From IMG/VR virus record IMGVR_UViG_3300029305_002015, positions 36,956 to 100,955 of that record: a stretch of 64,000 bases of DNA, one strand, 5' to 3'. Source of the stretch: a virus. Lineage: Duplodnaviria; Caudoviricetes. The notes under the pieces are model-generated. The model was not told where the DNA came from and searched no databases. It saw nothing but the letters and a program-made list of their open reading frames with translations. The position numbers were made by a program, and so were the translations under genes. Positions within the stretch are counted from its first letter, which is position 1, and each line of letters begins with the position of its first letter. Of this stretch, positions 1 to 64,000 are shown one piece after another.

Positions 1-769
1 TATCTTCTTTAGTATATTGAACTTTCTTTTTCATTGGAAGTCTCTCACCTTGAGGGGTAATATATACAAGATCAATACCTGCAATTTGACGACTCCACTT
101 CAGCTCAATATCACTATTCGTAGTAACTAGATTATCTGTAATAGAAACAGTTTCAACTTTACGATCAAATTCCTGTAAGTCTACAAATAATACTAGCCAG
201 TTAATCGATGTAACTTGATGTCTTACATATTTATTCGAAACAATAGAAATGGAATTCTGTTCTTCCATATCATAGTATACATTAAATACTCTCTTACCAT
301 CAATGAATTGATGATCTATAATGATATCATAATCAAGACGATACATGTTATCACCAAGGATAACTTTAGTATCTTTATCAATTACAAATCGTTGAGTATT
401 AGAATTTTTAACAGCAGTAGAGTATTTAATGATATCAGGTAGCCATACCTGTAATGCGAAACTGCAAGCACTCGGTTTAGCAAAAGTATATCCCAAGTTA
501 AATAAAGATGCTTCCGAATATATGGAACTAGGAAGTACAGCTCTAGTGATAAATGACTCATTCATCATAAGTGATGCAGTACCATGAGCATCTTCAATTG
601 CTTGAGAGATCATTTCAGAAGTAATACCAGTAAATCCTAGATTAAGTTTATTCATAGGAACAGTAGGAAATGCTTTAGGTATTAATACTTCTTGTATGAA
701 TTCTTTGATATCAAAGTTGCTTGTATAATTTCTTACATATACATCTTTATTTCCAACTTTCTCAAGCAT
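1..769 (-). CDS. Baseplate wedge subunit (T4 gp6-like), runs off the left edge of the window
   Basis: Not in ORF track; read manually. RBS AAAGGAGTG, ATG at 769: MLEKVGNKDVYVRNYTSNFDIKEF...MMNESFITRAVLPSSIYSEASLFNLGY, resembling the gp6/baseplate-J N-terminal NESFLDSAxLRSSV motif. Open to position 1. Confidence 0.55.
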   Translation of the reverse strand, partial: MLEKVGNKDVYVRNYTSNFDIKEFIQEVLIPKAFPTVPMNKLNLGFTGITSEMISQAIEDAHGTASLMMNESFITRAVLPSSIYSEASLFNLGYTFAKPSACSFALQVWLPDIIKYSTAVKNSNTQRFVIDKDTKVILGDNMYRLDYDIIIDHQFIDGKRVFNVYYDMEEQNSISIVSNKYVRHQVTSINWLVLFVDLQEFDRKVETVSITDNLVTTNSDIELKWSRQIAGIDLVYITPQGERLPMKKKVQYTKED

Positions 770-822
770 TATATGTCACTCCTTTCATTTCATATGAGTT
801 TCATGTAAAAACATAATTTACT

Positions 823-2709
823 TTAATCCGTGAAATGACCATCTAAGGCTGCACGATATAACAGAGAATCAGGAATCTTATTATAAGGACGGAATTTCAA
901 TCTGATAGAGGATCTATCCTTATTATAATTTACCCTATTTGGTAACAGTGAAGGATCATTCAGTTCCATCTGAATAAACGGTGAGCCAACATATGGTCTA
1001 GAGGAGTGACCTAACTCTACATTGAAAGAGTTTTCAGATCTACCAAGTGTTACTCTTGCATTATCATTAAACTCAATCAATGAAATTGGTGATAAATCTT
1101 TCTTAAATGAATATCTAAATCTAATACTAAGTTTAGGTGTATTTCCAATTGGAGTTTCAAGATCCCAACTTAGTGCATTGGCTCCAGTACTAATAGGGAA
1201 TACTCCATAATACTTAGACCAGTATAAGACATCCTCACCATCAGGTCCACATTTGAATACATAAACAGATGCACCATAGTCAAGAGTTTTAGTATATACA
1301 TGACTACCATTTCTAGAAGTACTAATTCCATTGGAACTGTTCAATGAATATGAAGGGCTCCATGCTCCACGTGCAACATTATCTATGTATGTGACCCACA
1401 ATTTGATTAAGTTAATAATAGAATAATCCGAAGTCTCATTAAAGTTGCAACTAAATTCACCAGCAGCTCTACCAGTATACGCATCGCCATATACCATCTG
1501 GTAGTCATTCCAAGATTTACCTGCTTCAACGCTGCTAATTTCCTCATCTTTAATGTCAAAGGAGGTAACCTGATTAGATAATAACATATTGAAATTATTA
1601 TCATCATCACCACAACGTGATCCATCCACAAGTAATTTGAATAACTCTGGATTGCGACGCCAAATTAAAGCTGACTCACTATGATTCAACGTTTGGGCAT
1701 TAGCGGTTGGGTTAGTACCCCTAGTTAGAATATTCAAATCAGGTCTGGTAAAAAATACATGTGTAACTGATTTATTATGTGCCATATTAAGATCAGGCAC
1801 TTTAAATCTATTATACATATAATATTTCATAGCTTTTGCTATTTCATTATTACCATGAACTGGGATACCAAATGCTGCTCTTGCTTCCATCAATTTGTCT
1901 TCGAGTCGAGTCATAGCCACAAATCTCTTATCACCAGGGATAATTTGATAATCATACTTTGCTGCGAGTAGCCCCTGGGAGGCTCTTTTCAAAATTGGGA
2001 AACTTTGATTATTCTGAATATTTTCAATGTCATTATTCAGCATCTGGCGTTTCTTATTTGGATCTTGCCAAGCAGTCTTCTGATGTAGTACTTTTACACT
2101 ATCATCAATTTGAACATTTGCACCTATACTTTTCTTTTCTTGAGTATTAAGAGTTCTTAGAGTACCAGTACCTCTATTCTTATACTCAAATGATCCATCT
2201 TGACCAACCGCATCAGCTTGTGAAATATATTTAGTTGATGCAGCAGTAGTGGATACATTTCCTCCAGTTGTCTGGGTTGATGCTCTGAGACCAGTTCCCC
2301 AAGAGGATTGATCTTTCTTTATGACAAAAGCATCATTACTTAAGACAGCTTGAGAGGATCGTCTGGTAACTTGTACTGTCAGATCTTCTTTACCTTGGTC
2401 GGTAGGTGGTAAACTAGGAGCGGGAGGATCAGGTTTAGTTTGAACAGGTTGATGAGAAGATGTAACTACAACTATATCTTCAGGTCTAACCTGCCATACA
2501 ACAACGCCATCGTTGCTACACCTAACTTTAGTAACAGTGGAGGGTAATCCCCATCTACTACCTGTCTTCCAGTTGTCATCAATTAAAACAACTTTACAGG
2601 TTAGAGGTCCACCTTCACCATACATTCTTCCTGATTTTGCTCGGTTACCATTAGTGACGTCTATGCCGCCATTTCGGATCTGAACAACATCTCCTACATA
2701 AACATCCAT
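823..2709 (-). CDS. Virion structural protein with C-terminal tail-tube/baseplate-hub-like domain
   Basis: 628 aa; HVFFTRPDLN motif; GVFPISTGANALSWD resembles the T4 gp19/gp54 tube-fold motif; N-terminal beta domain plus Pro/Ser/Thr-rich linker; RBS GGAGG. Confidence 0.5.
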   Translation of the reverse strand: MDVYVGDVVQIRNGGIDVTNGNRAKSGRMYGEGGPLTCKVVLIDDNWKTGSRWGLPSTVTKVRCSNDGVVVWQVRPEDIVVVTSSHQPVQTKPDPPAPSLPPTDQGKEDLTVQVTRRSSQAVLSNDAFVIKKDQSSWGTGLRASTQTTGGNVSTTAASTKYISQADAVGQDGSFEYKNRGTGTLRTLNTQEKKSIGANVQIDDSVKVLHQKTAWQDPNKKRQMLNNDIENIQNNQSFPILKRASQGLLAAKYDYQIIPGDKRFVAMTRLEDKLMEARAAFGIPVHGNNEIAKAMKYYMYNRFKVPDLNMAHNKSVTHVFFTRPDLNILTRGTNPTANAQTLNHSESALIWRRNPELFKLLVDGSRCGDDDNNFNMLLSNQVTSFDIKDEEISSVEAGKSWNDYQMVYGDAYTGRAAGEFSCNFNETSDYSIINLIKLWVTYIDNVARGAWSPSYSLNSSNGISTSRNGSHVYTKTLDYGASVYVFKCGPDGEDVLYWSKYYGVFPISTGANALSWDLETPIGNTPKLSIRFRYSFKKDLSPISLIEFNDNARVTLGRSENSFNVELGHSSRPYVGSPFIQMELNDPSLLPNRVNYNKDRSSIRLKFRPYNKIPDSLLYRAALDGHFTD

Positions 2710-2769
2710 ATAGAACCTCCTAATAAAATCATTGAAAGTTAATTTTAAGTAAAGGAGTGATTAATTGTT

Positions 2770-5700
2770 ATGGGACAGCTAAAGGATAAAAGAATTGTCC
2801 AGTCTCGTGTATGGCTGGAACCTAATCCTAGTCCAATTCCCCAATATGATTATGACTATACATATCCTATTTCTGTATATGAAGCAATCAAAAGAAATAT
2901 GGATGATAACGCCACAAACCTATCGGACGAATTGGATAGTATCTATCGTTTAATAAACGAAAAACAAAATATCATTGAAGCTGGAATCCCGGGTAATGTA
3001 ATGACCTGGACTGGAACAAGAGGAAATATTGGATCCATTGAGATCCTGAAGATGATCAACTCCGATCCTTCTCTTCGTTCCCATCAGAAACTTGTAAGCG
3101 AAAGGGCTATTGGTGATATCCTAGATTCTAAAGTATCAGCTGGTGTATTTAATGCTCATATCAATGAGACTTCTATTCACGTAACTGATATCGAAAAGAA
3201 TCGTTGGAATTCTATGGCTCCTCTCAGTACTTTGCATTCTCACATCAATAATATTGCAATGCATATTACTGAGGCAGAACGTGGTCGTTGGAATAATAAG
3301 GCTGACCAGTCCTTCGTAGATGATCATGTCTACAATATCAACAATCCTCACAATGTAACTGCTCATCAGGTTGGTACATATAGTCGTAAAGAAATCGATA
3401 ATATGTTTGAAAACCTTCGTGAGTCTTTCTTCAATTATCTGAATATTTATTGGGATGATAGACAGAGTAAGGCAGAGCTGGTTGAGTATCATGCAACTAA
3501 CTGGAATCCTAACTATGTATTAGAATATAGTGATAGCCTACCAGAAGTTGAAAATAATGATTCTACTTATTTCGCTCTGAAACCTGCTACTGACTATAAG
3601 ATCAATGAATCTCAGGATTGTATCATCTACATTAAACGTCCTGGTATGATTTGGCAGGAAGTCGGCTTCCAGACAATGGATGTCGGCGACATGGTAATTC
3701 GTTATCCTGATACTGCTATGTACGTATGGGTACAGGGACGTTTCATGGGTCTATTTACTGGTGCTTCAGGAGGTTCTGGTAGTAATGGATCCGATGGTGA
3801 AGATGGTAGTGCTGGAGGTACTGGTGGCAACAGCGACATGATGTGGCGTCCAGTAATCGATGAGACTACTGGAACCTTAACTTGGGTCAAATCCAAGAGT
3901 TCTGATCCTCCTGGTCCTTATGTAATTAAGGGTAAGGATGGTTATAATCCTATCAAGGGCATTGACTATAATGATGGTAAAGATGGCGTAGGTGTTCCTC
4001 CTGGTGGTATGACTGGTGAAGTCCTCGTTAAGATGACTGATGAAAACTTTGAGACTACCTGGAAAAACATTATCGATGTTCTTGGTGACTTAATCATTTC
4101 TGGTGGAGGATTACCTGCTGGTATCATTAGCTGGGATATGATTAAGGGTAGACCTGAGTGGTATAATGAGCTTGGTGATAATGAAGATGGATTCATTACT
4201 CAGAGAGCTGCTACTCGTCAGTTTGAGATTGTAAATAACTCTATCAGTGAGCTTCTTGAAAAGATCATTGGCAATGGTGGTCTTGATTCCGTCAAGGAAG
4301 ATCTATATGCCCACATCAATGACTTTAGTAATCCTCATAGAGTTACTACTGCTCAGATTGGTGCAGTTAGTGTTGCCACATTCACTGAACATGTTCAGAA
4401 CTTCCATAATCCTCATAATGTTACTGCACAGCAAATCGGTTTAGGTAATGTAAATAATACCTCCGATATGGATAAGCCCATTTCTAATGCTGTACAGGAA
4501 GCTTTGGATGATATCCTCGATAAGATTGGTATTGTAACTGGTAACGTATCTGGTATCAACTATGTTGATACTGTTAACTGGAGCGATCATAATACTACTC
4601 TTACTTTCATCTATAAAGATGGAACTGAAGTTGATGTTCAGATTCCTATTACGGATATCTTCAATAATATCTACTTCGATCCTGTAGAGGGTGAACTCGT
4701 AATTGTACTACCTGATGGCAATGAAAATAGAATTGATATCAGTGCTATGATCAAAGTCTATAGTGGTAGTATGAGTAAGAATATTCAGGTAGAAGTTTCT
4801 ACAGATAATATTATTAAGGCTAGCATTCTACCTAATACTATTGGTGAGGATGAGCTGAAAGTTTCTGTACATCTGCCTGGTTCTCCCACTACAACTACTC
4901 AGCCTGTAACTGATAGATCTACTCGTATTGCTACTACTGAGTTCGTTCGTAATCAGGTTATTGATAATCTGATCTCTTATGAGACTGACCGCGCTCTATC
5001 TGCAAATATGGGTCGTATCCTCAATCAGCGTAAGGTTGATATTGAAGATATTATGGAGATCATTAATGATCTCGAGGCAATTGATGTAATTGATAACCTT
5101 GAATCTACTAACTCTCTTGCAGCTCTGTCTGCTAACATGGGTAGATATCTTGATCTTACTAAAGCACCTCGAGTTCATACATCTTCTTCTCCTTCTACCT
5201 TTGGTAGAGCAACCATCAGTCTGTTTGGTCACGCCCGTGCATCTGATATTGATCCTCTGATGGATGGTACTGTATTCCGTGGTACTGATGATGGTTATTA
5301 TGCTCGTGCAGACCATCGTCACCCCACTGATAGTTCTCGTGCTCCTGTTCACTTCCCTGATGTCACTAATGGCATTGATAGCTTTACTGGTGAGCCCAAG
5401 ACTACTGTACCTCCTGATGATTCTAACGATACTCGTATTCCTACTACCAGCTGGATTAGAAGGAATGCAGTTGGTGTTCAGATGGGTGAATGTGATTCCG
5501 ATAGTTATGCTGTCAATAAGATCGTTGTACTAAGATCTGACTTTATGGAAGAGCCTGTCTTCATGCGTCAGACTGGTAGTACTGTATCTGTCACATTCCT
5601 TGAGGATGACCTTGCTGAAGATACTGTATTTATGGATGTCCAGGGTTCTGGTCCTGCAATGGTTGTATTCGGTGGTCTACCGATTGTAAATGGTATGATT

Positions 5701-6564
5701 AAAGCAAATCATACTTATACCTTTACTTTCGATGGTACTAACTGGAGACTGATGAATCCTTCTGGTATCCATACTTTACCTGATGATGATAACTCTAACT
5801 CGTTCATTTCTTCTGAATGGGTACGTAGAAACTTAGTTGGTGTAACTAAGGGTGAGTCTGCTACTGCAGGTGGTAACCCCAATAAGGTTGCAACTCTTCG
5901 TTCTACTTTCATGGATCCTGTTGTATTCATGCGTCAGATTGGTACCACTATTGCTATTACCTTTGAACATGAAGATCGTAGTGGTGATACACCTACTACA
6001 TTGAACGTCAATGGTACTGGAGCTGCTAAGGTCCTGTTTGCCGGTGGTCCTCTATCTACTGGTATGATTGGTAAGAATCATACTCACATGTTCGTATTCG
6101 ATGGAGAAAACTGGAGACTCATTAACCCTGTACCTGGTACTGGTATTGGTGGTCCTGATGGTATTACCATTGGCCCTGGTACTCCTCCTGGTGAAGATGA
6201 TCCTGAAGATCCTGAGAATCCCACTCCTGAGATGATCATTAACCAAGATACTGGTCACATTGGATTTACAATAGTTGGTGATAATGGTGCTGATGATGAT
6301 GGCCAAGTTGATGAAGTATGGGTTACCTTACAATATGCTCCTAAGGCTGGTGGTGTAGAGGTTACTCTTGCTGAGGAAGATACTGCATGGGCAGTCAAGT
6401 TTGGTGATGGTACAATCCGTAGAGTCACGACACCTGTTGTTAGGGAAGTGAATGAGACTAGCGCCATTATCCAGTTTACTCTCATGGATGTATATCCATC
6501 TAACTCTCCTTGTCATCTACTCTATCGTACTAATAAGGCATGGATCAATATTAAAGAACTATAA
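2770..6564 (+). CDS. Tail fibre protein
   Basis: 1264 aa; repeated H-x4-NPHxVTxxQxG and HxTxxExxRWN fibre repeats, GKDG...GKDG segment, ARADHRHP motif, two copies of a ~120-aa domain ending FDGxNWRLxNP. Confidence 0.75.
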   Translation: MGQLKDKRIVQSRVWLEPNPSPIPQYDYDYTYPISVYEAIKRNMDDNATNLSDELDSIYRLINEKQNIIEAGIPGNVMTWTGTRGNIGSIEILKMINSDPSLRSHQKLVSERAIGDILDSKVSAGVFNAHINETSIHVTDIEKNRWNSMAPLSTLHSHINNIAMHITEAERGRWNNKADQSFVDDHVYNINNPHNVTAHQVGTYSRKEIDNMFENLRESFFNYLNIYWDDRQSKAELVEYHATNWNPNYVLEYSDSLPEVENNDSTYFALKPATDYKINESQDCIIYIKRPGMIWQEVGFQTMDVGDMVIRYPDTAMYVWVQGRFMGLFTGASGGSGSNGSDGEDGSAGGTGGNSDMMWRPVIDETTGTLTWVKSKSSDPPGPYVIKGKDGYNPIKGIDYNDGKDGVGVPPGGMTGEVLVKMTDENFETTWKNIIDVLGDLIISGGGLPAGIISWDMIKGRPEWYNELGDNEDGFITQRAATRQFEIVNNSISELLEKIIGNGGLDSVKEDLYAHINDFSNPHRVTTAQIGAVSVATFTEHVQNFHNPHNVTAQQIGLGNVNNTSDMDKPISNAVQEALDDILDKIGIVTGNVSGINYVDTVNWSDHNTTLTFIYKDGTEVDVQIPITDIFNNIYFDPVEGELVIVLPDGNENRIDISAMIKVYSGSMSKNIQVEVSTDNIIKASILPNTIGEDELKVSVHLPGSPTTTTQPVTDRSTRIATTEFVRNQVIDNLISYETDRALSANMGRILNQRKVDIEDIMEIINDLEAIDVIDNLESTNSLAALSANMGRYLDLTKAPRVHTSSSPSTFGRATISLFGHARASDIDPLMDGTVFRGTDDGYYARADHRHPTDSSRAPVHFPDVTNGIDSFTGEPKTTVPPDDSNDTRIPTTSWIRRNAVGVQMGECDSDSYAVNKIVVLRSDFMEEPVFMRQTGSTVSVTFLEDDLAEDTVFMDVQGSGPAMVVFGGLPIVNGMIKANHTYTFTFDGTNWRLMNPSGIHTLPDDDNSNSFISSEWVRRNLVGVTKGESATAGGNPNKVATLRSTFMDPVVFMRQIGTTIAITFEHEDRSGDTPTTLNVNGTGAAKVLFAGGPLSTGMIGKNHTHMFVFDGENWRLINPVPGTGIGGPDGITIGPGTPPGEDDPEDPENPTPEMIINQDTGHIGFTIVGDNGADDDGQVDEVWVTLQYAPKAGGVEVTLAEEDTAWAVKFGDGTIRRVTTPVVREVNETSAIIQFTLMDVYPSNSPCHLLYRTNKAWINIKEL

Positions 6565-6581
6565 TAGGAGGTGAGCATCGA

Positions 6582-9500
6582 ATGGCACTGATTAACAAAC
6601 GCACCGGTTTCTATGGTTTCACTGCTGATGGACTCGGTGGGATTAAGAGCGATAAGACTGGTAGTGTTAAAAAATGTATCATTTCTATTGCATATCAAGT
6701 GCATTTGAGAAATGTTAGATTTAGTATCTCTGGCGGTGCCGATGATTGGGGTGCTCAAATGGGGGATGGGTCCATCATCCCCCTCTCCAACCCCAATACG
6801 TTGTACGTAAACCGTGATAGTGCTATTGTTGAGTTTGACATGGCTACGGCTTACGCCGCCAATTCCCCTTGTGCATTAGTATACAGAAGTGATACTGCTG
6901 CATTTAAAGTTGTTGAAACTGATGATGGATCTGAAGTATATGAAAATACTTTAAGTGGTCACTTTGCATTTACCGTTGAAGGTTATGGTGGTAAGAGTTA
7001 TGACCTCGGATATGTAGATCGTGTTCTTGCTACTATTCCTTTCCCTGTACAAGTATCTGATGTTGAATTCAGTATTAGTGCAGGTGATGATCACTGGGGT
7101 GCTAGAATGGGTGATGGATCTATCATTCCATTAGTCAATCCTGAGGTTTTAGTCACTAATGCTGATAATGCTGTTATCAAATTTGAAATGACTCAACCTT
7201 ATCCCTCTAACTCCCCCTGTATGATTGTATACAGAAGTCCTGAAGCATCTTTCCACCTGGAAGTTGTAGTTATTCCTCCTGAATATGTTCCTGTAACAGA
7301 TATTACTGAGGTTCCTGAATCTCTTGTTGCAGGTACATCTGTAGACTTGTCTCCTTGCTGTGTAGCTCCTACTGATGCTACTGTTCAGGGTATCTCTTGG
7401 ATGGTAATGAGTGGTCCTGCTAAAGTTGAAGGTGATACCTTAACTACTACTGGCCAGGGAACTGTTGTTCTGAAAGCAACTGTCGCAGGTGGTAAAACTG
7501 AAGAGGGTGAAGACTTTACTAAAACATTCAATATTCCAGTAAAGGCTAATAAGATTACAATCTTGGCTCATCCTACTCAGGAGACTACCTTGACTCATGG
7601 AGTTGTTCGTGGTAACTTAACTGTTATTGCTAAATCTGATACTGGTGTAATCAGTTATAAGTGGTATCAGAATAAGATCAATTCTTATACAAATGCTACT
7701 CCTGTTCATAATGGTGCCAAATCTAGTTATACATTCCCTGTGGATATTAGTGCCGGCATCCATTACTACTTCTGCGAGATTAGTAGCCCTGGTGCAACTA
7801 GTGTAAGATCTAATATTGCCAAGGTAAATGTTTTAGTAGAACTTGATTCTGTAACTATTATTCCTGAAATTAGTTCTATGCTTATCACTTCTACTCAGAA
7901 GTTTGATATTACTCATTTACCTGAAGATGCTCATAAACCTCAGATTGCTTGGACTTCTAGTGATCATAACGTTGTCCAGATTGATGAGGAAGGTAATGCA
8001 CTGGCAGTTAACCAGGGTTCCGCGGTGATTACCGCGACAACCCTTGATGGAAGATATAGTGATAGTATCAAGATTACTGTTCCTGCATATGTCTCTGTAA
8101 CTAACATCACTGGTTTAATTACTACTCTATCAACTGGTGTCTATAGTTCGTTAGTTGGTACAGTAGTTCCTTCTAATGCTACAGAGAAATCTATCCAATG
8201 GGCAATTATTGACCAGGGTACTACTGAGGCAATAATTAGTAACAATAGACTGTATGCATCTAAGGCTGGTACAGTTAGATTGAAAGCAACCATTATCAAG
8301 GGTATTTCTCCTACTCAGGATTTCATTAAGGAATTCTCTGTAATTGTTACTAAAGCATTTATTGCTGTAACAGATGTTACCTTAGTAGATTTCCCTGTTC
8401 CTATCAGATGTGACCAGACTGCAATGGTAAAGGGTAAAGTTACTCCTGCAGATGCAGATTATACGGATATCATTTGGACTATTAGTCAGCCTGGTTCAAC
8501 TGGTGCTACTCTAGTAGATGGAGTTATTAGTTTTACTGATCCCGGTACTGTAATATTACTTGCTACTATTCTTAATGGTAAGAGCCCTTCTGTAAACTTT
8601 ACTAAAGAATTCTCTATTAAGATTAATGATCCTTGGGTAGCAATTGATCATGTAGAGTTGACTCCTACTGAGTATGACCCTAACCCGACAAATGGTGAAG
8701 CTATTAAATTAACTGCTATTGTATATCCTGAAAATGCAACAAAGAAAGATGTCATCATGAAAATGCTTGATGACAGTGTTGCAAAAGCTACATTTGATGC
8801 AGCAACTCAGATGCTTCAAGTTAATCCTAAGAATATGAAGCCTACTGATGAGCCTGTTGTAATGATGGAGCTAACTGTAATCGATGGATATACTGAGGGT
8901 AGAGATTATGTAGTAACTCATAATGTCCGTATTATTCCTCCTGCTCCTGAGGATGAATATGTTCCTATTGATCGTATTGATCTAGTATATCCTGAACCAA
9001 TGAGATGTCATTATCCTGTTCTATTAGAGCGGTTTACTGTATATCCTTGGAATGCTTCAGAAATCAATGCTAGATTTAGATCTCAGAGAGCTCAAGAATA
9101 TGGCGGTGCAGATAACATCATTTTCAATCCTAATGAATATGCATTTAGCCATACTCAAAAGAAAGAATTCTTTGATTGGGGATTGGATGAAAACTATCTG
9201 TTCCCATATGACCCTGGTAAAATTAATCTAAACCTAACCGTTGTTAAGGGTTTAGGTCCTGAACCTGGTCAGGATTATATACGAAACTTTGAACTCGATA
9301 TGCTTCCTCCTTATATTGCAGCTAAGGATATCTCCAATATTCCAATTGAAGTTCCTGTAGGTAAGGACTTTATCCTCTCTGGTGAAGTCGAAACTCAAGG
9401 AGGTATTGGATACCATAATCCTACATGGGATGAGGAAGTGCCTAGCTTCGATAATATTATTTGGAGAATTGGTGATGACTACTTCGATACTGATGAATAT

Positions 9501-12500
9501 CCTAATAGGGCTAATGCAGTATTGAAGGGTGAGAATGGTAATACTCTATACTGTAATAGGTCTGGACAATTTACTATCCAAGCATATATCGAGAATGGTA
9601 AAGCTGATGCTGTAAAGTGGTATGATAAGACTCAAATTGGTGAGCCTTTCACTAAACTCTTTACGATTAAAGCTGTCAGTGATACCACTTATAACAAAGC
9701 GATTGTAACTCTTACTCTTAATACTGGTACTAAAGTTCGTGTATATTCAATGGGTGATCTGAATAATCTTTGTAATGATTTACCATCTGATACCACGATT
9801 ACCATTAATGGAACACCATTCAGGAAGGATCAAGTTGTTGGAGTAAGTTTCTGGGAAGAAAGTTATGTAACTGATTCTACTGTTGCAATCAAGGATATTT
9901 CTCTTGATAAGATTGAACTAGAACCTTACGAACTTATTGCTCCTGAAGTAGAAGTAGAGTCATTTGATGGAATTACTCCTAGTAATGATAGTGATGGTTG
10001 TATTACTATCATGGATACCAAGAGTGCATTCTACGGTATGAAGATCTTACCTGACAATGTATATCTACTTCCTGATGGTACTATTATCAGATATTATGAC
10101 TCTAAGAGTTACTTTACTACTGATGGATCTGGAACTATCACCGGTTTAACTCCTGAGGGTAAGGCAATGTTAAATCTGCCTATTCCTTCTATTATCGATG
10201 GTGAAGAAATTACTGCTATTGGTAGTAATGCATTTGATGGTGCAACATTCTCAATTGTGCTTATTCCTAAAACTGTAACTATCATCGGAGCTGGTGCATT
10301 TAACAATTGCTCTAATCTTACCACTGTTATCATTGATAATGGTATTGAAACTATTGAAGATGGAGCATTTGCTGGTTGTGATGATCTGATTAATGTTTTC
10401 TATACTGGATCTGAAGAAGATTGGAATGAGATTGATATCTCTAACACAGATGATTCTAATGCTGTATTAATTAATGCAACTAAAGAATTTGAATATGATA
10501 TTAATCTGGCAAATTCTGTCAAATTCATGATCGATGAAGTTGAATATACTGCACTAAATGGTATGACTTGGGAAGAGTGGGTAAATAGTGAATTTAATAC
10601 TAAAGGATTTACTTCCAATGGTGCTAATATCACTGAAACTGTTGCTGATGAAACCATGTATGTTGCAGTTAATGAAGAAGATGGAATGAGAGTATTATCT
10701 ACTGATATTATCAATGCAAATCACCACTATGTTACTGGTACTGCTGATTCTACCCATAGCCCTGATTTTGCAGCTCTTAATATTGGTGATGGTGATGATG
10801 TTATTCTTAACCTTAAATATGCTCATGACATCTTCAAAGTAGATCCTTCCATTATTCAGATTCCTGATTCTTTTGTAAGATATGATAATGGATGGGTTGG
10901 CATTCCTGCTGGTACTATCTTAAGTACCTCTGGTAGCTTAATTGTACCTAACCCTGAATATGGTGCAACTAGTTTCCATGTAACGGGTATTGTTACCTAT
11001 TCTGATGGAACACCGTTTGTTGGAGCAAAGGTTCGTGCTATGATGGGAACTCAGCAAGTTGGTGCAGAAGCTACTACATCTCCTGAAGGTAAATACACTA
11101 TTAAGAATCTACCTATTGGAAATTACAGGTTGATTGCCGATAATGGCTATGGTGATACTGTCGCAACTGATTTTATGATTGATGGTGAAACTGAAATTGT
11201 TGACCTGAAATTCTCTACTCTTTATTATGAAGCATCTCTAACAATTGCCACTAAAATTATGGATAATCAGAAACTCAGTGACATCAGTATTAGTGGTATT
11301 GCGTTAACTGTTGATGATAAAGAAGTAGCTGGTAAATTCTCGTGGGTAACAACCGATGATGAATTCGATACTTCTTATTCTACCAGCGATGCTTTATGGA
11401 AATTCACTCCTAATAATACCAATAGGTATCTACCCGTATATGGTACTGTAACATTTACTGTGTTATCAAGTATCATTAAGAAAGCTCCAAGTCCTGTAAC
11501 TGATATATTGATTCATAATGGATCTCGTAAATCTCCTACATGGAATGATTATGATTCTGATCAATTAACTATGGGCGGAGATACTTCTGGAACTGACGCT
11601 GGTATGTATTATACCACATTTACTCCTAAGGGTTTATTCACTTGGGAAGATGGAAGTCAGAAGGAAGTAAGCATTTCCTGGGGCATTTATATGCCTTTCC
11701 ATGTTACTAAGAGTAACAGGGGAACGGTTGGATATGATTCTGATAGCTCAGACTTTACCATGAAGGAAACCTTCATCTCTAGTGGTATAATGTATGCACC
11801 TACTAGTATGGATATCCATGTATTTGATAGCTGTACACATCTAAAGACTTTATCTATTCCTGGAACAATGACCGAAATTTCTGAAATGGCATTCGACCAG
11901 TGTTCTGGATTGACTAAAGTTGTTATCAATGAAGGTGTATCTATCATTGGTGCATGTGCTTTCCAGCAATGTAGTTCACTAACAGAAATTACAATTCCAG
12001 CATCTTTAACCCAAGTTGGTTCTAATGCTTTCTCTGGTTGCAGCAAATTATCTACTGTGAATTATGGTGGAACTAAAGAGCAGTGGAATAAACTTAAGGT
12101 AAATATTTCTAGTGGTAACAGTAGACTTACTGGAGCTACTATTAAATATACTGAAGAAGTTGCAACTGTTGAGGAAGAGGGTGAAGAGGCACCTGTTATT
12201 GATCCTACTACTCCTTCTACTGGTGGTAGCACTACTGTTGTACCTGAAGATACTGAAGAAGATGTTGTTGAGGATAAAGAGCCTAACTATGATGTATATC
12301 CGATGCTATATGAAATCTCTATTCATGGTATAGTATTTGATCATACTACTAGTAGGATTTTATTCCCTGATGGTACTTGTATCTTGAATGCTTCCAAAAT
12401 TCTTTTACCTCACAATTACACCTATGATCCTGATACAACATATATCGACCCTGTCAGTGTTGATGAGTCTGATATTTTGATAAAGATGCCTTATGGTGTT

Positions 12501-14324
12501 TACATGAATTCTTCTAAACAGATTTGTGTTCTTGATCTAAAGAGTTTGGTTAGAGGAATGACTGCTGTAAACACTGAAACTGGTAATTTCCTCAGACTTA
12601 CTGATGGATCCCTAATTCATGAATCTGGTATTGTTTACACATCAGCAGGTAAGCTTTATGATATTTATCAGAGAGCTATCAATGAAAACTCTTACTTCAA
12701 TCTTACTGGTGGTGTAAACTTTACTCCAAGTAACGCATCTAACAAATCCATTGATTGGACATTTGATGAAATTCCTGAAGGTACTGTAGTTGCAACATTG
12801 CCTACAAATGGCGGAGACACTCTGCTTATTATTGCAGGTAATAAATCTGGTTACATGATTCTAGATGCATATGTCACTAATGGTTATAGTAGTAGAGATG
12901 ACTATGAACAAAAACTTCTAATTGCTATTGGTGATGTATCTGATGAAGAGGATCGGTTGATTGATATCAACTTTGGTTCTGTAACTAGAACTGTATACAA
13001 GGGCTACAGTAGTACCAATACAACTTTAACAATTGATCTATTTGGTACAAGTGAGGAGATCGAAGATCTTGCTGCCGAGGATATTGAATGGTCAATTACT
13101 GGTGGTTATAAACCTAGCTATGGTGGTGGATATGGTAGATATGGTGCAAGTCCTACGGTGATCTATCCTAGGAGTGATAATCTATCAGCATATCTCTATA
13201 TTAGTAGTTACCAAGAAACTGGTAGTACTATAACCGTAACCGTTACTTGTGGCGACTTTAAGAAAGAACTGAAAGTAAATGTTGCTACGAAGTATAGCTA
13301 TGGTGAACCTTATGTCGGATCTCTTCGTAACTTTGGTAGAAACTTTATTAATCTGAAATCTATAAACCATATTCCTAGTACAGTAAATGGTGATGACTGT
13401 TTAAGAAACTTCCTCATGGGATGTACAAGCTTTAATCAGGCCATTACTATTCCTGATAGCGTTGCTGGTGATAGATGTTTACAGTACTTCCTGAGAGATT
13501 GTACGAGTTTCAATTCTAAGGTTACTATTCCTGAGGAGATTTATGGTGAAGATTGCTTACATGGTTTCCTGTATGGATGTGAAAGCTTTAATAAAGCTAT
13601 CACTATTCCTGAAGGCGTAACTGGTAATGGTTGTCTTGAGAGATTCCTCATGTGTTGTAAGTCTTTCAATCAGAATATCACTATTCCGGAAGGAATTCAG
13701 GGTGATGCATGTCTACGTAATTTTATGACTGAATGTCATGCATTCAACAGACCTATTAGAATTCCTGATGGTATTACTGGTGAAAATTCTATGGATCTAT
13801 TTATGAGAGACTGTAATGCAATGGTTTCTAATGTAACTATTAGCAAACAAGCTGCTCGCAGTGTTGGCGTTAATGGTCAGACATTGTCTACTGTATTTAG
13901 TCAGTCCGATATGTTCATCAATGGTGTTCCTATTATTGGTGATGGTGCTAGACTCTTTATGCGTAAAGCATATAATGTTCTTGGAGCACCTCCTTATCGT
14001 AAATTAAGTACTGTAGAACCTGAGGATGAAGAATTCACCATTACAGTAAACCAGGTTGAAGGTGTTAATGTAACTACTGATCTTGATGCTGCATTTGAAA
14101 TTGATACTGTAGAAGTTACAGTTGAAATTACAGATGAGCTAGTTACAGACGTTCAACTTTCTATTGATGATCCTGATATTGAGCTTGTGTCAATCGGTGA
14201 GAATAAATACGAGTTCACAATGGGTATCAAGAATGTTGTAATTGATGTAACTGTAACAAGACGTGAACCTGATCCTGAACCTGTAGAACCAACTCCTGAA
14301 GAAGGAACCGACACAACTGAATAA
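6582..14324 (+). CDS. Giant Ig-like/LRR adhesin (putative receptor-binding tail appendage)
   Basis: 2580 aa; multiple Big_2-like Ig repeats (WTSSDHNVVQID; YVxVTxI...DFxKxF), two BspA/LRR_5 blocks (ITAIGSNAF, IGACAFQQC), carboxypeptidase-regulatory-like domain, C-terminal FLxxCxSFNxxITIP repeats. Confidence 0.75.
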   Translation: MALINKRTGFYGFTADGLGGIKSDKTGSVKKCIISIAYQVHLRNVRFSISGGADDWGAQMGDGSIIPLSNPNTLYVNRDSAIVEFDMATAYAANSPCALVYRSDTAAFKVVETDDGSEVYENTLSGHFAFTVEGYGGKSYDLGYVDRVLATIPFPVQVSDVEFSISAGDDHWGARMGDGSIIPLVNPEVLVTNADNAVIKFEMTQPYPSNSPCMIVYRSPEASFHLEVVVIPPEYVPVTDITEVPESLVAGTSVDLSPCCVAPTDATVQGISWMVMSGPAKVEGDTLTTTGQGTVVLKATVAGGKTEEGEDFTKTFNIPVKANKITILAHPTQETTLTHGVVRGNLTVIAKSDTGVISYKWYQNKINSYTNATPVHNGAKSSYTFPVDISAGIHYYFCEISSPGATSVRSNIAKVNVLVELDSVTIIPEISSMLITSTQKFDITHLPEDAHKPQIAWTSSDHNVVQIDEEGNALAVNQGSAVITATTLDGRYSDSIKITVPAYVSVTNITGLITTLSTGVYSSLVGTVVPSNATEKSIQWAIIDQGTTEAIISNNRLYASKAGTVRLKATIIKGISPTQDFIKEFSVIVTKAFIAVTDVTLVDFPVPIRCDQTAMVKGKVTPADADYTDIIWTISQPGSTGATLVDGVISFTDPGTVILLATILNGKSPSVNFTKEFSIKINDPWVAIDHVELTPTEYDPNPTNGEAIKLTAIVYPENATKKDVIMKMLDDSVAKATFDAATQMLQVNPKNMKPTDEPVVMMELTVIDGYTEGRDYVVTHNVRIIPPAPEDEYVPIDRIDLVYPEPMRCHYPVLLERFTVYPWNASEINARFRSQRAQEYGGADNIIFNPNEYAFSHTQKKEFFDWGLDENYLFPYDPGKINLNLTVVKGLGPEPGQDYIRNFELDMLPPYIAAKDISNIPIEVPVGKDFILSGEVETQGGIGYHNPTWDEEVPSFDNIIWRIGDDYFDTDEYPNRANAVLKGENGNTLYCNRSGQFTIQAYIENGKADAVKWYDKTQIGEPFTKLFTIKAVSDTTYNKAIVTLTLNTGTKVRVYSMGDLNNLCNDLPSDTTITINGTPFRKDQVVGVSFWEESYVTDSTVAIKDISLDKIELEPYELIAPEVEVESFDGITPSNDSDGCITIMDTKSAFYGMKILPDNVYLLPDGTIIRYYDSKSYFTTDGSGTITGLTPEGKAMLNLPIPSIIDGEEITAIGSNAFDGATFSIVLIPKTVTIIGAGAFNNCSNLTTVIIDNGIETIEDGAFAGCDDLINVFYTGSEEDWNEIDISNTDDSNAVLINATKEFEYDINLANSVKFMIDEVEYTALNGMTWEEWVNSEFNTKGFTSNGANITETVADETMYVAVNEEDGMRVLSTDIINANHHYVTGTADSTHSPDFAALNIGDGDDVILNLKYAHDIFKVDPSIIQIPDSFVRYDNGWVGIPAGTILSTSGSLIVPNPEYGATSFHVTGIVTYSDGTPFVGAKVRAMMGTQQVGAEATTSPEGKYTIKNLPIGNYRLIADNGYGDTVATDFMIDGETEIVDLKFSTLYYEASLTIATKIMDNQKLSDISISGIALTVDDKEVAGKFSWVTTDDEFDTSYSTSDALWKFTPNNTNRYLPVYGTVTFTVLSSIIKKAPSPVTDILIHNGSRKSPTWNDYDSDQLTMGGDTSGTDAGMYYTTFTPKGLFTWEDGSQKEVSISWGIYMPFHVTKSNRGTVGYDSDSSDFTMKETFISSGIMYAPTSMDIHVFDSCTHLKTLSIPGTMTEISEMAFDQCSGLTKVVINEGVSIIGACAFQQCSSLTEITIPASLTQVGSNAFSGCSKLSTVNYGGTKEQWNKLKVNISSGNSRLTGATIKYTEEVATVEEEGEEAPVIDPTTPSTGGSTTVVPEDTEEDVVEDKEPNYDVYPMLYEISIHGIVFDHTTSRILFPDGTCILNASKILLPHNYTYDPDTTYIDPVSVDESDILIKMPYGVYMNSSKQICVLDLKSLVRGMTAVNTETGNFLRLTDGSLIHESGIVYTSAGKLYDIYQRAINENSYFNLTGGVNFTPSNASNKSIDWTFDEIPEGTVVATLPTNGGDTLLIIAGNKSGYMILDAYVTNGYSSRDDYEQKLLIAIGDVSDEEDRLIDINFGSVTRTVYKGYSSTNTTLTIDLFGTSEEIEDLAAEDIEWSITGGYKPSYGGGYGRYGASPTVIYPRSDNLSAYLYISSYQETGSTITVTVTCGDFKKELKVNVATKYSYGEPYVGSLRNFGRNFINLKSINHIPSTVNGDDCLRNFLMGCTSFNQAITIPDSVAGDRCLQYFLRDCTSFNSKVTIPEEIYGEDCLHGFLYGCESFNKAITIPEGVTGNGCLERFLMCCKSFNQNITIPEGIQGDACLRNFMTECHAFNRPIRIPDGITGENSMDLFMRDCNAMVSNVTISKQAARSVGVNGQTLSTVFSQSDMFINGVPIIGDGARLFMRKAYNVLGAPPYRKLSTVEPEDEEFTITVNQVEGVNVTTDLDAAFEIDTVEVTVEITDELVTDVQLSIDDPDIELVSIGENKYEFTMGIKNVVIDVTVTRREPDPEPVEPTPEEGTDTTE

Positions 14325-14331
14325 ATCCTCA

Positions 14332-14365
14332 ATATGATGGGGAGACAATTGTCTCCCCATCATAT
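14332..14365. terminator. Perfect palindrome, putative intrinsic terminator
   Basis: atatgatggggagacaa-ttgtctccccatcatat directly after the 14324 stop. Confidence 0.65.
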
Positions 14366-14431
14366 ATTAAGCAACGTTAAACTTTTAATTAATATTATCC
14401 TAATATATTATTTTAGAAGGAGGAATTAGCA

Positions 14432-14914
14432 ATGGCTGATAATTCTCAGATTAAACAACATGTAAGTCTTGAGGAGCGTAATAGATGGGATAAGCTCGTT
14501 GAAGACTTTGCGAATCACCTTGGTTCAGGTGGTACTAATAACCATGCTATGGCAAATGGTACTGTTCCTGGTTTTAGCCAGAATAACTATACCACTACAG
14601 AGAAGAATAAACTTGCAGGCATTCAGGAAGGTGCATTGAATAACCCTCACCCTGCAACTCACCCTTATACTATGATCACAGGTCTTAGTACTGTTGCTCA
14701 TACTGGTAGCTATACTGACCTGCTTAACATTCCTAAAACCTTTATTGCAGGTGGCGGTAATGCTGATACTGTTGGTGGTATCAGATTCACTGTTGGACCT
14801 ACTTCACCTGGTTCTCCTGTAAATAATAAAGATGTTTGGTTTGATACCGCTACCAAGCTTGTTAAAGTATATACTGGTAATACCTGGGTACCTTTTAACG
14901 CAGTATATGCATAA
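14432..14914 (+). CDS. Small tail-fibre-associated protein
   Basis: 160 aa; HVSLEERNRWD, YTTTEKNKLAGIQEGA, VAHTGSYTDLLNIP and DVWFDT motifs typical of fibre proteins; RBS AGGAGG. Confidence 0.6.
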   Translation: MADNSQIKQHVSLEERNRWDKLVEDFANHLGSGGTNNHAMANGTVPGFSQNNYTTTEKNKLAGIQEGALNNPHPATHPYTMITGLSTVAHTGSYTDLLNIPKTFIAGGGNADTVGGIRFTVGPTSPGSPVNNKDVWFDTATKLVKVYTGNTWVPFNAVYA

Positions 14915-14932
14915 TAAAATAAAACAGGCTAT

Positions 14933-14963
14933 TCACGGGTGGGATTTAATGTCCCACCCGTGA
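14933..14963 (+). terminator. Hairpin, putative intrinsic terminator
   Basis: tcacgggtggga-N7-tcccacccgtga. Confidence 0.6.
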
Positions 14964-15017
14964 TTACTACTTCTATAAATAGAAAATAAATCTCATGTAA
15001 AGGAGAGTGTAAATAAT

Positions 15018-16325
15018 ATGGCTGTTGCAGTTGGAAATGCTATTAATGTGGCTGATATTGCTAATTTATTTAATAGCACAGTTATTGCTAACATTACAAG
15101 TGGAGCACATCATCTAAACAATCCTCCTATGGATGGTTCATATTTTTGTGTTCCATCTAATATGATGGATGACATTAATAATTTACCTACCCCTAGTTTT
15201 GGTGTTAGTGGTGGTAAAATTACTGCATCATCAATTGCTACCGCTCTTATTAATGTTACTCAAAACTTAACTAGAGTTGGTACATTCAGTTATGTACGTA
15301 CATATCGTACACTTCGAGAAATTCGTAGTAGATATGATCCTCTATTACAAAGTACATATAGAGGATATGGTGTTGGATATGTTATTACAAATACCAATAC
15401 GGTTCGAGCTCAAAAGAATGGTAAAGTTATATTTACTAATAGCTATGTTCGACAGCTTGGATCTACTACAGGTGCTACCGCATTAAATTATTCACCTGCT
15501 AGCTACTTTGTAGTTAGTGGTGCAACTATTACTGGATTAACCGCAACCGGTCTTGCAGCAACATCTATTGTAGTACCTGCTGCTATCAATGGTGTTACCA
15601 TCACAGCCATTGGCAGTAATGCATTTAGAGGAAGTGTGGCAAGAACGATTGAAATTCCTTCTAACATTACAAGTATTGGTAATTCTGCATTCCAGGCTTG
15701 TACAGCTCTAACAACGTTAACAATCTATGGTTCTTCTACATCTATAGGTCAGTATGCATTCTATCAGTGTACAGCATTAACTACAGTAACATTCTATGGC
15801 ACCATATCTAGTATTGGTATGTATGCATTCAGACTTTGTAGTGCATTGACTGATGTTAATTTCTATTGTAATATTCAGACCATTGGTCAATATTCGTTCT
15901 ACCAGTGTAGTGCAATTAAATACATTAGATTGCCAAGCTCTGTAACAACGATTGGTACATATGCGTTTTATCTGGCTAATGCTATTACTACAGTATACTA
16001 TGAAGGATCTCAAACTAACTGGAATGCATTATTGATCCAAGCTCAAAATGGTAATATTACAACTTGTACAAAGAGTTATAATTTTACTATTCCTCAGCCT
16101 CCTCAAACAACTACTGCTGGTGCAAATGTAAGTCATACAGTTGTTGCAAACAATCCGATTACTGTTGCTGCATTAAATGCTTTATGTTCTGCATGTTTAC
16201 TGGCATGGCAGCGCACATCTAAATATCATTATAGCTATACAAATGCTACATGTCATAATGACTGTCATAGTAGTTGTCATTATGATTGTCATAATGACTG
16301 TCATAGTGACTGTTATAGTGATTAA
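15018..16325 (+). CDS. BspA/LRR_5 protein with C-terminal CXXX x6 repeat (candidate radical-SAM substrate)
   Basis: 435 aa; central LRR_5 repeats (TSIGxxAFxxCxxL); ends ...TCHNDCHSSCHYDCHNDCHSDCYSD*; RBS AAGGAG. Confidence 0.7.
   Translation: MAVAVGNAINVADIANLFNSTVIANITSGAHHLNNPPMDGSYFCVPSNMMDDINNLPTPSFGVSGGKITASSIATALINVTQNLTRVGTFSYVRTYRTLREIRSRYDPLLQSTYRGYGVGYVITNTNTVRAQKNGKVIFTNSYVRQLGSTTGATALNYSPASYFVVSGATITGLTATGLAATSIVVPAAINGVTITAIGSNAFRGSVARTIEIPSNITSIGNSAFQACTALTTLTIYGSSTSIGQYAFYQCTALTTVTFYGTISSIGMYAFRLCSALTDVNFYCNIQTIGQYSFYQCSAIKYIRLPSSVTTIGTYAFYLANAITTVYYEGSQTNWNALLIQAQNGNITTCTKSYNFTIPQPPQTTTAGANVSHTVVANNPITVAALNALCSACLLAWQRTSKYHYSYTNATCHNDCHSSCHYDCHNDCHSDCYSD
16251..16322 (+). repeat. 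Six imperfect 12-bp tandem repeats encoding CXXX
   Basis: tgtcataatgac tgtcatagtagt tgtcattatgat tgtcataatgac tgtcatagtgac tgttatagtgat, then TAA. Confidence 0.95.
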
Positions 16326-16348
16326 CTAAATAAGGAGGAACTATCATC

Positions 16349-17098
16349 GTGAAATATCTCACATTACCATTGGATATTGGAGTTATTGAAAATTTTAATC
16401 AAGAAGATATAATGATTGATATGTCAGATTTACAATTCCCCTGTAAACCTGAATTAAAAATAAGATCTGCATTTATCTTCATTCGGAATGTTGATTTAAA
16501 TATGAATTTGGATTTTTCTAAATGCTCCTTTAAAATGAAGGAAGAATTCTTATTAATGTATCTAACAGGGAATATTGGTGTAAATATTCCCTGTATACGT
16601 GATACATGGATTGATATTCTTCTATATAGATATAATAAGGACAATTTACTTATTGGAATCATGGATTCAAAAGAGATAGAGAAATTCAGTCTGAAACATA
16701 ATGATCTAATTACAGAAGTATATACATTGATTGCATCTCTACCTGTAATGGTCATATATCAATATTCTAAATCTCCTGCAACATATGCCGAATTAATAAA
16801 ATTTGATGGAGAATTTGAAGAGTCTGATTATGATAAAATCAATTTCAGTAATTTTTCAAGACTTACTGAAAGTAGAAGATTTGGAGGAGTAATGATTGAT
16901 GTTGATAAATACCCACAGAAATTTTATAAACATTATTTTGCTGGGAATGATCAAATATCAATGGCTAGGTTAAATGAGAATCTTCCTTTGATGAATCTTC
17001 TAAATATCTTCTTTTCTCCTAAAGATACTCAAGAACGCTTTATTAGCGGATTAAATGATTTACTAACTACGGAGGAGGTAAGTGAAAATAATGAGTGA
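16349..17098 (+). CDS. Hypothetical protein in the radical SAM cluster
   Basis: 249 aa, GTG start after AAGGAGG; no recognisable motif. Confidence 0.7.
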   Translation: MKYLTLPLDIGVIENFNQEDIMIDMSDLQFPCKPELKIRSAFIFIRNVDLNMNLDFSKCSFKMKEEFLLMYLTGNIGVNIPCIRDTWIDILLYRYNKDNLLIGIMDSKEIEKFSLKHNDLITEVYTLIASLPVMVIYQYSKSPATYAELIKFDGEFEESDYDKINFSNFSRLTESRRFGGVMIDVDKYPQKFYKHYFAGNDQISMARLNENLPLMNLLNIFFSPKDTQERFISGLNDLLTTEEVSENNE

Positions 17099-18353
17099 CC
17101 ATATGTACAATGAACTACAATTGAAAGTTCAACTTCCTCAAATGACAATGGATAATTATTTTCTAAGTAAAAATGATTTATCAATATCTCGTCATTTGAG
17201 TACTAAGCAAGTTATAAGAATTCCTGCTGCTGAAGTAAAGGAGATTCTAGCTGAAAAAGAATATGACATGCCTGATTTCTTGGTCATGTTTGAAGATGGT
17301 TTAGCTGAATCTGATGTATCTAAGTATGCTGATATGAGCGATGGTTATCAAATGTCTGAATACTTCAGTAAAGCAGATTTTTATATTCCTACATTTGATT
17401 ACTTTAGGGCTGTTAAGTTTGGTGGAATTGATTGTATCATGAATATTTATAATGGTAGACAATGTAAGATTCCATTTAAACAGGTTCTAAGTAAGATTAA
17501 GATTGAAACTCCTGAGGAACAGGAAGCACATACTGATGTATATCCTTTCCCAATGATCACAAAGGATACTATTAATTATACGAAGTTCAAGAATGTATCT
17601 TATTGTGATAATCTTCGTACTCAGACATATATGTATAGATTTCCTGCTCTATGTTTAAATCTCCCATATAAGTATTATAAATCTCAGAATATCCCTGAGA
17701 ATATTTACTTCTGGGATGTTGATACTAAAGAGTTAGGATTTGCTGGACATTCTACAGATGAAATCTTTGAATGGTTTGAGGATATTTGTAAGCATGGTTT
17801 ACAGAAACCCTTATATTTCCAAATCTCTCAAGGACAAATTGTTTCTGCTACAGATGAGGATTACATTAAACTATTAATTGCTCAATATCTGAAGATTCCT
17901 ACAATTCCAGTTGTAGCATATATGTTAAATAACTCTGCTAAGAGTAGTATGCTTATTAGTATGAGACCTTGTGATATTATAGGAGCTCGCACAGGTAGCT
18001 TAAATACTGATAAAGAAACTTTAACTCTTATCAATGAAATCTGTTCTCCATATTTTATCTTCTTTAATTCAAACCTTACTGATTCTTTATCAGTAAATGA
18101 AAATGTGCATGAGGATATGGAAAATAAAGATGGCCCAGTTTATAATCAAATATTTGATTCAACTCATAATGATTTAGATTATAATGAATCATATCTATTA
18201 CAGAATGATGATAGTAATATATTTGATGATAATCTTGGTGATCCTACTCCTTCTTATATTCTCCATGAAAATATGAGGAATGATATTCAGAAACAAATCA
18301 ATGAAGATATAGAAAGATCATTAAAGCAATTGGAATTGTTATCAGGTCAGTGA
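17082..18353 (+). CDS. Hypothetical protein with degenerate ParB/Srx-like segment
   Basis: 423 aa; overlaps the previous gene; FEDICKHGLQKPL...KLLIAQYLKIPTIPVV resembles ParB N-domain spacing but lacks GxxR. Confidence 0.55.
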   Translation: MKIMSDHMYNELQLKVQLPQMTMDNYFLSKNDLSISRHLSTKQVIRIPAAEVKEILAEKEYDMPDFLVMFEDGLAESDVSKYADMSDGYQMSEYFSKADFYIPTFDYFRAVKFGGIDCIMNIYNGRQCKIPFKQVLSKIKIETPEEQEAHTDVYPFPMITKDTINYTKFKNVSYCDNLRTQTYMYRFPALCLNLPYKYYKSQNIPENIYFWDVDTKELGFAGHSTDEIFEWFEDICKHGLQKPLYFQISQGQIVSATDEDYIKLLIAQYLKIPTIPVVAYMLNNSAKSSMLISMRPCDIIGARTGSLNTDKETLTLINEICSPYFIFFNSNLTDSLSVNENVHEDMENKDGPVYNQIFDSTHNDLDYNESYLLQNDDSNIFDDNLGDPTPSYILHENMRNDIQKQINEDIERSLKQLELLSGQ

Positions 18354-18361
18354 TAAATACA

Positions 18362-18411
18362 ATGATATAGATTATATGGCATTGCGCCATATAATCTATA
18401 TCATCTTTTTT
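18362..18411 (+). terminator. 19-bp stem hairpin followed by T tract
   Basis: atgatatagattatatggc-attgc-gccatataatctatatcat then ctttttt. Confidence 0.65.
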
Positions 18412-18454
18412 AACAGCTTAAGTAAAAATCTTATTTTATCAAGGGGGAATAAAA

Positions 18455-19435
18455 ATGGAGTTAATTATTAAACCTACTGGTAGATGTAACTTTGCATGTA
18501 CATTCTGTTCAGCAGGAGATATGACTATTCAACATCCTAAGGATGATAAAGTTCCTGAACAAATTAAAGACTTAATCAATCGAATGAACCCTACAAGATT
18601 AATTATTACTGGTGGGGAACCTTTAATGGTATCACCTGAATATTATTATGAACTTCATGAAATGGTACCTGATGCTTATATTAGTCCTACGACTAATCTT
18701 AAAGATTTCTATCTAAATCCTGAAAAATGGGCTCCTCTATTTAATGAGGAATGGTTTAAAATTACTACATCATTTAACTATGGTGATAGTAGACGATGGG
18801 ATAAAGATACAGTATTTACAGAAGAAATGTTTATTAAGGTAATGGATAAATTCAGGGAGTATGTACCTAATAAATCTCTTCCAATGTTTATTGCTGTAAT
18901 TGATGAAAGTAATGCTGATAAAGTTATGGATCATATTTTATTAGCAAAGCGGCTTGATTCTATGTGTAAACTTAATAGAGCTATTGGTGTTGGATATCAA
19001 GAAGTTGGTTATCAGCGTTATAAAATTATGAAAGATTATCTTGATATTATTGATGCTGGCTTAGAAAAATATGAATGGAATTGTGCTAATAGAGCAAATG
19101 GTACATGTCCATACAATATTCATCATACATGTGAATCTACAATTAGGTGTGTATATGTAGCTTGTGATGGTACATTACATGTAGGAACATGTGATGAAAG
19201 AGTATCTATGGGATATGAAATTCCTGAAGATAAACTAATCAATCCTTCATATATTCCTAAATATGAGCATATTAACCCATCAGATTATATTAGTCCCAAA
19301 TGTGCATATTGTGAGTTATTCAATTTATGCAATGCATGTGGAACTAATAGAATTGAAGCTAAACTGGATCCAAATTATTGTGATGAAATGAAGAAGCTTG
19401 AGTCAAGAATAATTGAATCTGGTTGGGCATTATAA
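18455..19435 (+). CDS. Radical SAM/SPASM domain protein (anSME/peptide-maturase-like)
   Basis: LIIKPTGRCNFACTFC (CxxxCxxC), TGGEPL, C-terminal CAYCELFNLCNAC SPASM-type cysteines. Confidence 0.9.
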   Translation: MELIIKPTGRCNFACTFCSAGDMTIQHPKDDKVPEQIKDLINRMNPTRLIITGGEPLMVSPEYYYELHEMVPDAYISPTTNLKDFYLNPEKWAPLFNEEWFKITTSFNYGDSRRWDKDTVFTEEMFIKVMDKFREYVPNKSLPMFIAVIDESNADKVMDHILLAKRLDSMCKLNRAIGVGYQEVGYQRYKIMKDYLDIIDAGLEKYEWNCANRANGTCPYNIHHTCESTIRCVYVACDGTLHVGTCDERVSMGYEIPEDKLINPSYIPKYEHINPSDYISPKCAYCELFNLCNACGTNRIEAKLDPNYCDEMKKLESRIIESGWAL

Positions 19436-19447
19436 AGGAGGATATAA

Positions 19448-20269
19448 ATGTATAAGCGTAAAACCATCTATGCATTATTAACTAGAAAATGTAATCTCTC
19501 CTGTCCACATTGTGATGTCCATAATATTGTAGATGATTTTGATAAAGAGAAGTTTCTTAGTAGGTTAATTCAAACAGAAGGAAAGATCATTCTGTTTGGA
19601 GGTGAGCCTACTTTATATCAGGATCGTCTATTTGATATTGTAAATGAATGTAAAAAAGCTGGTAGAAAAATTGGATCTATATCTACCAATCTGATGATTC
19701 TTAATGACCAATTATTAGCTCTATTTAAAGAAATTGGTAGTGTTGCAACGTCATGGAATCCTAATAGATTTACACCCATTCAATATGATATATGGTATAA
19801 GAATTGTATCAATCTTGCTATAACAGTGAATGTTAAACCAACCCTAATGATCACATTAGATAATGATCTAATGGAGATGGGTGTTGATGAATTTCTAAAA
19901 GTTGTTGATAATTGGGATCCAAATGTATTTAAGAAGATTAAAATGGAACATCTCAATTGTATTGATAACACTCCAGAATATTTTGATCGAGTAGATGATT
20001 TCCTATGTGAATTATATTCTAAATGGAGATCTGATATTTATAATGATATCAATGGACGGATCAAGAATTGGTGGTTTGATTGTACAGGAGTATGTACAAT
20101 TGAGCCTAATGGAAATATTATTCCTAAATGTCCACATGATGTAAATCCAACTATTCCTGAAGAGTGTTATTCATGTGAACGAGCGGATGTATGTAGACCT
20201 TGTGTATTACAACATCATTGCTCATTCCCAAAAAAGTTTGCTAAATTAGTTTCTGATGGAGGTAATTAG
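19448..20269 (+). CDS. Radical SAM/SPASM domain protein
   Basis: CNLSCPHC, FGGEPTL, ISTN, C-terminal CTGVCTIEPNG...CP...CYSCERADVCRPC...HC. Confidence 0.9.
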   Translation: MYKRKTIYALLTRKCNLSCPHCDVHNIVDDFDKEKFLSRLIQTEGKIILFGGEPTLYQDRLFDIVNECKKAGRKIGSISTNLMILNDQLLALFKEIGSVATSWNPNRFTPIQYDIWYKNCINLAITVNVKPTLMITLDNDLMEMGVDEFLKVVDNWDPNVFKKIKMEHLNCIDNTPEYFDRVDDFLCELYSKWRSDIYNDINGRIKNWWFDCTGVCTIEPNGNIIPKCPHDVNPTIPEECYSCERADVCRPCVLQHHCSFPKKFAKLVSDGGN

Positions 20270-20270
20270 A

Positions 20271-21413
20271 GTGACATTTAAAAACTTTCCAACATATATG
20301 ACAGAAGATGAATTTATCCAATTCTGGAAGGAATACTTCGAAGAACATCAGATGAAGGAGAAAGAAGATGTAAACATTTATGTACACTATCCATGGTGTA
20401 GAAGTGTATGTAAATTCTGTATCTTTGGTGCTTTAAAACTAGAAGAGAATCGTCATCTGGTGGAACCGTATGAACGAGCAACTTTAAGAATGATGGAACG
20501 AATGGCTCCAATTATAGAAACTCAAAAGGTTTCTGAGTTGTTCTTTGGTGGTGGTACCCCTAGTTTATGGACTATGGAATCATTAAAAAGAATGACTGAA
20601 ATCTTACCAAATTATGATAAGATTGGGATTCGTCGTACAGAGATACATCCATCTGATATGACTGATGAGCGAATGGAATTTATGATTAATACGATGAAGT
20701 TTCATCATATCAGTATTGGAGTTCAGTCATTTGATAAAGCATCTTGTAAAGGTCAGAACAGAATTCATATTTCTCCAGAACAACTTGCTCATGTTGTTAA
20801 GACGTTTCAGAAAGCAGGTTTATATGTAAACTGCGACCTAGTAGCATTATTCAATGGACCTGATGAGAAGAACTGGGATATCTTTAAAGAAGATCTACGA
20901 ATAATGGAAACAGTTGTCCATCCTGATGCAATGACTGTATCTCCAAATTATCGAGAAGATTATTATAATAATTCTATTAAATTCCGTAAGATCATCAAAG
21001 AGTTCAATGATACTCAAACTGGTGGGTATCATTTGAATTATGGAGATCAGGCATTTTCTCTTGATAAGATGGATATTATTCGTCATATGGATAGACCTTA
21101 TATTTTCCTTACTGATGAATATGCAAGATTTGTATTAGATCATCCAGTACTTAGTGAAACTAAAACTAAGGAAGAAATGGATAATCGAAATATGATTGCT
21201 TTTGGTGGTATTGATGGTGAAGGTGCATTTAGTAGAACTGCTGAATATCACTACATCAATGGTATATACATCCCTCAAGACGATGAATTCCATTATAGAT
21301 GTAAAAAGAAATCAATGTTTGAAAGATTGAATATCAAGAATGATAATGATTTCTATAATAATGAAATTCATATTGGTCAGGGATTTGTACTTCCACCTCC
21401 AACCCGTGAATAA
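20271..21413 (+). CDS. HemN-like (class C-type) radical SAM protein
   Basis: IYVHYPWCRSVCKFC, FFGGGTPS, ISIGVQSF. GTG at 20271 follows GGAGG (track starts at 20256). Confidence 0.85.
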   Translation: MTFKNFPTYMTEDEFIQFWKEYFEEHQMKEKEDVNIYVHYPWCRSVCKFCIFGALKLEENRHLVEPYERATLRMMERMAPIIETQKVSELFFGGGTPSLWTMESLKRMTEILPNYDKIGIRRTEIHPSDMTDERMEFMINTMKFHHISIGVQSFDKASCKGQNRIHISPEQLAHVVKTFQKAGLYVNCDLVALFNGPDEKNWDIFKEDLRIMETVVHPDAMTVSPNYREDYYNNSIKFRKIIKEFNDTQTGGYHLNYGDQAFSLDKMDIIRHMDRPYIFLTDEYARFVLDHPVLSETKTKEEMDNRNMIAFGGIDGEGAFSRTAEYHYINGIYIPQDDEFHYRCKKKSMFERLNIKNDNDFYNNEIHIGQGFVLPPPTRE

Positions 21414-21450
21414 CCGACAGTTCTTTAATATATTTAAGGAGGTTTAATTT

Positions 21451-21657
21451 ATGGAATTTACTGAAAGAGATCAGCAAGCTATTAAAGAATATCTTGGATA
21501 TATCCGTGCTGGTTCTAAACGTATCTATGAAATTGATGATAGTAGATATCGTGATGAAATTGCAAAGTTGATGCAAGAGGATGTAGATGCAGGTAGATCT
21601 ACTGGTCATGAACGTAGAGCATTACGTGAATATAATGAACGCTATAGAAAGGATTAA
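21451..21657 (+). CDS. Hypothetical protein
   Basis: 68 aa, RBS AAGGAGG. Confidence 0.65.
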   Translation: MEFTERDQQAIKEYLGYIRAGSKRIYEIDDSRYRDEIAKLMQEDVDAGRSTGHERRALREYNERYRKD

Positions 21658-21668
21658 GGTGAACTAAT

Positions 21669-21875
21669 ATGGCTAAGAAACATGTTATCAAATATTGGGC
21701 TAGATTACTTCAGAAAGGAACTTTTAAAGAATCCGAAGTTCCTGAAGATATCAGAGCTGAAGTAGTAGCAACATCCTTATCTCTTCCTCCTCGTGAAAGT
21801 ATTTTCGATGATACGAAACCTGTTGTAGAGGAAGATGCTGAATCTACTAACACTAGTGAACCTACAGAAGAATAA
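21669..21875 (+). CDS. CD1375-like small phage protein
   Basis: YWARLLQKGTFKESEVPEDIRAEV resembles the CD1375 family, often found near tail-fibre genes. Confidence 0.5.
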   Translation: MAKKHVIKYWARLLQKGTFKESEVPEDIRAEVVATSLSLPPRESIFDDTKPVVEEDAESTNTSEPTEE

Positions 21876-21878
21876 AAG

Positions 21879-21909
21879 AATAAGAGGGAGCACAATGCTC
21901 CCTCTTATT
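21879..21909. terminator. Bidirectional terminator between convergent genes
   Basis: aataagagggagca-caa-tgctccctcttatt. Confidence 0.8.
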
Positions 21910-21916
21910 TTACTTA

Positions 21917-23821
21917 TTATACATAAGCTTCAACGGTTTCATTATGAGATTCATTGACATCACTGTCAAGGAAGATACACTGATTACCAGAGATCAGAAT
22001 CTTGATAAGTTCAGATGCTACAGACAGAACCATTGCATCAGTCTCAGCAGAAGTAATGATATTCTCATTATACTCAAGAGTCTCAAGATCGAAAGTTTTA
22101 TTCTGCTGGATAGAACTATTAATGATCTCTGCACCCTTATCAATTGCAGCCTGTTCAAGAGCAGCTACTGCTTCAGGTTCATTGGAAGTATACTGCCAAC
22201 GATCAACGAGTTTGATCATACCCTGACCAGTTGCACCATGTAGAACCTGAGCATATACCATTCGAACTGCATCATAGATCATATCCAGAATACCATATCT
22301 GAGACGGATATCATTAGTAAGGCTCTTCATGTATTCATTCGGATTCTCGGTCTTCTCAGGAAGGATATCTCTCATTGCATCAATACATGCACGAGCAATT
22401 GTGATCTGACAACCAGGAACAACACCATACTTGATTGCAGAACGTACACACTTTATTACATCTTCAACGGAGTCCCAAATAATCTGTTTCTGAAGATCAC
22501 TATCTGCACCAATGTAATAGATGAAGTTCTTCATCTCTAACTGAAGTACACGAGCATTGGCTTCATAGATCTTGGAAGAATAAGACTGCTTCTCTGCATC
22601 AGTAGTAGCAGTAATCTGCTCAAGATCAGTACGAGCACGGCGAAGTGCATCCTGATATTTCTCATCAGATTCAATATCCTCAACACGGAAGATAGAACCT
22701 GTATTACAAGACAGAAGAGCTTCTGCTGCCTTACCAATTACTCGATGGAACTCATAACTGTTATTATTGAGAACATCTTCAACCCATGCGTCAACAGTAG
22801 CACGATCAAACTTTTCAATCATACCAGTATACAGTTCCTGAGTAATAACTTTAGCTCTGAGAATAGTAGCCAAGTCAACAAGCTGATTAGGCTCAAGTTT
22901 ACCCATTGCATACTGAGCCATAATGATATTAATTCCACCCTTATTTCTCATCTCATAAGTGAGATACTGATCAACAACAGTTTCACACATATAAGCATCA
23001 TAGAAAGGAGCAAGGATAAGAAGTTTACTACCCATGGCTCTCATACATTCATTGATAGGAATAATGAACTTGTTAAACATATCAGTTTCAACTTTGTGAT
23101 CAAAGATCATTACAAATACATTCTTCTCAGTAGCACTAAGATCCTGATTACGAACAAAAGCATCACTGATAAGATTGGCAGGGAAATCAAATCCATTGAT
23201 TGCAGATACATAAGACTTATTAGTAGGAGAATCCTTCATTTTAATGGAAGGAGATTTAGCATTCTTATAAGTCTCAGCAATAGCATGAGCAATCTCTTCA
23301 TTACCATTAGACGTTACATATGCAATATTATAAATGGAATCATAATCAGTAGGATCAATAGGTCTAGCAGCACTATGAACTCTATTCTTCAGATCCTCAA
23401 TAATTTCATCCCAAGCTCTATTGAACTGACGAGGAAGCCTATATAAAGTGTTAAAAGCAGCCTTACGGCTAATAACACCATTACCACCATTATATTGCTT
23501 GAATAAAGCATTGGTAAGGACGATAGCAGTAGTAGTACCATCACCTACGGTATTATTCATACGAATACAAGGTGCTTTGATAAGATTATATATCATCCTC
23601 TTATAACGGTTATGGAAACGATACTTCATTAAGATGGCATGTCCATCTTTCGTAGCCTCAGTCATCATACCATCAAGAATGGTAGCAGATGAACCTAGAG
23701 GTCCTAACGACTTGCTTAAATTATCGGAGATAACTCCAAATACCTCATTGATCAATCCCTCGAATTCTTCTTGAGGAATAATGTTGCAATGATTCTGATT
23801 AGAATAGTCTAAAAATCCCAT
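21917..23821 (-). CDS. groEL: Phage GroEL-like chaperonin
   Basis: 634 aa; SLGPLG, TKDG, GDGTTTA, EDVIKCVRSAIKYGVVPG equatorial-domain motifs. Confidence 0.9.
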   Translation of the reverse strand: MGFLDYSNQNHCNIIPQEEFEGLINEVFGVISDNLSKSLGPLGSSATILDGMMTEATKDGHAILMKYRFHNRYKRMIYNLIKAPCIRMNNTVGDGTTTAIVLTNALFKQYNGGNGVISRKAAFNTLYRLPRQFNRAWDEIIEDLKNRVHSAARPIDPTDYDSIYNIAYVTSNGNEEIAHAIAETYKNAKSPSIKMKDSPTNKSYVSAINGFDFPANLISDAFVRNQDLSATEKNVFVMIFDHKVETDMFNKFIIPINECMRAMGSKLLILAPFYDAYMCETVVDQYLTYEMRNKGGINIIMAQYAMGKLEPNQLVDLATILRAKVITQELYTGMIEKFDRATVDAWVEDVLNNNSYEFHRVIGKAAEALLSCNTGSIFRVEDIESDEKYQDALRRARTDLEQITATTDAEKQSYSSKIYEANARVLQLEMKNFIYYIGADSDLQKQIIWDSVEDVIKCVRSAIKYGVVPGCQITIARACIDAMRDILPEKTENPNEYMKSLTNDIRLRYGILDMIYDAVRMVYAQVLHGATGQGMIKLVDRWQYTSNEPEAVAALEQAAIDKGAEIINSSIQQNKTFDLETLEYNENIITSAETDAMVLSVASELIKILISGNQCIFLDSDVNESHNETVEAYV

Positions 23822-23933
23822 AGTTTCAAATCCTTTCTGTTTTATTAGAATTACTTTAGATTGTTATAGCTTCAGCTATTAATATACAAGTAAAAATGCT
23901 ACAGCTACTTTAATTAAAAAGGAGGTGTTCTAA

Positions 23934-24521
23934 ATGAAACGAAGAGAAGATATAATTTATGATCAAAAATTTGGACACATTCCTGACAGCCAATTAGAAC
24001 GTATCACACATATACTTGGTAAACGTGCAGGAAATGAAAAATATAATGCTATGATTGCCTCTGAAGCAAAGAGGATAAAACGGATTAAAACTACTACTAT
24101 TAAATTTACTATGTGGAAGATAGTTAAACCATCTGCTCGTCCCAGATTCAATCGTCGTGGTGGTTATGTGCGAACATATGTACCTCATGCAAAGGAAAAT
24201 GGAGATTGGTTTGAAGAGTTTGCTAAAGAAAATAATCTTCCATTTATTGATACTCCATGTACCCTTAACATGTCTATTTATGAAAAGACTCCTGATTCAT
24301 TTAATATGAAACAAAAGGTATTAGCTGAATTAGGTTTAATAAGACCATGGAAACGAACTGGTGACTTTGACAACTATGCTAAAGGTATAGCTGATGCTAT
24401 TCAGCATGGTATGTTAGCTGATGACTGTTTAGTAGTTGAATCAACTCAGAAACTATATTACAGTATTAAACCTCATGCAGATATTGAAATTGTGTATATG
24501 AATAAGTTTCCTGAGTATTAA
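23934..24521 (+). CDS. rusA: RusA-like Holliday junction resolvase
   Basis: KPSARPRF, GDFDNYAKGIADA, LADDCLVV (D-x-D-N-x-x-K...D...DD). Confidence 0.85.
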   Translation: MKRREDIIYDQKFGHIPDSQLERITHILGKRAGNEKYNAMIASEAKRIKRIKTTTIKFTMWKIVKPSARPRFNRRGGYVRTYVPHAKENGDWFEEFAKENNLPFIDTPCTLNMSIYEKTPDSFNMKQKVLAELGLIRPWKRTGDFDNYAKGIADAIQHGMLADDCLVVESTQKLYYSIKPHADIEIVYMNKFPEY

Positions 24522-24535
24522 GGAGGTAATATCTT

Positions 24536-25159
24536 ATGATGGGTAAAGATGTTGAAAGAATACTAGGAGGTATTAATGCAGTAAAAGATGCAGCTACCTC
24601 ATGTATTTCTTCATTAGCAAATGCTACTGCATATAGATTAACTCATGAAGCTACTCATGGTGGGTTATCTACTGCACCATGTTATCCTATTGAACAAGAA
24701 CATCCTGCAGGAGCATCTGGATTTGTATCTCCTATTAGAGCTGCTATGAGTGGTATAGCTTCTGATAAAGGTAAGATGGATACTCTTGCTAGTGGCCTAT
24801 ATACCAGCTCTAATAGTTTTAATAATGGATATGGTAGTCCTTGGACTGAACTAAATAAACTAGAAGAAGCTATTTCTACGGCAGAAGCATTTGCAGGTGC
24901 ACATGCTAATCTTGATTGGTTAGGTGAGAAAGCTGGTTTATTAGGATTACTTAATGCTGTACTAAGTGCAGCTGTTGATGCCAAGTGGGCATTAACAATT
25001 TATCATGATTATATCCAAAGAGGATATGATAATAAATTCAATGGCAATAAACCTAGTATCACATTTACATCAGGTATTCAAAAAGAAACTGTTGGTAATA
25101 TTAATCACGAGTATACCGACAATGTTCATATTGAGAAACCGTCTATTGATCCATTCTAA
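24536..25159 (+). CDS. Hypothetical protein
   Basis: 207 aa; RBS AAGGAGG. Confidence 0.65.
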   Translation: MMGKDVERILGGINAVKDAATSCISSLANATAYRLTHEATHGGLSTAPCYPIEQEHPAGASGFVSPIRAAMSGIASDKGKMDTLASGLYTSSNSFNNGYGSPWTELNKLEEAISTAEAFAGAHANLDWLGEKAGLLGLLNAVLSAAVDAKWALTIYHDYIQRGYDNKFNGNKPSITFTSGIQKETVGNINHEYTDNVHIEKPSIDPF

Positions 25160-25174
25160 ACTGGAGGTATTATT

Positions 25175-25441
25175 ATGGAACAACTTATTGAAATTATCGT
25201 TAATAATTTCTGGCAATTACTAATTATAATTGCTTTACTGTCTCATCGATCTTGTTGGAAATATGGTATATTCCTATTATTCACAGAATTATTCTGGGGA
25301 TTTAAATGGTATCTATACACCATTGTATTCATCTTCGCATTCATATTTGATGTATTTGATCTTAACCAAAAGATGAAATCTCAATATGAAAGAAAAATAA
25401 AAGATTTAGAAGATAAACTTAGAGATCCTGATTACAGATAA
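25175..25441 (+). CDS. Small membrane protein
   Basis: 88 aa; 2-3 hydrophobic segments and a charged C-terminus; RBS GGAGG. Confidence 0.6.
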   Translation: MEQLIEIIVNNFWQLLIIIALLSHRSCWKYGIFLLFTELFWGFKWYLYTIVFIFAFIFDVFDLNQKMKSQYERKIKDLEDKLRDPDYR

Positions 25442-25471
25442 AAGATAGGGAGCACAATGCTCCCTATCTTT
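25441..25471. terminator. Bidirectional terminator
   Basis: aaagatagggagca-caa-tgctccctatcttt. Confidence 0.8.
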
Positions 25472-26605
25472 TTATTTATATGACTCATTAATATACGCAG
25501 TTAATTCTTCCAATGACATTGGATTATCATACATCTTACTGATATATCTATGAATCTTATCAGGAATAGCTAATGAGTTATCAAGTATGAAATCATATTC
25601 ATCTTCTATTTCCTCTTTGGCATCAGCAATTAGTTCAGTAGCTGTTTCTTTAATAAGAGGAGATATATGAGTATCATTAAATAGAATTGCTTTTAGATTT
25701 TCTTTAAATGAAGGATCAACATTCTCAGGTGCTCTAAAGATTATTCTGATCTTACCATGATTATCTCCTTCAAAGACTTCGGGATTATCTTCTCTAATCT
25801 TATCTATCTCTCTGATAATCTCATCAGGATTTTGAAATACTTTAGAGTCAGGAGTAAACTCATATGTTTTATATACATATGCTTGCTCATTCTCATAGAA
25901 TGTGAATATACCATTTTCAATTATTCCATAACCCTTGGGTTCTTCCTGGCCAAATGAATCTCTAAATAATGATCCTAAATAGAATACATTATTTCCCATT
26001 TGAGTAAAGCTATGATAATGACCAAATACAGTTATATCAGATATTTCACTGAATGTATTAGATTGAAATCTAGGTACTCTCTTCTCATCATTCTTATGGC
26101 TACTGAATGAAATAATTGGAGGCATACCATCTTCAATTGTACCATGGCCAAAGATATAGTTATATCTTTTTCCAGAATAAATAGTATTACCATAAAACTT
26201 CTGTTTGTTGTTGATATACTCTTCTGGAACATACAAAATATTGTATCCATCAATGTTTTCCTCAGTCACTGTATCGAGTAATCTGATATCAACTGTAGTA
26301 TCGGTAAAGTGATAATTGAATAGTTTATATTGTGCCATCTCATGTGATTCAGTTCCATATATGATTCTTATTTTTGTATTAGATCTTTCACATGCTCTAA
26401 TTAGGAATGACATTACATTGATTGCGCATGACACATATTCTTCATTTACTTTAAATAACCTATGGAAGTAATCTCCAAGAATAACTACCATATCAGTCTT
26501 TGTAAACATTACTTCTTTTTCAATGATATCAGTTATAACGTTATATGTGTAAGTAGTATCTTTGATACTACCAATATGAATATCAGCAAATAACAATATT
26601 CTCAT
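25472..26605 (-). CDS. SbcD/Mre11-like metallophosphoesterase (recombination nuclease subunit)
   Basis: MRILLFADIHIG, LGDYFH, GTESHE, GHG, GHYH, YLGS motifs. ATG at 26605 follows GGAGG (track starts at 26620). Confidence 0.85.
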   Translation of the reverse strand: MRILLFADIHIGSIKDTTYTYNVITDIIEKEVMFTKTDMVVILGDYFHRLFKVNEEYVSCAINVMSFLIRACERSNTKIRIIYGTESHEMAQYKLFNYHFTDTTVDIRLLDTVTEENIDGYNILYVPEEYINNKQKFYGNTIYSGKRYNYIFGHGTIEDGMPPIISFSSHKNDEKRVPRFQSNTFSEISDITVFGHYHSFTQMGNNVFYLGSLFRDSFGQEEPKGYGIIENGIFTFYENEQAYVYKTYEFTPDSKVFQNPDEIIREIDKIREDNPEVFEGDNHGKIRIIFRAPENVDPSFKENLKAILFNDTHISPLIKETATELIADAKEEIEDEYDFILDNSLAIPDKIHRYISKMYDNPMSLEELTAYINESYK

Positions 26606-26643
26606 ATCTAAAACCTCCATAAGATTTTATTTTATCACTTAAT

Positions 26644-26653
26644 AATATATTAT
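26644..26653 (+). promoter_or_regulatory. Putative early (virion RNAP) promoter motif
   Basis: AATATATTAT upstream of 26699; variant of a recurring TATATATTHT motif. Confidence 0.4.
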
Positions 26654-26698
26654 CGAATGAAGAATAAAATAATAAACACATTAAGGAGGATCTATCAA

Positions 26699-27235
26699 AT
26701 GACACGCAAATTAATCCAACGGCAGCCCAATTATATCAGAATTGGTAGTACTCACATGTGGTTTAACCCCACGGCACAAAACTATTATCAAGTAAATGAT
26801 AATTTTACTAGAGCAGATGATGTACATGTTTACTTAACTAAAGCATCTGTAATTACCAATGAATTACAGGAATTTCTATCAAAGTTTTTCAAAAATGGAT
26901 ATAATTCTCCTTTAGTTACTATCCATATTCCTAGATATATAAAAGATAGTGAAACTATTCTTGAAGATTTCGTATTCTCAGATACATTTTATGTTAATCC
27001 AGAGGATCTGCTTAGATTCGAAGTCCAGTATGTATTGAGTGAAATTAAGATTAGGATCACGCTTAGAAAAGATATTCCTGTCGATTACATTCCTAATTAT
27101 CATGGTTATATCAAGCATGCTGTTATACAGAATTTTAGAAGATGTTGTCCAAAAGAAAAATTGGAGAGATTCAACAATGATGATGAAATATGGGATTATA
27201 TAGTTACTGAGAAAAATAATAAATTGGAGGAATAA
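26699..27235 (+). CDS. Hypothetical protein (paralog of next gene)
   Basis: ATG at 26699 after AAGGAGG; shares IHxPxxIKD and IxNFxxxxPxxxLxxFxxDxxIWDYI with 27239-27865. Confidence 0.7.
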   Translation: MTRKLIQRQPNYIRIGSTHMWFNPTAQNYYQVNDNFTRADDVHVYLTKASVITNELQEFLSKFFKNGYNSPLVTIHIPRYIKDSETILEDFVFSDTFYVNPEDLLRFEVQYVLSEIKIRITLRKDIPVDYIPNYHGYIKHAVIQNFRRCCPKEKLERFNNDDEIWDYIVTEKNNKLEE

Positions 27236-27238
27236 ACA

Positions 27239-27865
27239 ATGGAGTTACATATCACTGGTCTTTATGGAATTAACAAAAGTAATTATGTTAGATCGAAAAA
27301 TATGTTAATAATGCTAAATCCTACAGCAGAAGATATAAAAGATATGGAGGATGTTATTAAACAAAATTACCGAGTTCATATCTTTATTACATCACCATAT
27401 ATTTTCACAGAAGAGTTCAATGCAGCATTTGATAATCTTACTGATTGGGCTAAATACTATATTCATGTTCCTAAGGTTATTAAAGATCTTAAAATAATTG
27501 CAGAAGATGCTATTAGGCCTTTAAGAGAACATAAAGAAATCAAAGTTATTCTTGAGAAGAAAGGTCCACTATTTGCAACCCCTTGTATTAGAGGAGGTCA
27601 CTTTCCTATCAAGGTTAACTATAATGACAATGCCATTGAAATTAACTTAAGATTAGGAGTATCATCATATGGAAGTTATTTTCTAAATAATAATGGAGCT
27701 ATTCAAACTACTCCTATGGCCATTAATCCTGCCTTATTTAAAGATCAAATTATAGAAAACTTTAAGAAGGCAACTCCTGAATTAATACTCAAATCATTTA
27801 GAGATGATAATGATATTTGGGATTACATCAACAAAAATGGTGAATGGTCAGTCAAGGAGGAATAA
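27239..27865 (+). CDS. Hypothetical protein (paralog of previous gene)
   Basis: 208 aa; same shared motifs; RBS GGAGG. Confidence 0.7.
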   Translation: MELHITGLYGINKSNYVRSKNMLIMLNPTAEDIKDMEDVIKQNYRVHIFITSPYIFTEEFNAAFDNLTDWAKYYIHVPKVIKDLKIIAEDAIRPLREHKEIKVILEKKGPLFATPCIRGGHFPIKVNYNDNAIEINLRLGVSSYGSYFLNNNGAIQTTPMAINPALFKDQIIENFKKATPELILKSFRDDNDIWDYINKNGEWSVKEE

Positions 27866-27868
27866 TGT

Positions 27869-28588
27869 ATGAGTTTATTAACACCTATCAAGGATCTATT
27901 TAGACCTGTACTCAGTGATAGAACGATCCTTAAATATAATGCAAAAGGATTACTAATCGAAGGTGAATTGAGTGAGAGTCAAATTCAACCTAATAGCATC
28001 GATCTAACTCTTGGTAATACATGGAAGAAATTAAAGCATAATGATACATATACCAAAACTGAACCTGTGTATCTTGGTAATAATTCTCATGTATCTACCA
28101 TTGAGAAGATTATTGATCCTAGGAAACCTGTAGAATATGTTCAAGGTTTATTTAGTACATCCCCTGAATTTGATGGAGAGTATTATAAACTAATGCCTGG
28201 TGAATTTATTCTTATGGCATCTAGAGAGATCCTAAATATTCCTAATGGTATTCTTAGTTTCGTTCAAGGTAGAAGTTCTATTGCTAGACTTGGTATCCAA
28301 ACCGAACAGGCTGGTTTAATTGATGCTGGATTCAGAGGTACTATCACTTTCGAGATCTTCAATCAAAGTCAGTTTCCTATTATTCTATATACTGGAATGA
28401 GAGTTGCTCAGGTATACTTCTTTAAAGCTGAGCAAGCTAATAAAGTATATGGATTGGAAAAAGGATCTAAATATAGTAATCAGATTGAAGCTACCGGTAG
28501 TAGAATCCATATGGATAAAGAATTAAATAATGAATCTCCTGTCTATAATAAGGTAGATGCATCTGAATTCAAAATGGTTACACCTTGA
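27869..28588 (+). CDS. dcd: dCTP deaminase
   Basis: QIQPNSIDLTLG, GRSSIARLG, AGLIDAGFRGTITFE, GMRVAQ, SKYSNQ. Confidence 0.92.
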   Translation: MSLLTPIKDLFRPVLSDRTILKYNAKGLLIEGELSESQIQPNSIDLTLGNTWKKLKHNDTYTKTEPVYLGNNSHVSTIEKIIDPRKPVEYVQGLFSTSPEFDGEYYKLMPGEFILMASREILNIPNGILSFVQGRSSIARLGIQTEQAGLIDAGFRGTITFEIFNQSQFPIILYTGMRVAQVYFFKAEQANKVYGLEKGSKYSNQIEATGSRIHMDKELNNESPVYNKVDASEFKMVTP

Positions 28589-28595
28589 AATGATT

Positions 28596-28629
28596 AAATA
28601 GAGAGGTCTCAAGACCTCTCTATTTCTTT
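28596..28629 (+). terminator. Intrinsic terminator
   Basis: aaatagagaggtct-ca-agacctctctattt then cttt. Confidence 0.75.
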
Positions 28630-28669
28630 CATGTTTTAAGACAACATCAAGACTAACAAAATTAATGTT

Positions 28670-28679
28670 TATATATTCT
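28670..28679 (+). promoter_or_regulatory. Putative early promoter motif
   Basis: TATATATTCT about 30 bp upstream of 28709. Confidence 0.45.
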
Positions 28680-28708
28680 TGATTTATAATGCATGAGGAG
28701 GTTTTAAA

Positions 28709-29206
28709 ATGGCAGAGTATCAAAGTAAATTCATCAAAATCATTTATACCCCTAGGTGGAAAAAGTTTACTCCTCCACTTTGGTGGTGTTTCAGGTGGGC
28801 ATATAAGATATCAGAATATGAAGAGTATTCTGGTGTATTTCCACTAAGCATAACTTCTAAAAATAATATAAATCTTAAACAAACCCAGCGAGGAGGAAAT
28901 GGGAGTAACCAAGTACAAATAGGATTTGTGAGTAATCAATATCATAATGAATCCGATAAAACTAAAATCAACTTTCCTTGCAAGCTTAAGTATCTGATTG
29001 ATGTTGTATTCTCACATAATGAATTAGTAATGATCTGGTATGAAGATCCTGAGAATCATCACTATAGTAAATTATGGTGGAAAGGTCATGCTCATGAATT
29101 ACCAACAGAAATTTTAGAATCAGAATTCATAAAGATTAAAGGAATTATCCAAGAAAAGATTACTGATTCTGATTACATTTCAATTGAAGTTAGGAGGAAA
29201 GATTAA
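28709..29206 (+). CDS. Hypothetical protein
   Basis: 165 aa; RBS GAGGAGG; TAATG overlap with the RNAP gene. Confidence 0.65.
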   Translation: MAEYQSKFIKIIYTPRWKKFTPPLWWCFRWAYKISEYEEYSGVFPLSITSKNNINLKQTQRGGNGSNQVQIGFVSNQYHNESDKTKINFPCKLKYLIDVVFSHNELVMIWYEDPENHHYSKLWWKGHAHELPTEILESEFIKIKGIIQEKITDSDYISIEVRRKD

Positions 29207-30909
29207 TGCTAAGATATTTAAATGATCTACCTAATGACTTCGTCGATCAATTAAATATTGATCTGATGAATAAAGCATTTGATAAACCATTGGAAGAATA
29301 CATATTCGACTCATTCAAAGGATTTGAAATTCTGCCCAATATTAAAATCCTTGGATATGAGTGGGTTCCCGATGAGGATAAATATGATATCAATGACCAT
29401 GTCATTCGTCGTAACTCTAATAAGAATAAGGTCATTAAGAATATAGCTGAAACTCGTTGTGGTGTAATGTATATTGACATTGAGGTATCTGGTCTTGATA
29501 AGAATGGTGTGATGAAAGTTCACTATATCAAGAAACCTCTTGTCATTCCTATTGAAGATAGCCATGGTTATTATCTTATTAAAGGAAAGAAATGCTATCT
29601 AATCTATCAGATGGTAGATAAGATGTTATATCCATCCTTTGGTGCTGTAACTATTAAATCCTTAATGCCTATCTGTGTTAAGACTACAAAAGAAAACTTT
29701 ACTGATCAGGGTGGTACGGAATATACAATTCCTATTTATAACATCCAGATTTTTAAGTCTGCAATCAATGTATTAATGATCTATAGTAACCTTACTATCA
29801 CTAAATGTCTCAATTTCATGGAAGTAGATCGTTTCATTCATATTGAATGTAAAGACAAAGAATATCCTCAGAGTGATAAGGTGTTAAGATTTGATTGCGG
29901 AAAGAAAAGTAATATCATTGTAACTGTAATCAAAGACATCTTTGAGAAAGAGATTTATGTACAGTCTGTAGTTGGTTGTCTGATTAAACTATTCGAAGAA
30001 ACCAAGATTGCTTATGAAGATATTGACAACTGGGAACAGTGGATGATTCTTGTTGGTGGAAAGAATACCATTCGTCGTGGTCAATATCAGCATATCTTCT
30101 TCAATCGTTTGTTAGATGATGTAACCAGAAAAGAGCTCAAAATTGATGACTATGATAAACAGAATATCTATTATCTTCTGAGATGGATCATTCAGAATTA
30201 TCATACTCTATGGGCGAAAGATAATCTATCAATGATTAATAAGAGACTCCGCTGTAAAGAATATCTTGGAACTCTAATTACAGCTGAAGTATCTAAGCGT
30301 ATTAATCGTATCGTTAGTCTAGGTGACAAAGCTACTATTAAAGAGTATCTTAATCTATTCAAGTTCCCTGAAGATATTTTCATTACTAAGATCTATAGTA
30401 GTGGTGTTCTTAGATATGCTGAGACAAACTCTGATATGGACTTCGGTAATAAATTAAAGCTTACTAAGAAAGGTCCTAATGCACTTGGTGCTAATGATAG
30501 TAGACGAATCCCGATCCGTCAGAGAACTCTCCATCCTAGCATGGTTGGTTGGTTAGATCTTGCAGATTCATCTTCTAGCGATCCTGGACAGTCAGCATCT
30601 CTATCTCCTTATTGTGATATGAAGTCTATGTACTTCGATGAATCTCTGTATGAAAATGAGATGCACTATAAGATTGCAAAGTATCTAGATGAATATCCTC
30701 TCGATGATGATCATGAGGAACTAAGGATTGTTTGTGATAGTGAGACCGAATACAATAATGTTCTCAATGCTCTATTCAAAGCGTCTGAAGGAAAGATAAA
30801 GATATTCGGTACATCAAACAACCCAATGGAAATTGTTGTCGAACGGGATCCTCGTGAAGGATATCGTGTATTCGATGAGAATTTCTTGATGAATTCGGAG
30901 GAGGAATAA
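29206..30909 (+). CDS. Multisubunit RNA polymerase beta subunit, N-terminal half (split beta, jumbo-phage type)
   Basis: 567 aa; IPIEDSHGYYLIKGKKCYLIYQ matches beta 'IPxMTxxGxFIINGxERVIVSQ'; RTLHPSMVGWLDLADSSSSDPGQSASLSP matches 'RDVHxSHYGRxCPxETPEGxNxG' with phage-type divergence. Confidence 0.8.
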   Translation: MLRYLNDLPNDFVDQLNIDLMNKAFDKPLEEYIFDSFKGFEILPNIKILGYEWVPDEDKYDINDHVIRRNSNKNKVIKNIAETRCGVMYIDIEVSGLDKNGVMKVHYIKKPLVIPIEDSHGYYLIKGKKCYLIYQMVDKMLYPSFGAVTIKSLMPICVKTTKENFTDQGGTEYTIPIYNIQIFKSAINVLMIYSNLTITKCLNFMEVDRFIHIECKDKEYPQSDKVLRFDCGKKSNIIVTVIKDIFEKEIYVQSVVGCLIKLFEETKIAYEDIDNWEQWMILVGGKNTIRRGQYQHIFFNRLLDDVTRKELKIDDYDKQNIYYLLRWIIQNYHTLWAKDNLSMINKRLRCKEYLGTLITAEVSKRINRIVSLGDKATIKEYLNLFKFPEDIFITKIYSSGVLRYAETNSDMDFGNKLKLTKKGPNALGANDSRRIPIRQRTLHPSMVGWLDLADSSSSDPGQSASLSPYCDMKSMYFDESLYENEMHYKIAKYLDEYPLDDDHEELRIVCDSETEYNNVLNALFKASEGKIKIFGTSNNPMEIVVERDPREGYRVFDENFLMNSEEE

Positions 30910-30913
30910 ATCA

Positions 30914-31582
30914 ATGAAGCAGATTGTTAAATATAGAATACTCACCATTGCTGGTAAGTTGACAATGGAAGTCCGTCTTACAGTAAATGATTCGGCTGCT
31001 TATATCAGCATGAGAGATGGAGTTAAATATGTAAATGTTAATATGACTCCTTTCATCGGTATATCTCTTACAAAGCCAGCAGAGATCGATGAAAGTGGAA
31101 ATCGTATTAGAGCTCCATGGAATCCAAACGATCATTTAGGTTTAACCAAGTACAATCTTCCTATTCTATATGAAGAGTTACATGGTATTCAGCAGGATAT
31201 GAAACAAGCTAACCTCTATACTTATCATGGTAAGAGACTTGAGATTAATGAAAATCTTGCTGAAAAGGTTCGCCGTGTATTCATGATTGGCAATATCACG
31301 GTCGAGTTATCTGCTGTTGTCATTGTACAACTTGATGAGACTAGAGTAGAAGGTGTCAAAATGAAGTTCAATAAAGAACCTCACTCTGTTCTCTTAACAG
31401 TGAATGAACTAAATTCACTAGTATTCAATATTGCTCATATGGATATTGATGCTATTACATTAGCAATGTATCAAGCATTCATTGATAAGCCTGCTAATAG
31501 TATTACATCCAATACAGTCAATGTTGATTTCCCTCTGCCTCCTCCCATGGATGTAGATATTGTACCTAAAGAACGAGGATAA
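30914..31582 (+). CDS. Hypothetical protein downstream of RNAP subunit
   Basis: 222 aa; RBS GGAGGAGG. Confidence 0.7.
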   Translation: MKQIVKYRILTIAGKLTMEVRLTVNDSAAYISMRDGVKYVNVNMTPFIGISLTKPAEIDESGNRIRAPWNPNDHLGLTKYNLPILYEELHGIQQDMKQANLYTYHGKRLEINENLAEKVRRVFMIGNITVELSAVVIVQLDETRVEGVKMKFNKEPHSVLLTVNELNSLVFNIAHMDIDAITLAMYQAFIDKPANSITSNTVNVDFPLPPPMDVDIVPKERG

Positions 31583-31590
31583 CTAAATAC

Positions 31591-31622
31591 ATACAGGAGA
31601 GCCCAGTTCGGCTCTCCTGTAT
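31591..31622 (+). terminator. Hairpin, putative terminator
   Basis: atacaggagagcc-N6-ggctctcctgtat. Confidence 0.7.
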
Positions 31623-31633
31623 TGTACTTTGAT

Positions 31634-31643
31634 TATATATTAT
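31634..31643 (+). promoter_or_regulatory. Putative early promoter motif
   Basis: TATATATTAT just after a terminator. Confidence 0.5.
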
Positions 31644-31701
31644 AAAAATGATTAGGGATAAAGAATGTTTCAAATATTAAAATGTATTGGTAGGTGATTA
31701 T

Positions 31702-32586
31702 ATGATTGGAATTATCCCGAGTAACAATAAAACCTTTGAAGTTCATGGTAGTTTTAATACTGATAATCCAATCGAAGGAAAATTGTATTATCACCCTGAA
31801 ACCGAAAGATTGTATTTCTATTCCAAGAAAGAGAATAGAGCAAATCCCAGGACTGGGTACTTTCCTGTATGGGATGGTAAGAACACATATACTTCCAACT
31901 TTGCAATAGAAAAGTATTTCAATAAGGATGTAACCAAAACGGATATTGCAAGTATGTGTTCTAGAATCAGTAAAGATGTTGCCAAAGAAGTCCTGTATAA
32001 ACAGAGACGAAGTGAGAATAATGAAATTCTTAAACCACAATTAGCTGATGGAGATAACATGTTTACTCAGTGCATCAAAGGAGTTATCAATGTCAAACAA
32101 ATTACAATGGTTGATCTTATTGATATGGCTTCTCCACTATTATCTCCTAAAGCAATTGAAAATTATTATGCTGCACTTATCCGTATTACATTCATGCGAC
32201 TCGATAAATGGAACATATGGGTTGATGATATACTTCATCTCAGTTATAAGGTCGAGGTATATAGAGATGGAAAGAAATTGCTTACATACCAATATCCAAA
32301 GAATGAGTTCGATACTGGTATAGTTAAGTATGATAGTATAATCAATACCCAAGATGATCCATTTAAAAAGATTATTAAGATCTTAATGATTATGGAGAAT
32401 ATAACAAAGAACTCGTTAAGATCTGATGAAATTGATGATTATACCATCAATAATATGATGACAACATTGAATGGTAAAAAGTCTTTGTCTGCTCAATTGT
32501 TTAGTCGATTCATCCGTATGGCTAAGTTATCATACACTGTTACGATCTATGATAACGGCAAAGAAATATTTGAATATCAGGAGTAG
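31702..32586 (+). CDS. Protein with tandem HTH-like repeat, putative DNA-binding protein
   Basis: ATG at 31702 after AGGTGA; internal duplication ending LSYKVEVYRDGKKLLTYQ / LSYTVTIYDNGKEIFEYQ. Confidence 0.55.
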   Translation: MIGIIPSNNKTFEVHGSFNTDNPIEGKLYYHPETERLYFYSKKENRANPRTGYFPVWDGKNTYTSNFAIEKYFNKDVTKTDIASMCSRISKDVAKEVLYKQRRSENNEILKPQLADGDNMFTQCIKGVINVKQITMVDLIDMASPLLSPKAIENYYAALIRITFMRLDKWNIWVDDILHLSYKVEVYRDGKKLLTYQYPKNEFDTGIVKYDSIINTQDDPFKKIIKILMIMENITKNSLRSDEIDDYTINNMMTTLNGKKSLSAQLFSRFIRMAKLSYTVTIYDNGKEIFEYQE

Positions 32587-32601
32587 AAATGAGGTGATAT
32601 A

Positions 32602-32889
32602 ATGTTAAGAAATATCAACTATTTTCAGTACCTAATGAATATCCCATCATCTGAATATACTGCTGGGGCTACATTGATAATTGATATAAAGCATAGTACC
32701 GCTAATATCAAATTTGCGAATGACGAAACCAAGGAAAAGTTTGATGAGATCATGGAAGAGTATTATGAACAAACAGTTGATTTTATCAAGTTCCTTAAGA
32801 TCGCAAGTCAACTTGGCCTAGATGTTGATGGTGATACTGTAACTCTTGATCTCTTTATTACAATCAGAGATCAGTTGGATTTGGAATAA
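32602..32889 (+). CDS. Hypothetical protein
   Basis: 95 aa; RBS GAGGTG. Confidence 0.65.
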   Translation: MLRNINYFQYLMNIPSSEYTAGATLIIDIKHSTANIKFANDETKEKFDEIMEEYYEQTVDFIKFLKIASQLGLDVDGDTVTLDLFITIRDQLDLE

Positions 32890-32900
32890 GGAGGTCAATG

Positions 32901-33122
32901 GTGGCTAAAGAAGATCTAATTGAGATGGAAGGTGCTGTAGTAGAAGCACTTCCTGGTGGAATGTTTGATATTCAAACAGATGATGGTAATAAAGTATTAG
33001 GTCATCTATCTGGTAAATTAAAGATGAACCATATCAGGGTCTTAGTTGGAGACCGAGTAACAATTTGTGTATCCCCATATGATACAAGTCGAGGCCGTAT
33101 CACATGGAGACATAAAAAATAA
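32901..33122 (+). CDS. infA: Translation initiation factor IF-1
   Basis: GTG at 32901 after AAGGAGG gives MAKEDLIEMEGAVVEALP...GHLSGKLKMNHIRVLVGDRVTICVSPYDTSRGRITWR. Confidence 0.95.
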   Translation: MAKEDLIEMEGAVVEALPGGMFDIQTDDGNKVLGHLSGKLKMNHIRVLVGDRVTICVSPYDTSRGRITWRHKK

Positions 33123-33139
33123 TAATGGAGGTATTAGAT

Positions 33140-33586
33140 ATGAAATTCCTTGATAAGAAAGGCAATACCCACAGATCATATTTGGGAGCTATGGCCAGTG
33201 ATGTAATTGGCATTATTCGTCCCAATAAGAAGAAACCTGTAACACCTGTTAATATTCCTATGGATGATAATTTTATTGATGATATGCATGATGATGATAT
33301 CATCGATGTAGATTGTCAACCTGCAGATGAAGAGGAACCTGTATATCCTATGGATGAGGTATTTGAACCCGGAGTAACTCCTAAGATTCCTATGGATAAA
33401 AAGAAGCATACTGCAAGAATCGACTTTGAAAATCATCAGATTTACCTTGAGGATCAAGATGGAAAAGTAATCACAACTACGAGATTTGATTCCAGACTTG
33501 ATAACTGTCCTACTAAGGATTTATTTAATATGATATTTGATGAGGTTCAAAGCACAAGTCATATCGATCCACCATCAAATGGTTAA
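33140..33586 (+). CDS. Hypothetical protein
   Basis: ATG at 33140 after GGAGG (track starts at 33125); acidic middle. Confidence 0.65.
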   Translation: MKFLDKKGNTHRSYLGAMASDVIGIIRPNKKKPVTPVNIPMDDNFIDDMHDDDIIDVDCQPADEEEPVYPMDEVFEPGVTPKIPMDKKKHTARIDFENHQIYLEDQDGKVITTTRFDSRLDNCPTKDLFNMIFDEVQSTSHIDPPSNG

Positions 33587-33625
33587 AATAAAGAGGAGGG
33601 GATCATCTCCCCTCCTTTATTTTTT
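33587..33625. terminator. Bidirectional terminator
   Basis: A tract, ggagggga-tcatc-tcccctcc, T tract; between convergent genes. Confidence 0.75.
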
Positions 33626-33627
33626 AA

Positions 33628-34602
33628 TTAGTCTTCTTTTTTACCGTCTTCTTCTTTCTTAACCTTAGCTTCTACTTCCTTACGGATAGCATCAATTTCT
33701 CTTGTAAGTTCAGCATTCATCTTACGGTCAATGAAGATGACAAAGGTGCGTCTAGTATTCTTTGTATCACCAGCAAGCTTAGACTTCATATTCTTGAAGT
33801 TAAATAACTGACCATAACCATAGCACTGATAGCACAGAATCTTATATTTACCAAGCTTATCAGCAAATTTCTCAGTCAGACGCTTACAGAAATCAGTGGC
33901 ATTCTGAGTCTCAATATCAAACATACCGATCATCTGCCAATAGAAGTTCTGACCAAATACTCTCATATTGAAACGAGACTTGAGACGATTCCACCAGCCC
34001 AGATCATAGAAATCAAGACCTTCTTTCTCAATCTCATCAACAACATCAGAACGTAGATCCTTAACCAGATCTCTAATCTTTTCTTTATCAGATCTATTAA
34101 CGGCCTCAAACATAGGACCAGAGATCATGGCTTCAACAAGAGCAGCCTCTTCGAAAGCTTCCTGCTGACGGATTAGAGAATCATCAATAACCTGAACATT
34201 CTCTAACATCTCCATCAGTTCATAACCTTCCTTGAAGCTCTTCTTCAGAGCAGCAAGAGCAGCATCATACTGGTCAGTAGTAAGAGTTACCTTATTGGGA
34301 ACAGGGATACTCTTATCATCATAAGGCTTAGCCTTAGGAGTCTCACTATCTCCACCAGGAATACTTACACTAGCAGCATCATAAGGCTTAGCCTTAGGAG
34401 TCTCACTATCTCCACCAGGTACAGGAATAGAAGTTTCCTTAGCACCAGTTGCATCCTTATCAAAATGCTCTTCAGGATGATTCGTATCGGGATTCTTATG
34501 AGCAAATTCAGCAGTTTCATTGATATTCATAGAGAGGATATCATTATCGCCCATATTATCAAAGTTCTCAAGATTAAATAGACCTTTACTCATTTCAAAC
34601 AT
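33628..34602 (-). CDS. Putative internal head protein with acidic propeptide
   Basis: 324 aa; acidic N-half with duplicated PGGDSETPKAKPYD; LVEA/MFEA candidate cleavage sites; basic C-half. Confidence 0.45.
   Translation of the reverse strand: MFEMSKGLFNLENFDNMGDNDILSMNINETAEFAHKNPDTNHPEEHFDKDATGAKETSIPVPGGDSETPKAKPYDAASVSIPGGDSETPKAKPYDDKSIPVPNKVTLTTDQYDAALAALKKSFKEGYELMEMLENVQVIDDSLIRQQEAFEEAALVEAMISGPMFEAVNRSDKEKIRDLVKDLRSDVVDEIEKEGLDFYDLGWWNRLKSRFNMRVFGQNFYWQMIGMFDIETQNATDFCKRLTEKFADKLGKYKILCYQCYGYGQLFNFKNMKSKLAGDTKNTRRTFVIFIDRKMNAELTREIDAIRKEVEAKVKKEEDGKKED
34317..34419. repeat. Identical 43-bp direct repeat, 60-bp period
   Basis: catcataaggcttagccttaggagtctcactatctccaccagg at 34317 and 34377. 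Confidence 0.95.
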
Positions 34603-34641
34603 CTCCTTTATTTATTATAAATTATTAACGTGTTTCCTTGA

Positions 34642-36159
34642 TTAACGTTCTGTAAATCCATAATCGATAGAAATCCACTTATCTCCACGTTTACCAACGT
34701 TTCCAGAGTGAATATCAGATATATTAACTGATAGACCTGTATCATGAACTACCTGATTCAAGTCCTGACGTAATTTATTAATTGCTGCGTTAACTTCAAA
34801 GCTATTTTTATCAAAGTTAGTATCAGCCTTTTCCATAGATATTACGCATTTGTTGGTAGTAGCTTCTTCAACCCTAGCAATTATATCTTCACGATTATGT
34901 TTCTTCAATGTGTTGTAAACCATTAACTCAGCATTGTTAGCACGTACACCGTATTGATTAATTGCGATCTTGGTTACAACATCTTTACCAGTTGGGAATA
35001 GAGCTAAACGACTTTGACCCATCTTAGGTCTCATTTGATTAGCATCTCCACGCATATCACTAGAGCATACAGCAAATGCGTTAAATGCAACATATTTAGA
35101 TGGAACATTACCTTTGATACAACCCTCAATGAATTTACTTAAAGTTTCATTATCATTGATAATGCCAACATATTTAGCATCAATCTCATGCATCTTGGTC
35201 ATTGATCCAGTAATCAAAGTTATTCCAAACTGAAGATGATATGCTAGTTCTGCTAACTTATTTAATGCTTTCAATACTAGGGGATTATTTCCACCAGGAA
35301 TACTTTCAGGATCATCATAGAAAGTAAAAGATTGATTGAATGCATTAAGTGTTTCATTAAATTGATTAATTTGGTTCATTGTCAAACCAAAAGAATTATG
35401 TACACTAATTCTACCAAATAGTGCTGTTGTAAATTTTTGAACATCATTTGAAAATGTGGTAGCATTAAATAATCCCTGTTCCCAACTTTTAGCATCTAGC
35501 TGCTTAATAATATTTGTAAATTGAGACATATAATCAGGATGATCGATTAAGAAATAAATCATTAATGCACCATCCCAAGCAGCTACAGGTTCACCATGTG
35601 CAGGAACGTAATCCTTTATATCAGGATTATTCCTATAATTAGGATTCTGTGCATGAGCTTCAGGGGATATTCTATTTGGATAAAAAACAATTTGATCATT
35701 CTCGATCTTACAGATAAGATCTTTATAGGCAAGTTCTATTGTATTAGCCGATGGAGGAACTGTGTTATCTGTCACCTCTGGATTAAACTCCAATTTGATG
35801 GATTTTGGTTTATCTTTACCTTCAGATTTAGGCTTACTCTTAGAAGCACTAGCAACAGCATCAGGAATTACTTCTTCCAGAATCTGATCAGCAGATTTTG
35901 ATTTTCTAGAAAATAATCTCTTTATGAATGAAGTAAAACGATTCCATTGTTTTACTAACCACTGCCAGAACCGTTTAATTAGAGCCCATAATTTAGAAAA
36001 GACATTCTTCTTTGTAACAGGATTAGTAGATGCTTCAGCTAAAAAAGAAGCCATGAAGTCATCGCCTTTTTCGAAATAGTTATCAAAGTAGACGTCATCT
36101 AGTAAATTAGATATAGGATCTAATGCAAACTGTTCTGTTATTGCATTAGCATATGACAT
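34642..36159 (-). CDS. Head-protein-like N-terminus fused to C-terminal protein-kinase-like domain
   Basis: 505 aa; FLAEA then KLWALIKRFWQWL amphipathic helix; C-terminal GQSR, VVTKIA, NNAE, DIHSGN, IDYG. Confidence 0.7.
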   Translation of the reverse strand: MSYANAITEQFALDPISNLLDDVYFDNYFEKGDDFMASFLAEASTNPVTKKNVFSKLWALIKRFWQWLVKQWNRFTSFIKRLFSRKSKSADQILEEVIPDAVASASKSKPKSEGKDKPKSIKLEFNPEVTDNTVPPSANTIELAYKDLICKIENDQIVFYPNRISPEAHAQNPNYRNNPDIKDYVPAHGEPVAAWDGALMIYFLIDHPDYMSQFTNIIKQLDAKSWEQGLFNATTFSNDVQKFTTALFGRISVHNSFGLTMNQINQFNETLNAFNQSFTFYDDPESIPGGNNPLVLKALNKLAELAYHLQFGITLITGSMTKMHEIDAKYVGIINDNETLSKFIEGCIKGNVPSKYVAFNAFAVCSSDMRGDANQMRPKMGQSRLALFPTGKDVVTKIAINQYGVRANNAELMVYNTLKKHNREDIIARVEEATTNKCVISMEKADTNFDKNSFEVNAAINKLRQDLNQVVHDTGLSVNISDIHSGNVGKRGDKWISIDYGFTER

Positions 36160-36185
36160 TTATGTACATCTCCTTTCTTTAATAA

Positions 36186-36223
36186 AAAAATGAACCCCCT
36201 TAACAATTAGGGGGTTCATTTTT
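36186..36223 (-). terminator. Intrinsic terminator
   Basis: aaaaatgaaccccct-N7-agggggttcattttt. Confidence 0.75.
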
Positions 36224-36224
36224 A

Positions 36225-36497
36225 TCACTTGTTGAGTTCATCAACAAGCGACTGCCATTCTTTTTCTGCTAGGGGTGTGAAAATTCTTAATTGTGTTTTT
36301 AGATCTCTCATCATCTCACAGAGGATGCCATATTCATATATTTGTTTCATTGTTGGCATCTCCTCAGATGGATTATCAGGTGTTTTGCGTAATGCTTCAA
36401 TGTCTTCTTCAGTATACTTATAAGTCCATTTCTGACTATCACCAGTAACATATTTAGATCCATCAGGTTTAGGAATACGAGGTAATTTACGACTCAT
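36225..36497 (-). CDS. Hypothetical protein
   Basis: ATG (MSRKLP) at 36497 after AGGAG (track starts at 36521). Confidence 0.6.
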   Translation of the reverse strand: MSRKLPRIPKPDGSKYVTGDSQKWTYKYTEEDIEALRKTPDNPSEEMPTMKQIYEYGILCEMMRDLKTQLRIFTPLAEKEWQSLVDELNK

Positions 36498-36513
36498 AGT
36501 AGATTCTCCTAAA

Positions 36514-37230
36514 TTAATCAACGTAGAATTCCTTCATGTCATCCAACCTGATACAAGCAAGGCGCCCACCTTCAACATCGCTAAACTGATAGGCTGCTCC
36601 GCAATCAATACCAATAATATTACCCTTATGATAAATTTCCATTGGTACCTTTCCAGTTAGATTACATGTAGGAGTATGTCCAAAGATCGTTATGAAGTTA
36701 TCAATCTCAGAAAATACATGGATAAGCTCTCTTTCCCATACAGAGAAATATGCTCTAGATTCGCCCATGAGTTGATCTTCAAGTGCATCATACAACTCAC
36801 AAGGAACTGCATGAACCAACTTAAAGTTCTTACCATTGACTTCAAGATCATACTTAAGAGGGAGATCATTTAGATATTTCTTAATCTCCTTCTTCTCCTC
36901 AGATGAAAGTTTATTCCATGCCTGGAAAGTTATTCTACCCCCATTCATAAACCATTGTTTCTTCAGCTCATAGTTCGGTAAACCAGCTGTACATCCTTCA
37001 GGTTCATACGGAAATCCAAGTGCATCCATCATCATATACTCATGATTACCAAGAAGCATATGGACATTCTCCATCTTAATGATTCTCTGGAGAAGTTCGA
37101 TTCCATAAGGATTCCTATCAACTATATCACCCAGGATGAACAGTTCGTCGCTATCAGAAAAATTGATCTTCTTAAGCATACTATCAAAAGCTTTCTTATT
37201 GCCGTGAATATCAGACATAACATAAATCAT
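36514..37230 (-). CDS. Ser/Thr protein phosphatase (PPP family, lambda NinI-like)
   Basis: SDIHG, LGDIVDR, LGNHE, W-x-x-NGG, VHA, FGHTP, IDCG motifs; ATG at 37230 after AAAGGAG. Confidence 0.92.
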   Translation of the reverse strand: MIYVMSDIHGNKKAFDSMLKKINFSDSDELFILGDIVDRNPYGIELLQRIIKMENVHMLLGNHEYMMMDALGFPYEPEGCTAGLPNYELKKQWFMNGGRITFQAWNKLSSEEKKEIKKYLNDLPLKYDLEVNGKNFKLVHAVPCELYDALEDQLMGESRAYFSVWERELIHVFSEIDNFITIFGHTPTCNLTGKVPMEIYHKGNIIGIDCGAAYQFSDVEGGRLACIRLDDMKEFYVD

Positions 37231-37255
37231 ACTTCTCATCTCCTTTCTTACTAAT

Positions 37256-37265
37256 ATAATATATA
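37256..37265 (-). promoter_or_regulatory. Putative early promoter motif
   Basis: TATATATTAT on the minus strand about 25 bp upstream of the phosphatase. Confidence 0.5.
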
Positions 37266-37322
37266 TTTAGCAAGAAATGAGATACTATAAGTATTATTTG
37301 TGTATGTTTGGAGTATCATTGA

Positions 37323-38783
37323 TTATATATTCCATCGTCTACCAACATAACTTCGGTTGATTGCAGCATAGTCAACAGCCACATATTCATCCTTACCATT
37401 ATTATGTCTAATACCAATATTCTTATGATGGATATCTTGTGTTACATTAACAGGAATACTATGTTTCTGCATAATATTCTCAATATGAGATCTTACCCGA
37501 AAAACGATATGCATAGGAGCATCTTCTTTAGTATCAACTCGTTCAACTGTACTAACACAGCCATTTTCACTAACATTAATGACTCTAGCCAGTATACTTG
37601 CATCACCAGTTTCATCAAACTTCTGATAAATATTATACTCAGACATATTAGAGTTAATACCCCATTGAGATAATGCAAGTTTATAAACAATCTCTTCATT
37701 AGGCGGGAAGAATACAACACGAGATTGACCCCAAACAGGTTTAAATGCATCACCATCACCCTTAAGATTTTTTGTAGACACTAAGTAACTGTTGAAAGAT
37801 AAATACTTAGCAGGGAACTTAGCTTGAATACACTTCTCTACAAATTTACTTAAAGTTTCAGGATCATCAATAGTTTCACAGTAAGAAGGATCAATTGTGT
37901 AAACTTCTTTAATTGCTTTGGTGATAAGATTCATACCCATCTGGATTGTAGTCATTGTACCAGAAAAAGCATTGATAACACTTATATCTCCGCTGAATTT
38001 AACATATGGATTGGAAACACCTTCAATTGCTTTCAGGATATCATTGATTACACCTTGGGTATCCATTAACTGTCTAAGTGTAATATTATGAGGAGATTTG
38101 ATATAACCTTGATCATTAGCACCATCTTGAATGAGTCTACAGAAATTGTTTACATCATTTAGGGTACTACGTTCAATATGATCTGCATTAATAGCTCTAG
38201 CAATATCATAACCCATATTCTTTAAGACGTTATTCTTATCTTCAATTAACTTGAGGGTATATAAGAAGCAACGTATATCAGGGCCAGGATCATTACCAGG
38301 CATCTTACCCTGTGCACGCTTAAGTAGATTTGCCCAAATAATCTTATTGGTAGTAATGGTAATAGTTTCACCATCTTCCTCAAACTTTAAAAACATCGGT
38401 TTCAACATTAACTCGATTTCTTCAGAGCCAATATTGATTTCGGATTTATCACTTGCAGGAATGTGAACTTTACCTTCCTTGATGTCTTTTCTAGAAACAA
38501 CACCAAGTTCAAGTAAGATCTGTTCAGTACTCTTGGTCTTTTTCTTAAACAGAGACTTGATAACATTGATAAGATTACCTAGAGCTTTCCAGATCCACCT
38601 AAATACTTTCTTTAATAGTTCCCATAGACGAGTAAGGACATTACTCTTTGTTACAACTCCATCAGATGCTTCTTTGATAACATCTTCATAGAATTTGAAT
38701 CCATCATCGAATACACTAAAGTCTGTCTCTAGATATTCTTCTAATGGATTCAGTTGGAATTTCTCCATTAATAACGCATCCAT
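37323..38783 (-). CDS. Head-protein-like N-terminus fused to protein-kinase-like domain (paralog of 34642-36159)
   Basis: 486 aa; VIKEA then RLWELLKKVFRWIW; GQSR, IVYKLA, NMSE, DIHHKN, VDYA; shared ETLSKFxExCI block. Confidence 0.7.
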   Translation of the reverse strand: MDALLMEKFQLNPLEEYLETDFSVFDDGFKFYEDVIKEASDGVVTKSNVLTRLWELLKKVFRWIWKALGNLINVIKSLFKKKTKSTEQILLELGVVSRKDIKEGKVHIPASDKSEINIGSEEIELMLKPMFLKFEEDGETITITTNKIIWANLLKRAQGKMPGNDPGPDIRCFLYTLKLIEDKNNVLKNMGYDIARAINADHIERSTLNDVNNFCRLIQDGANDQGYIKSPHNITLRQLMDTQGVINDILKAIEGVSNPYVKFSGDISVINAFSGTMTTIQMGMNLITKAIKEVYTIDPSYCETIDDPETLSKFVEKCIQAKFPAKYLSFNSYLVSTKNLKGDGDAFKPVWGQSRVVFFPPNEEIVYKLALSQWGINSNMSEYNIYQKFDETGDASILARVINVSENGCVSTVERVDTKEDAPMHIVFRVRSHIENIMQKHSIPVNVTQDIHHKNIGIRHNNGKDEYVAVDYAAINRSYVGRRWNI

Positions 38784-38807
38784 TCTTACTATCTCCTTTC
38801 AAAAATA

Positions 38808-40130
38808 TTATTCAAGATTATATAGATCTTTAATTAGATTATTCACATAATCATGAGATACAGTTACAATCAGTCGATATGTTCTACGAGGGTTTGGAGA
38901 TAGTAGAATCAATTCCCTATTCGTCCAATCTATATAGAATAATTCATTATCGAGGATTTCCCCGTTTTCTCTGAATTGAACTTTAATAAATCTTTCCATA
39001 GGAATTCCAAACTTCAAATGGTGATCTATTACTAATCTTAATGATTGATTTAGGATACTATCAATTGAAATACTATTTTCACCTTGCTTTAGTTTAAAGA
39101 TAGGCCAGCTAAGAATAGTCCATCCAACCGGTAAATCAAAATCATTAAGATTAATAGTATCGGAAAAGATTGGAACAATAGTTTGATCTTCCTTAGTAGG
39201 AACGTGAATTTGTTTCTTCATGTCAGGACTATTGAGAGTTAAATACCCAATAGTATTAAATTCACATCTGACTGAGAAGGTGATTTCATAACCTCTTCTA
39301 ATCTGTCCATCTTTGACACCAGGTCCAGCTTGAGGAACTTGAAATACAGTATCAATATCAGCGATGTAGTACATGAAGAATTCATCAGAATTAGAGCCAC
39401 CCTTGAGTTTATATGTAATAGGATAATGCCAGATACTATTCATATATGTCAAGAATTTATATACAGATTCATCTTCATCATGTACATTTACTTTAGCAAC
39501 ATTACCAAGTAAGCTACAAAACTCTCCAGGCAGATATAACTCTAGAGGTGCACGGACAAACTGATTATGCCCAACAGGAATCATATTATGGATATAAGAC
39601 ATATAATTTACTTGCTCAGCAAATGTGTTAAATGTCATAATCACATCAATATACATTACTGCTCGATTATAATGACCATGGATATAGATACTTTTTCTAG
39701 GATCTTCAGCTAATGGTAGTAGAGAACCATCTCCATAGAATGCATGAGTATTAGTAAACCTAGCATTCATTTGAGTATTAGCTAAGAATCTATCATCATC
39801 TTGACCAAACATAATTCTAGGAACAAGTACCATGATTGGAAGTTCCTTTTTCTGCAACTGTTTAGGTAGATGAGTAACTTGTCTACTAGCAAGAGTAGTA
39901 CTAGCAGTTACAGTCTTAAATAAATCAGGAGGGAATATATCTAAGATATATTTCTCAATTACAGACATTACATTTCCATATGTATGGGATGCTGAAGTAT
40001 TACATATTGCTCCAGTATTTTTAATGTGGTCACCATATTCAGCACCAACATTTCGTTCATATTGTACACCCTGAACATTGATATCTGGATTAGATATCGA
40101 TGGATTATAATTACCGATCATTCTATTCAC
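38808..40130 (-). CDS. Putative virion structural protein (neck/tail-completion region)
   Basis: 440 aa, GTG start; among structural genes; no diagnostic motif. Confidence 0.4.
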   Translation of the reverse strand: MNRMIGNYNPSISNPDINVQGVQYERNVGAEYGDHIKNTGAICNTSASHTYGNVMSVIEKYILDIFPPDLFKTVTASTTLASRQVTHLPKQLQKKELPIMVLVPRIMFGQDDDRFLANTQMNARFTNTHAFYGDGSLLPLAEDPRKSIYIHGHYNRAVMYIDVIMTFNTFAEQVNYMSYIHNMIPVGHNQFVRAPLELYLPGEFCSLLGNVAKVNVHDEDESVYKFLTYMNSIWHYPITYKLKGGSNSDEFFMYYIADIDTVFQVPQAGPGVKDGQIRRGYEITFSVRCEFNTIGYLTLNSPDMKKQIHVPTKEDQTIVPIFSDTINLNDFDLPVGWTILSWPIFKLKQGENSISIDSILNQSLRLVIDHHLKFGIPMERFIKVQFRENGEILDNELFYIDWTNRELILLSPNPRRTYRLIVTVSHDYVNNLIKDLYNLE

Positions 40131-40171
40131 CTTCTTTCTGTTATTAGGATGTAATTTACCTTTACGTAAAT

Positions 40172-40200
40172 ATGAGGAGGGATATAATATCCCTCCTCAT
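40172..40200. terminator. Hairpin
   Basis: atgaggagggatat-a-atatccctcctcat. Confidence 0.55.
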
Positions 40201-40225
40201 TATATCAAGATGTTATTAGTAAATG

Positions 40226-40262
40226 AAGTGGTGGGATGCCGACCGGATCATCCCACCACTTT
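40226..40262 (-). terminator. Hairpin, putative terminator
   Basis: aagtggtgggatg-N11-catcccaccactt. Confidence 0.6.
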
Positions 40263-40268
40263 CCTATA

Positions 40269-40664
40269 TTAAGATATAATCCCCATGCGCTTAAAGAAGA
40301 TATCAATCAGTTCTTTGAGAGAATTCGCATTGTATATCTTAATAATAGGCTGATGGAATTCAGTAATGTTTCTCATACCATTCAATCGTAGAAGGGCCAA
40401 CCATAATTCAGTGGTGCCATAGAGTTCATAACTAACCGATTTTGGTTTGTAGAACATTGACTGAGGAACGTTGTAATACTGGACAATCTGGTCCAGTTCC
40501 TGTTTATAATTAACGAAAAAATCACTAATTGGTATTTTAAAGATGTGATCAGGATTATTCACATCTCCCACCAATAGTGTTTCATAGAAGTTCCTTAATG
40601 ATATGGTCTCTTTCTTTCCATCAGCTATGTATTTATCGATATACGTGATGTCTGGTAATGCCAT
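40269..40664 (-). CDS. Baseplate wedge protein (T4 gp53/LysM-like)
   Basis: YKPKSVSYELYGTTELWLALLRLN matches the gp53-like RPDxISYxLYGxxxxWWxILxxN pattern. Confidence 0.7.
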   Translation of the reverse strand: MALPDITYIDKYIADGKKETISLRNFYETLLVGDVNNPDHIFKIPISDFFVNYKQELDQIVQYYNVPQSMFYKPKSVSYELYGTTELWLALLRLNGMRNITEFHQPIIKIYNANSLKELIDIFFKRMGIIS

Positions 40665-41104
40665 TAGTACTTCTCACCTCCACCAGGAAGAGCAGTATTT
40701 TCATTAGCATTCCTATTGTAACCTCTAATTGCATCTTCCGTACCAAATACTCGATAAGATTCATTAGGATCACCATTACGACAAATAAGAAGAAACTGTC
40801 GACCCATAACAGTTTGATTCTCAGCATCATAATATTCCAATGGAGCTCTACCGATGAATTTAGTAGTAAGAAAATTCTGGCATTCAATTGTACATTCCAA
40901 ACAAAGCTTAGTATCTTCATCATTTAAAAATATAGATGAATCAATTTCTCTTGGTTGTACACATGCTTCTTCAAATGGAACATTAGGCATTAGAGAAGTT
41001 GAATGAATTTTATATACACCAACATCTGTGAATCTATAGTCTTGAGCCGATCTACATACACTCTCTTCAACTACTCGCTCTACATTGTATGTACCATTAA
41101 TCAT
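40664..41104 (-). CDS. Hypothetical protein (probably baseplate-associated)
   Basis: 146 aa; TAATG-coupled to the gp53-like gene. Confidence 0.55.
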   Translation of the reverse strand: MINGTYNVERVVEESVCRSAQDYRFTDVGVYKIHSTSLMPNVPFEEACVQPREIDSSIFLNDEDTKLCLECTIECQNFLTTKFIGRAPLEYYDAENQTVMGRQFLLICRNGDPNESYRVFGTEDAIRGYNRNANENTALPGGGEKY

Positions 41105-41166
41105 ACTACTCTCACCTCCTTTTATAAAATATTATACTTTTATATGATACGGTTCAATAATAAGAA

Positions 41167-41202
41167 AAATATATGGAGGGGTTTGAACCCCTCCATATAT
41201 TT
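41167..41202 (-). terminator. Intrinsic terminator
   Basis: aaatatatggaggggtt-tg-aacccctccatatattt. Confidence 0.75.
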
Positions 41203-41212
41203 CATTATTTAA

Positions 41213-42307
41213 TTATTCCTCAGCCTTAGGCTCAGATTTAGGCTCAGATTTGGGATCCTCTTCCTTCTTACCAGCACCCATAAGCTCATTGAAAGGCTTA
41301 GTTAATGCAATAAGAATATCCTTGCGGTAATTGTATACATAGTTGTACATGCTCATGGTATTAGCACAGACTACCAGCAATCTGTTATAAAGCTTCATAG
41401 CAGCAGGACCATTGTAGTTAGTTACAGCCTGACCCTCAGTCTCAGCCATACCTTTCAGCTTCTGCTCAACCTGCTTCAGCCGTTCAGTAACTTCCTTAAT
41501 GGTAGTATCAGATAGATCAAGAGTGATGGAACCCTTTGCAATATCTTTATTAATCATAGTCTCAAGACGACTGATGTATCTATTCTCGGTACCATCAGAA
41601 ACAGTCTGGCTATTATCACGACCAAAACTGAAAGTATTCATGGTCTCAGAGAATTTCTTAGCATCAATTACCTCAGGATACTTGTTAGTACCATTCTTAG
41701 GTAACAGCTTTACACTAACTGCATTCTTACTGAAAGCAGCCTTGAGCTTATTCTTGGTATTCTTATCTTTGATACCATTAATAAGAACATTCCAATCAGG
41801 ATCTACATCAGCATTGCTAGGAGCAGAGATCTCATAACCATCATCGATGTATTTCTGAGGCCAAGCATTCTTGATTGCACTAGCAAGCTTCTCCTCACCC
41901 ATCTCATCAATGGATTTGATCTTACCCTTATACTTAGCTTCAAACTTATCAAGGTTGGCAGCACGACGACGCAGATTTTCAAAGATTCGTACAAAGAAAC
42001 GACCAACGTTTCTCAGAGCTTCCATAATCTTGTTCCAAGCTTTCTTCAGGAAACCTTCCTTCTTAGAAGCGGCTGCACTAGCAACATCCTTAGCAGTCTC
42101 TTCATCAGTAGCTTCGATGAAATAGCTCTCATCAAACTCAGTATACTGCTCACGGATCTCAGCCATGTTTTCTACCATAAACTGCTGAGATTCAGCATAC
42201 TGGGTCATTAGTTCGATCTCATAGCACTCTTTCATCATCTCAAAATGTTCTTTAGAGTGAGCAAAATTCTCATACTCTAAAATTAGTTCTCCATACGTTT
42301 TAGCCAT
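41213..42307 (-). CDS. Putative internal head protein
   Basis: ATG (MAKTYG) at 42307 after AAGGAGG; acidic propeptide, YFIEA, then GFLKKAWNKIMEALRNVGRFFVRIF helix. Confidence 0.55.
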   Translation of the reverse strand: MAKTYGELILEYENFAHSKEHFEMMKECYEIELMTQYAESQQFMVENMAEIREQYTEFDESYFIEATDEETAKDVASAAASKKEGFLKKAWNKIMEALRNVGRFFVRIFENLRRRAANLDKFEAKYKGKIKSIDEMGEEKLASAIKNAWPQKYIDDGYEISAPSNADVDPDWNVLINGIKDKNTKNKLKAAFSKNAVSVKLLPKNGTNKYPEVIDAKKFSETMNTFSFGRDNSQTVSDGTENRYISRLETMINKDIAKGSITLDLSDTTIKEVTERLKQVEQKLKGMAETEGQAVTNYNGPAAMKLYNRLLVVCANTMSMYNYVYNYRKDILIALTKPFNELMGAGKKEEDPKSEPKSEPKAEE

Positions 42308-42377
42308 TGTGGAATCCTCCTTCAATTATAAAATAATATTTGTAGTATGGGTATTTACTGCTTATTGATTAGTCATG

Positions 42378-43052
42378 TTAATGTTGAGTTTCAGGTAGTA
42401 GATCATTTGCAGCATCACGAGCAACAGAACTGTTGTTAGTAGTAGCAACCTTAACTAAGAACTTCTGAGCTAAAGCTTGAGCTTCATCATAATGATCCTT
42501 CTGAATCTCTAACTTCATTTTATTCTTAATAACAGCTGCCTTTTTATACATCTGATACTTTTCAGTATCTTTCTGACGAGCAATAAGAAGAGCACATACA
42601 GAAATTAACTGAGCCATCCGAGTCTTATTATCAAAACTGATAATATTACGCTCCATTAGTACAGATGCTTCAGAAAATGCTTCATTGATCTGATCTGCAA
42701 TACTTCCTTCAAAACCCTGCATAACAAGAATAGGAGTAAAGATCTGATTGAGTTCATTCAATAGAGAATCTTCATCCATACTATTATTAGGATTTACAGG
42801 AGCAGCAATAGCATCAGTGCCAGCAGTTTCAATGCTATCCTGAATTTCATCCATACTTTCAAGCATTTGAGTCCATCCCATTAAGTGCCCCTTCATAGGA
42901 CCAGTAGGATTAGTACCAGCAGTAGGGGCATTATGAGCAATATCCTTGACTGCTTCACCATCACTATCAATGGTCTTTTTATATTGAGCCTGTAGTTTAT
43001 GGAAATGGGAGTTCATCTTATCCTCATCAACAGGACGATTTACATTTGCCAT
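42378..43052 (-). CDS. Putative head protein
   Basis: 224 aa; acidic N-part with MLES/FSEA sites, basic helical C-part; next to the probable portal. Confidence 0.45.
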   Translation of the reverse strand: MANVNRPVDEDKMNSHFHKLQAQYKKTIDSDGEAVKDIAHNAPTAGTNPTGPMKGHLMGWTQMLESMDEIQDSIETAGTDAIAAPVNPNNSMDEDSLLNELNQIFTPILVMQGFEGSIADQINEAFSEASVLMERNIISFDNKTRMAQLISVCALLIARQKDTEKYQMYKKAAVIKNKMKLEIQKDHYDEAQALAQKFLVKVATTNNSSVARDAANDLLPETQH

Positions 43053-43103
43053 TTAAGTCTCACTCCTTTATCAATTATTTTAAACCCATTTTATCTGAAT
43101 AGA

Positions 43104-45437
43104 TTAAGAATTAGTTTCTTTATCTTGTTCAACTTCAGCAAGATCTTGTTTATCAATGGCAAGTTTAGATACATCATCCTGAAGTTTAGAATCAGTAGCC
43201 TGAATATCTACTCGCTTAATTAGTTCTTCTAAACTATCAAAGTCAAGTTGAGGTAAATATTCTTTGGCTAACTCTTTACGCAGGAAAATCTGTTTATCTG
43301 TGGCATTACCATTCTCATCTTCCATTTCAGATTTCTTGTAGAAAATGGACATAACTAATTCAACCAACGCATTGAAATTAGTAATCATTTCAGATGTAAT
43401 GGATAGATCTTGTTGCTTAATAGCATTAAACTTAAATAGGAAAGATTGAATTATATCATCTTCCATATCAGTACAATGCTTGAGCAACATTCTGTAGAGT
43501 TTAGTTAAACCCTTATTGAAATCAATCTTATAAGAAGAAACTGTAGATAAGAATCGAGCATTAGCCAACTCAAGAGTCTTAGCAAAATCAGCTTCATCAA
43601 TAGCATTAATCATCATCAGATGAGGAACGCCAGTACCACTAATTGCTTGACGCCTTTGCTGCTCTAGGAATTCCATATTAATAGGATTCTCAACTGCAGC
43701 AATTGTATCAGTTTCTAATGCACGATAATCATTACGACCAGCAGGAAGAACCATCTCTCCCATACCACCGACTTTATTTAATACACCTGAATAGGAATAG
43801 ATATCATCGATGGTAATTCTTCTGGATTGGAACTTACGCATAGTACGTTGAATCTGAGCAGCATAGTCCTTATTCAATCCAGATGATTTCAGATAATGAA
43901 CTCGAGTTGTATTATTATTTAATGTATAAAGCATGTTATACATTGTGAGCATGAGATACATACGAGCAGGGAACATAGTAGGTTCAATTACAGAATGACC
44001 CCTACCCTCTTCATCCTCATTAATAACAAAACGAACTACTTCATTCTCAGGAATATAGATAAATGAGAGTTTGCCTTCTGAGAACTTATGAGCCATGATT
44101 ACTTCAGCAATTTCACTCTTTAACTTAATATTCTTTTCAAGCATTTTCTTATCAAAAGACTTGATAATCATATTAGCTAGAGTATCCACCATATTCTTAT
44201 CTCTAGTATAGTTCTGGAAAGATAAATCAACCATACCATTAGGATTAGCAGCATTCGCTTGAAGATCCATAGTAGTTGATACATAATAGTATCCAATAAC
44301 TCGTCTATCCATACGAATAGGTACTAGACGTAAACCATCGAGATACTTTAAATAACAACCTTTGATATGGCTGAAATCTTTAATGTTATCAACAACATCT
44401 TGATCAATGTCAGCAAATACACTGCTAGAGATTTTATTATAGTTAAGAGTCTCACTGAAGTGTTCAATCTTTTCACCAGATTTGGATTTACTCTGAGATG
44501 AGGCATACTCATGTAATACGAAACTCTTAAATGCTTCTGCTCCCATTTCAGATAACATTACAGAAGATCCATTGTATACATCAATATTTCTCAGTAGAGA
44601 TCCAATTCCATCATGGTTAACTTTCTCAGGAACTACTTTTACAGAAGGATCTTTTTCAATTTGATATGTATCAGACATATCATTTTTAACTCCAGTTGAA
44701 GCAGATTCCATTAAAGTTTTAACATTTTCTTCACTATACAAAGACTTACCTTCAGTAAAGCTTTCATAAACTTCAGTAGGAACACTTTCCTTGAAACCTT
44801 TACTGATATGGAATCCTTTCCCATCCCCATATTTACTATCATGAATAGATTCAAGTTCAGCAAATAATTTTGAATATGGGACAACTTGAATTGTATGCTC
44901 ACCAATAGTAAGAGTATTAGGAACAATGAAGTTTTTGATAGCCATTAATAGATCATATCTATTTTCGATTTCCCTAACTTGAGATTCTAATGCTTCATTA
45001 TCCTGATGATTCTCAAAGATAATAGATCTAGATACTTCACCAGTTGAAACATTACTCTCAATAATAGAATCTCGAATTACATAGATAACATCTCGCATTT
45101 CTGGCATCTGCGTACAGATATTGCTCATATCTCTACGCATCAAAAGTTCACTATGATTCAACGTATCTACGGTCACATAATCTGATCTAATATTATTGAG
45201 AACATTCTTGACCATATCCTTATCTTTCTTATCGGACAACTCAAGATCTCTCATACGTTTGATGAAGCCATCATCATCGAATGCTGTTGAGTTAAAAGCT
45301 TTTAGAGCGGTATCTAAAGTTTTATCAAAAGATGTTGATATAAGATCAAGCTCATCTTCATGCATATTACCAACATCATCAGCAATACTTAATGCCAGCT
45401 TATCAATAATTTCTCTTGTTTGAGTTTTATTAGGCAT
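43104..45437 (-). CDS. Portal protein (jumbo-phage/T4 gp20-like)
   Basis: 777 aa; QMPEMRDVIYVIRDSII and FLEQQRRQAISGTGVP resemble portal motifs; head-gene context. Confidence 0.6.
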   Translation of the reverse strand: MPNKTQTREIIDKLALSIADDVGNMHEDELDLISTSFDKTLDTALKAFNSTAFDDDGFIKRMRDLELSDKKDKDMVKNVLNNIRSDYVTVDTLNHSELLMRRDMSNICTQMPEMRDVIYVIRDSIIESNVSTGEVSRSIIFENHQDNEALESQVREIENRYDLLMAIKNFIVPNTLTIGEHTIQVVPYSKLFAELESIHDSKYGDGKGFHISKGFKESVPTEVYESFTEGKSLYSEENVKTLMESASTGVKNDMSDTYQIEKDPSVKVVPEKVNHDGIGSLLRNIDVYNGSSVMLSEMGAEAFKSFVLHEYASSQSKSKSGEKIEHFSETLNYNKISSSVFADIDQDVVDNIKDFSHIKGCYLKYLDGLRLVPIRMDRRVIGYYYVSTTMDLQANAANPNGMVDLSFQNYTRDKNMVDTLANMIIKSFDKKMLEKNIKLKSEIAEVIMAHKFSEGKLSFIYIPENEVVRFVINEDEEGRGHSVIEPTMFPARMYLMLTMYNMLYTLNNNTTRVHYLKSSGLNKDYAAQIQRTMRKFQSRRITIDDIYSYSGVLNKVGGMGEMVLPAGRNDYRALETDTIAAVENPINMEFLEQQRRQAISGTGVPHLMMINAIDEADFAKTLELANARFLSTVSSYKIDFNKGLTKLYRMLLKHCTDMEDDIIQSFLFKFNAIKQQDLSITSEMITNFNALVELVMSIFYKKSEMEDENGNATDKQIFLRKELAKEYLPQLDFDSLEELIKRVDIQATDSKLQDDVSKLAIDKQDLAEVEQDKETNS

Positions 45438-45508
45438 ATATAAACTGACTCCCTTCTATATTATTTAGAAACTTTAAAATACCGTATTTCAAAGTGCATG
45501 TTATTATA

Positions 45509-45540
45509 GGTGAGGAAGGACTCTATGGTCCTCCCTCACC
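45509..45540 (-). terminator. Hairpin, putative terminator
   Basis: ggtgaggaaggac-N6-gtcctccctcacc (imperfect). Confidence 0.5.
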
Positions 45541-45551
45541 GTTGAATGTTT

Positions 45552-46514
45552 TTAGATAGCACTCATAACGGCTCTCTTAGCATCTTCAAGGCTCTTAGTG
45601 ATACTACTTAATTTTTTCATCAACTCTTCTTTAGCATTATCACTATTGCCATCATACGCAGGGGAATCAGCTTCAGCCACTTTGTCTTTTACAGCAGCAG
45701 TTACAGCATTATCACTTGAACCTTCTTCCTCAGCAGGAGGAGTATCTTCTACAGGAGCAGGTTCTTCAGTTCCACCTTCAGCAGGTGCTTCTTCTGCAGG
45801 AGGTGTATCAGTACCAGCATCCCCACCATCTAATGAAATTGCTTCACTTAGCATATCATCAGAATCAAATTCAGCATTTTCTACAGGAGCAGTAGGTTCT
45901 GCACCAACAGGTTCAGAATTAATGGGTTCAGTTTCTTCACCACCGAAACCACTATCAATACGCTGAGAAGTTACATCTTCATCTCCACTAATTACATCAC
46001 CTGCATTATTGGGAGGAACAGGTAGAACATCTTTAGGAGTATTAGAACCTAAATCAAGTTCCATACTCAAGATACCATCATCAGCAACAGGTTCACCTGT
46101 TACATTACTAACAGGCTCAGGTAAAGAATCATCACCAGGTAAAGGTATAGGATTCTCTTCACCACCACCTACAACAGGCTCAGCAAGTTCAGAATCATCA
46201 ATAGGTTCATTTGTCATATCATCATTGACAGGTTCAGGAGATGCAGGTTCATCTACATCAACAGGTTGATCCATTACATCATCATCTTGATTATTATCAT
46301 CTTCTTTAGGATTCTCATCTTCCTTAGGCTCTTCAGGCTCATTATCATTTTCGATAACGGGCGACTCTTCAGGAGCTACATCTCCTTCTTCACCAAGAAC
46401 AATGAGATCATCTAAGCTACTTCCCATACCGTCTTCAAGAATAATCTCAGCGGCTTCCAGGAAATCTTTTTTCTGATTAATAATACCTTTAATAGTATTA
46501 AGCATATACATCAA
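45552..46514 (-). CDS. Highly acidic, Pro-rich protein (putative scaffold/core)
   Basis: 320 aa D/E/P-rich with a C-terminal coiled coil; MLSEA site; upstream of the portal. Confidence 0.45.
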   Translation of the reverse strand: MMYMLNTIKGIINQKKDFLEAAEIILEDGMGSSLDDLIVLGEEGDVAPEESPVIENDNEPEEPKEDENPKEDDNNQDDDVMDQPVDVDEPASPEPVNDDMTNEPIDDSELAEPVVGGGEENPIPLPGDDSLPEPVSNVTGEPVADDGILSMELDLGSNTPKDVLPVPPNNAGDVISGDEDVTSQRIDSGFGGEETEPINSEPVGAEPTAPVENAEFDSDDMLSEAISLDGGDAGTDTPPAEEAPAEGGTEEPAPVEDTPPAEEEGSSDNAVTAAVKDKVAEADSPAYDGNSDNAKEELMKKLSSITKSLEDAKRAVMSAI

Positions 46515-46724
46515 TCTCCTTTTCTAATTATTATAAAAATTTATTATAGGATAGGTCCCCTTAAGATATTATTAATAAGTGATGCTTTTTGACCTATTTA
46601 ACGAAATAATAATACTAAAATAGGGGATCTTCTGTAAGCCTCTATAAATACTAAACAATAAATGTGTACTTCGGATAACCCTGTTATTCGTATAACATAA
46701 TATTTTATAAAGGAGGATCGAAAT

Positions 46725-46871
46725 ATGATTAGTCCTAAAGATCTGGAAAAGTTAGATACTCCAGAAGGTCGTAAACAGTTACCTCCTGAATTCGTAGAAG
46801 AATTCGCAAATGGTAAAGGTGACGATGATGATGACAAAGTAAAGAAAGGAGGAACTAAAAAGAATGGCTAA
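46725..46871 (+). CDS. Small acidic protein overlapping the endolysin start (not in ORF track)
   Basis: AAGGAGG RBS; MISPKDLEKLDTPEGRKQLPPEFVEEFANGKGDDDDDKVKKGGTKKNG* (48 aa). Confidence 0.65.
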   Translation: MISPKDLEKLDTPEGRKQLPPEFVEEFANGKGDDDDDKVKKGGTKKNG

Positions 46872-48195
46872 GTTCTCTAATAGCCCATTAGTAGTTTATA
46901 CTAAATTAAGTCCTAACCATAGTGGTCAACGTACAAAGGCTATTGATACTATTGCAATTCACTGTATGGCTGGTAACTGTACAATTGAAACCTGTGGTGA
47001 AATCTTTGCTCCTAAGAGTCGTCAAGCTTCTTCTCAATATGGTATTGGTAGTGATGGTCGTATTGGTATGTATGTTGAGGAGAAGAATCGGTCTTGGTGC
47101 ACAAGCAGTGCTGCAGTAGATCAACGTGCTATCACCATTGAGGTTGCTAACACTAAGGCAGCTCATCCTTGGCCTATCAGTGATAAAGCTTATGCTTCTC
47201 TTGTAAAGCTTTGTATTGATATTTGTCAGCGTAATAACATCAAGAAGCTTCTATGGTTAGGCAACAAGGCTTATATGGGTGATGTTTCTAAACAGAACAT
47301 GGTTGTTCACCGTTGGACTGCTAATAAAGCTTGTCCTGGTGATGATCTGTATAACCTTCACTCTAAGATTGTATCTGAAGTTAACGCTGCTCTTAGCAAG
47401 ACTTCTACCTCTACTGGTACTACTATTCCTACTGTAACTAAACCTACTCAAGCTACCAATGTTATTTCTGGTACTCCTGAAAAGATTATTTGGAACTTTT
47501 TCAAGAATAAAGGTCTCAATGACTATGCTGTTGCTGGTATCATGGGTAACCTTTATGCAGAATCTGGTTTATCTTCCATTAATCTTCAGAATACCTTTGA
47601 AAAGAAACTTGGTAGTGATGATGAATACACTAAGAAAGTTGACAGTGGAAAGTACACTAACTTCGTTCGTGACGGTGCAGGTTACGGTATTGCACAATGG
47701 ACCTACTGGTCGCGTAAGGAAGGTCTCTTGAACTATGCTAAGAAGTGTGGTAAATCCATTGGTGATCTCACCATGCAGTGTGAGTATCTATGGACAGAGC
47801 TCAATCAATCTCCTTTCAAGACTAAGGTTCTTGCAGTACTTCAAAAAGCTACTTCTGTACAGCAGGCATCTGATGTATTCCTCATGGAATTTGAGAAACC
47901 TGCTAACTCTGCATCTCATAAGGCTAAGCGTCTGACCTATTCCAATGACTTTTATAAGAAGAACGCCAAAGGTGATAAAGCTAATACTTTACCTTATCTC
48001 GTTAAGGTAAATGATGCTACTGTTCTTAACATCCGTAAGGGTGCTGGTACTAACTTCAAAGTAGTTGGTTCTATTAAGGATAATGGTATCTATACTATCG
48101 TCCAGGAAGCAGTTGGTCAGGGCGCTAAGAAATGGGGTAAACTGAAATCTGGTGCTGGTTGGATCAGCCTAGACTATTGTATCAAACTGTCTTAA
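46864..48195 (+). CDS. Endolysin: amidase_2 + phage tail lysozyme + SH3b
   Basis: SPNHSGQR..IDTIAIHC, ITIEVAN, VHRWTANKACPG; AGIMGNLYAESG, GYGIAQWT; LNIRKGAGT...WGKLKSGAGWISL. Confidence 0.92.
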   Translation: MAKFSNSPLVVYTKLSPNHSGQRTKAIDTIAIHCMAGNCTIETCGEIFAPKSRQASSQYGIGSDGRIGMYVEEKNRSWCTSSAAVDQRAITIEVANTKAAHPWPISDKAYASLVKLCIDICQRNNIKKLLWLGNKAYMGDVSKQNMVVHRWTANKACPGDDLYNLHSKIVSEVNAALSKTSTSTGTTIPTVTKPTQATNVISGTPEKIIWNFFKNKGLNDYAVAGIMGNLYAESGLSSINLQNTFEKKLGSDDEYTKKVDSGKYTNFVRDGAGYGIAQWTYWSRKEGLLNYAKKCGKSIGDLTMQCEYLWTELNQSPFKTKVLAVLQKATSVQQASDVFLMEFEKPANSASHKAKRLTYSNDFYKKNAKGDKANTLPYLVKVNDATVLNIRKGAGTNFKVVGSIKDNGIYTIVQEAVGQGAKKWGKLKSGAGWISLDYCIKLS

Positions 48196-48205
48196 CAAAA
48201 GAAAA

Positions 48206-48238
48206 AATAAGTGGGGTGGACATTCCACCCCACTTATT
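48206..48238. terminator. Bidirectional terminator
   Basis: aataagtggggtgga-cat-tccaccccacttatt. Confidence 0.8.
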
Positions 48239-48240
48239 AC

Positions 48241-48651
48241 TTATTCTTCAGTCCGATAATATAATCCGCAATGACAATAACCAAGTTCATTACTTTCTCT
48301 GAATTCTTTACACATACACTTGGTATCTTCATTTTGAATAATATTACAAGGACAGTATCCACCGTTCTCTCTAATCTTATCGCGAACTTCTGTAACAATT
48401 TCACTATTAGGATTAGTTCGAATAGGATAGATCTGTTCAAATCTATACTCTTGAGTTACATCTGGATATTTCTCTTTATCAACTTTATCAAGGAACATAT
48501 CAAGAGGGCGAACCCAAGTTTCATTAGTAGTATTATTACGGTACACTACAACTTCTTTTTCAGTTTCACTATCTTTAGCTATACTGATTACACGGTATAT
48601 TCCGCCTTTGAAATGTCTGTACAGTTTATTGATTTTTACTTGTCGTTCCAT
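48241..48651 (-). CDS. DUF1653 domain fused to ferredoxin:thioredoxin reductase catalytic-subunit-like domain
   Basis: YRHFKG..Y..SET..VVY..WVRP..MF (DUF1653), then GYCPC...CMC...CHCGLY (FTR-type CPC/CxC/CHC). Confidence 0.75.
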   Translation of the reverse strand: MERQVKINKLYRHFKGGIYRVISIAKDSETEKEVVVYRNNTTNETWVRPLDMFLDKVDKEKYPDVTQEYRFEQIYPIRTNPNSEIVTEVRDKIRENGGYCPCNIIQNEDTKCMCKEFRESNELGYCHCGLYYRTEE

Positions 48652-48666
48652 CTCAATATTCCTTTC

Positions 48667-48969
48667 TCATTCATAGATACACTTATATCCATACTCAAGA
48701 GCAATTTGGTGTTCAATCCTACACCCACGATGTTGAGCCCAGCCTTTAGTAAAGTATACCGCTTTACAATTAGCCATCTTCTCAATTGCTTTTGCTAGAT
48801 AATATACAGGAATATCAGCACCGTCAGGAATAAATAAGTTACCAAAATATGTATTCTCTAATTCATAACCCATTCCCCTAATAGCACTTATAGCTCTGCT
48901 TCTAGTATTTAAGATTTCTTCATCACTCAAACCATTCATAGGCTGAGAGATCATACATAATTCTTTCAT
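48667..48969 (-). CDS. DUF4406 family protein (nucleoside deoxyribosyltransferase-like fold)
   Basis: ISQPMNG...CKAVYFTKGWAQHRGCRIEHQIA. Confidence 0.7.
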   Translation of the reverse strand: MKELCMISQPMNGLSDEEILNTRSRAISAIRGMGYELENTYFGNLFIPDGADIPVYYLAKAIEKMANCKAVYFTKGWAQHRGCRIEHQIALEYGYKCIYE

Positions 48970-48984
48970 TCAGTGTCCTCCTTA

Positions 48985-49464
48985 TTAAGAGATTCTTTCA
49001 GCATACTGATTATCAGATGCTAAAGTAACTCCTAATACTTCATCATATACCTTCTCACAATTAGGAACGAATCGTCCAAACTTTACAACTATATTTGGAT
49101 ATTCAGACAATTCTTTGATTTCAGTTTCAATCTCATCCTTATTGTATCCAGTATAGATTACAATATCATCATTACTCTTAGCTCTAAATGCATCAACAAA
49201 TGTTTTGATTTCATCATATTGCTCAAATGGCTCAAGTCCACCAAATACAACTGCTGATGTTAAACTGTTACTGAAATATCTATTAATGAGTTCATCCTCT
49301 GAAAGATTTAATGGGTTACGTCCACGCCATTGGTCATTATGGCATGTACATAAAGGCATACCAGCTTCAATACAACATTTACCACCACATTGAATAGTTC
49401 CTATAAACATCGCTGGTACCTTGTAATTGGTAAAATCTTCATCAAGGATTGTTAAGGCTCTCAT
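48985..49464 (-). CDS. nrdG: Anaerobic RNR activating enzyme (NrdG-like radical SAM)
   Basis: CGGKCC...CHN, FGGLEPF, IYTGY, KFGRF, LASDNQ; overlaps the nrdD stop. Confidence 0.85.
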   Translation of the reverse strand: MRALTILDEDFTNYKVPAMFIGTIQCGGKCCIEAGMPLCTCHNDQWRGRNPLNLSEDELINRYFSNSLTSAVVFGGLEPFEQYDEIKTFVDAFRAKSNDDIVIYTGYNKDEIETEIKELSEYPNIVVKFGRFVPNCEKVYDEVLGVTLASDNQYAERIS

Positions 49465-51212
49465 AATTGATTACGATCCTTAAACTCTGCAGCCTTTCCA
49501 GGATTGAAATTATCGATGCAGCGAAGATAACCAGTGACCCGCTGGAACATCTTCAAACGTCCGCCGCAGATAGGACATGCATCTACATGTTCAGTTACAT
49601 ATCCATGCTTCTCACAATATCTAGAAATAGGAGACAGGCTCATGTAAGGAACAGAATATTTGGCAAACATAGATTTTACAATAGATTTAGCCTGCTCACC
49701 AGAGATACCACCCTCAAGATAGCAGTGAATAACAGTGCCACCAGTAAACTGAGTCTGAAGAGCATCTTGATGTGCAAAAGTCTTATCAATACCTTCAATT
49801 AGTTTTACAGGAATATGGCAGCTGTTAGTGTAGTATACACCATCACCTTCACCCTGAGTAATGATATCAGGATATAATTTCTTATCGTTAGCAGCGAAGC
49901 GATAGCAAGTCGCCTCAGCAGGAGTAGCTTCATAATTATATAGATTACCAGTTTCATGCTGATACTCAACTAACTTCTCACGAATATGATTGCCAACCTT
50001 GATGCAGAAAGCATGAGACTCTTCATCAAGAATATTCTTGTCAAGTAGATTCTCACACATTTCATTCATACCAACAATACCAATGGTACTGAAATGATTA
50101 TCAAGAGTACCAACATATTCAATGTATGCAGGAATTAGACCAGTATCAATTACATACTTCTGTAACCATTCACGTTTAATCTCAAGACTATCCTTAGCAA
50201 TATCAAGATACTTATCAAGTTCAGCAAAGAATACATCCTGATTACCTTTAGCCTCATAAGCAATACGAGGAAGGTTAATAGTAACTACGCCGATAGATCC
50301 AGTGGAGTCACCAGAACCAAATAAACCACCATTACGGCGACGAAGTTCAGATAGATCCAGACGAAGACGACAACACATAGAACGAACATCTTCAATCTTC
50401 ATATCACTATTGACAAAGTTGGCAAAGTAGGGAATGCCATATTTACCAGTCATTTCCCAAAGAAGTTTGTTATTAGGGTTATCCCAGTCGAAACGTTCAT
50501 GAATATTATAAGTAGGAATAGGATAGGGGAAGAGTTTACCTTCACCATCACCTTTAAGCATTACTTCAAAGAATGCTCTATTTAACATATCCATCTCTTG
50601 CTGGCAGGATCCATAAGTAAAGCTTACAGGTTCACCACCAATGATGCAATATTCTTTCATCATATCAGCAGGGGGAGTAAGATCAAATGTTACATTGCTA
50701 AATGCAGGCTCTGCACCACATCTGCTATTGGAGTTAATACTGAAGATAAAGTTCTGCATACTCTGAAGAACTTCATCATAGGTTAACTTGTCACGCTTAA
50801 TAAAAGGAGCAAGTAGAGTATCAAAACCATTGAATGCAACTGCACCCATGATTTCATTCTGGAAAATAGTTGTAAGGTTAGCAATCTGATTAAGAGCAGA
50901 ATCAAAATGCTTTGCAGGAGTAGAAACAGGAATGTTACTTACACCACGAACACCCTTCATTAGGATATCCTTCAGAGAGTAACCACAGCAATAGATGGTA
51001 AGACCACCGAGATCATGAAGATGGATATGACCATCAACATAGCTGGTAGTAATTCTTTCAGGATATACTTCACGTAACCAGTAATCCTTACTTACCTCAC
51101 CAATCATATAGCGAACCATCCCACCAAATGCATAGGGGGATGAAGAATTCTCTTTTACTCGCCAGTCTGATTTCAGTAGATAATCTTCTACTATAACTTT
51201 ACTTGTTTTCAT
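49461..51212 (-). CDS. nrdD: Class III (anaerobic) ribonucleotide reductase, no ATP cone
   Basis: HLHDL, YCCG, SMCCRL finger loop, EATPAE, YYTNS, CEKHG..CPIC Zn site, RVTGYL glycyl-radical motif. Confidence 0.95.
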   Translation of the reverse strand: MKTSKVIVEDYLLKSDWRVKENSSSPYAFGGMVRYMIGEVSKDYWLREVYPERITTSYVDGHIHLHDLGGLTIYCCGYSLKDILMKGVRGVSNIPVSTPAKHFDSALNQIANLTTIFQNEIMGAVAFNGFDTLLAPFIKRDKLTYDEVLQSMQNFIFSINSNSRCGAEPAFSNVTFDLTPPADMMKEYCIIGGEPVSFTYGSCQQEMDMLNRAFFEVMLKGDGEGKLFPYPIPTYNIHERFDWDNPNNKLLWEMTGKYGIPYFANFVNSDMKIEDVRSMCCRLRLDLSELRRRNGGLFGSGDSTGSIGVVTINLPRIAYEAKGNQDVFFAELDKYLDIAKDSLEIKREWLQKYVIDTGLIPAYIEYVGTLDNHFSTIGIVGMNEMCENLLDKNILDEESHAFCIKVGNHIREKLVEYQHETGNLYNYEATPAEATCYRFAANDKKLYPDIITQGEGDGVYYTNSCHIPVKLIEGIDKTFAHQDALQTQFTGGTVIHCYLEGGISGEQAKSIVKSMFAKYSVPYMSLSPISRYCEKHGYVTEHVDACPICGGRLKMFQRVTGYLRCIDNFNPGKAAEFKDRNQL

Positions 51213-51232
51213 TTCTATATTACCTCCTAAGA

Positions 51233-51430
51233 TTAATGATTAGCTACATAGACGAGAGCTTCATTGAAGTCCATGATCTTATCATCAACCTTCAACATTG
51301 GAACATGTGTGAAGCCGAGACTAACCATTTCTTCAACTGAATTGTTCTCACTATATTGAATACCCTTCTTATCAAGCTTCTCCTTAAGAATCTTGCAATT
51401 GGGGCAATTGTTAGAGTACAATACAATCAT
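51233..51430 (-). CDS. Glutaredoxin/NrdH-like redoxin
   Basis: LYSNNCPNCKILK...VPML; first gene of the nrd operon. Confidence 0.85.
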   Translation of the reverse strand: MIVLYSNNCPNCKILKEKLDKKGIQYSENNSVEEMVSLGFTHVPMLKVDDKIMDFNEALVYVANH

Positions 51431-51484
51431 TCTACATACCTCATTTCTTGAATTTAAATTTTATTTTTTGGAGTTTACATTATG

Positions 51485-51511
51485 GATATTTAAATCAGAA
51501 ATTTAAATATC
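51485..51511. promoter_or_regulatory. 11-bp inverted repeat in the nrd operon leader
   Basis: GATATTTAAAT-CAGAA-ATTTAAATATC. Confidence 0.45.
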
Positions 51512-51528
51512 TATGAACATTCAAAATC

Positions 51529-51538
51529 AAAATATATA
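51529..51538 (-). promoter_or_regulatory. Putative early promoter motif
   Basis: TATATATTTT on the minus strand, just after a terminator and upstream of the nrd operon. Confidence 0.4.
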
Positions 51539-51548
51539 AATAAAAAAA

Positions 51549-51587
51549 TAATGATTATACCAGGGACAGTCCCTGGTATAATCATTA
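51549..51587 (-). terminator. Intrinsic terminator
   Basis: taatgattataccagggac-a-gtccctggtataatcatta with a minus-strand T tract. Confidence 0.75.
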
Positions 51588-51597
51588 CTATCTGTCA

Positions 51598-51744
51598 TTA
51601 CAGGACATATCCAAATACTTCTAATTGGATCTCAGTAATCTCTTCGGCGCTCATTGGCACGAGGCCATAATCCTCAAATCGTTTATCACCAATGATAGTA
51701 ACACCGTTGAGAACTGGAAGAAAGCGAAGAGATTCGTATGACAT
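51598..51744 (-). CDS. Small protein (not in ORF track)
   Basis: AGGAGG RBS; MSYESLRFLPVLNGVTIIGDKRFEDYGLVPMSAEEITEIQLEVFGYVL* (48 aa). Confidence 0.65.
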   Translation of the reverse strand: MSYESLRFLPVLNGVTIIGDKRFEDYGLVPMSAEEITEIQLEVFGYVL

Positions 51745-51751
51745 GACAAGC

Positions 51752-52336
51752 TTACCTCCTGTTCATAATGTTGCTGGTCTTTTCATAGACTTCATCTATT
51801 AAATGATTGGTGGTATCATTAGATGCAGCAACAGCCATCTTGTCAGCCTGTTCATTGAACTCATGTCCATTATGCCCTTTTACATGGATCATTGTCAATG
51901 CGATACCGAGATTCTGAAGCTTCTCTTGGATATCAATAAACTGCTCCCATAGATCTTTATTCTTTACAGATTTAGGTGCAGATCCTCTAAAGCCACTTGT
52001 CATCCAATTATTCTGTACCCATTTCTGAATCCATCTCTGGTTAACTGCATTACAGAAATACTCAGAATCACTAGAAAGATTAATCTGAGTATAACCACTC
52101 ATAGATCCATTATTAATACATTCAATGATCTTATTAAGACCAAAAATACCAGCCATGATCTCCATACGATTATTAGTGCTTAAACGAAAACCTTGACTGC
52201 CTTCAATAATCTTTGCTTCAGGCATATCATTGTTATCATTATCGATCCAGTACCTAATGATGTATGAAAGACCACTGGCTCCAGGATTTTTTAAACTACT
52301 ACCGTCAGTATATAATTCTATTGGCATTGTAGACAT
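51752..52336 (-). CDS. rnhA: Ribonuclease HI
   Basis: LYTDGSSLKNPG, STNNRMEI, SDSEY, VKNKDLW, HVKGHNGHEFNEQADKMA. Confidence 0.95.
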   Translation of the reverse strand: MSTMPIELYTDGSSLKNPGASGLSYIIRYWIDNDNNDMPEAKIIEGSQGFRLSTNNRMEIMAGIFGLNKIIECINNGSMSGYTQINLSSDSEYFCNAVNQRWIQKWVQNNWMTSGFRGSAPKSVKNKDLWEQFIDIQEKLQNLGIALTMIHVKGHNGHEFNEQADKMAVAASNDTTNHLIDEVYEKTSNIMNRR

Positions 52337-52375
52337 TTTAATGCCCTCCTTAAATATATTTTAATATTAGAAGTT

Positions 52376-52897
52376 TTATGTAAATCTTTTTGTAATAGTA
52401 ATCTCTCGACCACCATGATGTTCTACTTGCTCCTTGATATTGAAGTATTGCTGAAGAACTTCATATATCAGGCTTGGATAATTAGATTGAAATGGATCAT
52501 CCTTATACATTACAACAAAGGATACTCGTAATGTATTAATCTTAAATACTTTATCCATTACGAATTCAATAATCTTGAGTATCGACTTCTTAATAGATTC
52601 TTCATCTTCAGTAACGATAGTCTTTACCAGTTTTTCACTGTATTCTTCCATAAGAGATCGATATTCATTTAGAGTTTTTTCATATAATTCATGATCCTTA
52701 TTCTTCAGCAATTCAATGTCACTATATAAGATCTGCCCAAAAGCTGCAACCTCTGTATTGTATTTTTCAAGAGATACAGTAGCAAGATCATTCATATGCT
52801 TCTGGAGCATATTTATAGGCATGCCTGCATATTGGTTGCAGGCATACCGTAAATAGGCAGGGGTTAAATACATGAATGTTACACTTGGAATATTCAT
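52376..52897 (-). CDS. Hypothetical protein
   Basis: ATG (MNIPS) at 52897 after AAGGAGG (track starts at 52939). Confidence 0.65.
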   Translation of the reverse strand: MNIPSVTFMYLTPAYLRYACNQYAGMPINMLQKHMNDLATVSLEKYNTEVAAFGQILYSDIELLKNKDHELYEKTLNEYRSLMEEYSEKLVKTIVTEDEESIKKSILKIIEFVMDKVFKINTLRVSFVVMYKDDPFQSNYPSLIYEVLQQYFNIKEQVEHHGGREITITKRFT

Positions 52898-52907
52898 ATT
52901 ATCCTCC

Positions 52908-54542
52908 TTAATAATCAGCAAACTGTTTATTGAGAGCATTCTCAGCTTTAGCTACTAGCTTCTTAAACTTAGGATCTGCATTGAGTTTAGTAATCCTTTG
53001 GATTATAGCACTCTCCATCTTCTTATTCTCTTTCTTAGTAGCTCTAGCTTCAGCCTCTTTAACACTATCATCTGTAGGCATATCCATTTTACGACGAAGA
53101 GTCAGAGTATTAACACCATTCTCTTCAAGTAACTTAAAGAACTTCTGAACTTCTTGATCCCCAAAGGATACATACTTACTCCTGGAAGGATGTTCCTTTA
53201 ATGCTTCTTCACGTAGTGCAAGCTCATACAGATATACAGCATCATCATCAGCCCAAGAACCTTCAAATCTCATTTCATCAAAGAAACTCTTCGGAGGTTT
53301 AATAGGTTCAAACATACTATTTGTAAGCATATAACTACGAGTATTATATCCAGTATTAGCACCACGATTTGCAGGATCATTCTGAATCTTATTAAGAATA
53401 TCATGTAGAGATTCAATATGATATTGCTTAATCCTATCCTTCTTGGTCTTAGCTTTCTTCTTCTTTTTACGTTTCATACTTCCGTATACTGTACGAGCAT
53501 CATAACCTTTAATATGTTTAGGTTTGATGTCCTTAACTTCTATCATAATCTCACCAGGAGATTCTTTACATCTTAAGATATGCTCAGTTTCTTCAATACT
53601 AAGAAGTCTCATTGCCGTATCTTCTTCAATACGATCTTTAGCATATCTATCAGCTTCAGAATCATACCGTTGGCTGAGTGCATACGAATGAGCTTCTGCA
53701 ATGCACTGATCCATATTTACAAGATCTTCCTTATCAAGATCATCAATATAATCCTTATAATACTTCTTATAAGTTTCATCCTCCCGATCGATATAATCAG
53801 ATGCCATATATTCATTATAATATTCTTGATACTCTTCAGTATCTTCAATCAACTGAGAGTCATACCAGTCATCTTGCGGAGCTGTATCAATCGGAAGAAG
53901 TTCTTTAGGATCTAATTCTGGATTACTAATATACTTTATAAGCACATCAATATCATATTGATTCATCTTCTTCAACTTCGGAAGAATAATTCTATTAGAT
54001 ACGATGCGACCAGCTGAGATCATTTCAAAGAACTCTTGTTGGGTATGAACAAAGTTTCCCTTATCTTCAAGAATCTCCCATGCATGGACAACTGTTCTCA
54101 TTGCTTCTATCCAGGCATCTACTTTACGATAGGTACCCTTAACTGCACTAAGTTTACCAGAGATCTCAGATAACATATCATGTTCTCTACGATATTCATC
54201 ACTCATGTGATATATATCCTTTTCACTATAATCATGAACGATTGTTCCAATACAAGATGATCTCATCTGAGCTAATTCTTTTTCGGTATACTTATGCTCA
54301 TAATTTGTTTTATACCTTTTGAAATAAGCATCTTCTTCGATTATACCATCACTAGTACCAACAAGACCTAAAGACTTTTCTCTTTTATCAAGTTTTGGAT
54401 CTAGTTCTTTACTGGTAATAAAGTCTTCAAATTCATCTTCGTCTGGTTGATATCTTCTACCAGGATTATATTGACTTGGATTCGAAAATAAAGATTCAGA
54501 ATCCATTAATTGTCTATACAGATCATCATATTGATTTGCCAT
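52908..54542 (-). CDS. Hypothetical protein (highly charged)
   Basis: 544 aa; acidic Tyr-rich and poly-Lys patches; preceded by the early-type motif. Confidence 0.7.
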   Translation of the reverse strand: MANQYDDLYRQLMDSESLFSNPSQYNPGRRYQPDEDEFEDFITSKELDPKLDKREKSLGLVGTSDGIIEEDAYFKRYKTNYEHKYTEKELAQMRSSCIGTIVHDYSEKDIYHMSDEYRREHDMLSEISGKLSAVKGTYRKVDAWIEAMRTVVHAWEILEDKGNFVHTQQEFFEMISAGRIVSNRIILPKLKKMNQYDIDVLIKYISNPELDPKELLPIDTAPQDDWYDSQLIEDTEEYQEYYNEYMASDYIDREDETYKKYYKDYIDDLDKEDLVNMDQCIAEAHSYALSQRYDSEADRYAKDRIEEDTAMRLLSIEETEHILRCKESPGEIMIEVKDIKPKHIKGYDARTVYGSMKRKKKKKAKTKKDRIKQYHIESLHDILNKIQNDPANRGANTGYNTRSYMLTNSMFEPIKPPKSFFDEMRFEGSWADDDAVYLYELALREEALKEHPSRSKYVSFGDQEVQKFFKLLEENGVNTLTLRRKMDMPTDDSVKEAEARATKKENKKMESAIIQRITKLNADPKFKKLVAKAENALNKQFADY

Positions 54543-54589
54543 AGTTTCACCCTCTTTTCTTGTATTAAATGTGTCACCTCATTATATTA

Positions 54590-54599
54590 ATAATATATA
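54590..54599 (-). promoter_or_regulatory. Putative early promoter motif
   Basis: TATATATTAT on the minus strand right after a terminator. Confidence 0.5.
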
Positions 54600-54611
54600 A
54601 ATAAAATTAAA

Positions 54612-54642
54612 ATTAGAGGTGGGGATTATCCCCACCTCTAAT
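54612..54642 (-). terminator. Intrinsic terminator
   Basis: attagaggtggggat-t-atccccacctctaat. Confidence 0.75.
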
Positions 54643-54647
54643 CGATA

Positions 54648-57275
54648 TTATTGTTGATTATTCTGAGGAGCAGGTGTACTATTATTATGTCCAAGGGCAT
54701 AAGCTTCTTTCAGATATTTATATTGAGTAGCATATACATGGACGAATGTTTGAGGAAGAGTTCCCCAGATGTTAAGAATAGCAGTCTGGATCTGAACAAT
54801 GATAGTATTACCAGCAGTAGACTGATTATTAGATGCAGCAGGATTATTAGTATTCACAGGCTGTCCGCCATCTTTAGGATTAGTGGGAGGAACATTAGGC
54901 ATACTAGCTCCACCTTGACCTTCTTGTTTCTGCTGACCCTGCTGGGGCTGATCTGCTTCAATATATACAGATTCTTTCTTTACTTGAGCATTATCAATGT
55001 TAACAAACTTTCTCTTCAGCTGTTCAATCTCTTGATCAAGCTTAGACTTTTGAGATTTCATTTGCTCAAGTAACTGATCAGCATCTTTAATATTAGAAAC
55101 CCATGTCTGAACTTTAGCTTTCAGGGCTTCACCTTTTACTTGTACACCTTGAGGGGTTCCAGGTTTAACGTCAGTAGGAGAGTTATAGAAAAGGATTAAG
55201 TTACGATATTTTTCGGCTCCACTACCACCGTCAGTATTCTGACCATGGAACCACTCATAGATAGCATCTTCAGGATATAGAGACTTTAGATAAGCTTTAC
55301 GAGATTCTTCACTTTCCATTACCTTCTCATCAAACTTAGCTAAATTTGTAATAACTTTATCATATCCTTTAGGAGGACTAATGTTATCCTTATAAGGAAG
55401 GATAGTCATGGTCTTGTCAGTATAATCAAAGTTAACAACTGTATCACCATTCTGAGTTACCCAGGCCTTAGCTCTCTTAAAGCTTTCATTATTCATGAAA
55501 TTCATAAAGCGATCCCAGATAGATTTTAGACGAGTGATGATAAAGTTAATTACATTGGATACACCAACAGCCTCACTGAGATATGCATCATTCTCCATAC
55601 CAGGAATAGATCTTAGATAATCATCATACATCTCTAAAGATTCGAATGTAGGAAGATCGTAGATGTCAAGAATATCATATGGAACTCGAGTAGTATTGGG
55701 AACAGAGTTCATCATATTAATATTCGTATCAAGATCTAACTTCTGATAAGGGAGCTTAAGAGAAAGATCATTTTCAATCTTACTTACTTGAGCATTCTTT
55801 AGATTGTTAAAGTGTAACTCAATATCTCTACCCTTATGCATAAATGCTACAGCAACTTCAGTATAGAGATCAGTAAGGATCTTAATATTCTCAGCTACAT
55901 CATTGATAGTAGCAGTATTGAAACCAGGAGCTCCAACATGATCATCTCTCCAACGAATAGCACCATCAATAGTACTTGCAAGTTGAGTTAAGATAACAGA
56001 AGCTGCAATGTACATATCCTTTACCAATCTCTTATAACCATTAAGAGTATGATCATGCCATGCGCCTCTAATAATGTATAGCATTTCCTGTTTAGGAGTA
56101 TAAGAACCAGGATATGCATGGGTATTATTATATGTATACTCTTTGAGAACATGATTCATCTCAGTAACTATATTAACATCGTACATCCATGCAGTATCAA
56201 CAATGAGATACTCAAATAACGCATTACCCATTAACTTAGATACAAATGCATTATCAGGAGTAAGTAAGCTTCTACCCATAAAACGAGCAGGCTTAGGTTT
56301 ATTAGTACCAAAGAGAGGATCAGCACCAATAGCCTTTACAAAGGTATCGAGAATTTCAATATACTGCTTGCATTGATTATAATCTCTACAGATTAATTCA
56401 TTAGCACCATGCATAATGTTGACAGCAATATCGAATTCACCAACTAATGGCTCTAATTCTCCAGTGGATCTACCAACAGATTCATCAATAGGACGTACTG
56501 CTAAATCTTCTGCAACAGTATCCATGAATGGGAATGCATACTGAGAAATCAAATAGATTCTGGTAGCATAACAAGCAACAGAATAATTGATATACTCGAT
56601 AACTGTATTTACCATAGTTACATACAGACGAGTATTACGATGTTTCAGTTCACGAATGAGATCAGCCATTTCATCAGTAATGAAATCAACTACTTTAATG
56701 ATAGCTTTTCTCAGTTCAGTAGCACTAGAAGAACTAAACATCTTGTAAGTTTTAATACTATCAAACATTTTGGCATCAGCTTTAGAAGTATTACTGATCA
56801 TGTCTACAGTAATACCATTGATAAGTATTCTATCAAGTACAGCACCAACAGAGTCACCCTTATCATTGAATGCCTTTTCTACTGTAAACTTAAAGAAATC
56901 TTCAATGTCTTCAGGTTCTTTGAACTTACCAGACTTCATACCTTGGATAACACCATCAGTATACTGAAGAACCGAAGCATAGTCGTCCTTAGAATAGATA
57001 TAATCTTTTGCATAGTCATAGCGTACAGTTCGAACACCGGCTGTACCTTTAGCATTCCTGATTTTATCAGATAGAGTGTCAGCGTAATCTTCCCAGATTT
57101 TAATATAGTCAGCAATAAAGCGTTTATATGTTCTAGGAACATCAGGATCAAGTTTGTCAACAGTAATTAATGACTTAAAAAGTTTAGATTTTAGATAAGA
57201 ACTCTCTTCAAGTAATTGTCGAATAGATTTAGAAATGTCCCTATCATATAGACGTGCGAATTTGATAGAATCCAT
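54648..57275 (-). CDS. Large putative head/virion protein
   Basis: ATG (MDSIK) at 57275 after AAGGAGG; internal YLSEA then VINFIITRLKSIWDRFMNF head-type helix; Q/N-rich C-terminal part. Confidence 0.5.
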   Translation of the reverse strand: MDSIKFARLYDRDISKSIRQLLEESSYLKSKLFKSLITVDKLDPDVPRTYKRFIADYIKIWEDYADTLSDKIRNAKGTAGVRTVRYDYAKDYIYSKDDYASVLQYTDGVIQGMKSGKFKEPEDIEDFFKFTVEKAFNDKGDSVGAVLDRILINGITVDMISNTSKADAKMFDSIKTYKMFSSSSATELRKAIIKVVDFITDEMADLIRELKHRNTRLYVTMVNTVIEYINYSVACYATRIYLISQYAFPFMDTVAEDLAVRPIDESVGRSTGELEPLVGEFDIAVNIMHGANELICRDYNQCKQYIEILDTFVKAIGADPLFGTNKPKPARFMGRSLLTPDNAFVSKLMGNALFEYLIVDTAWMYDVNIVTEMNHVLKEYTYNNTHAYPGSYTPKQEMLYIIRGAWHDHTLNGYKRLVKDMYIAASVILTQLASTIDGAIRWRDDHVGAPGFNTATINDVAENIKILTDLYTEVAVAFMHKGRDIELHFNNLKNAQVSKIENDLSLKLPYQKLDLDTNINMMNSVPNTTRVPYDILDIYDLPTFESLEMYDDYLRSIPGMENDAYLSEAVGVSNVINFIITRLKSIWDRFMNFMNNESFKRAKAWVTQNGDTVVNFDYTDKTMTILPYKDNISPPKGYDKVITNLAKFDEKVMESEESRKAYLKSLYPEDAIYEWFHGQNTDGGSGAEKYRNLILFYNSPTDVKPGTPQGVQVKGEALKAKVQTWVSNIKDADQLLEQMKSQKSKLDQEIEQLKRKFVNIDNAQVKKESVYIEADQPQQGQQKQEGQGGASMPNVPPTNPKDGGQPVNTNNPAASNNQSTAGNTIIVQIQTAILNIWGTLPQTFVHVYATQYKYLKEAYALGHNNSTPAPQNNQQ

Positions 57276-57381
57276 AATATATTCCTCCTTGTATTTATAA
57301 GTAAAATAATTACTTTTTGGTATCCTATACATGTATTATAAAAATCAATACAATTACTACTTAAAGGGGTGGTTAAACAAT

Positions 57382-58125
57382 ATGAGACTATATAGATGTC
57401 AGCATTGTAAATATACTGTTCCAGTAAATAAGGAAAAAGGAAAACGAAGCGCAAAATGGAAAATGGGTAACCACTATGATACTAAACACAAAGATCTACT
57501 TCCTCCTGGTATGTCTGGGTATAGATGGTTTTATTTTCTACTTACTAAGAAGGATAAAGGTAGCTGTGTTATATGTCATAATGAAACAGATTTCAATGAA
57601 GCTACAATGAAATATTCTCGTTTCTGTAATAATCCTCAATGTAAGCAGAAGTATAAAGAAGAACGAGATAATAGAATGATCAAAAAATATGGTAAAGTTT
57701 ATTTACTTGATGATCCTGAAATGCAGAAGAAAATGCAAGCAGGGCGAAAAATTGCAGGCGTCTACACATGGAGTGATGGGAAAACTAAATTTCCATATCT
57801 ATCCTCATATGAGTTAGACTTCCTCAGATATTTAGATATTGAGTTACATTGGCCAATATCAGATATAATGGCTCCATCTCCCCACACATATAGTTATGAA
57901 TATAAAGGTAAATCACATTTCTATATGCCCGACTTTTTCATTCCTTCTCTAAACCTTGAAGTTGAAATTAAAGATGATGGAAGCGCTAAGAATATCAATC
58001 AAGAAAGTAGAGAAAAGGATAAGATTAAAGAAGAGCTAATGAAATCTTTATCTAATGTATTCAACTATATTAAGATTGTAAATAAGGACTATTCTTTATT
58101 TAATGAAATGATAAAGGGGGAATGA
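57382..58125 (+). CDS. Zn-finger + TnsA/T4 gp4-like PD-(D/E)xK endonuclease
   Basis: CQHC..H..H, CVIC, CNNPQC; YLSSYELDF...HFYMPDF...EVEIK; ATG at 57382. Confidence 0.7.
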   Translation: MRLYRCQHCKYTVPVNKEKGKRSAKWKMGNHYDTKHKDLLPPGMSGYRWFYFLLTKKDKGSCVICHNETDFNEATMKYSRFCNNPQCKQKYKEERDNRMIKKYGKVYLLDDPEMQKKMQAGRKIAGVYTWSDGKTKFPYLSSYELDFLRYLDIELHWPISDIMAPSPHTYSYEYKGKSHFYMPDFFIPSLNLEVEIKDDGSAKNINQESREKDKIKEELMKSLSNVFNYIKIVNKDYSLFNEMIKGE

Positions 58126-58340
58126 TGGCAATGATTCAGTATGATAAGTCTCATTATTACATTGACTTTACTGATCATGATAATTTATCTAATGATGAAA
58201 AAGTTGCCTTGGAAAGAATTCAACAGACTTATCGTCCTATTGAACGTGTTGATTTCCTAATTGAATATAAGGTCCAAGGTAAGATCACTGCTGATGAATT
58301 TGAAAAGATGACAGGCTTACCATATAACTTTGGGATGTAA
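58122..58340 (+). CDS. XkdX-like small protein
   Basis: C-terminal GKITADEFEKMTGLPY resembles XkdX (GxITxEEYxxITGxxY). Confidence 0.55.
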   Translation: MMAMIQYDKSHYYIDFTDHDNLSNDEKVALERIQQTYRPIERVDFLIEYKVQGKITADEFEKMTGLPYNFGM

Positions 58341-58343
58341 TAA

Positions 58344-58375
58344 AAAAGAAAGGGAGGATATCCTCCCTTTCTTTT
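58344..58375. terminator. Bidirectional terminator (perfect palindrome)
   Basis: aaaagaaagggaggat-atcctccctttctttt. Confidence 0.8.
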
Positions 58376-58838
58376 AAATTTCCATTGGAACAATTTTTCT
58401 CATAATACCAAACTTTCCAATCTGCTTAATCGGTTCCCAACGCTCACCAACTTTCCCAACATGTACTCCATTATATACATTACATGTAGTACTGGGGAAC
58501 CTTTCGAAATGAGTCTCCAGGAGTTTGGTATGATCTTCTTCACTAATACAGGTAGATTCAACTTCATTGATTTCTCTAAAAGAGCTTCCAATGAATAGTT
58601 GAATTCTTCCATCAACCATATATCCACGAGGACTCTCTTCAAATTCTTCAATAGATAAACCGAAATCTTCACATAACCAATGCTGATGATCTCTATCATC
58701 ATTGGCACTAAAATTGATAACTAATTCTCCACGTACCCATGCAAATGGAATTCTTGATAGATGAAAATTAGCTGCACCAATTACCTGATCTTGAGATAAA
58801 GTTACAAACTCTCCATTGATTAACGCCTTATTATCCAT
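58374..58838 (-). CDS. Hypothetical protein
   Basis: 154 aa; RBS AGGAGG. Confidence 0.65.
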   Translation of the reverse strand: MDNKALINGEFVTLSQDQVIGAANFHLSRIPFAWVRGELVINFSANDDRDHQHWLCEDFGLSIEEFEESPRGYMVDGRIQLFIGSSFREINEVESTCISEEDHTKLLETHFERFPSTTCNVYNGVHVGKVGERWEPIKQIGKFGIMRKIVPMEI

Positions 58839-58843
58839 TACAG

Positions 58844-59173
58844 TTACCTCCTAATAATTTCTGTATCTTTATCAATAATACAAATAATATTCTTACAATT
58901 AATCAATATACCATCATAGATTCTAGTAAGAATATTTTTGCATTTTTCTACATATGTATCATCTGTAAATTTACATAAATAATTTTTTCCTCGATATATT
59001 GAGCCATCATCAACTCTTACTCCGATTAATATACAATTTCGGAATTCACATTCTGTAAATGATCCTCCTATAATTATTTGATCAAATAATTCTTGAGCAT
59101 GGATCCAATTTCTAACATAGCGAGGAAATGTTATAATATTATGCTTTCTCCCATTAATAGTTATCTTTGGCAT
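58844..59173 (-). CDS. Hypothetical protein with short beta-helix-like stretch
   Basis: ATG (MPKITI) at 59173; the track start at 59260 lies inside a terminator; FTECEFRNC. Confidence 0.5.
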   Translation of the reverse strand: MPKITINGRKHNIITFPRYVRNWIHAQELFDQIIIGGSFTECEFRNCILIGVRVDDGSIYRGKNYLCKFTDDTYVEKCKNILTRIYDGILINCKNIICIIDKDTEIIRR

Positions 59174-59215
59174 TATAAATACCCCCAAGTATATTACTTT
59201 TTTATTGATATCTAT

Positions 59216-59225
59216 AGAATATATA
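59216..59225 (-). promoter_or_regulatory. Putative early promoter motif
   Basis: TATATATTCT on the minus strand right after a terminator. Confidence 0.5.
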
Positions 59226-59232
59226 AATAAAA

Positions 59233-59264
59233 TAAAGTGGGGAGCGATGATGCTCCCCACTTTA
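59233..59264 (-). terminator. Intrinsic terminator
   Basis: taaagtggggagc-N6-gctccccacttta. Confidence 0.75.
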
Positions 59265-59265
59265 C

Positions 59266-60126
59266 TTATTGATTGATCCAGTCTCTTAATACTTTCTGAG
59301 TCTTAGCACGTACAGTCCTATCATTGATAGGCTGAATGTAAACGTTCTGATTTTCAGTAAGTACTACAGAGTTACCAGTAGCTGTTACACCAACGATATC
59401 ATCCATAGACAGGCCAAAAGACTCACATAACCAACTAGCTTCTCTTGTATTAGCAGTTGCCATCCTAGCAAGCTCAGGGAAGAAGATAATTGTAGTGTTA
59501 GCATATTTGGCAGCTTCATCAACAGACTCTTGAATAGGTTGATTGATCTTTGCTTCAGCCTCTTTATGACTAGGATAAAGTACCCAGTCATAGGTGATTA
59601 GTTTCCGAACATGGACAACAGGGTTACCATTTCGATTCTCTAATGCACCTAATACACGAGCACTAAAACAAGGAATGATCTTACCATCAACAATCTTGAT
59701 TGCCATGTTCATACCATTCTGATTAGAAGAATCAGTTTGAATTTTAGCTTCAAGAAGATTTCCATTCAGTCGAGGACGTCTGATATAGTGAGAAGTAAGT
59801 TTCATATCAGGATTGGAAATACGATTGATAGTAAGCTGTTCTCCTTCTTTAGTAGCAGCAGGATGATCAATTTCACCCATCCAGGAATTCTGTCTTAGCA
59901 TACTCTGGACATAATCATCATTTTCGATTCTATCCATGATATTCGCAGCTTCATACATTCTACGATTACGATTCATTACTCCAAAGGATTGAAGCACTGC
60001 ATCAAATGTTACATAGAATCTACTACCCATATCATGAATCTGATATCCAAAGTTCCCGCCATAATCTGAAGGGAAGGATGATTGTTCTCTGATGTAACAG
60101 AAGGTATCAAGGTTTTCAATTCCCAT
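59266..60126 (-). CDS. Prohead core protease (T4 gp21/phiKZ gp175-like)
   Basis: NRNRRMY, GEIDHP, SH, FSAR, ITYDWVLYPSHKEA motifs. Confidence 0.85.
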   Translation of the reverse strand: MGIENLDTFCYIREQSSFPSDYGGNFGYQIHDMGSRFYVTFDAVLQSFGVMNRNRRMYEAANIMDRIENDDYVQSMLRQNSWMGEIDHPAATKEGEQLTINRISNPDMKLTSHYIRRPRLNGNLLEAKIQTDSSNQNGMNMAIKIVDGKIIPCFSARVLGALENRNGNPVVHVRKLITYDWVLYPSHKEAEAKINQPIQESVDEAAKYANTTIIFFPELARMATANTREASWLCESFGLSMDDIVGVTATGNSVVLTENQNVYIQPINDRTVRAKTQKVLRDWINQ

Positions 60127-60140
60127 GATAATAACCCTCC

Positions 60141-61247
60141 TTATTCATCATTAGAATTTCCCATAAATATATCTTTGTCATCTGATCCACTCTCAAGAAT
60201 GAAATCATCATCGGTGTTACTCATTTTAGGATCTTCATCCTTGACTGCAGCAACAGTTTCACGTTCGCAATCAGTTAACTCTGCACGAAGCTTAGCAGCT
60301 TTCTTTTGGAATTTCTCAATAGCAGCTTTCTGCTTCTTGATAATAACTTCCTTTTCATTAGAATCAATATTAGTACGATTCTGAAGCTGCTCGATATTCT
60401 GATTAATGAACTCAACTTGCTGTTCAAGTTCAAGAATAGTATTTGCCTTCTTCTTGTAACGAATGTACAAACAAGTCCTAATCAGAGGAACGATACCAAA
60501 CATGGATTTCTTGATAGCGTTAAACATGTTGACAGTAAGTTTACCAATCTTGACGGCATTTTTAAAGATGGCACCGACAAGATCTAGAGTTTCACTAACA
60601 ACACCCTCAGTGAAAGTTGTGGACTCTTCAACAGTTGTACGAACGCCTGCATATTCCTTAGCCTTAATAACTTCATCAAGATACTGCTTATGCTGTTTAT
60701 TGTTTAACTGCTTAGCAAGATCCATGATGGTCTTATTAATAACACCAGAGGAACTTACACTATTTTTCTTAATCTTGATAGATGTGCCATTCTGAACAAT
60801 ATCAATACCCTGAGCAACCATCATAGTGATACCAGTGATCAACATATCAACAGCACTTTCGTATTCAAGCATTACAAGACGAACCTGCTTCTCATAACCT
60901 TCAGTATACTGAGGTTGAAAACTCTCTAAGGCTTTAAAAATATCATTTAATGCAGGAATGATAGAAACTTTCCCAAGATTCTTATTTAAGAATTCAATGG
61001 AAGTTTTAATATTCTCATGTGCCTTGAGATTCTTGATATTGCCTTTAGTCTCAGCAATACTCTTATCTTTACCCTTAGTCTTAGAAGCTAAACCTTCGAT
61101 ACTAGTGATAAAGTTTTTGATATAACCAAGAGCTTTATCATTACTAGAATCAATATTCTTAGATGCTTCCATATATGCAGGGTGTAATCTGTTACTAGTT
61201 CCAGTAACGATCTCTAAAAAATCGTTACTAATCATATATTCAGCCAT
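60141..61247 (-). CDS. Putative head structural protein
   Basis: 368 aa; coiled-coil C-terminus; YMEA/FTEG/ILES sites; upstream of the protease. Confidence 0.5.
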   Translation of the reverse strand: MAEYMISNDFLEIVTGTSNRLHPAYMEASKNIDSSNDKALGYIKNFITSIEGLASKTKGKDKSIAETKGNIKNLKAHENIKTSIEFLNKNLGKVSIIPALNDIFKALESFQPQYTEGYEKQVRLVMLEYESAVDMLITGITMMVAQGIDIVQNGTSIKIKKNSVSSSGVINKTIMDLAKQLNNKQHKQYLDEVIKAKEYAGVRTTVEESTTFTEGVVSETLDLVGAIFKNAVKIGKLTVNMFNAIKKSMFGIVPLIRTCLYIRYKKKANTILELEQQVEFINQNIEQLQNRTNIDSNEKEVIIKKQKAAIEKFQKKAAKLRAELTDCERETVAAVKDEDPKMSNTDDDFILESGSDDKDIFMGNSNDE

Positions 61248-61267
61248 TTCATTTAACCTCCCTTACA

Positions 61268-62890
61268 TTATCTATTGACCATGCGATTTAATTCCTTCAT
61301 CAACTGACTATTATCAGTCTTAGCAAGTTCTGCATCAATAGCAGCTAGAGACTGAACATCCCAATCATTGTCAGAGTCAGGGAACAGAACACGCATGGTG
61401 CCAGCAGAAGAATCAACAATTACAACACCGATCAGGAATAAGCTCTTAGCAAGACGTTTAGCATTAGAAACCTTACTCAGATCAATACCAGTCTGATTAG
61501 TTAACATAGTAACATCAGGCTGAGCAAGAATGAGAGTGCCATTAGGAATAGGAACATTCCCATTTGCAATTAACTTAGCAGGCTCATTGAATAAGCTTCC
61601 ATTAATTTTCTCATATTCACCTAAGCGCTTAAGAGTATTAATCCATCTCTTATTGTAATTAATATGTTTAGCAGCATCTGCCTTAAGACCCTTAATGTTA
61701 AAGAAGTAATCAGAGAACTTAATCTCGCCAGTCTTGTAACGAACCTTCTGGAGAGCTTTGATATTACCAGTTACAAGTTCCTGAAGATCATCAGCTAGAT
61801 CCTGAGTGCGAATTAAATGCATTACGCTCTTGATACCAATGACATATCGTACAATCTTATCAGTTCCATTTTTGGTTCTGAGATGGAAAGCTGCTTCAAT
61901 TGTCCAAGGAACCATGGCATTGATCTTCTTAATATCAGCATCACGCAGAAGTTTAGGAGCATCAACACCCTTAGAGGGCTCATCATTACTGCCAGTCTTA
62001 GTAGAACTTTCATTTGTACGATTAGTGCGGAACCATGTACCACCCTTGTACTTAACACCAGCAGGAATAGCATCTTTAATCTTATCGATTTCTTTCTTCT
62101 CATCGTCAGAAAGTTTCTCATACTCAGAATCAGACATCTTGACTGCTCTCTTTATCTCATCTTCATCATATCCAATATCATTATAGAGAGCAGCAACTTC
62201 ATCCTTATCCATTTTAACAGTTGTAACTGTAGCTTTATCAGTCTTCTCATTTGTAGCTTCGCGAAGATAAAGGAATCCAGTTAGAGGCTCATTGAGTAAA
62301 CGAGTGTTTTCCAGGATGAGATCTTGGTTAGTACAAGGAACTACACTGAAATCTACCCGGCAACCTTCACCAAACTGCTGAGAGAAGAATACACTTTCTT
62401 TCATCATACTATCGATCTCATCAATAGGAGTATAGTATGTATTTACAAATACATCAGCAGCTTCCTTTAAGTTGGTATGGAAGTTCTTAAGGAATACCAG
62501 ATCATTTGCTTCTTCCTCATCAAGAATCTGATTATGAGAAAGAACGGTTTGAACTAGAGTAGTGTATACTCGTTCAAACATTTTAGCGATAATCTGAGCT
62601 TCATTTACACGAAGAGTCTGAGTTACATAGATAGGGAACTGTAATACAGAGTTTCTTGCTCTAGCAACGATGGAGTCATTTTTGACAATATTACTTTTCA
62701 CCTTACCATCAATATCAGACATCTTATTAGCTGCGGTGTCTAATTTGCTATTAACGGCTCCAACTTTACCTTTTACACCCTGAGCATTTTTAATGTCATC
62801 TCCTGCTTTCTTGGCTGCATTCAATGCATCGCCAATCATGCCTTCTTGGATAACATCATCAACCTGATGCTTATCATTTTCATAAGTCAT
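61268..62890 (-). CDS. Putative head structural protein
   Basis: 540 aa; IQEG, LKEA, LREA sites; same transcription unit as the protease. Confidence 0.5.
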   Translation of the reverse strand: MTYENDKHQVDDVIQEGMIGDALNAAKKAGDDIKNAQGVKGKVGAVNSKLDTAANKMSDIDGKVKSNIVKNDSIVARARNSVLQFPIYVTQTLRVNEAQIIAKMFERVYTTLVQTVLSHNQILDEEEANDLVFLKNFHTNLKEAADVFVNTYYTPIDEIDSMMKESVFFSQQFGEGCRVDFSVVPCTNQDLILENTRLLNEPLTGFLYLREATNEKTDKATVTTVKMDKDEVAALYNDIGYDEDEIKRAVKMSDSEYEKLSDDEKKEIDKIKDAIPAGVKYKGGTWFRTNRTNESSTKTGSNDEPSKGVDAPKLLRDADIKKINAMVPWTIEAAFHLRTKNGTDKIVRYVIGIKSVMHLIRTQDLADDLQELVTGNIKALQKVRYKTGEIKFSDYFFNIKGLKADAAKHINYNKRWINTLKRLGEYEKINGSLFNEPAKLIANGNVPIPNGTLILAQPDVTMLTNQTGIDLSKVSNAKRLAKSLFLIGVVIVDSSAGTMRVLFPDSDNDWDVQSLAAIDAELAKTDNSQLMKELNRMVNR

Positions 62891-62977
62891 AGTATATCTC
62901 TCCTTTATAAAAAATAATTTTTTACAACATTATGCGTATTATTTAAGCTTCTGTTTCTGCATAAAAGTAATAAAAAG

Positions 62978-63007
62978 AAAATGGAAGGGGATGTTACTTC
63001 CATTTTC
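62978..63007 (-). terminator. Hairpin, putative terminator
   Basis: aaaatggaag-N9-cttccatttt. Confidence 0.55.
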
Positions 63008-63024
63008 AATATTTTTAGAAACTA

Positions 63025-63714
63025 CTAATCTTCATCATCTACCCATGCTGATTTCAATAATGCATTTAGATCTTCGTTCGTTGTACTTGTGACGGTAATT
63101 CCAATTTCTTCAAGCTTCTTAATCTTATCCTTCTTCTTCATCATCCCAAGAAGTTTCATTCTACCTTCAGCACTTGATTCAAGAGCACGTCTCATATCAT
63201 CACCAGCAGCTCTACGAATATCTACTGCCTTATCCCAAATATCATCCCGATCAATATAGATTGGACCAACTCTTCCTTTCGTGAAGAGTTCATTCAAATC
63301 TATAACTTCTATATCGAAATGGTCTTTAAGGATCTCACAGATAACATCGATATAGTCATTTTCTTCTTTATCACAGACTATCATTACATCAGCATGATTC
63401 AACAGTGTGTTGATGAATGTGTTATAGAACATATTTGCCATGTGCTTCTTAGTTAATCCCATATCATTATCTGCCTCTGGAAGAAGGAAGTCTTTATACA
63501 TTTTCCTCATAATCGATTTATCTTTATGCTCTTGATATGAGATAACTATCTCTGGAACTGGATATAGCTCAGGAATCTTTACAACATTTAATACCTTAGA
63601 ATTACTAATAACAGCAGCACTGATAATTGCATACTGAAAGTGAGTTAATTCATCTGGTGTAAAATAGTCAATTGCATGACCTAGAAAATGTTGTAAATCT
63701 ATTCTATAGATCAT
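63025..63714 (-). CDS. Hypothetical protein
   Basis: 229 aa; RBS GAGGTG. Confidence 0.7.
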   Translation of the reverse strand: MIYRIDLQHFLGHAIDYFTPDELTHFQYAIISAAVISNSKVLNVVKIPELYPVPEIVISYQEHKDKSIMRKMYKDFLLPEADNDMGLTKKHMANMFYNTFINTLLNHADVMIVCDKEENDYIDVICEILKDHFDIEVIDLNELFTKGRVGPIYIDRDDIWDKAVDIRRAAGDDMRRALESSAEGRMKLLGMMKKKDKIKKLEEIGITVTSTTNEDLNALLKSAWVDDED

Positions 63715-63735
63715 AAATTCACCTCAAGATAAAAA

Positions 63736-63765
63736 ATAGGCAGGGGATTCATTTCCCCTGCCTAT
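63736..63765 (-). terminator. Intrinsic terminator
   Basis: ataggcagggga-N6-tcccctgcctat with a minus-strand T tract. Confidence 0.75.
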
Positions 63766-63779
63766 CTTATGTGTATTGC

Positions 63780-64000
63780 TTAGTTGGACGAGTTACGACG
63801 AATGGGTTTGAAGATCATCTGTTCCGGCGCTTTCTGTTCGGTCTCAGATCCTCCTCTTCCTCCCAATGTGACGACTTCCTCTGCTTCTGTTTCGCTTTCT
63901 TCTCCCTGCGATACCTCTTCTGCTCCTGCATCATCCAGTCTGAGATGTCCATCTCCGGAGTCGGTGCGAAAGGGAGTAGGTGCAGCTACCTCCTCAGGAG
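63780..64000 (-). CDS. C-terminal end of a protein starting outside the window
   Basis: Open frame ...PEEVAAPTPFRTDSGDG...MIFKPIRRNSSN* with TAA ending at 63780, followed by a terminator. Confidence 0.55.
   Translation of the reverse strand, partial: PEEVAAPTPFRTDSGDGHLRLDDAGAEEVSQGEESETEAEEVVTLGGRGGSETEQKAPEQMIFKPIRRNSSN

Follow-up and report, generated by a model that had tools for sequence, protein, structure and literature searches.

Organization of the locus

The window, a DNA stretch of 64,000 nucleotides, belongs to a gut jumbo phage from animal faeces. Between positions 15018 and 21413 it carries six ORFs on the + strand, as an earlier note on this DNA had them: a protein ending in a Cys-His repeat (TAIL), two proteins that we call u249 and u423, and three radical SAM (rSAM) enzymes (Table 1). 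The genes upstream are fibre-like, with matches to PHROG tail fibre and tail collar fibre profiles, which agrees with the earlier placement of the cluster directly behind tail-fibre genes. A fibre protein of 2580 aa is encoded in the neighbourhood. The small protein p160 matches PHROG 18608 weakly and has homologues with 80% and 53% identity in two relatives, L120 and L299 respectively. These are jumbo phages of ~290 kb, rated 100% complete, where the order fibre, p160, TAIL, u249, u423, rSAM1, rSAM2, and HemN-like enzyme recurs at 27-75% identity. Both 68-aa ORFs are kept in L120, and the second one in L299 too. Profile searches with Pfam, NCBIfam, and PHROG revealed no protease or exporter in the cassette, as previously stated, and the complete genomes of L120 and L299 have no protease, exporter, or further tailoring enzyme either.

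Table 1. Coordinates of the cassette and of its neighbouring features in the window.
Feature	Position	Strand	Basis
p160, conserved small fibre-region protein preceding the cassette	14432..14914	+	same position in L120 and L299
TAIL, 435 aa, body with BspA-type LRR insert and Cys-His repeat	15018..16325	+	ORF, Pfam
LRR insertion, about residues 162-342 of TAIL	15501..16043	+	alignment with relatives
Candidate core, six C-[H/Y]-x-x units	16251..16322	+	Tandem Repeats Finder, family alignment
u249, 249 aa, phrog_20767-family partner	16349..17098	+	hhalign, PHROG
u423, 423 aa, branch-specific	17082..18353 (start probably 17091, not 17082)	+	homologues in L120 and L299
19-bp hairpin then T-run, separating substrate genes from enzyme genes	18362..18404	+	
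rSAM1, 326 aa, SPASM-type, cassette type C	18455..19435	+	Pfam, profiles, Cys alignment
rSAM2, 273 aa, SPASM-type, cassette type A	19448..20269	+	Pfam, profiles, Cys alignment
HemN-like rSAM, 385 aa as open ORF	20271..21413 (open from 20256)	+	Pfam, NCBIfam
Two 68-aa ORFs closing the operon	21451..21875	+	conserved in relatives
Terminator-like hairpin, bidirectional, at the operon end	21877..21911		

A fibre-region protein with a Cys-His tail

TAIL had been described as a BspA-LRR protein of 435 aa with a six-unit Cys tail, and the ORF, the LRR match, and the tandem repeat all confirm it. Residues 196-320 match Pfam LRR_5 (E-value 2.2e-35), and the last 24 residues form six C-[H/Y]-x-x units, the final residue being Asp. 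Tandem Repeats Finder describes the DNA of the tail as a 12-bp unit repeated 5.9 times or, equally, as a 36-bp unit repeated 2.0 times; at the sequence level, a block of three units is present twice. In the family alignments, C412, H413, C416, H417, and C420 are invariant, P37 and A70 are conserved, and the Cys and His columns of the tail are invariant across the family. The tail is kept in L120 and L299 while its x positions differ, hence it is no chance feature. In the AF2 model it follows immediately on the final strand of the body and has a pLDDT of ~44, i.e., it is predicted to be flexible or disordered.

The body of TAIL is small, helical, and conserved, and aligns with a protein family ending in (CHxS)3-RGRR. 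The LRR domain is missing from L299, L121, and all canonical members of this family; by this alignment, it is a lineage-specific insertion into the conserved small body. The insertion is 37-42% identical to LRR modules found in the neighbouring fibre protein of 2580 aa. A body that accepts a domain of the receptor-binding type suggests that TAIL acts at the cell surface.

A place within a very large phage family

By sequence comparison, the window set forms a divergent branch within a very large family of phage proteins whose C-termini read (C-H-x-S)x3-R-x-R-R. We call this form canonical, and L299 bridges the two at 27-32% identity. We ran a (CHxx)3-RxRR-stop DNA pattern on IMG/VR, and all matches listed were in-frame ORF ends. 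The profile search gave 887 clusters at 50% identity, 650 of them with E-values of at most 1e-10. Among the best 150 of the 887 representatives, 143 have three units and ~96% end in R-x-R-R. Across the window and its relatives the number of units is 3, 4, 5, or 6, the tail gene is often tandemly duplicated, and one relative has a Hint-like domain fused after the repeats. The tail in the window is acidic, with mostly Asp at position 4 of the unit, and is devoid of the R-x-R-R end found on nearly all other tails. Recognition rules may thus differ in this branch.

The co-occurrence of C-H-x-x tails with rSAM genes, a check set beforehand by the earlier note, was strongly borne out. An rSAM gene lies beside 102 of the 114 tail loci, with a median gap of 3 bp, and is present at all 17 loci having at least 4 kb on both sides, versus 2 of 117 control viral loci, both of which hold real CHxS-repeat proteins. 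In cellular assemblies, 32 out of 34 tail loci have an rSAM gene. The canonical kit is carried by hundreds of phages and by predatory bacteria, and most canonical loci have fibre genes upstream, as in the window. Cultured isolates with the canonical form are RSF1/RSL2, Atu_ph07, and SURPRISE13 (Burkholderia phage S13). CHSSCH tails do occur in other large myoviruses, as the earlier note has it, and RSF1 ORF071 and Atu_ph07 gp170 are examples. We found no paper in the literature describing the kit.

The canonical cassette shares with the window elements of the body fold, the C-H-x-x register, the phrog_20767 partner, rSAMs of types A and C, and the position behind fibre genes. It differs by having three units and R-x-R-R where the window has six units, an acidic end, and the LRR insertion. 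The window also has the HemN-like rSAM and u423 in place of the canonical cupin/JmjC genes, 2OG oxygenases, and rSAMs of types B, D, or E, which the branch does not have. In other words, the cluster represents a reduced, minimal oxygen-free form of a cassette that is far larger elsewhere: it has three rSAMs and lacks oxygenases. This narrows the core set to four components (tail protein, phrog_20767 partner, one type A and one type C rSAM), and shows that oxygenases are dispensable or replaceable in an anaerobic setting.

A universal partner predicted to bind the tail protein

The two proteins following TAIL had both been regarded as unknown. This holds for u423, for which Pfam, NCBIfam, PHROG, and profile comparison gave no family or fold lead; only six homologues were found, with those of L120 (55% identity) and L299 (27%) at the same position. 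It does not hold for u249, which is homologous by profile comparison to the universal partner of the family, phrog_20767 (99.2% and E-value 2.5e-19 against the canonical partner family in hhalign; E-value 3.9e-6 against PHROG 20767). The gene of this partner follows the tail gene almost everywhere, and it is directly downstream in the window too. The AF2 model of u249 has a pLDDT of 91, and structure comparison of this model found no solved fold relative.

The predicted complex of TAIL and u249 has an ipSAE of 0.75, against 0.00 for the best of three controls. Among solved complexes 58 of 80 attain such a score, and among mismatched pairs 2 of 110 do; these counts hold only roughly because we used our own alignments for complex prediction. 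The runs share at least 31% of the contacts, with a partner pLDDT of at least 80. The predicted interface comprises TAIL residues 11-26 and 57-88, including the invariant A70, so that u249 is predicted to hold TAIL by the conserved helices of its body.

Three radical SAM enzymes

The three enzymes match Pfam Radical_SAM (PF04055) with 52.3, 33.2, and 55.1 bits (cut-off 29.5), and the Cys of the CxxxCxxC motif are invariant in the alignments of their families. The first two had been called radical SAM/SPASM enzymes. The rSAM part is confirmed, and the SPASM part depends on the evidence used: the Pfam and NCBIfam SPASM models do not match rSAM1 or rSAM2 even at E-values up to 10, and we call them SPASM-type because they have 6-7 invariant C-terminal Cys and full-length profile matches to anSME and CteB that extend across the SPASM region of both. 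These Cys are C218, C226, C283, C286, C292, C295, and C309 in rSAM1 (97-100% conserved) and C212, C228, C240, C243, C249, and C258 in rSAM2 (invariant). Of the solved structures, anSME is the one that best matches the rSAM1 family profile over the full length (E-value 1e-7). For rSAM2, the family profile aligns with 8vpo, CteB, and anSME starting at about residue 100 of these proteins, so that rSAM2 has no N-terminal RRE. Both enzymes begin where the N-terminal recognition domains of anSME, CteB, and 8vpo end. Regarding cassette types, rSAM1 is of type C, that of RSF1 ORF079 and Atu_ph07 gp165, and rSAM2 types with RSF1 ORF070 (type A, normally directly before the tail gene). Outside the branch, 24 of the best 40 matches of rSAM2 are rSAMs at position -1, at a low identity of 24-30%.

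The third enzyme was rightly described as a HemN-like rSAM. It matches the NCBIfam models hemN/HemW/ChuW (E-values 1e-18 to 1e-22; best 77 bits against equivalog cut-offs of 205-504), and the solved structures closest to its profile are HemN (1olt, E-value 3.9e-18) and the class C methyltransferase NocN (E-value 1.1e-15). The rSAM and GGGTP motifs are invariant in its alignment. By sequence clustering, the enzyme falls into a separate subfamily of 23 clusters. PF06969 (HemN_C) is absent from the enzyme and from these clusters, whereas generic HemN/HemW matches have it. The start is most likely GTG 20271, since an RBS (GGAGG) precedes it and relatives start there. The gene is also present in L120 and L299.

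Comparison with known systems

Several known systems resemble the cassette in part. anSME is a SPASM rSAM that oxidises Cys or Ser inside a folded protein substrate. Its equivalog model gives 22 bits here against a cut-off of 349, and the C/S-x-P-x-R motif and the sulfatase of anSME systems are absent. CXXX-repeat systems have C-terminal Cys-x-x-x repeats adjoining rSAM maturases but no conserved His, unlike the tail in the window. The models TIGR04114 and TIGR04117 match the tail with E-values of 0.18-4.7 and 7.9-11.9 bits (cut-offs 20 and 50), and we rejected this identity; no CXXX-repeat maturase model is among the NCBIfam matches of the enzymes.

PapB, CrpC, and CteB are SPASM-type rSAMs joining the sulfur of a Cys to a carbon of another residue, and the rSAM2 family profile aligns with the sactisynthase CteB over its full length. 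PapB acts on PapA, which has six Cys-X3-Asp motifs (PMC9413430), and CrpC acts on CrpA, a whole protein (PMC13692751). The PapB-type ranthipeptide/SCIFF maturase was rejected as an identity (NF047865, 23 bits against a cut-off of 340), the enzymes here starting at the rSAM motif and having no RRE. Furthermore, canonical tails have Ser and not Asp at position 4, which excludes a Cys-Asp link as the conserved reaction.

In the HXS antiphage system, HxsA is matured by the rSAMs HxsB and HxsC with HxsD (Li et al., Nat Commun 2026, PMC13128918); a small helper binds one rSAM and the modification is located in the repeat (PMC13128918). The likeness is that two rSAMs and a small helper mature a whole protein having short His-containing tandem repeats. 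However, HXS belongs to bacterial defence and not to a phage, and its H-x-S repeat has no Cys and is not C-terminal. The HxsC model matches with 28.9 and 27.1 bits (cut-off 267.9), in the N-terminal rSAM core only, and we found no NCBIfam matches to HxsA, HxsB, or HxsD in the cassette.

A proposed maturation of the tail protein and its alternatives

We think it fairly probable that the cassette matures TAIL: u249 would present the tail, the rSAMs would modify it, and the product would be used with the tail fibres. The substrate would be TAIL, with its helical body, its inserted adhesin-type LRR, and a flexible array of six Cys-His tetrads. By binding the N-terminal helices of the body, u249 may stand in for the recognition domain missing from the two short SPASM-type rSAMs. 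rSAM2 (type A) and rSAM1 (type C) would then act on the tail by radical chemistry, most likely forming thioether links through Cys or oxidising Cys. Given its resemblance to class C methyltransferases, the HemN-like enzyme could add a further step, perhaps a one-carbon unit, and the finished TAIL would work at the cell surface together with the tail fibres. We infer that the kit probably modifies the tail chemically, and the kind of chemistry and a place of TAIL in the virion are inferred likewise. The rSAM types, their auxiliary Cys, and their kinship to SPASM enzymes modifying proteins or peptides support this maturation, as do the precedents of rSAMs acting on whole proteins (HxsB/C on HxsA, CrpC on CrpA). 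Further support comes from the gene order shared with L120 and L299, the size of the family, the tight linkage of tails to rSAM genes, the family-wide partner and its predicted complex with TAIL, and the predicted disorder of the tail. The link to fibres is supported by the fibre genes upstream and by the kinship of the LRR insertion to fibre LRR. On the other side, three to nine enzymes for a tail of 16-24 residues is unusual, and Cys/His arrays can bind metals. The missing match to the SPASM model of Pfam and the acidic tail end without R-x-R-R also speak against it.

The Cys-His array might instead be a metal or iron-sulfur site and TAIL an accessory rSAM subunit, an electron donor or scaffold, and the enzymes would in reality work on fibre proteins, on DNA bases, or on some small molecule. 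Ligands could plausibly be provided by three or six Cys-His pairs, an invariant tail is what one would expect of a cofactor site, and rSAM enzymes require a reductant. We nevertheless regard this as unlikely. The variable number of units, the frequent duplication of the tail gene, the acceptance of an LRR adhesin domain that was copied from a module of fibre type, and the fused Hint-like domain suggest a structural or substrate protein and not a redox subunit, and the nearest solved relatives of the enzymes work on proteins or peptides. In a second alternative, a true RiPP, the modified tail would be released by cleavage and act on its own as a bioactive peptide or a cofactor, in the manner of mycofactocin and PQQ, with the body serving only as leader. 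An invariant C-terminal core with a separate binding partner resembles the logic of MftA/MftB/MftC, and the predicted complex uses the TAIL body as a leader would be used. This is quite improbable, given the lack of protease, exporter, and further tailoring enzyme in the cassette and in the genomes of the two relatives, the large, folded body with its adhesin domain in the window, and the location among fibre genes. Finally, dihydrofolate reductase genes interrupt the RSF1 cassette and other phages have HemN-like genes away from any cassette, yet the idea that the rSAMs serve nucleotide, haem, or cofactor metabolism beside an unconnected tail is close to refuted by the extreme linkage given above, and the subfamily member of L299 is again inside the cassette. 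No other haem genes are present.

Covalent changes known in phage particles are mostly autocatalytic, as the HK97 crosslinks, or proteolytic. If TAIL is matured as we propose, a dedicated multi-enzyme radical pathway that finishes a protein of the fibre region would add a new layer to virion biology. The rSAM chemistry involved would likewise form a new protein-modifying family, comprising at least 650 sequence clusters. More tentatively, phages and predatory bacteria might build from the fibre-associated Cys-His end a covalent, possibly metal-binding or redox-active structure needed to attach to or breach the envelope of their prey. This would be a new class of enzyme-installed modification of virion proteins, for which the gut phage would show the smallest anaerobic set of enzymes. 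Since the canonical form is available in culture (RSL2/RSF1, Atu_ph07, Burkholderia phage S13), the question is directly testable.

Gene content and layout of the cassette

The region between positions 15018 and 21413 of the window is filled by six open reading frames, all on one strand. The first encodes the 435-aa tail protein, which has a BspA-type LRR_5 domain (residues 196-320, E 2.2e-35) and ends in CHND CHSS CHYD CHND CHSD CYSD. The DNA encoding it can be read equally as a 12-bp repeat in 5.9 copies or as a 36-bp repeat in 2.0 copies, the latter being a duplicated block of three units. It is followed by proteins of 249 aa (u249) and 423 aa (u423), for which we found no family in Pfam or NCBIfam, nor in PHROG for u423. 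Then come two short radical SAM (rSAM) enzymes that start at the CxxxCxxC motif, rSAM1 (326 aa) and rSAM2 (273 aa), and a HemN-like rSAM. On the 5' side, the cassette is preceded by a 1264-aa tail-fibre protein, a 2580-aa Ig/LRR giant, and then a conserved 160-aa protein (p160). A GC-rich hairpin lies ahead of the first cassette gene. Another hairpin separates the first three genes from those of the enzymes, and the level of the substrate genes may thus be uncoupled from that of the enzyme genes.

Features of the cassette and its surroundings in the window
Feature	Positions	Strand	Description
2580-aa fibre protein	6582-14324		several BspA-type LRR modules and Ig-like domains
p160	14432-14914		160-aa protein
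tail protein	15018-16325	+	C-terminal array of C-[H/Y]-x-x units
u249	16349-17098	+	partner protein
u423	17082-18353	+	branch-specific protein; likely start 17091
hairpin	18362-18404		perfect, 19-20 bp, T-runs on both strands; between u423 and rSAM1
rSAM1	18455-19435	+	326 aa
rSAM2	19448-20269	+	273 aa
HemN-like rSAM	20271-21413	+	
two 68-aa ORFs	21451-21875		end of enzyme operon; both kept in L120, second also in L299; without family
bidirectional terminator	21877-21911		closes operon
GroEL-like chaperonin	21917-23821	-	PHROG 5725, E 4e-67

The source contig has 101 kb. The stretch is present in seven sequencing runs, all of them animal-faeces metagenome DNA, and there is no RNA run among those listed. 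A megablast search of GenBank phages with the cassette region gave no match. The phage also encodes a GroEL-like chaperonin, convergent with the cassette terminator, whose counterpart in one related phage (L120, see below) is 79% identical.

The same cassette in two complete jumbo-phage genomes

Loci from two related jumbo phages, L120 (a 292-kb contig) and L299 (289 kb), both 100% complete according to CheckV, share the order fibre, p160, tail protein, u249, u423, rSAM1, rSAM2, and HemN-like rSAM. The identity with the proteins of the window is 43-80% in L120 and 27-53% in L299. The tail protein of L120 has the LRR domain and ends in CHTV CHNN CYRD CHDD CHDD CYSD. That of L299 has 205 aa, lacks the LRR domain, and carries four CHxx units followed by five residues at the end. 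The only clear rSAMs in these two whole genomes are the three of the cassette. Hence, the contig of the window is probably a fragment of a jumbo phage of about 290 kb, and three is probably the full rSAM set of this branch.

The tail protein belongs to a large family

Cultured jumbo phages encode homologues of rSAM1 with 31-34% identity. In RSF1 and Atu_ph07 these homologues are within clusters of several rSAM genes, which also encode a small protein ending in CHSS CHSS CHGS RGRR (ORF071 of RSF1) or CHSS CHAS CHNS RSRR (gp170 of Atu_ph07). We searched the DNA of IMG/VR for the pattern C-H-x-x C-H-x-x C-[HY]-x-x R-x-R-R-stop and found at least 120 matches, and among the matches listed every one was the in-frame end of an ORF of 125-310 aa. 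A pattern of at least four units followed by a stop revealed no further real members in IMG/VR. When five C-H-x-x units were searched for without a stop, nearly all matches were off-frame tandem repeats, and we reused these loci as a control set (see next section). A search of 1.84 billion proteins with the family profile resulted in 887 clusters at 50% identity, 650 of which had E<=1e-10. Among the best 150 of the 887 clusters, the number of units is exactly three in 143, and the R-x-R-R end is present in about 96%.

The body of the window's tail protein can be aligned with the family in its N-terminal part (N-terminal helix, P37, and the A70 helix) and in its C-terminal part (helix and strand). 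Relative to the family, its LRR domain is an insertion, shared with L120 only. This insertion shares 37-42% identity with LRR modules in the nearby 2580-aa fibre protein and seems to be a copy of one of them.

Tail genes are linked to rSAM genes

Among the IMG/VR matches listed, 102 of the 114 tail loci have an rSAM homologue, as do all 17 of those flanked by 4 kb or more on each side, compared with 2 of 117 quasi-random viral loci of equal mean size used as controls. The gap between the tail locus and the closest rSAM gene has a median of 3 bp in the listed IMG/VR loci. Both rSAM-positive controls (L075 and L098) encode genuine CHxS-repeat proteins of the same family. The pattern also occurs 48 times in assemblies of cellular genomes, chiefly of Bdellovibrionota and Bacteriovoracia, and 32 of the 34 cellular loci with an intact tail ORF have an rSAM homologue. 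Fragments of the cassette were also seen in a Succinivibrionaceae MAG (L369), including a partner of the u249 type, and in a short contig from a Dysosmobacter segnis isolate (L356). The sources of these fragments are possibly gut hosts, prophages, or binned phage DNA.

The enzymes and u423

The canonical cassette, i.e., the phage kit of RSF1 and Atu_ph07, usually has the order fibre-like proteins, cupin/JmjC, rSAM, tail protein, phrog_20767 protein, an unknown protein of ~370 aa, more rSAMs, and 2OG-Fe(II) oxygenases. When the rSAMs of these cassettes are sorted into types A to E, rSAM1 groups with ORF079 of RSF1 and gp165 of Atu_ph07 (type C), and rSAM2 with the rSAM usually encoded just upstream of the tail gene (type A, ORF070 of RSF1). 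The cassette of the window lacks rSAMs of types B, D, and E as well as the cupin and the oxygenases. Neither rSAM1 nor rSAM2 matches the Pfam SPASM model. Their families have seven and six conserved C-terminal Cys, respectively. The profile of rSAM1 gives a full-length alignment with anSME (E 1e-7), and that of rSAM2 aligns with 8vpo, CteB, and anSME from about residue 100 of each. According to these alignments, both enzymes have a SPASM-type core and, given where those of rSAM2 begin, lack the N-terminal recognition domain.

The HemN-like rSAM falls into a subfamily of its own, which comprises 23 clusters, all without HemN_C. The solved structures nearest to it are those of HemN and of NocN, a class C methyltransferase. 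More distant HemN-like genes of phages are found outside cassettes. The likeness to pVip reported by PADLOC is generic and concerns the rSAM core only, and the rSAM cluster of RP12/RP31 looks unlike the cassette of the window. Six homologues of u423 were found, and hhalign did not link it to f5, f12, or f23, which occupy the corresponding position in canonical cassettes. Leads from the ESM Atlas to a ParB_N-like protein were weak (0.87, TM 0.2) and were set aside.

Structure predictions and the partner protein

u249 is homologous to the phrog_20767 partner of the canonical cassettes (hhalign 99.2%, E 2.5e-19 over 224 columns; PHROG E 3.9e-6). Its model is confident (pLDDT 91, pTM 0.86), Foldseek found no match to its fold in the PDB at E<=0.001, and the best VIA-align Z was 3.4. 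The model of the tail protein (pLDDT 72) has helices at residues 11-29, 70-84, and 383-401, strands at 90-97 and 405-412, an LRR solenoid at 162-342, and a low-confidence tail from residue 413. Its comparison with viral structures gave no matches beyond LRR proteins, and the profile of the body found nothing below E 0.2 among PDB sequences.

The predicted complex of the tail protein with u249 passed with a score of 0.75, the best of three controls having 0.00. Of 80 solved complexes, 58 met this mark, as did 2 of 110 mismatched pairs; these counts are rough because our own alignments were used. At least 31% of the contacts agree between runs, and the partner has a pLDDT of at least 80. The predicted interface places residues 11-26 and 57-88 of the tail protein, including the invariant A70, against the C-terminal half of u249. 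The models thus support binding between the two proteins.

A putative protein-maturation cassette

The simplest account of the cassette is that it matures a protein. The body of the tail protein would be a built-in leader, gripped by u249, and the flexible Cys-His array would be the site where radical chemistry takes place. There are precedents for whole proteins as rSAM substrates, namely HxsA (PMC13128918) and CrpA (PMC13692751), and PapA, with six Cys-X3-Asp links, offers a further one, although it is a RiPP peptide and not a whole protein (PMC9413430). The models of these three types of families accept none of the cassette proteins of the window, and the likeness is therefore one of logic, not of membership. 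Within the units, Cys and His are conserved, with Tyr occurring in some third units. The fourth position is Ser in most family members and mostly Asp in the window, which rules out a Cys-Asp link as the conserved reaction.

We found no paper describing the cassette in the literature on jumbo-phage radical SAM enzymes, CXXX repeats, and phage RiPP structural proteins; genome papers name its genes merely as rSAM, cupin, or 2OG proteins. Because the cassette has fibre genes as neighbours, the tail protein carries an LRR insertion, and the family also occurs in predatory bacteria, we infer a role at the particle or at the cell surface.

Other arrangements of the family were also observed. In L121:1-20954, part of a 237-kb phage contig, about twelve rSAM genes in 20 kb and on both strands surround the gene of a 230-aa tail protein, whose C-terminus consists of three units and RGRR. 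At L075:1642-2865 (- strand), beside a type A rSAM, lies a family member whose six CHxS units are in the middle of the protein; a linker rich in Pro and Thr comes next, and the C-terminal domain is Hint-like. Should this domain cleave itself off, the repeats would form the new C-terminus.

Follow-up and report, generated by a model that had tools for sequence, protein, structure and literature searches.

The gene block described here lies in a 64,000-nt window (the whole stretch of DNA that was analysed) from an uncultured jumbo phage of the gut. It raises the question of whether two paralogous genes, K1 and K2, encode kinases that travel in the virion, and whether the phosphatase encoded between them is their off switch, as the initial annotation had proposed. 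Every element of that annotation, from K1 through the phosphatase and the small gene to K2, was found where it had been placed (Table 1). The answer that we favour, with confidence only a little above even, places K1 and K2 in a large family of jumbo-phage structural-module proteins that has no annotation and whose members would be packaged, processed and ejected minimal kinases, and treats the phosphatase as an independent cassette.

Table 1. Features of the kinase-phosphatase block and of a related gene, in window coordinates.
Feature	Position	Strand	Description and basis
K1	34642..36159	-	505 aa; propeptide-like leader, helical domain and C-terminal minimal kinase; open reading frame, K2 paralog
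K1 kinase domain, residues 334-505	34645..35160	-	AlphaFold2, Foldseek, VIA, conserved residues, phrog_4301
K1 residues 1-42, candidate propeptide	36034..36159	-	E-x-F-x-L-D-P motif; ends F-L-A-E, followed by A; family alignment
K1 residues 49-108, amphipathic helix K-x-N...K-x-W-x-x-I-K-K	35836..36015	-	PF12699, Goslar gp65 and phiKZ gp93 matches
K2	37323..38783	-	486 aa; K1-like architecture; catalytic loop DIHHKN, D-Y-A; kinase HMM 6e-61
K2 kinase domain	37326..37871	-	35% identity to K1 domain; motifs align
Phosphatase, lambda-type (NinI-like) PPP, 241 aa	36514..37239	-	phrog_246, PF00149, 1g5b
Small gene	36225..36521	-	Open reading frame; 98 aa from TTG 36521, 90 aa from ATG 36497
Promoter-like motif TATATATTATATTAGTA, AT-rich	37249..37265	-	Upstream of phosphatase
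Intrinsic terminator	36184..36218	-	Closes phosphatase cassette; 25 nt before K1 start codon
370-aa protein without kinase domain	41213..42325	-	Common N-terminal signature; family N-terminal HMM E 7.6e-4

It is evident that K1 and K2 are paralogs, given that they align from end to end (28% identity, E 2e-57) and share their conserved motifs. As first described, both join a head-type N-terminal signature to a C-terminal kinase-like domain. When the AlphaFold2 model of the K1 kinase domain (pLDDT 97.4) was compared with the PDB using Foldseek, the top matches were all kinases, including Rio2 (1.5e-4), PRPK/Bud32 and MSK1, in agreement with the kinase fold first proposed. Among the matches listed by VIA-align for the domain, 49 of 50 rows were kinase-like (Z 7.5-9.2), and its matches in BFVD were small kinases of phages and giant viruses. 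Kinases were also retrieved from the PDB by the domain HMM among the matches listed, bar one artefactual designer-PPR match, and its alignment with CK2alpha runs from the beta3 Lys through the DFG equivalent; phrog_4301 was matched by the K1 domain at 1.4e-8.

The domain begins with three N-terminal helices, followed by the N-lobe, helix E, the catalytic loop and D-Y-G, without a C-lobe. G381 and R384 (GQSR), K397 (V-x-K-[IV]-A) and D499 (D-Y-G) are invariant in the family, and E411 of helix C and D482 and N487 (D-x-H-x-x-N) are kept by at least 90% of the members; no columns of the family alignment are better conserved than these kinase motifs, with the catalytic Asp missing in a few members. 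The K1 and K2 domains stop 3-6 residues past the DFG-equivalent Asp, and family-wide the C-terminal end falls 3-10 residues past D-Y-G in nearly all members. The motifs that had been assigned to this domain stand, and the size of 125-135 aa does not: the conserved domain spans ~172 aa because the three N-terminal helices are included. Modelling and conservation support C-terminal domains with a kinase fold, an intact catalytic apparatus and no C-lobe, that is, a minimal kinase that retains the Gly-loop turn, the beta3 Lys, the helix-C Glu, D-x-H-x-x-N and the Mg-binding D-Y-G. The best structural matches (Bud32/PRPK, RIO1/2 and archaeal Ark1) are likewise small kinase-like cores with no activation loop, and RIO also has N-terminal helices packed on the N-lobe; all of these keep at least part of the C-lobe (helix F onward), whereas the K1/K2 domain does not, and identity is 8-16%.

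The kinase family comprises at least 250 clusters at 50% identity (250 representatives; membership at E<=1e-3), unannotated throughout, and its members are mostly of ~500 aa with the domain at the C-terminus. No homolog was found in a cultured phage by tblastn against 50,697 phage records. Genomes carry from one to three or more copies of the kinase gene, in tandem arrays, and the ancestral layout is simply two to three kinase paralogs in tandem. Identity between sister phages is 22-41% for K1, K2 and the genes that flank them, compared with 52-70% for neighbouring structural genes; judging from these identities, the K1 and K2 genes evolve fast.

Kinases without a C-lobe were predicted in 2017 in injected polyvalent proteins, as the Kinase-PolyVal domain (Iyer et al., PMC5512222). 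Like K1 and K2, this domain (PF18762) belongs to the Ser/Thr/Tyr-kinase superfamily, has lost the whole C-terminal subdomain and keeps the residues for ATP binding and phosphotransfer, and its carrier proteins are predicted to enter together with the invading DNA, as is proposed here; it occurs in phages, including those of Bacteroidetes and Verrucomicrobia, and in conjugative elements, also in stand-alone forms (PMC5512222). The PF18762 HMM gave no match to K1, K2 or any of 83 family members. Unlike the multi-enzyme Kinase-PolyVal giants, K1 and K2 are single-enzyme proteins of ~500 aa with a phiKZ-IP-like N-terminus, encoded in a jumbo-phage structural module, and the genes of their family stand in tandem paralog arrays.

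T7 gp0.7 (T7K; PHROG 2828) is, like K1, a small phage kinase fold that ends soon after the DFG equivalent, with a kinase domain of residues 1-242 and DPV at 213-215 (PMC13645617). The catalytic loops are near-identical (F-D-M-H-S-G-N-I in T7K and S-D-I-H-S-G-N-V in K1), and the ESM Atlas neighbours include one cluster with the T7-kinase Pfam family in 23% of its members. T7K differs from K1 in having D-P-V for D-Y-G and a C-terminal DNA-binding shut-off domain, and from the proposed role of K1 and K2 in being expressed early, once the phage has entered, with no place in the virion. PHROG 2828 gave no match, and hhalign with T7K covered 14 columns at 8% probability. T7K is hyperpromiscuous and broadly disarms bacterial defences, and its kinase domain, also short past the DFG equivalent, gives a precedent for the suggestion that a truncated C-lobe goes with promiscuity (PMC13645617).

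A protein substrate is assumed here for the C-lobe-less domain. A non-protein substrate (RNA, a nucleotide signal, a lipid or a small molecule) is unlikely, even though it would fit a domain that has no protein-substrate lobe and stops right after D-Y-G, and even though the structural neighbours include aminoglycoside phosphotransferases (Z 9.0 and 8.8), YihE and the archaeal RNA kinase Ark1, which is of similar size (173 aa; Z 8.2, rmsd 2.6 over 112 residues). Protein kinases and small-molecule kinases reach equal Z-scores, so the fold search does not tell the substrate classes apart. The resemblance of the loop D-I-H-S-G-N-V to that of the T7 kinase, which acts on proteins and likewise has a short C-terminal part (PMC13645617), and the prediction that C-lobe-less Kinase-PolyVal domains act on proteins too (PMC5512222) both argue against such a substrate.

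Ahead of its minimal kinase, K1 has a propeptide-like leader of ~42 residues and a helical domain of ~290 residues that starts with an amphipathic helix. In the family alignment the leader ends in a hydrophobic residue, any residue and E (E in 104 of 119), followed by A, S or G (a small P1' residue in 98/119). This site resembles those of T4-type prohead proteases, and cleavage is expected after E42; no prohead protease was detected in the 37%-complete contig or its relatives, in a search without positive control. PF12699 matches the K1 N-terminus at E 2.3e-4, below the Pfam cut-off, and is matched weakly by 9 of the 83 family members, while the family profile matches Goslar gp65 (E 5.6e-4, one helix) and phiKZ gp93 matches the family in hhalign (E 0.009); the PF12699 and gp65 matches are weak and confined to ~50 residues. 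The head-protein signature reported for the N-terminus is present, and its likeness to known families is weak.

The PF12699 inner-body proteins and Goslar gp65/phiKZ gp86 have, like K1 and K2, an N-terminal amphipathic K...IKK helix and a probable propeptide, and they too are encoded by tandem paralogous genes of 370-550 aa in the structural module. The known members occur in virions in large amounts, and many of them are injected (bioRxiv 10.64898/2026.04.21.720040). In the literature searched, no PF12699 protein with a kinase domain was found described. The phage is not closely related to phiKZ, given that the 777-aa structural protein had no match to the phiKZ major capsid protein. The 370-aa protein of the window carries Y-F-I-E followed by A and then an amphipathic helix, and it evolves fast, judging from its L004 ortholog, which is only 22% identical.

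Genes near K1 and K2 have 'virion structural protein' PHROG matches or encode a gp53-like baseplate wedge protein, and K1 and K2 share the orientation of the structural genes and lie close against them. These sequence features and the gene context fit capsid-internal, processed proteins. K1 and K2 would be loaded into the prohead, trimmed of their leader (~42 residues) by the prohead protease at hydrophobic-x-Glu before Ala, Ser or Gly, and ejected along with the DNA; they would then act as broad-specificity kinases on host (or phage) proteins ahead of phage gene expression, in a scheme with the action of the T7 kinase and the delivery of T4 Alt. T4 Alt and IPI-III have a capsid targeting sequence and are cleaved by gp21 at L/I-x-E. 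As proposed for K1 and K2, their N-terminal leader loads the head, cleavage follows hydrophobic-x-Glu, and the injected proteins modify host proteins at time zero. With ~42 aa and an E-x-F-x-L-D-P motif, the K1/K2 leader is longer and has no sequence relationship to theirs, and K1 and K2 would phosphorylate where Alt ADP-ribosylates.

Packing in the capsid and delivery with the DNA are plausible, though unproven, given the structural module, the cleavage-type site, the weak helix match, the tandem arrays and the fast evolution. It is very improbable that K1 and K2 are non-virion proteins, late cytoplasmic kinases that merely sit in the structural module. The case for packaging is indeed built from weak sequence similarity and context. 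In the sister phage, an in-frame TAA interrupts the leader of the K1 ortholog, whose start codon may lie downstream; this stop is unexpected if the leader is a loading signal. Nonetheless, the family conserves both the leader motif and the cleavage-type site, a PF12699-like helix can be recognised, and the genes are packed among structural genes in the same orientation. Quite unlikely, too, are fixed capsid components (inner-surface or vertex-binding) that are not ejected, with a kinase that acts on phage proteins in head assembly or is only structural or ATP-binding. Such a role would suit the best solved N-terminal match, Goslar gp65, a protein of the inner-capsid vertex-binding complex (bioRxiv 10.64898/2026.04.21.720040), and the full-length AlphaFold2 model of K1, which is one compact unit (pLDDT 84, pTM 0.85). 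However, the gp65 match is a weak one over a single helix, catalysis is argued for because the catalytic residues are conserved over at least 250 clusters, and fast divergence with copy-number variation is more typical of host-interacting cargo than of a fixed part of the capsid.

Turning from the preferred reading of packaged kinases to the gene between them, the phosphatase matches phrog_246 (NinI-like, 6.3e-47), PF00149 (7.6e-14, above cut-off) and lambda PP 1g5b (2.5e-8 over residues 5-192). Its SDIHG, GDIVDR and GNHE correspond to the Metallophos motifs D-x-H, GDxxDR and GNHE of lambda phosphatase/NinI, PrpA and PrpB, and its score falls far short of the NCBIfam equivalog thresholds for PrpA/PrpB and ApaH. 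The protein has no N-terminal leader and is therefore made in the cell. The small gene overlaps the end of the phosphatase gene, has no Pfam, PHROG or NCBIfam match, and is absent from the sister phage (L003/L004).

The sequence TATATATTAT (37256-37265) precedes the phosphatase ATG by 17-26 nt. In the 101-kb contig there are nine copies of the motif TATATATT[AC]T where 4.2 +/- 2.1 would be expected, and six of them stand upstream of non-structural or unidentified genes. On the minus strand, the terminator has a 10-bp G+C-rich stem, an 8-nt loop and a run of seven T. L004 has a similar AT-rich motif at the equivalent position upstream of its phosphatase, and an equivalent hairpin with a T-run. 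Between K1 and K2, the AT-rich motif at 37256, the PPP phosphatase, the 90-aa gene and the terminator were each confirmed, and the separate phosphatase unit, with its own promoter-like motif and terminator, is borne out, its arrangement being kept in the sister phage.

That this unit is half of an on/off module, in which packaged kinases would act on entry and a phosphatase made early would reset their marks or protect phage proteins, is decidedly unlikely. Lambda-type PPP enzymes have a broad dephosphorylating activity on Ser, Thr and Tyr, as such a module would need; the sister phage keeps the kinase-phosphatase-kinase order with a phosphatase of 52% identity, the promoter-like motif is common to genes outside the structural module, and the terminator insulates K1. 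Nonetheless, this order was found only in the two closest relatives (L003/L004), a lambda-type phosphatase was present in none of 20 further kinase-family contigs (fetched flanks up to 10 kb), and no homolog was found in four larger records of related phages, of which two are complete genomes; the Metallophos proteins of these records come from another family, outside the PPP group. NinI-like phosphatases (phrog_246) are common stand-alone phage genes, and the substrate of this one could be a nucleotide because its N-terminal motifs also match ApaH. With a linkage that is not conserved beyond L003/L004, the proposed off switch of the kinase system finds no support. By its distribution, the phosphatase is a lineage-specific insert and not a conserved kinase partner. 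It could reverse the marks of the kinases, and with the small gene it constitutes an independent cassette, inserted between the paralogs in this lineage only.

The two kinase genes K1 and K2, with the phosphatase gene between them, lie in a run of minus-strand genes that forms a structural block (Table). The 777-aa and 224-aa proteins of this block match PHROGs annotated as "virion structural protein", one of its genes shows a weak match to the baseplate wedge protein gp53, and on the plus strand it is adjoined by a DNA-polymerase-like gene and by an IF-1 homolog. Given that the 101-kb IMG/VR contig, of which the window covers bases 36956-100955, is estimated to be only 37% complete, the window derives from a fragment of a jumbo phage. 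A close relation to phiKZ was considered and set aside, because the 777-aa structural protein gave no match to the major capsid protein of phiKZ. K1 and K2 align over their full length with 28% identity (E 2e-57), and all the elements of the initial annotation, that is, the two paralogs, the phosphatase, the small gene, the terminator and the AT-rich motif, are present in their places.

Table. Features of the kinase-phosphatase locus and of its surroundings in the window.
Feature	Position	Strand	Size	Evidence or remark
GroEL-like chaperonin gene	21917-23821	-		phrog_5725 4e-67
IF-1 homolog	32898-33122	+	74 aa	PF01176 E 1.4e-21; adjoins structural block
Structural block	33628-46514	-		Run of minus-strand genes containing K1, K2 and phosphatase
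Flanking protein	33628-34602	-	324 aa	Acidic N-terminal region
K1	34642-36159	-	505 aa	C-terminal kinase-like domain
Intrinsic terminator	36184-36218			Clear; ends 25 nt before K1 start codon
Small gene	Between K1 and K2		98 aa from TTG or 90 aa from ATG	Overlaps phosphatase gene; without known relatives
Lambda/NinI-type PPP phosphatase	36514-37239	-	241 aa	phrog_246 6.3e-47; PF00149; lambda PP 1g5b 2.5e-8
Promoter-like motif TATATATTAT	37256-37265			Upstream of phosphatase
K2	37323-38783	-	486 aa	C-terminal kinase-like domain
Kinase-less paralog	41213-42325	-	370 aa	N-terminal signature common to K1 and K2
Candidate lysin	46864-48195	+	443 aa	Amidase_2, phage tail lysozyme domain and SH3_3

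Searches with the kinase domain as a single sequence returned nothing useful from Pfam (E<=10) or from phmmer against the PDB; the domain has no Pfam family match, and its sole PHROG is phrog_4301, of unknown function. Modelling of the K1 domain (residues 334-505) by AlphaFold2 with the family alignment gave a pLDDT of 97.4 and a pTM of 0.91. The kinase fold proposed initially for these C-terminal domains was borne out by Foldseek, where all the PDB matches listed are protein kinases with the smallest atypical ones leading: Rio2 (1.5e-4) is followed by PRPK/Bud32 and the C-terminal domain of MSK1, and the probability reaches 1.00 for Rio2, PRPK and MSK1. Of the 50 rows listed by VIA-align, an independent all-against-representatives search, 49 are kinase-like (Z 7.5-9.2) and one is SAICAR synthetase. 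Among the kinase-like rows are aminoglycoside phosphotransferases, YabT, RIO, Bud32 and Ark1, an archaeal RNA kinase of 173 aa. With an HMM of the domain alone, the alignment to CK2alpha runs from the beta3 Lys as far as the DFG equivalent (E about 0.05), and the other PDB matches listed are kinases, apart from designer PPR proteins. The latter top that list as an artefact, in which nine weak repeats, each with an independent E-value of about 900, were added up; it results from the resemblance of a helix hairpin at the start of the kinase domain (35060-35130, K1 residues ~343-364; F-V-x-x-C-I-x-x-G-I-P-P-K-Y-I-A-Y-N-T-W-L) to the pentatricopeptide-repeat consensus. Given that AlphaFold2, Foldseek, VIA-align and the domain HMM agree, the predicted kinase fold of the C-terminal domain of K1 and K2 is solid.

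The model and the fold searches show the N-lobe of the protein kinase-like (PKL) fold, with a five-stranded sheet and helix C; after it come helix E, the catalytic loop and the Mg-binding loop. The PKL catalytic residues are all present, namely the beta3 Lys, the helix-C Glu, the catalytic Asp and Asn as D-x4-N, and the DFG Asp, and the active site looks intact. The truncation of the C-lobe noted initially also holds: in K1 and across the family the chain ends 3-6 residues past D-Y-G and, therefore, both the activation segment and helices F-I are absent. A circular permutation with the C-lobe moved into the N-terminal part was considered, as was a replacement of this lobe by the N-terminal helical domain. 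From the Gly-loop to D-Y-G the domain spans ~125 residues, which may make it a natural illustration of the minimum size of a functional kinase core.

Queried with the C-terminal 172 residues of K1, phmmer retrieved 250 proteins at E<=1e-3 from 1.84 billion cluster representatives, 174 of them with E<=1e-10. Most of these 250 representatives are 450-580 aa long and carry the domain at the extreme C-terminus, and none of the at least 250 clusters has a name. Searches for homologous proteins gave 1 and 5 matches, all unnamed, and no match to a cultured phage was found among 50,697 phage records by megablast of the block or by tblastn of K1. Smaller family alignments used as query in IMG/VR retrieved 10 and 4 related loci. 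The genes occur in one to at least three copies per genome, mostly adjacent to each other. In the family alignments G381, R384, K397 and D499 are invariant, while Q382, P389, A399, G404, N408, E411, D482, N487 and Y500 are conserved in at least 90% of the members; N487 and D499 are 12 residues apart. The motifs from which the kinase had been recognized, i.e., the GQSR turn, V-x-K, the helix-C Glu, D-x-H-x-x-N and D-Y-G, coincide with these columns.

Some members depart from this pattern. In L012 (10001-10504) and L022 (10001-10513), two further contigs with the family, S-Q-H-I-G-N replaces D-x-H-x-x-N and the catalytic Asp is gone, and one subgroup has D-F-N-D-G-N, which lacks the His; these may be pseudokinases or variant paralogs. 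On the short contig L005 (1326-2944) an N-terminal part of 370 aa and a kinase domain of 167 aa are encoded by adjacent ORFs in different frames; the gene there is either split or frameshifted.

Two known groups of phage kinases are relevant for comparison. Monophyletic kinase domains that have lost the entire C-terminal subdomain and kept the active site have been described in phage and plasmid polyvalent proteins, and were predicted to be injected and to act like the T7 kinase (Iyer et al. 2017, PMC5512222). K1 and K2 share with them the loss of this subdomain and the intact active site, but the carrier protein is different and the family is not a member by HMM: PF18762 (Kinase-PolyVal) matched neither the two domains (E<=10), nor the 83 members (E<=0.01), nor the contig in a six-frame search. 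Among the ESM Atlas neighbours, one cluster carries PF18762 (score 0.92) and one has the T7-kinase Pfam family in 23% of its members. The T7 kinase itself is hyperpromiscuous and broadly anti-defence, and has distant homologs in jumbo phages; its kinase domain comprises residues 1-242, is short past the DFG equivalent and has D-P-V at 213-215 (PMC13645617), whereas the K1/K2 family has D-Y-G/A. Its catalytic loop is almost letter-for-letter that of K1, but only this loop aligns; over the full length the similarity is not significant, and the PHROG scan returned phrog_4301 alone and not PHROG 2828. No description of a PF12699-type head protein with a fused kinase was found in the open-access papers searched.

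The initial annotation had also proposed that the kinases are packaged and ejected, and the N-terminal part bears on this. The full-length model of K1 is compact and of good confidence (pLDDT 84, pTM 0.85), and its structural matches cover residues 333-505 only, leaving the N-terminal 330 residues with no confident match. At K1 residues 40-43, preceded by an E-x-F-x-L-D-P motif, the family has a presumed cut site with a hydrophobic P3 (I/Y/F/L/V), a variable P2, Glu as P1 in 104 of 119 members and Ala, Ser or Gly as P1' in 98 of 119. The site reads F-L-A-E|A in K1, V-I-K-E|A in K2 and Y-F-I-E|A in the 370-aa paralog, which lacks the kinase domain. A hydrophobic residue, any residue and Glu, followed by a small residue, is the pattern of T4-type prohead-protease sites, and, judged from sequence alone, the proteins appear to have a T4-type leader that ends in an (L/I)-x-E site of this kind. 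An amphipathic helix, K-x-N...K-x-W-x-x-I-K-K, stands directly after the presumed cut site. The cut-site pattern, this helix and the kinase-less paralog point to processed proteins of the capsid interior.

Similarity to known internal head proteins is weak. With PF12699, the family of phiKZ internal head proteins, K1 scores 20.9 bits (E 2.3e-4), where the cut-off is 27, and the match is confined to residues 49-108; weak matches of this type occur in 9 of 83 family members. The family profile weakly matches Goslar gp65 (E 5.6e-4), and hhalign gave weak matches to phiKZ gp93 (E 0.009) and gp95 (E 0.044). Goslar gp65 sits in the vertex-binding complex at the inner capsid surface, and virions carry PF12699 proteins in dozens to thousands of copies, many of these proteins being injected (bioRxiv 10.64898/2026.04.21.720040). 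A search for the prohead protease PF03420, run without a positive control, found it neither in the contig (37% complete) nor in five relatives.

Comparison with the sister phage (contigs L003/L004, the nearest relatives) gave identities of 52-70% for the structural neighbours, 41% for K1, 33% for K2, 31% for the flanking 324-aa protein and 22% for the 370-aa paralog. The fast divergence and the variable copy number of the kinases are compatible with a capsid-internal protein, and the 324-aa and 370-aa proteins are possibly further capsid cargo. The acidic region of the 324-aa protein contains a duplicated SIPVPGGDSETPKAKPYD segment. Virion delivery of K1 and K2 is the best-supported reading of these data, and we lean slightly towards it.

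In the sister phage, codon 20 of the leader of the K1 ortholog is an in-frame TAA (9041-9043 of L004, within 8984-9100, L003 being identical), an observation that, like the negative protease search, counts against packaging or leaves it open. The TAA lies inside a perfect 13-bp inverted repeat (9029-9041/9044-9056), and the frame runs on to an ATG at 9098, with only 7 codons from there to the conserved Glu|Ala site. The same sequence is present in two different metagenomes; it could be a nonsense mutation with a downstream restart, or a regulatory hairpin.

The middle gene had been read as a PPP phosphatase, and this identification stands: in addition to the matches in the Table, its PF00149 score of 53 bits is well above the cut-off of 21.5, and the Metallophos motifs are present as SDIHG, GDIVDR and GNHE (for (G)D-x-H, GD-x-x-DR and GNHE). 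The protein begins directly at the catalytic motif and, since it lacks a leader, would be synthesized inside the host cell. The terminator and the AT-rich motif are both as described initially. The core motif TATATATT[AC]T occurs 9 times versus 4.2 +/- 2.1 expected, a modest enrichment, with copies upstream of the polymerase-like operon and of other non-structural genes, while the exact 17-nt promoter motif is not repeated beyond chance (3 matches versus 2.4 expected). The terminator ends so close to the K1 start codon that there is no room for a separate promoter and, therefore, K1 would have to be transcribed by read-through from upstream. This arrangement would fit a cassette that is insulated from a late operon. 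The kinase fold, the paralogy, the separate phosphatase cassette and, judged from its conserved residues, the intact active site are confirmed.

The proposed role of the phosphatase as an off switch for the kinases called for linkage of the two in related phages. The sister phage keeps the order K2-like gene, phosphatase, K1-like gene, with a similar AT-rich motif upstream of the phosphatase and, downstream of it, a hairpin and T-run directly followed by the ribosome-binding site of the K1 ortholog; the small gene is absent there. Beyond the window and L003/L004 the linkage fails. No ORF matching the phosphatase was found, in flanks of up to 10 kb, in any of 20 other contigs with the kinase family (8 from IMG/VR and 12 from metagenomes), counts that rest on 22 contigs, and a homolog is absent throughout four larger related records, two of which are estimated to be 100% complete. 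The Metallophos proteins of ~240 aa in these four records differ in their motifs (TDWH, GDLVDGE, GNND), and most are far from the kinase genes. Since the linkage vanishes in this way, the cassette is an insertion into a pre-existing tandem kinase array, and a dedicated kinase-phosphatase switch as a general system is unlikely. This negative result matters too, for it turns an attractive switch into a local gene insertion.

In its widest form, which we consider doubtful, the proposal would be that a clade of gut and rumen jumbo phages preloads its capsids with one to several fast-diversifying, hyperpromiscuous kinases that lack the C-lobe. Such kinases, kept as leader-bearing proenzymes and processed by the head protease, would be ejected with the DNA and, ahead of any phage transcription, put host defence and expression machinery out of action through mass phosphorylation; in the window lineage, a phosphatase synthesized in the cell would remove the marks later. 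If true, this would be a virion-delivered version of the strategy of the T7 kinase, which disarms many bacterial defences by indiscriminate phosphorylation (PMC13645617). The T7 kinase needs transcription and translation first, whereas a capsid-borne kinase would act at time zero, when the phage is most exposed. The at least 250 unnamed clusters are concrete candidates for such pre-packaged kinases, and would tie the predicted injected kinases without C-lobe (PMC5512222) to a scaffold in the style of the phiKZ internal head proteins.

Outside the structural block, the window also encodes the GroEL-like chaperonin and the 443-aa protein listed in the Table, the latter being likely an endolysin or a tail-associated lysin.
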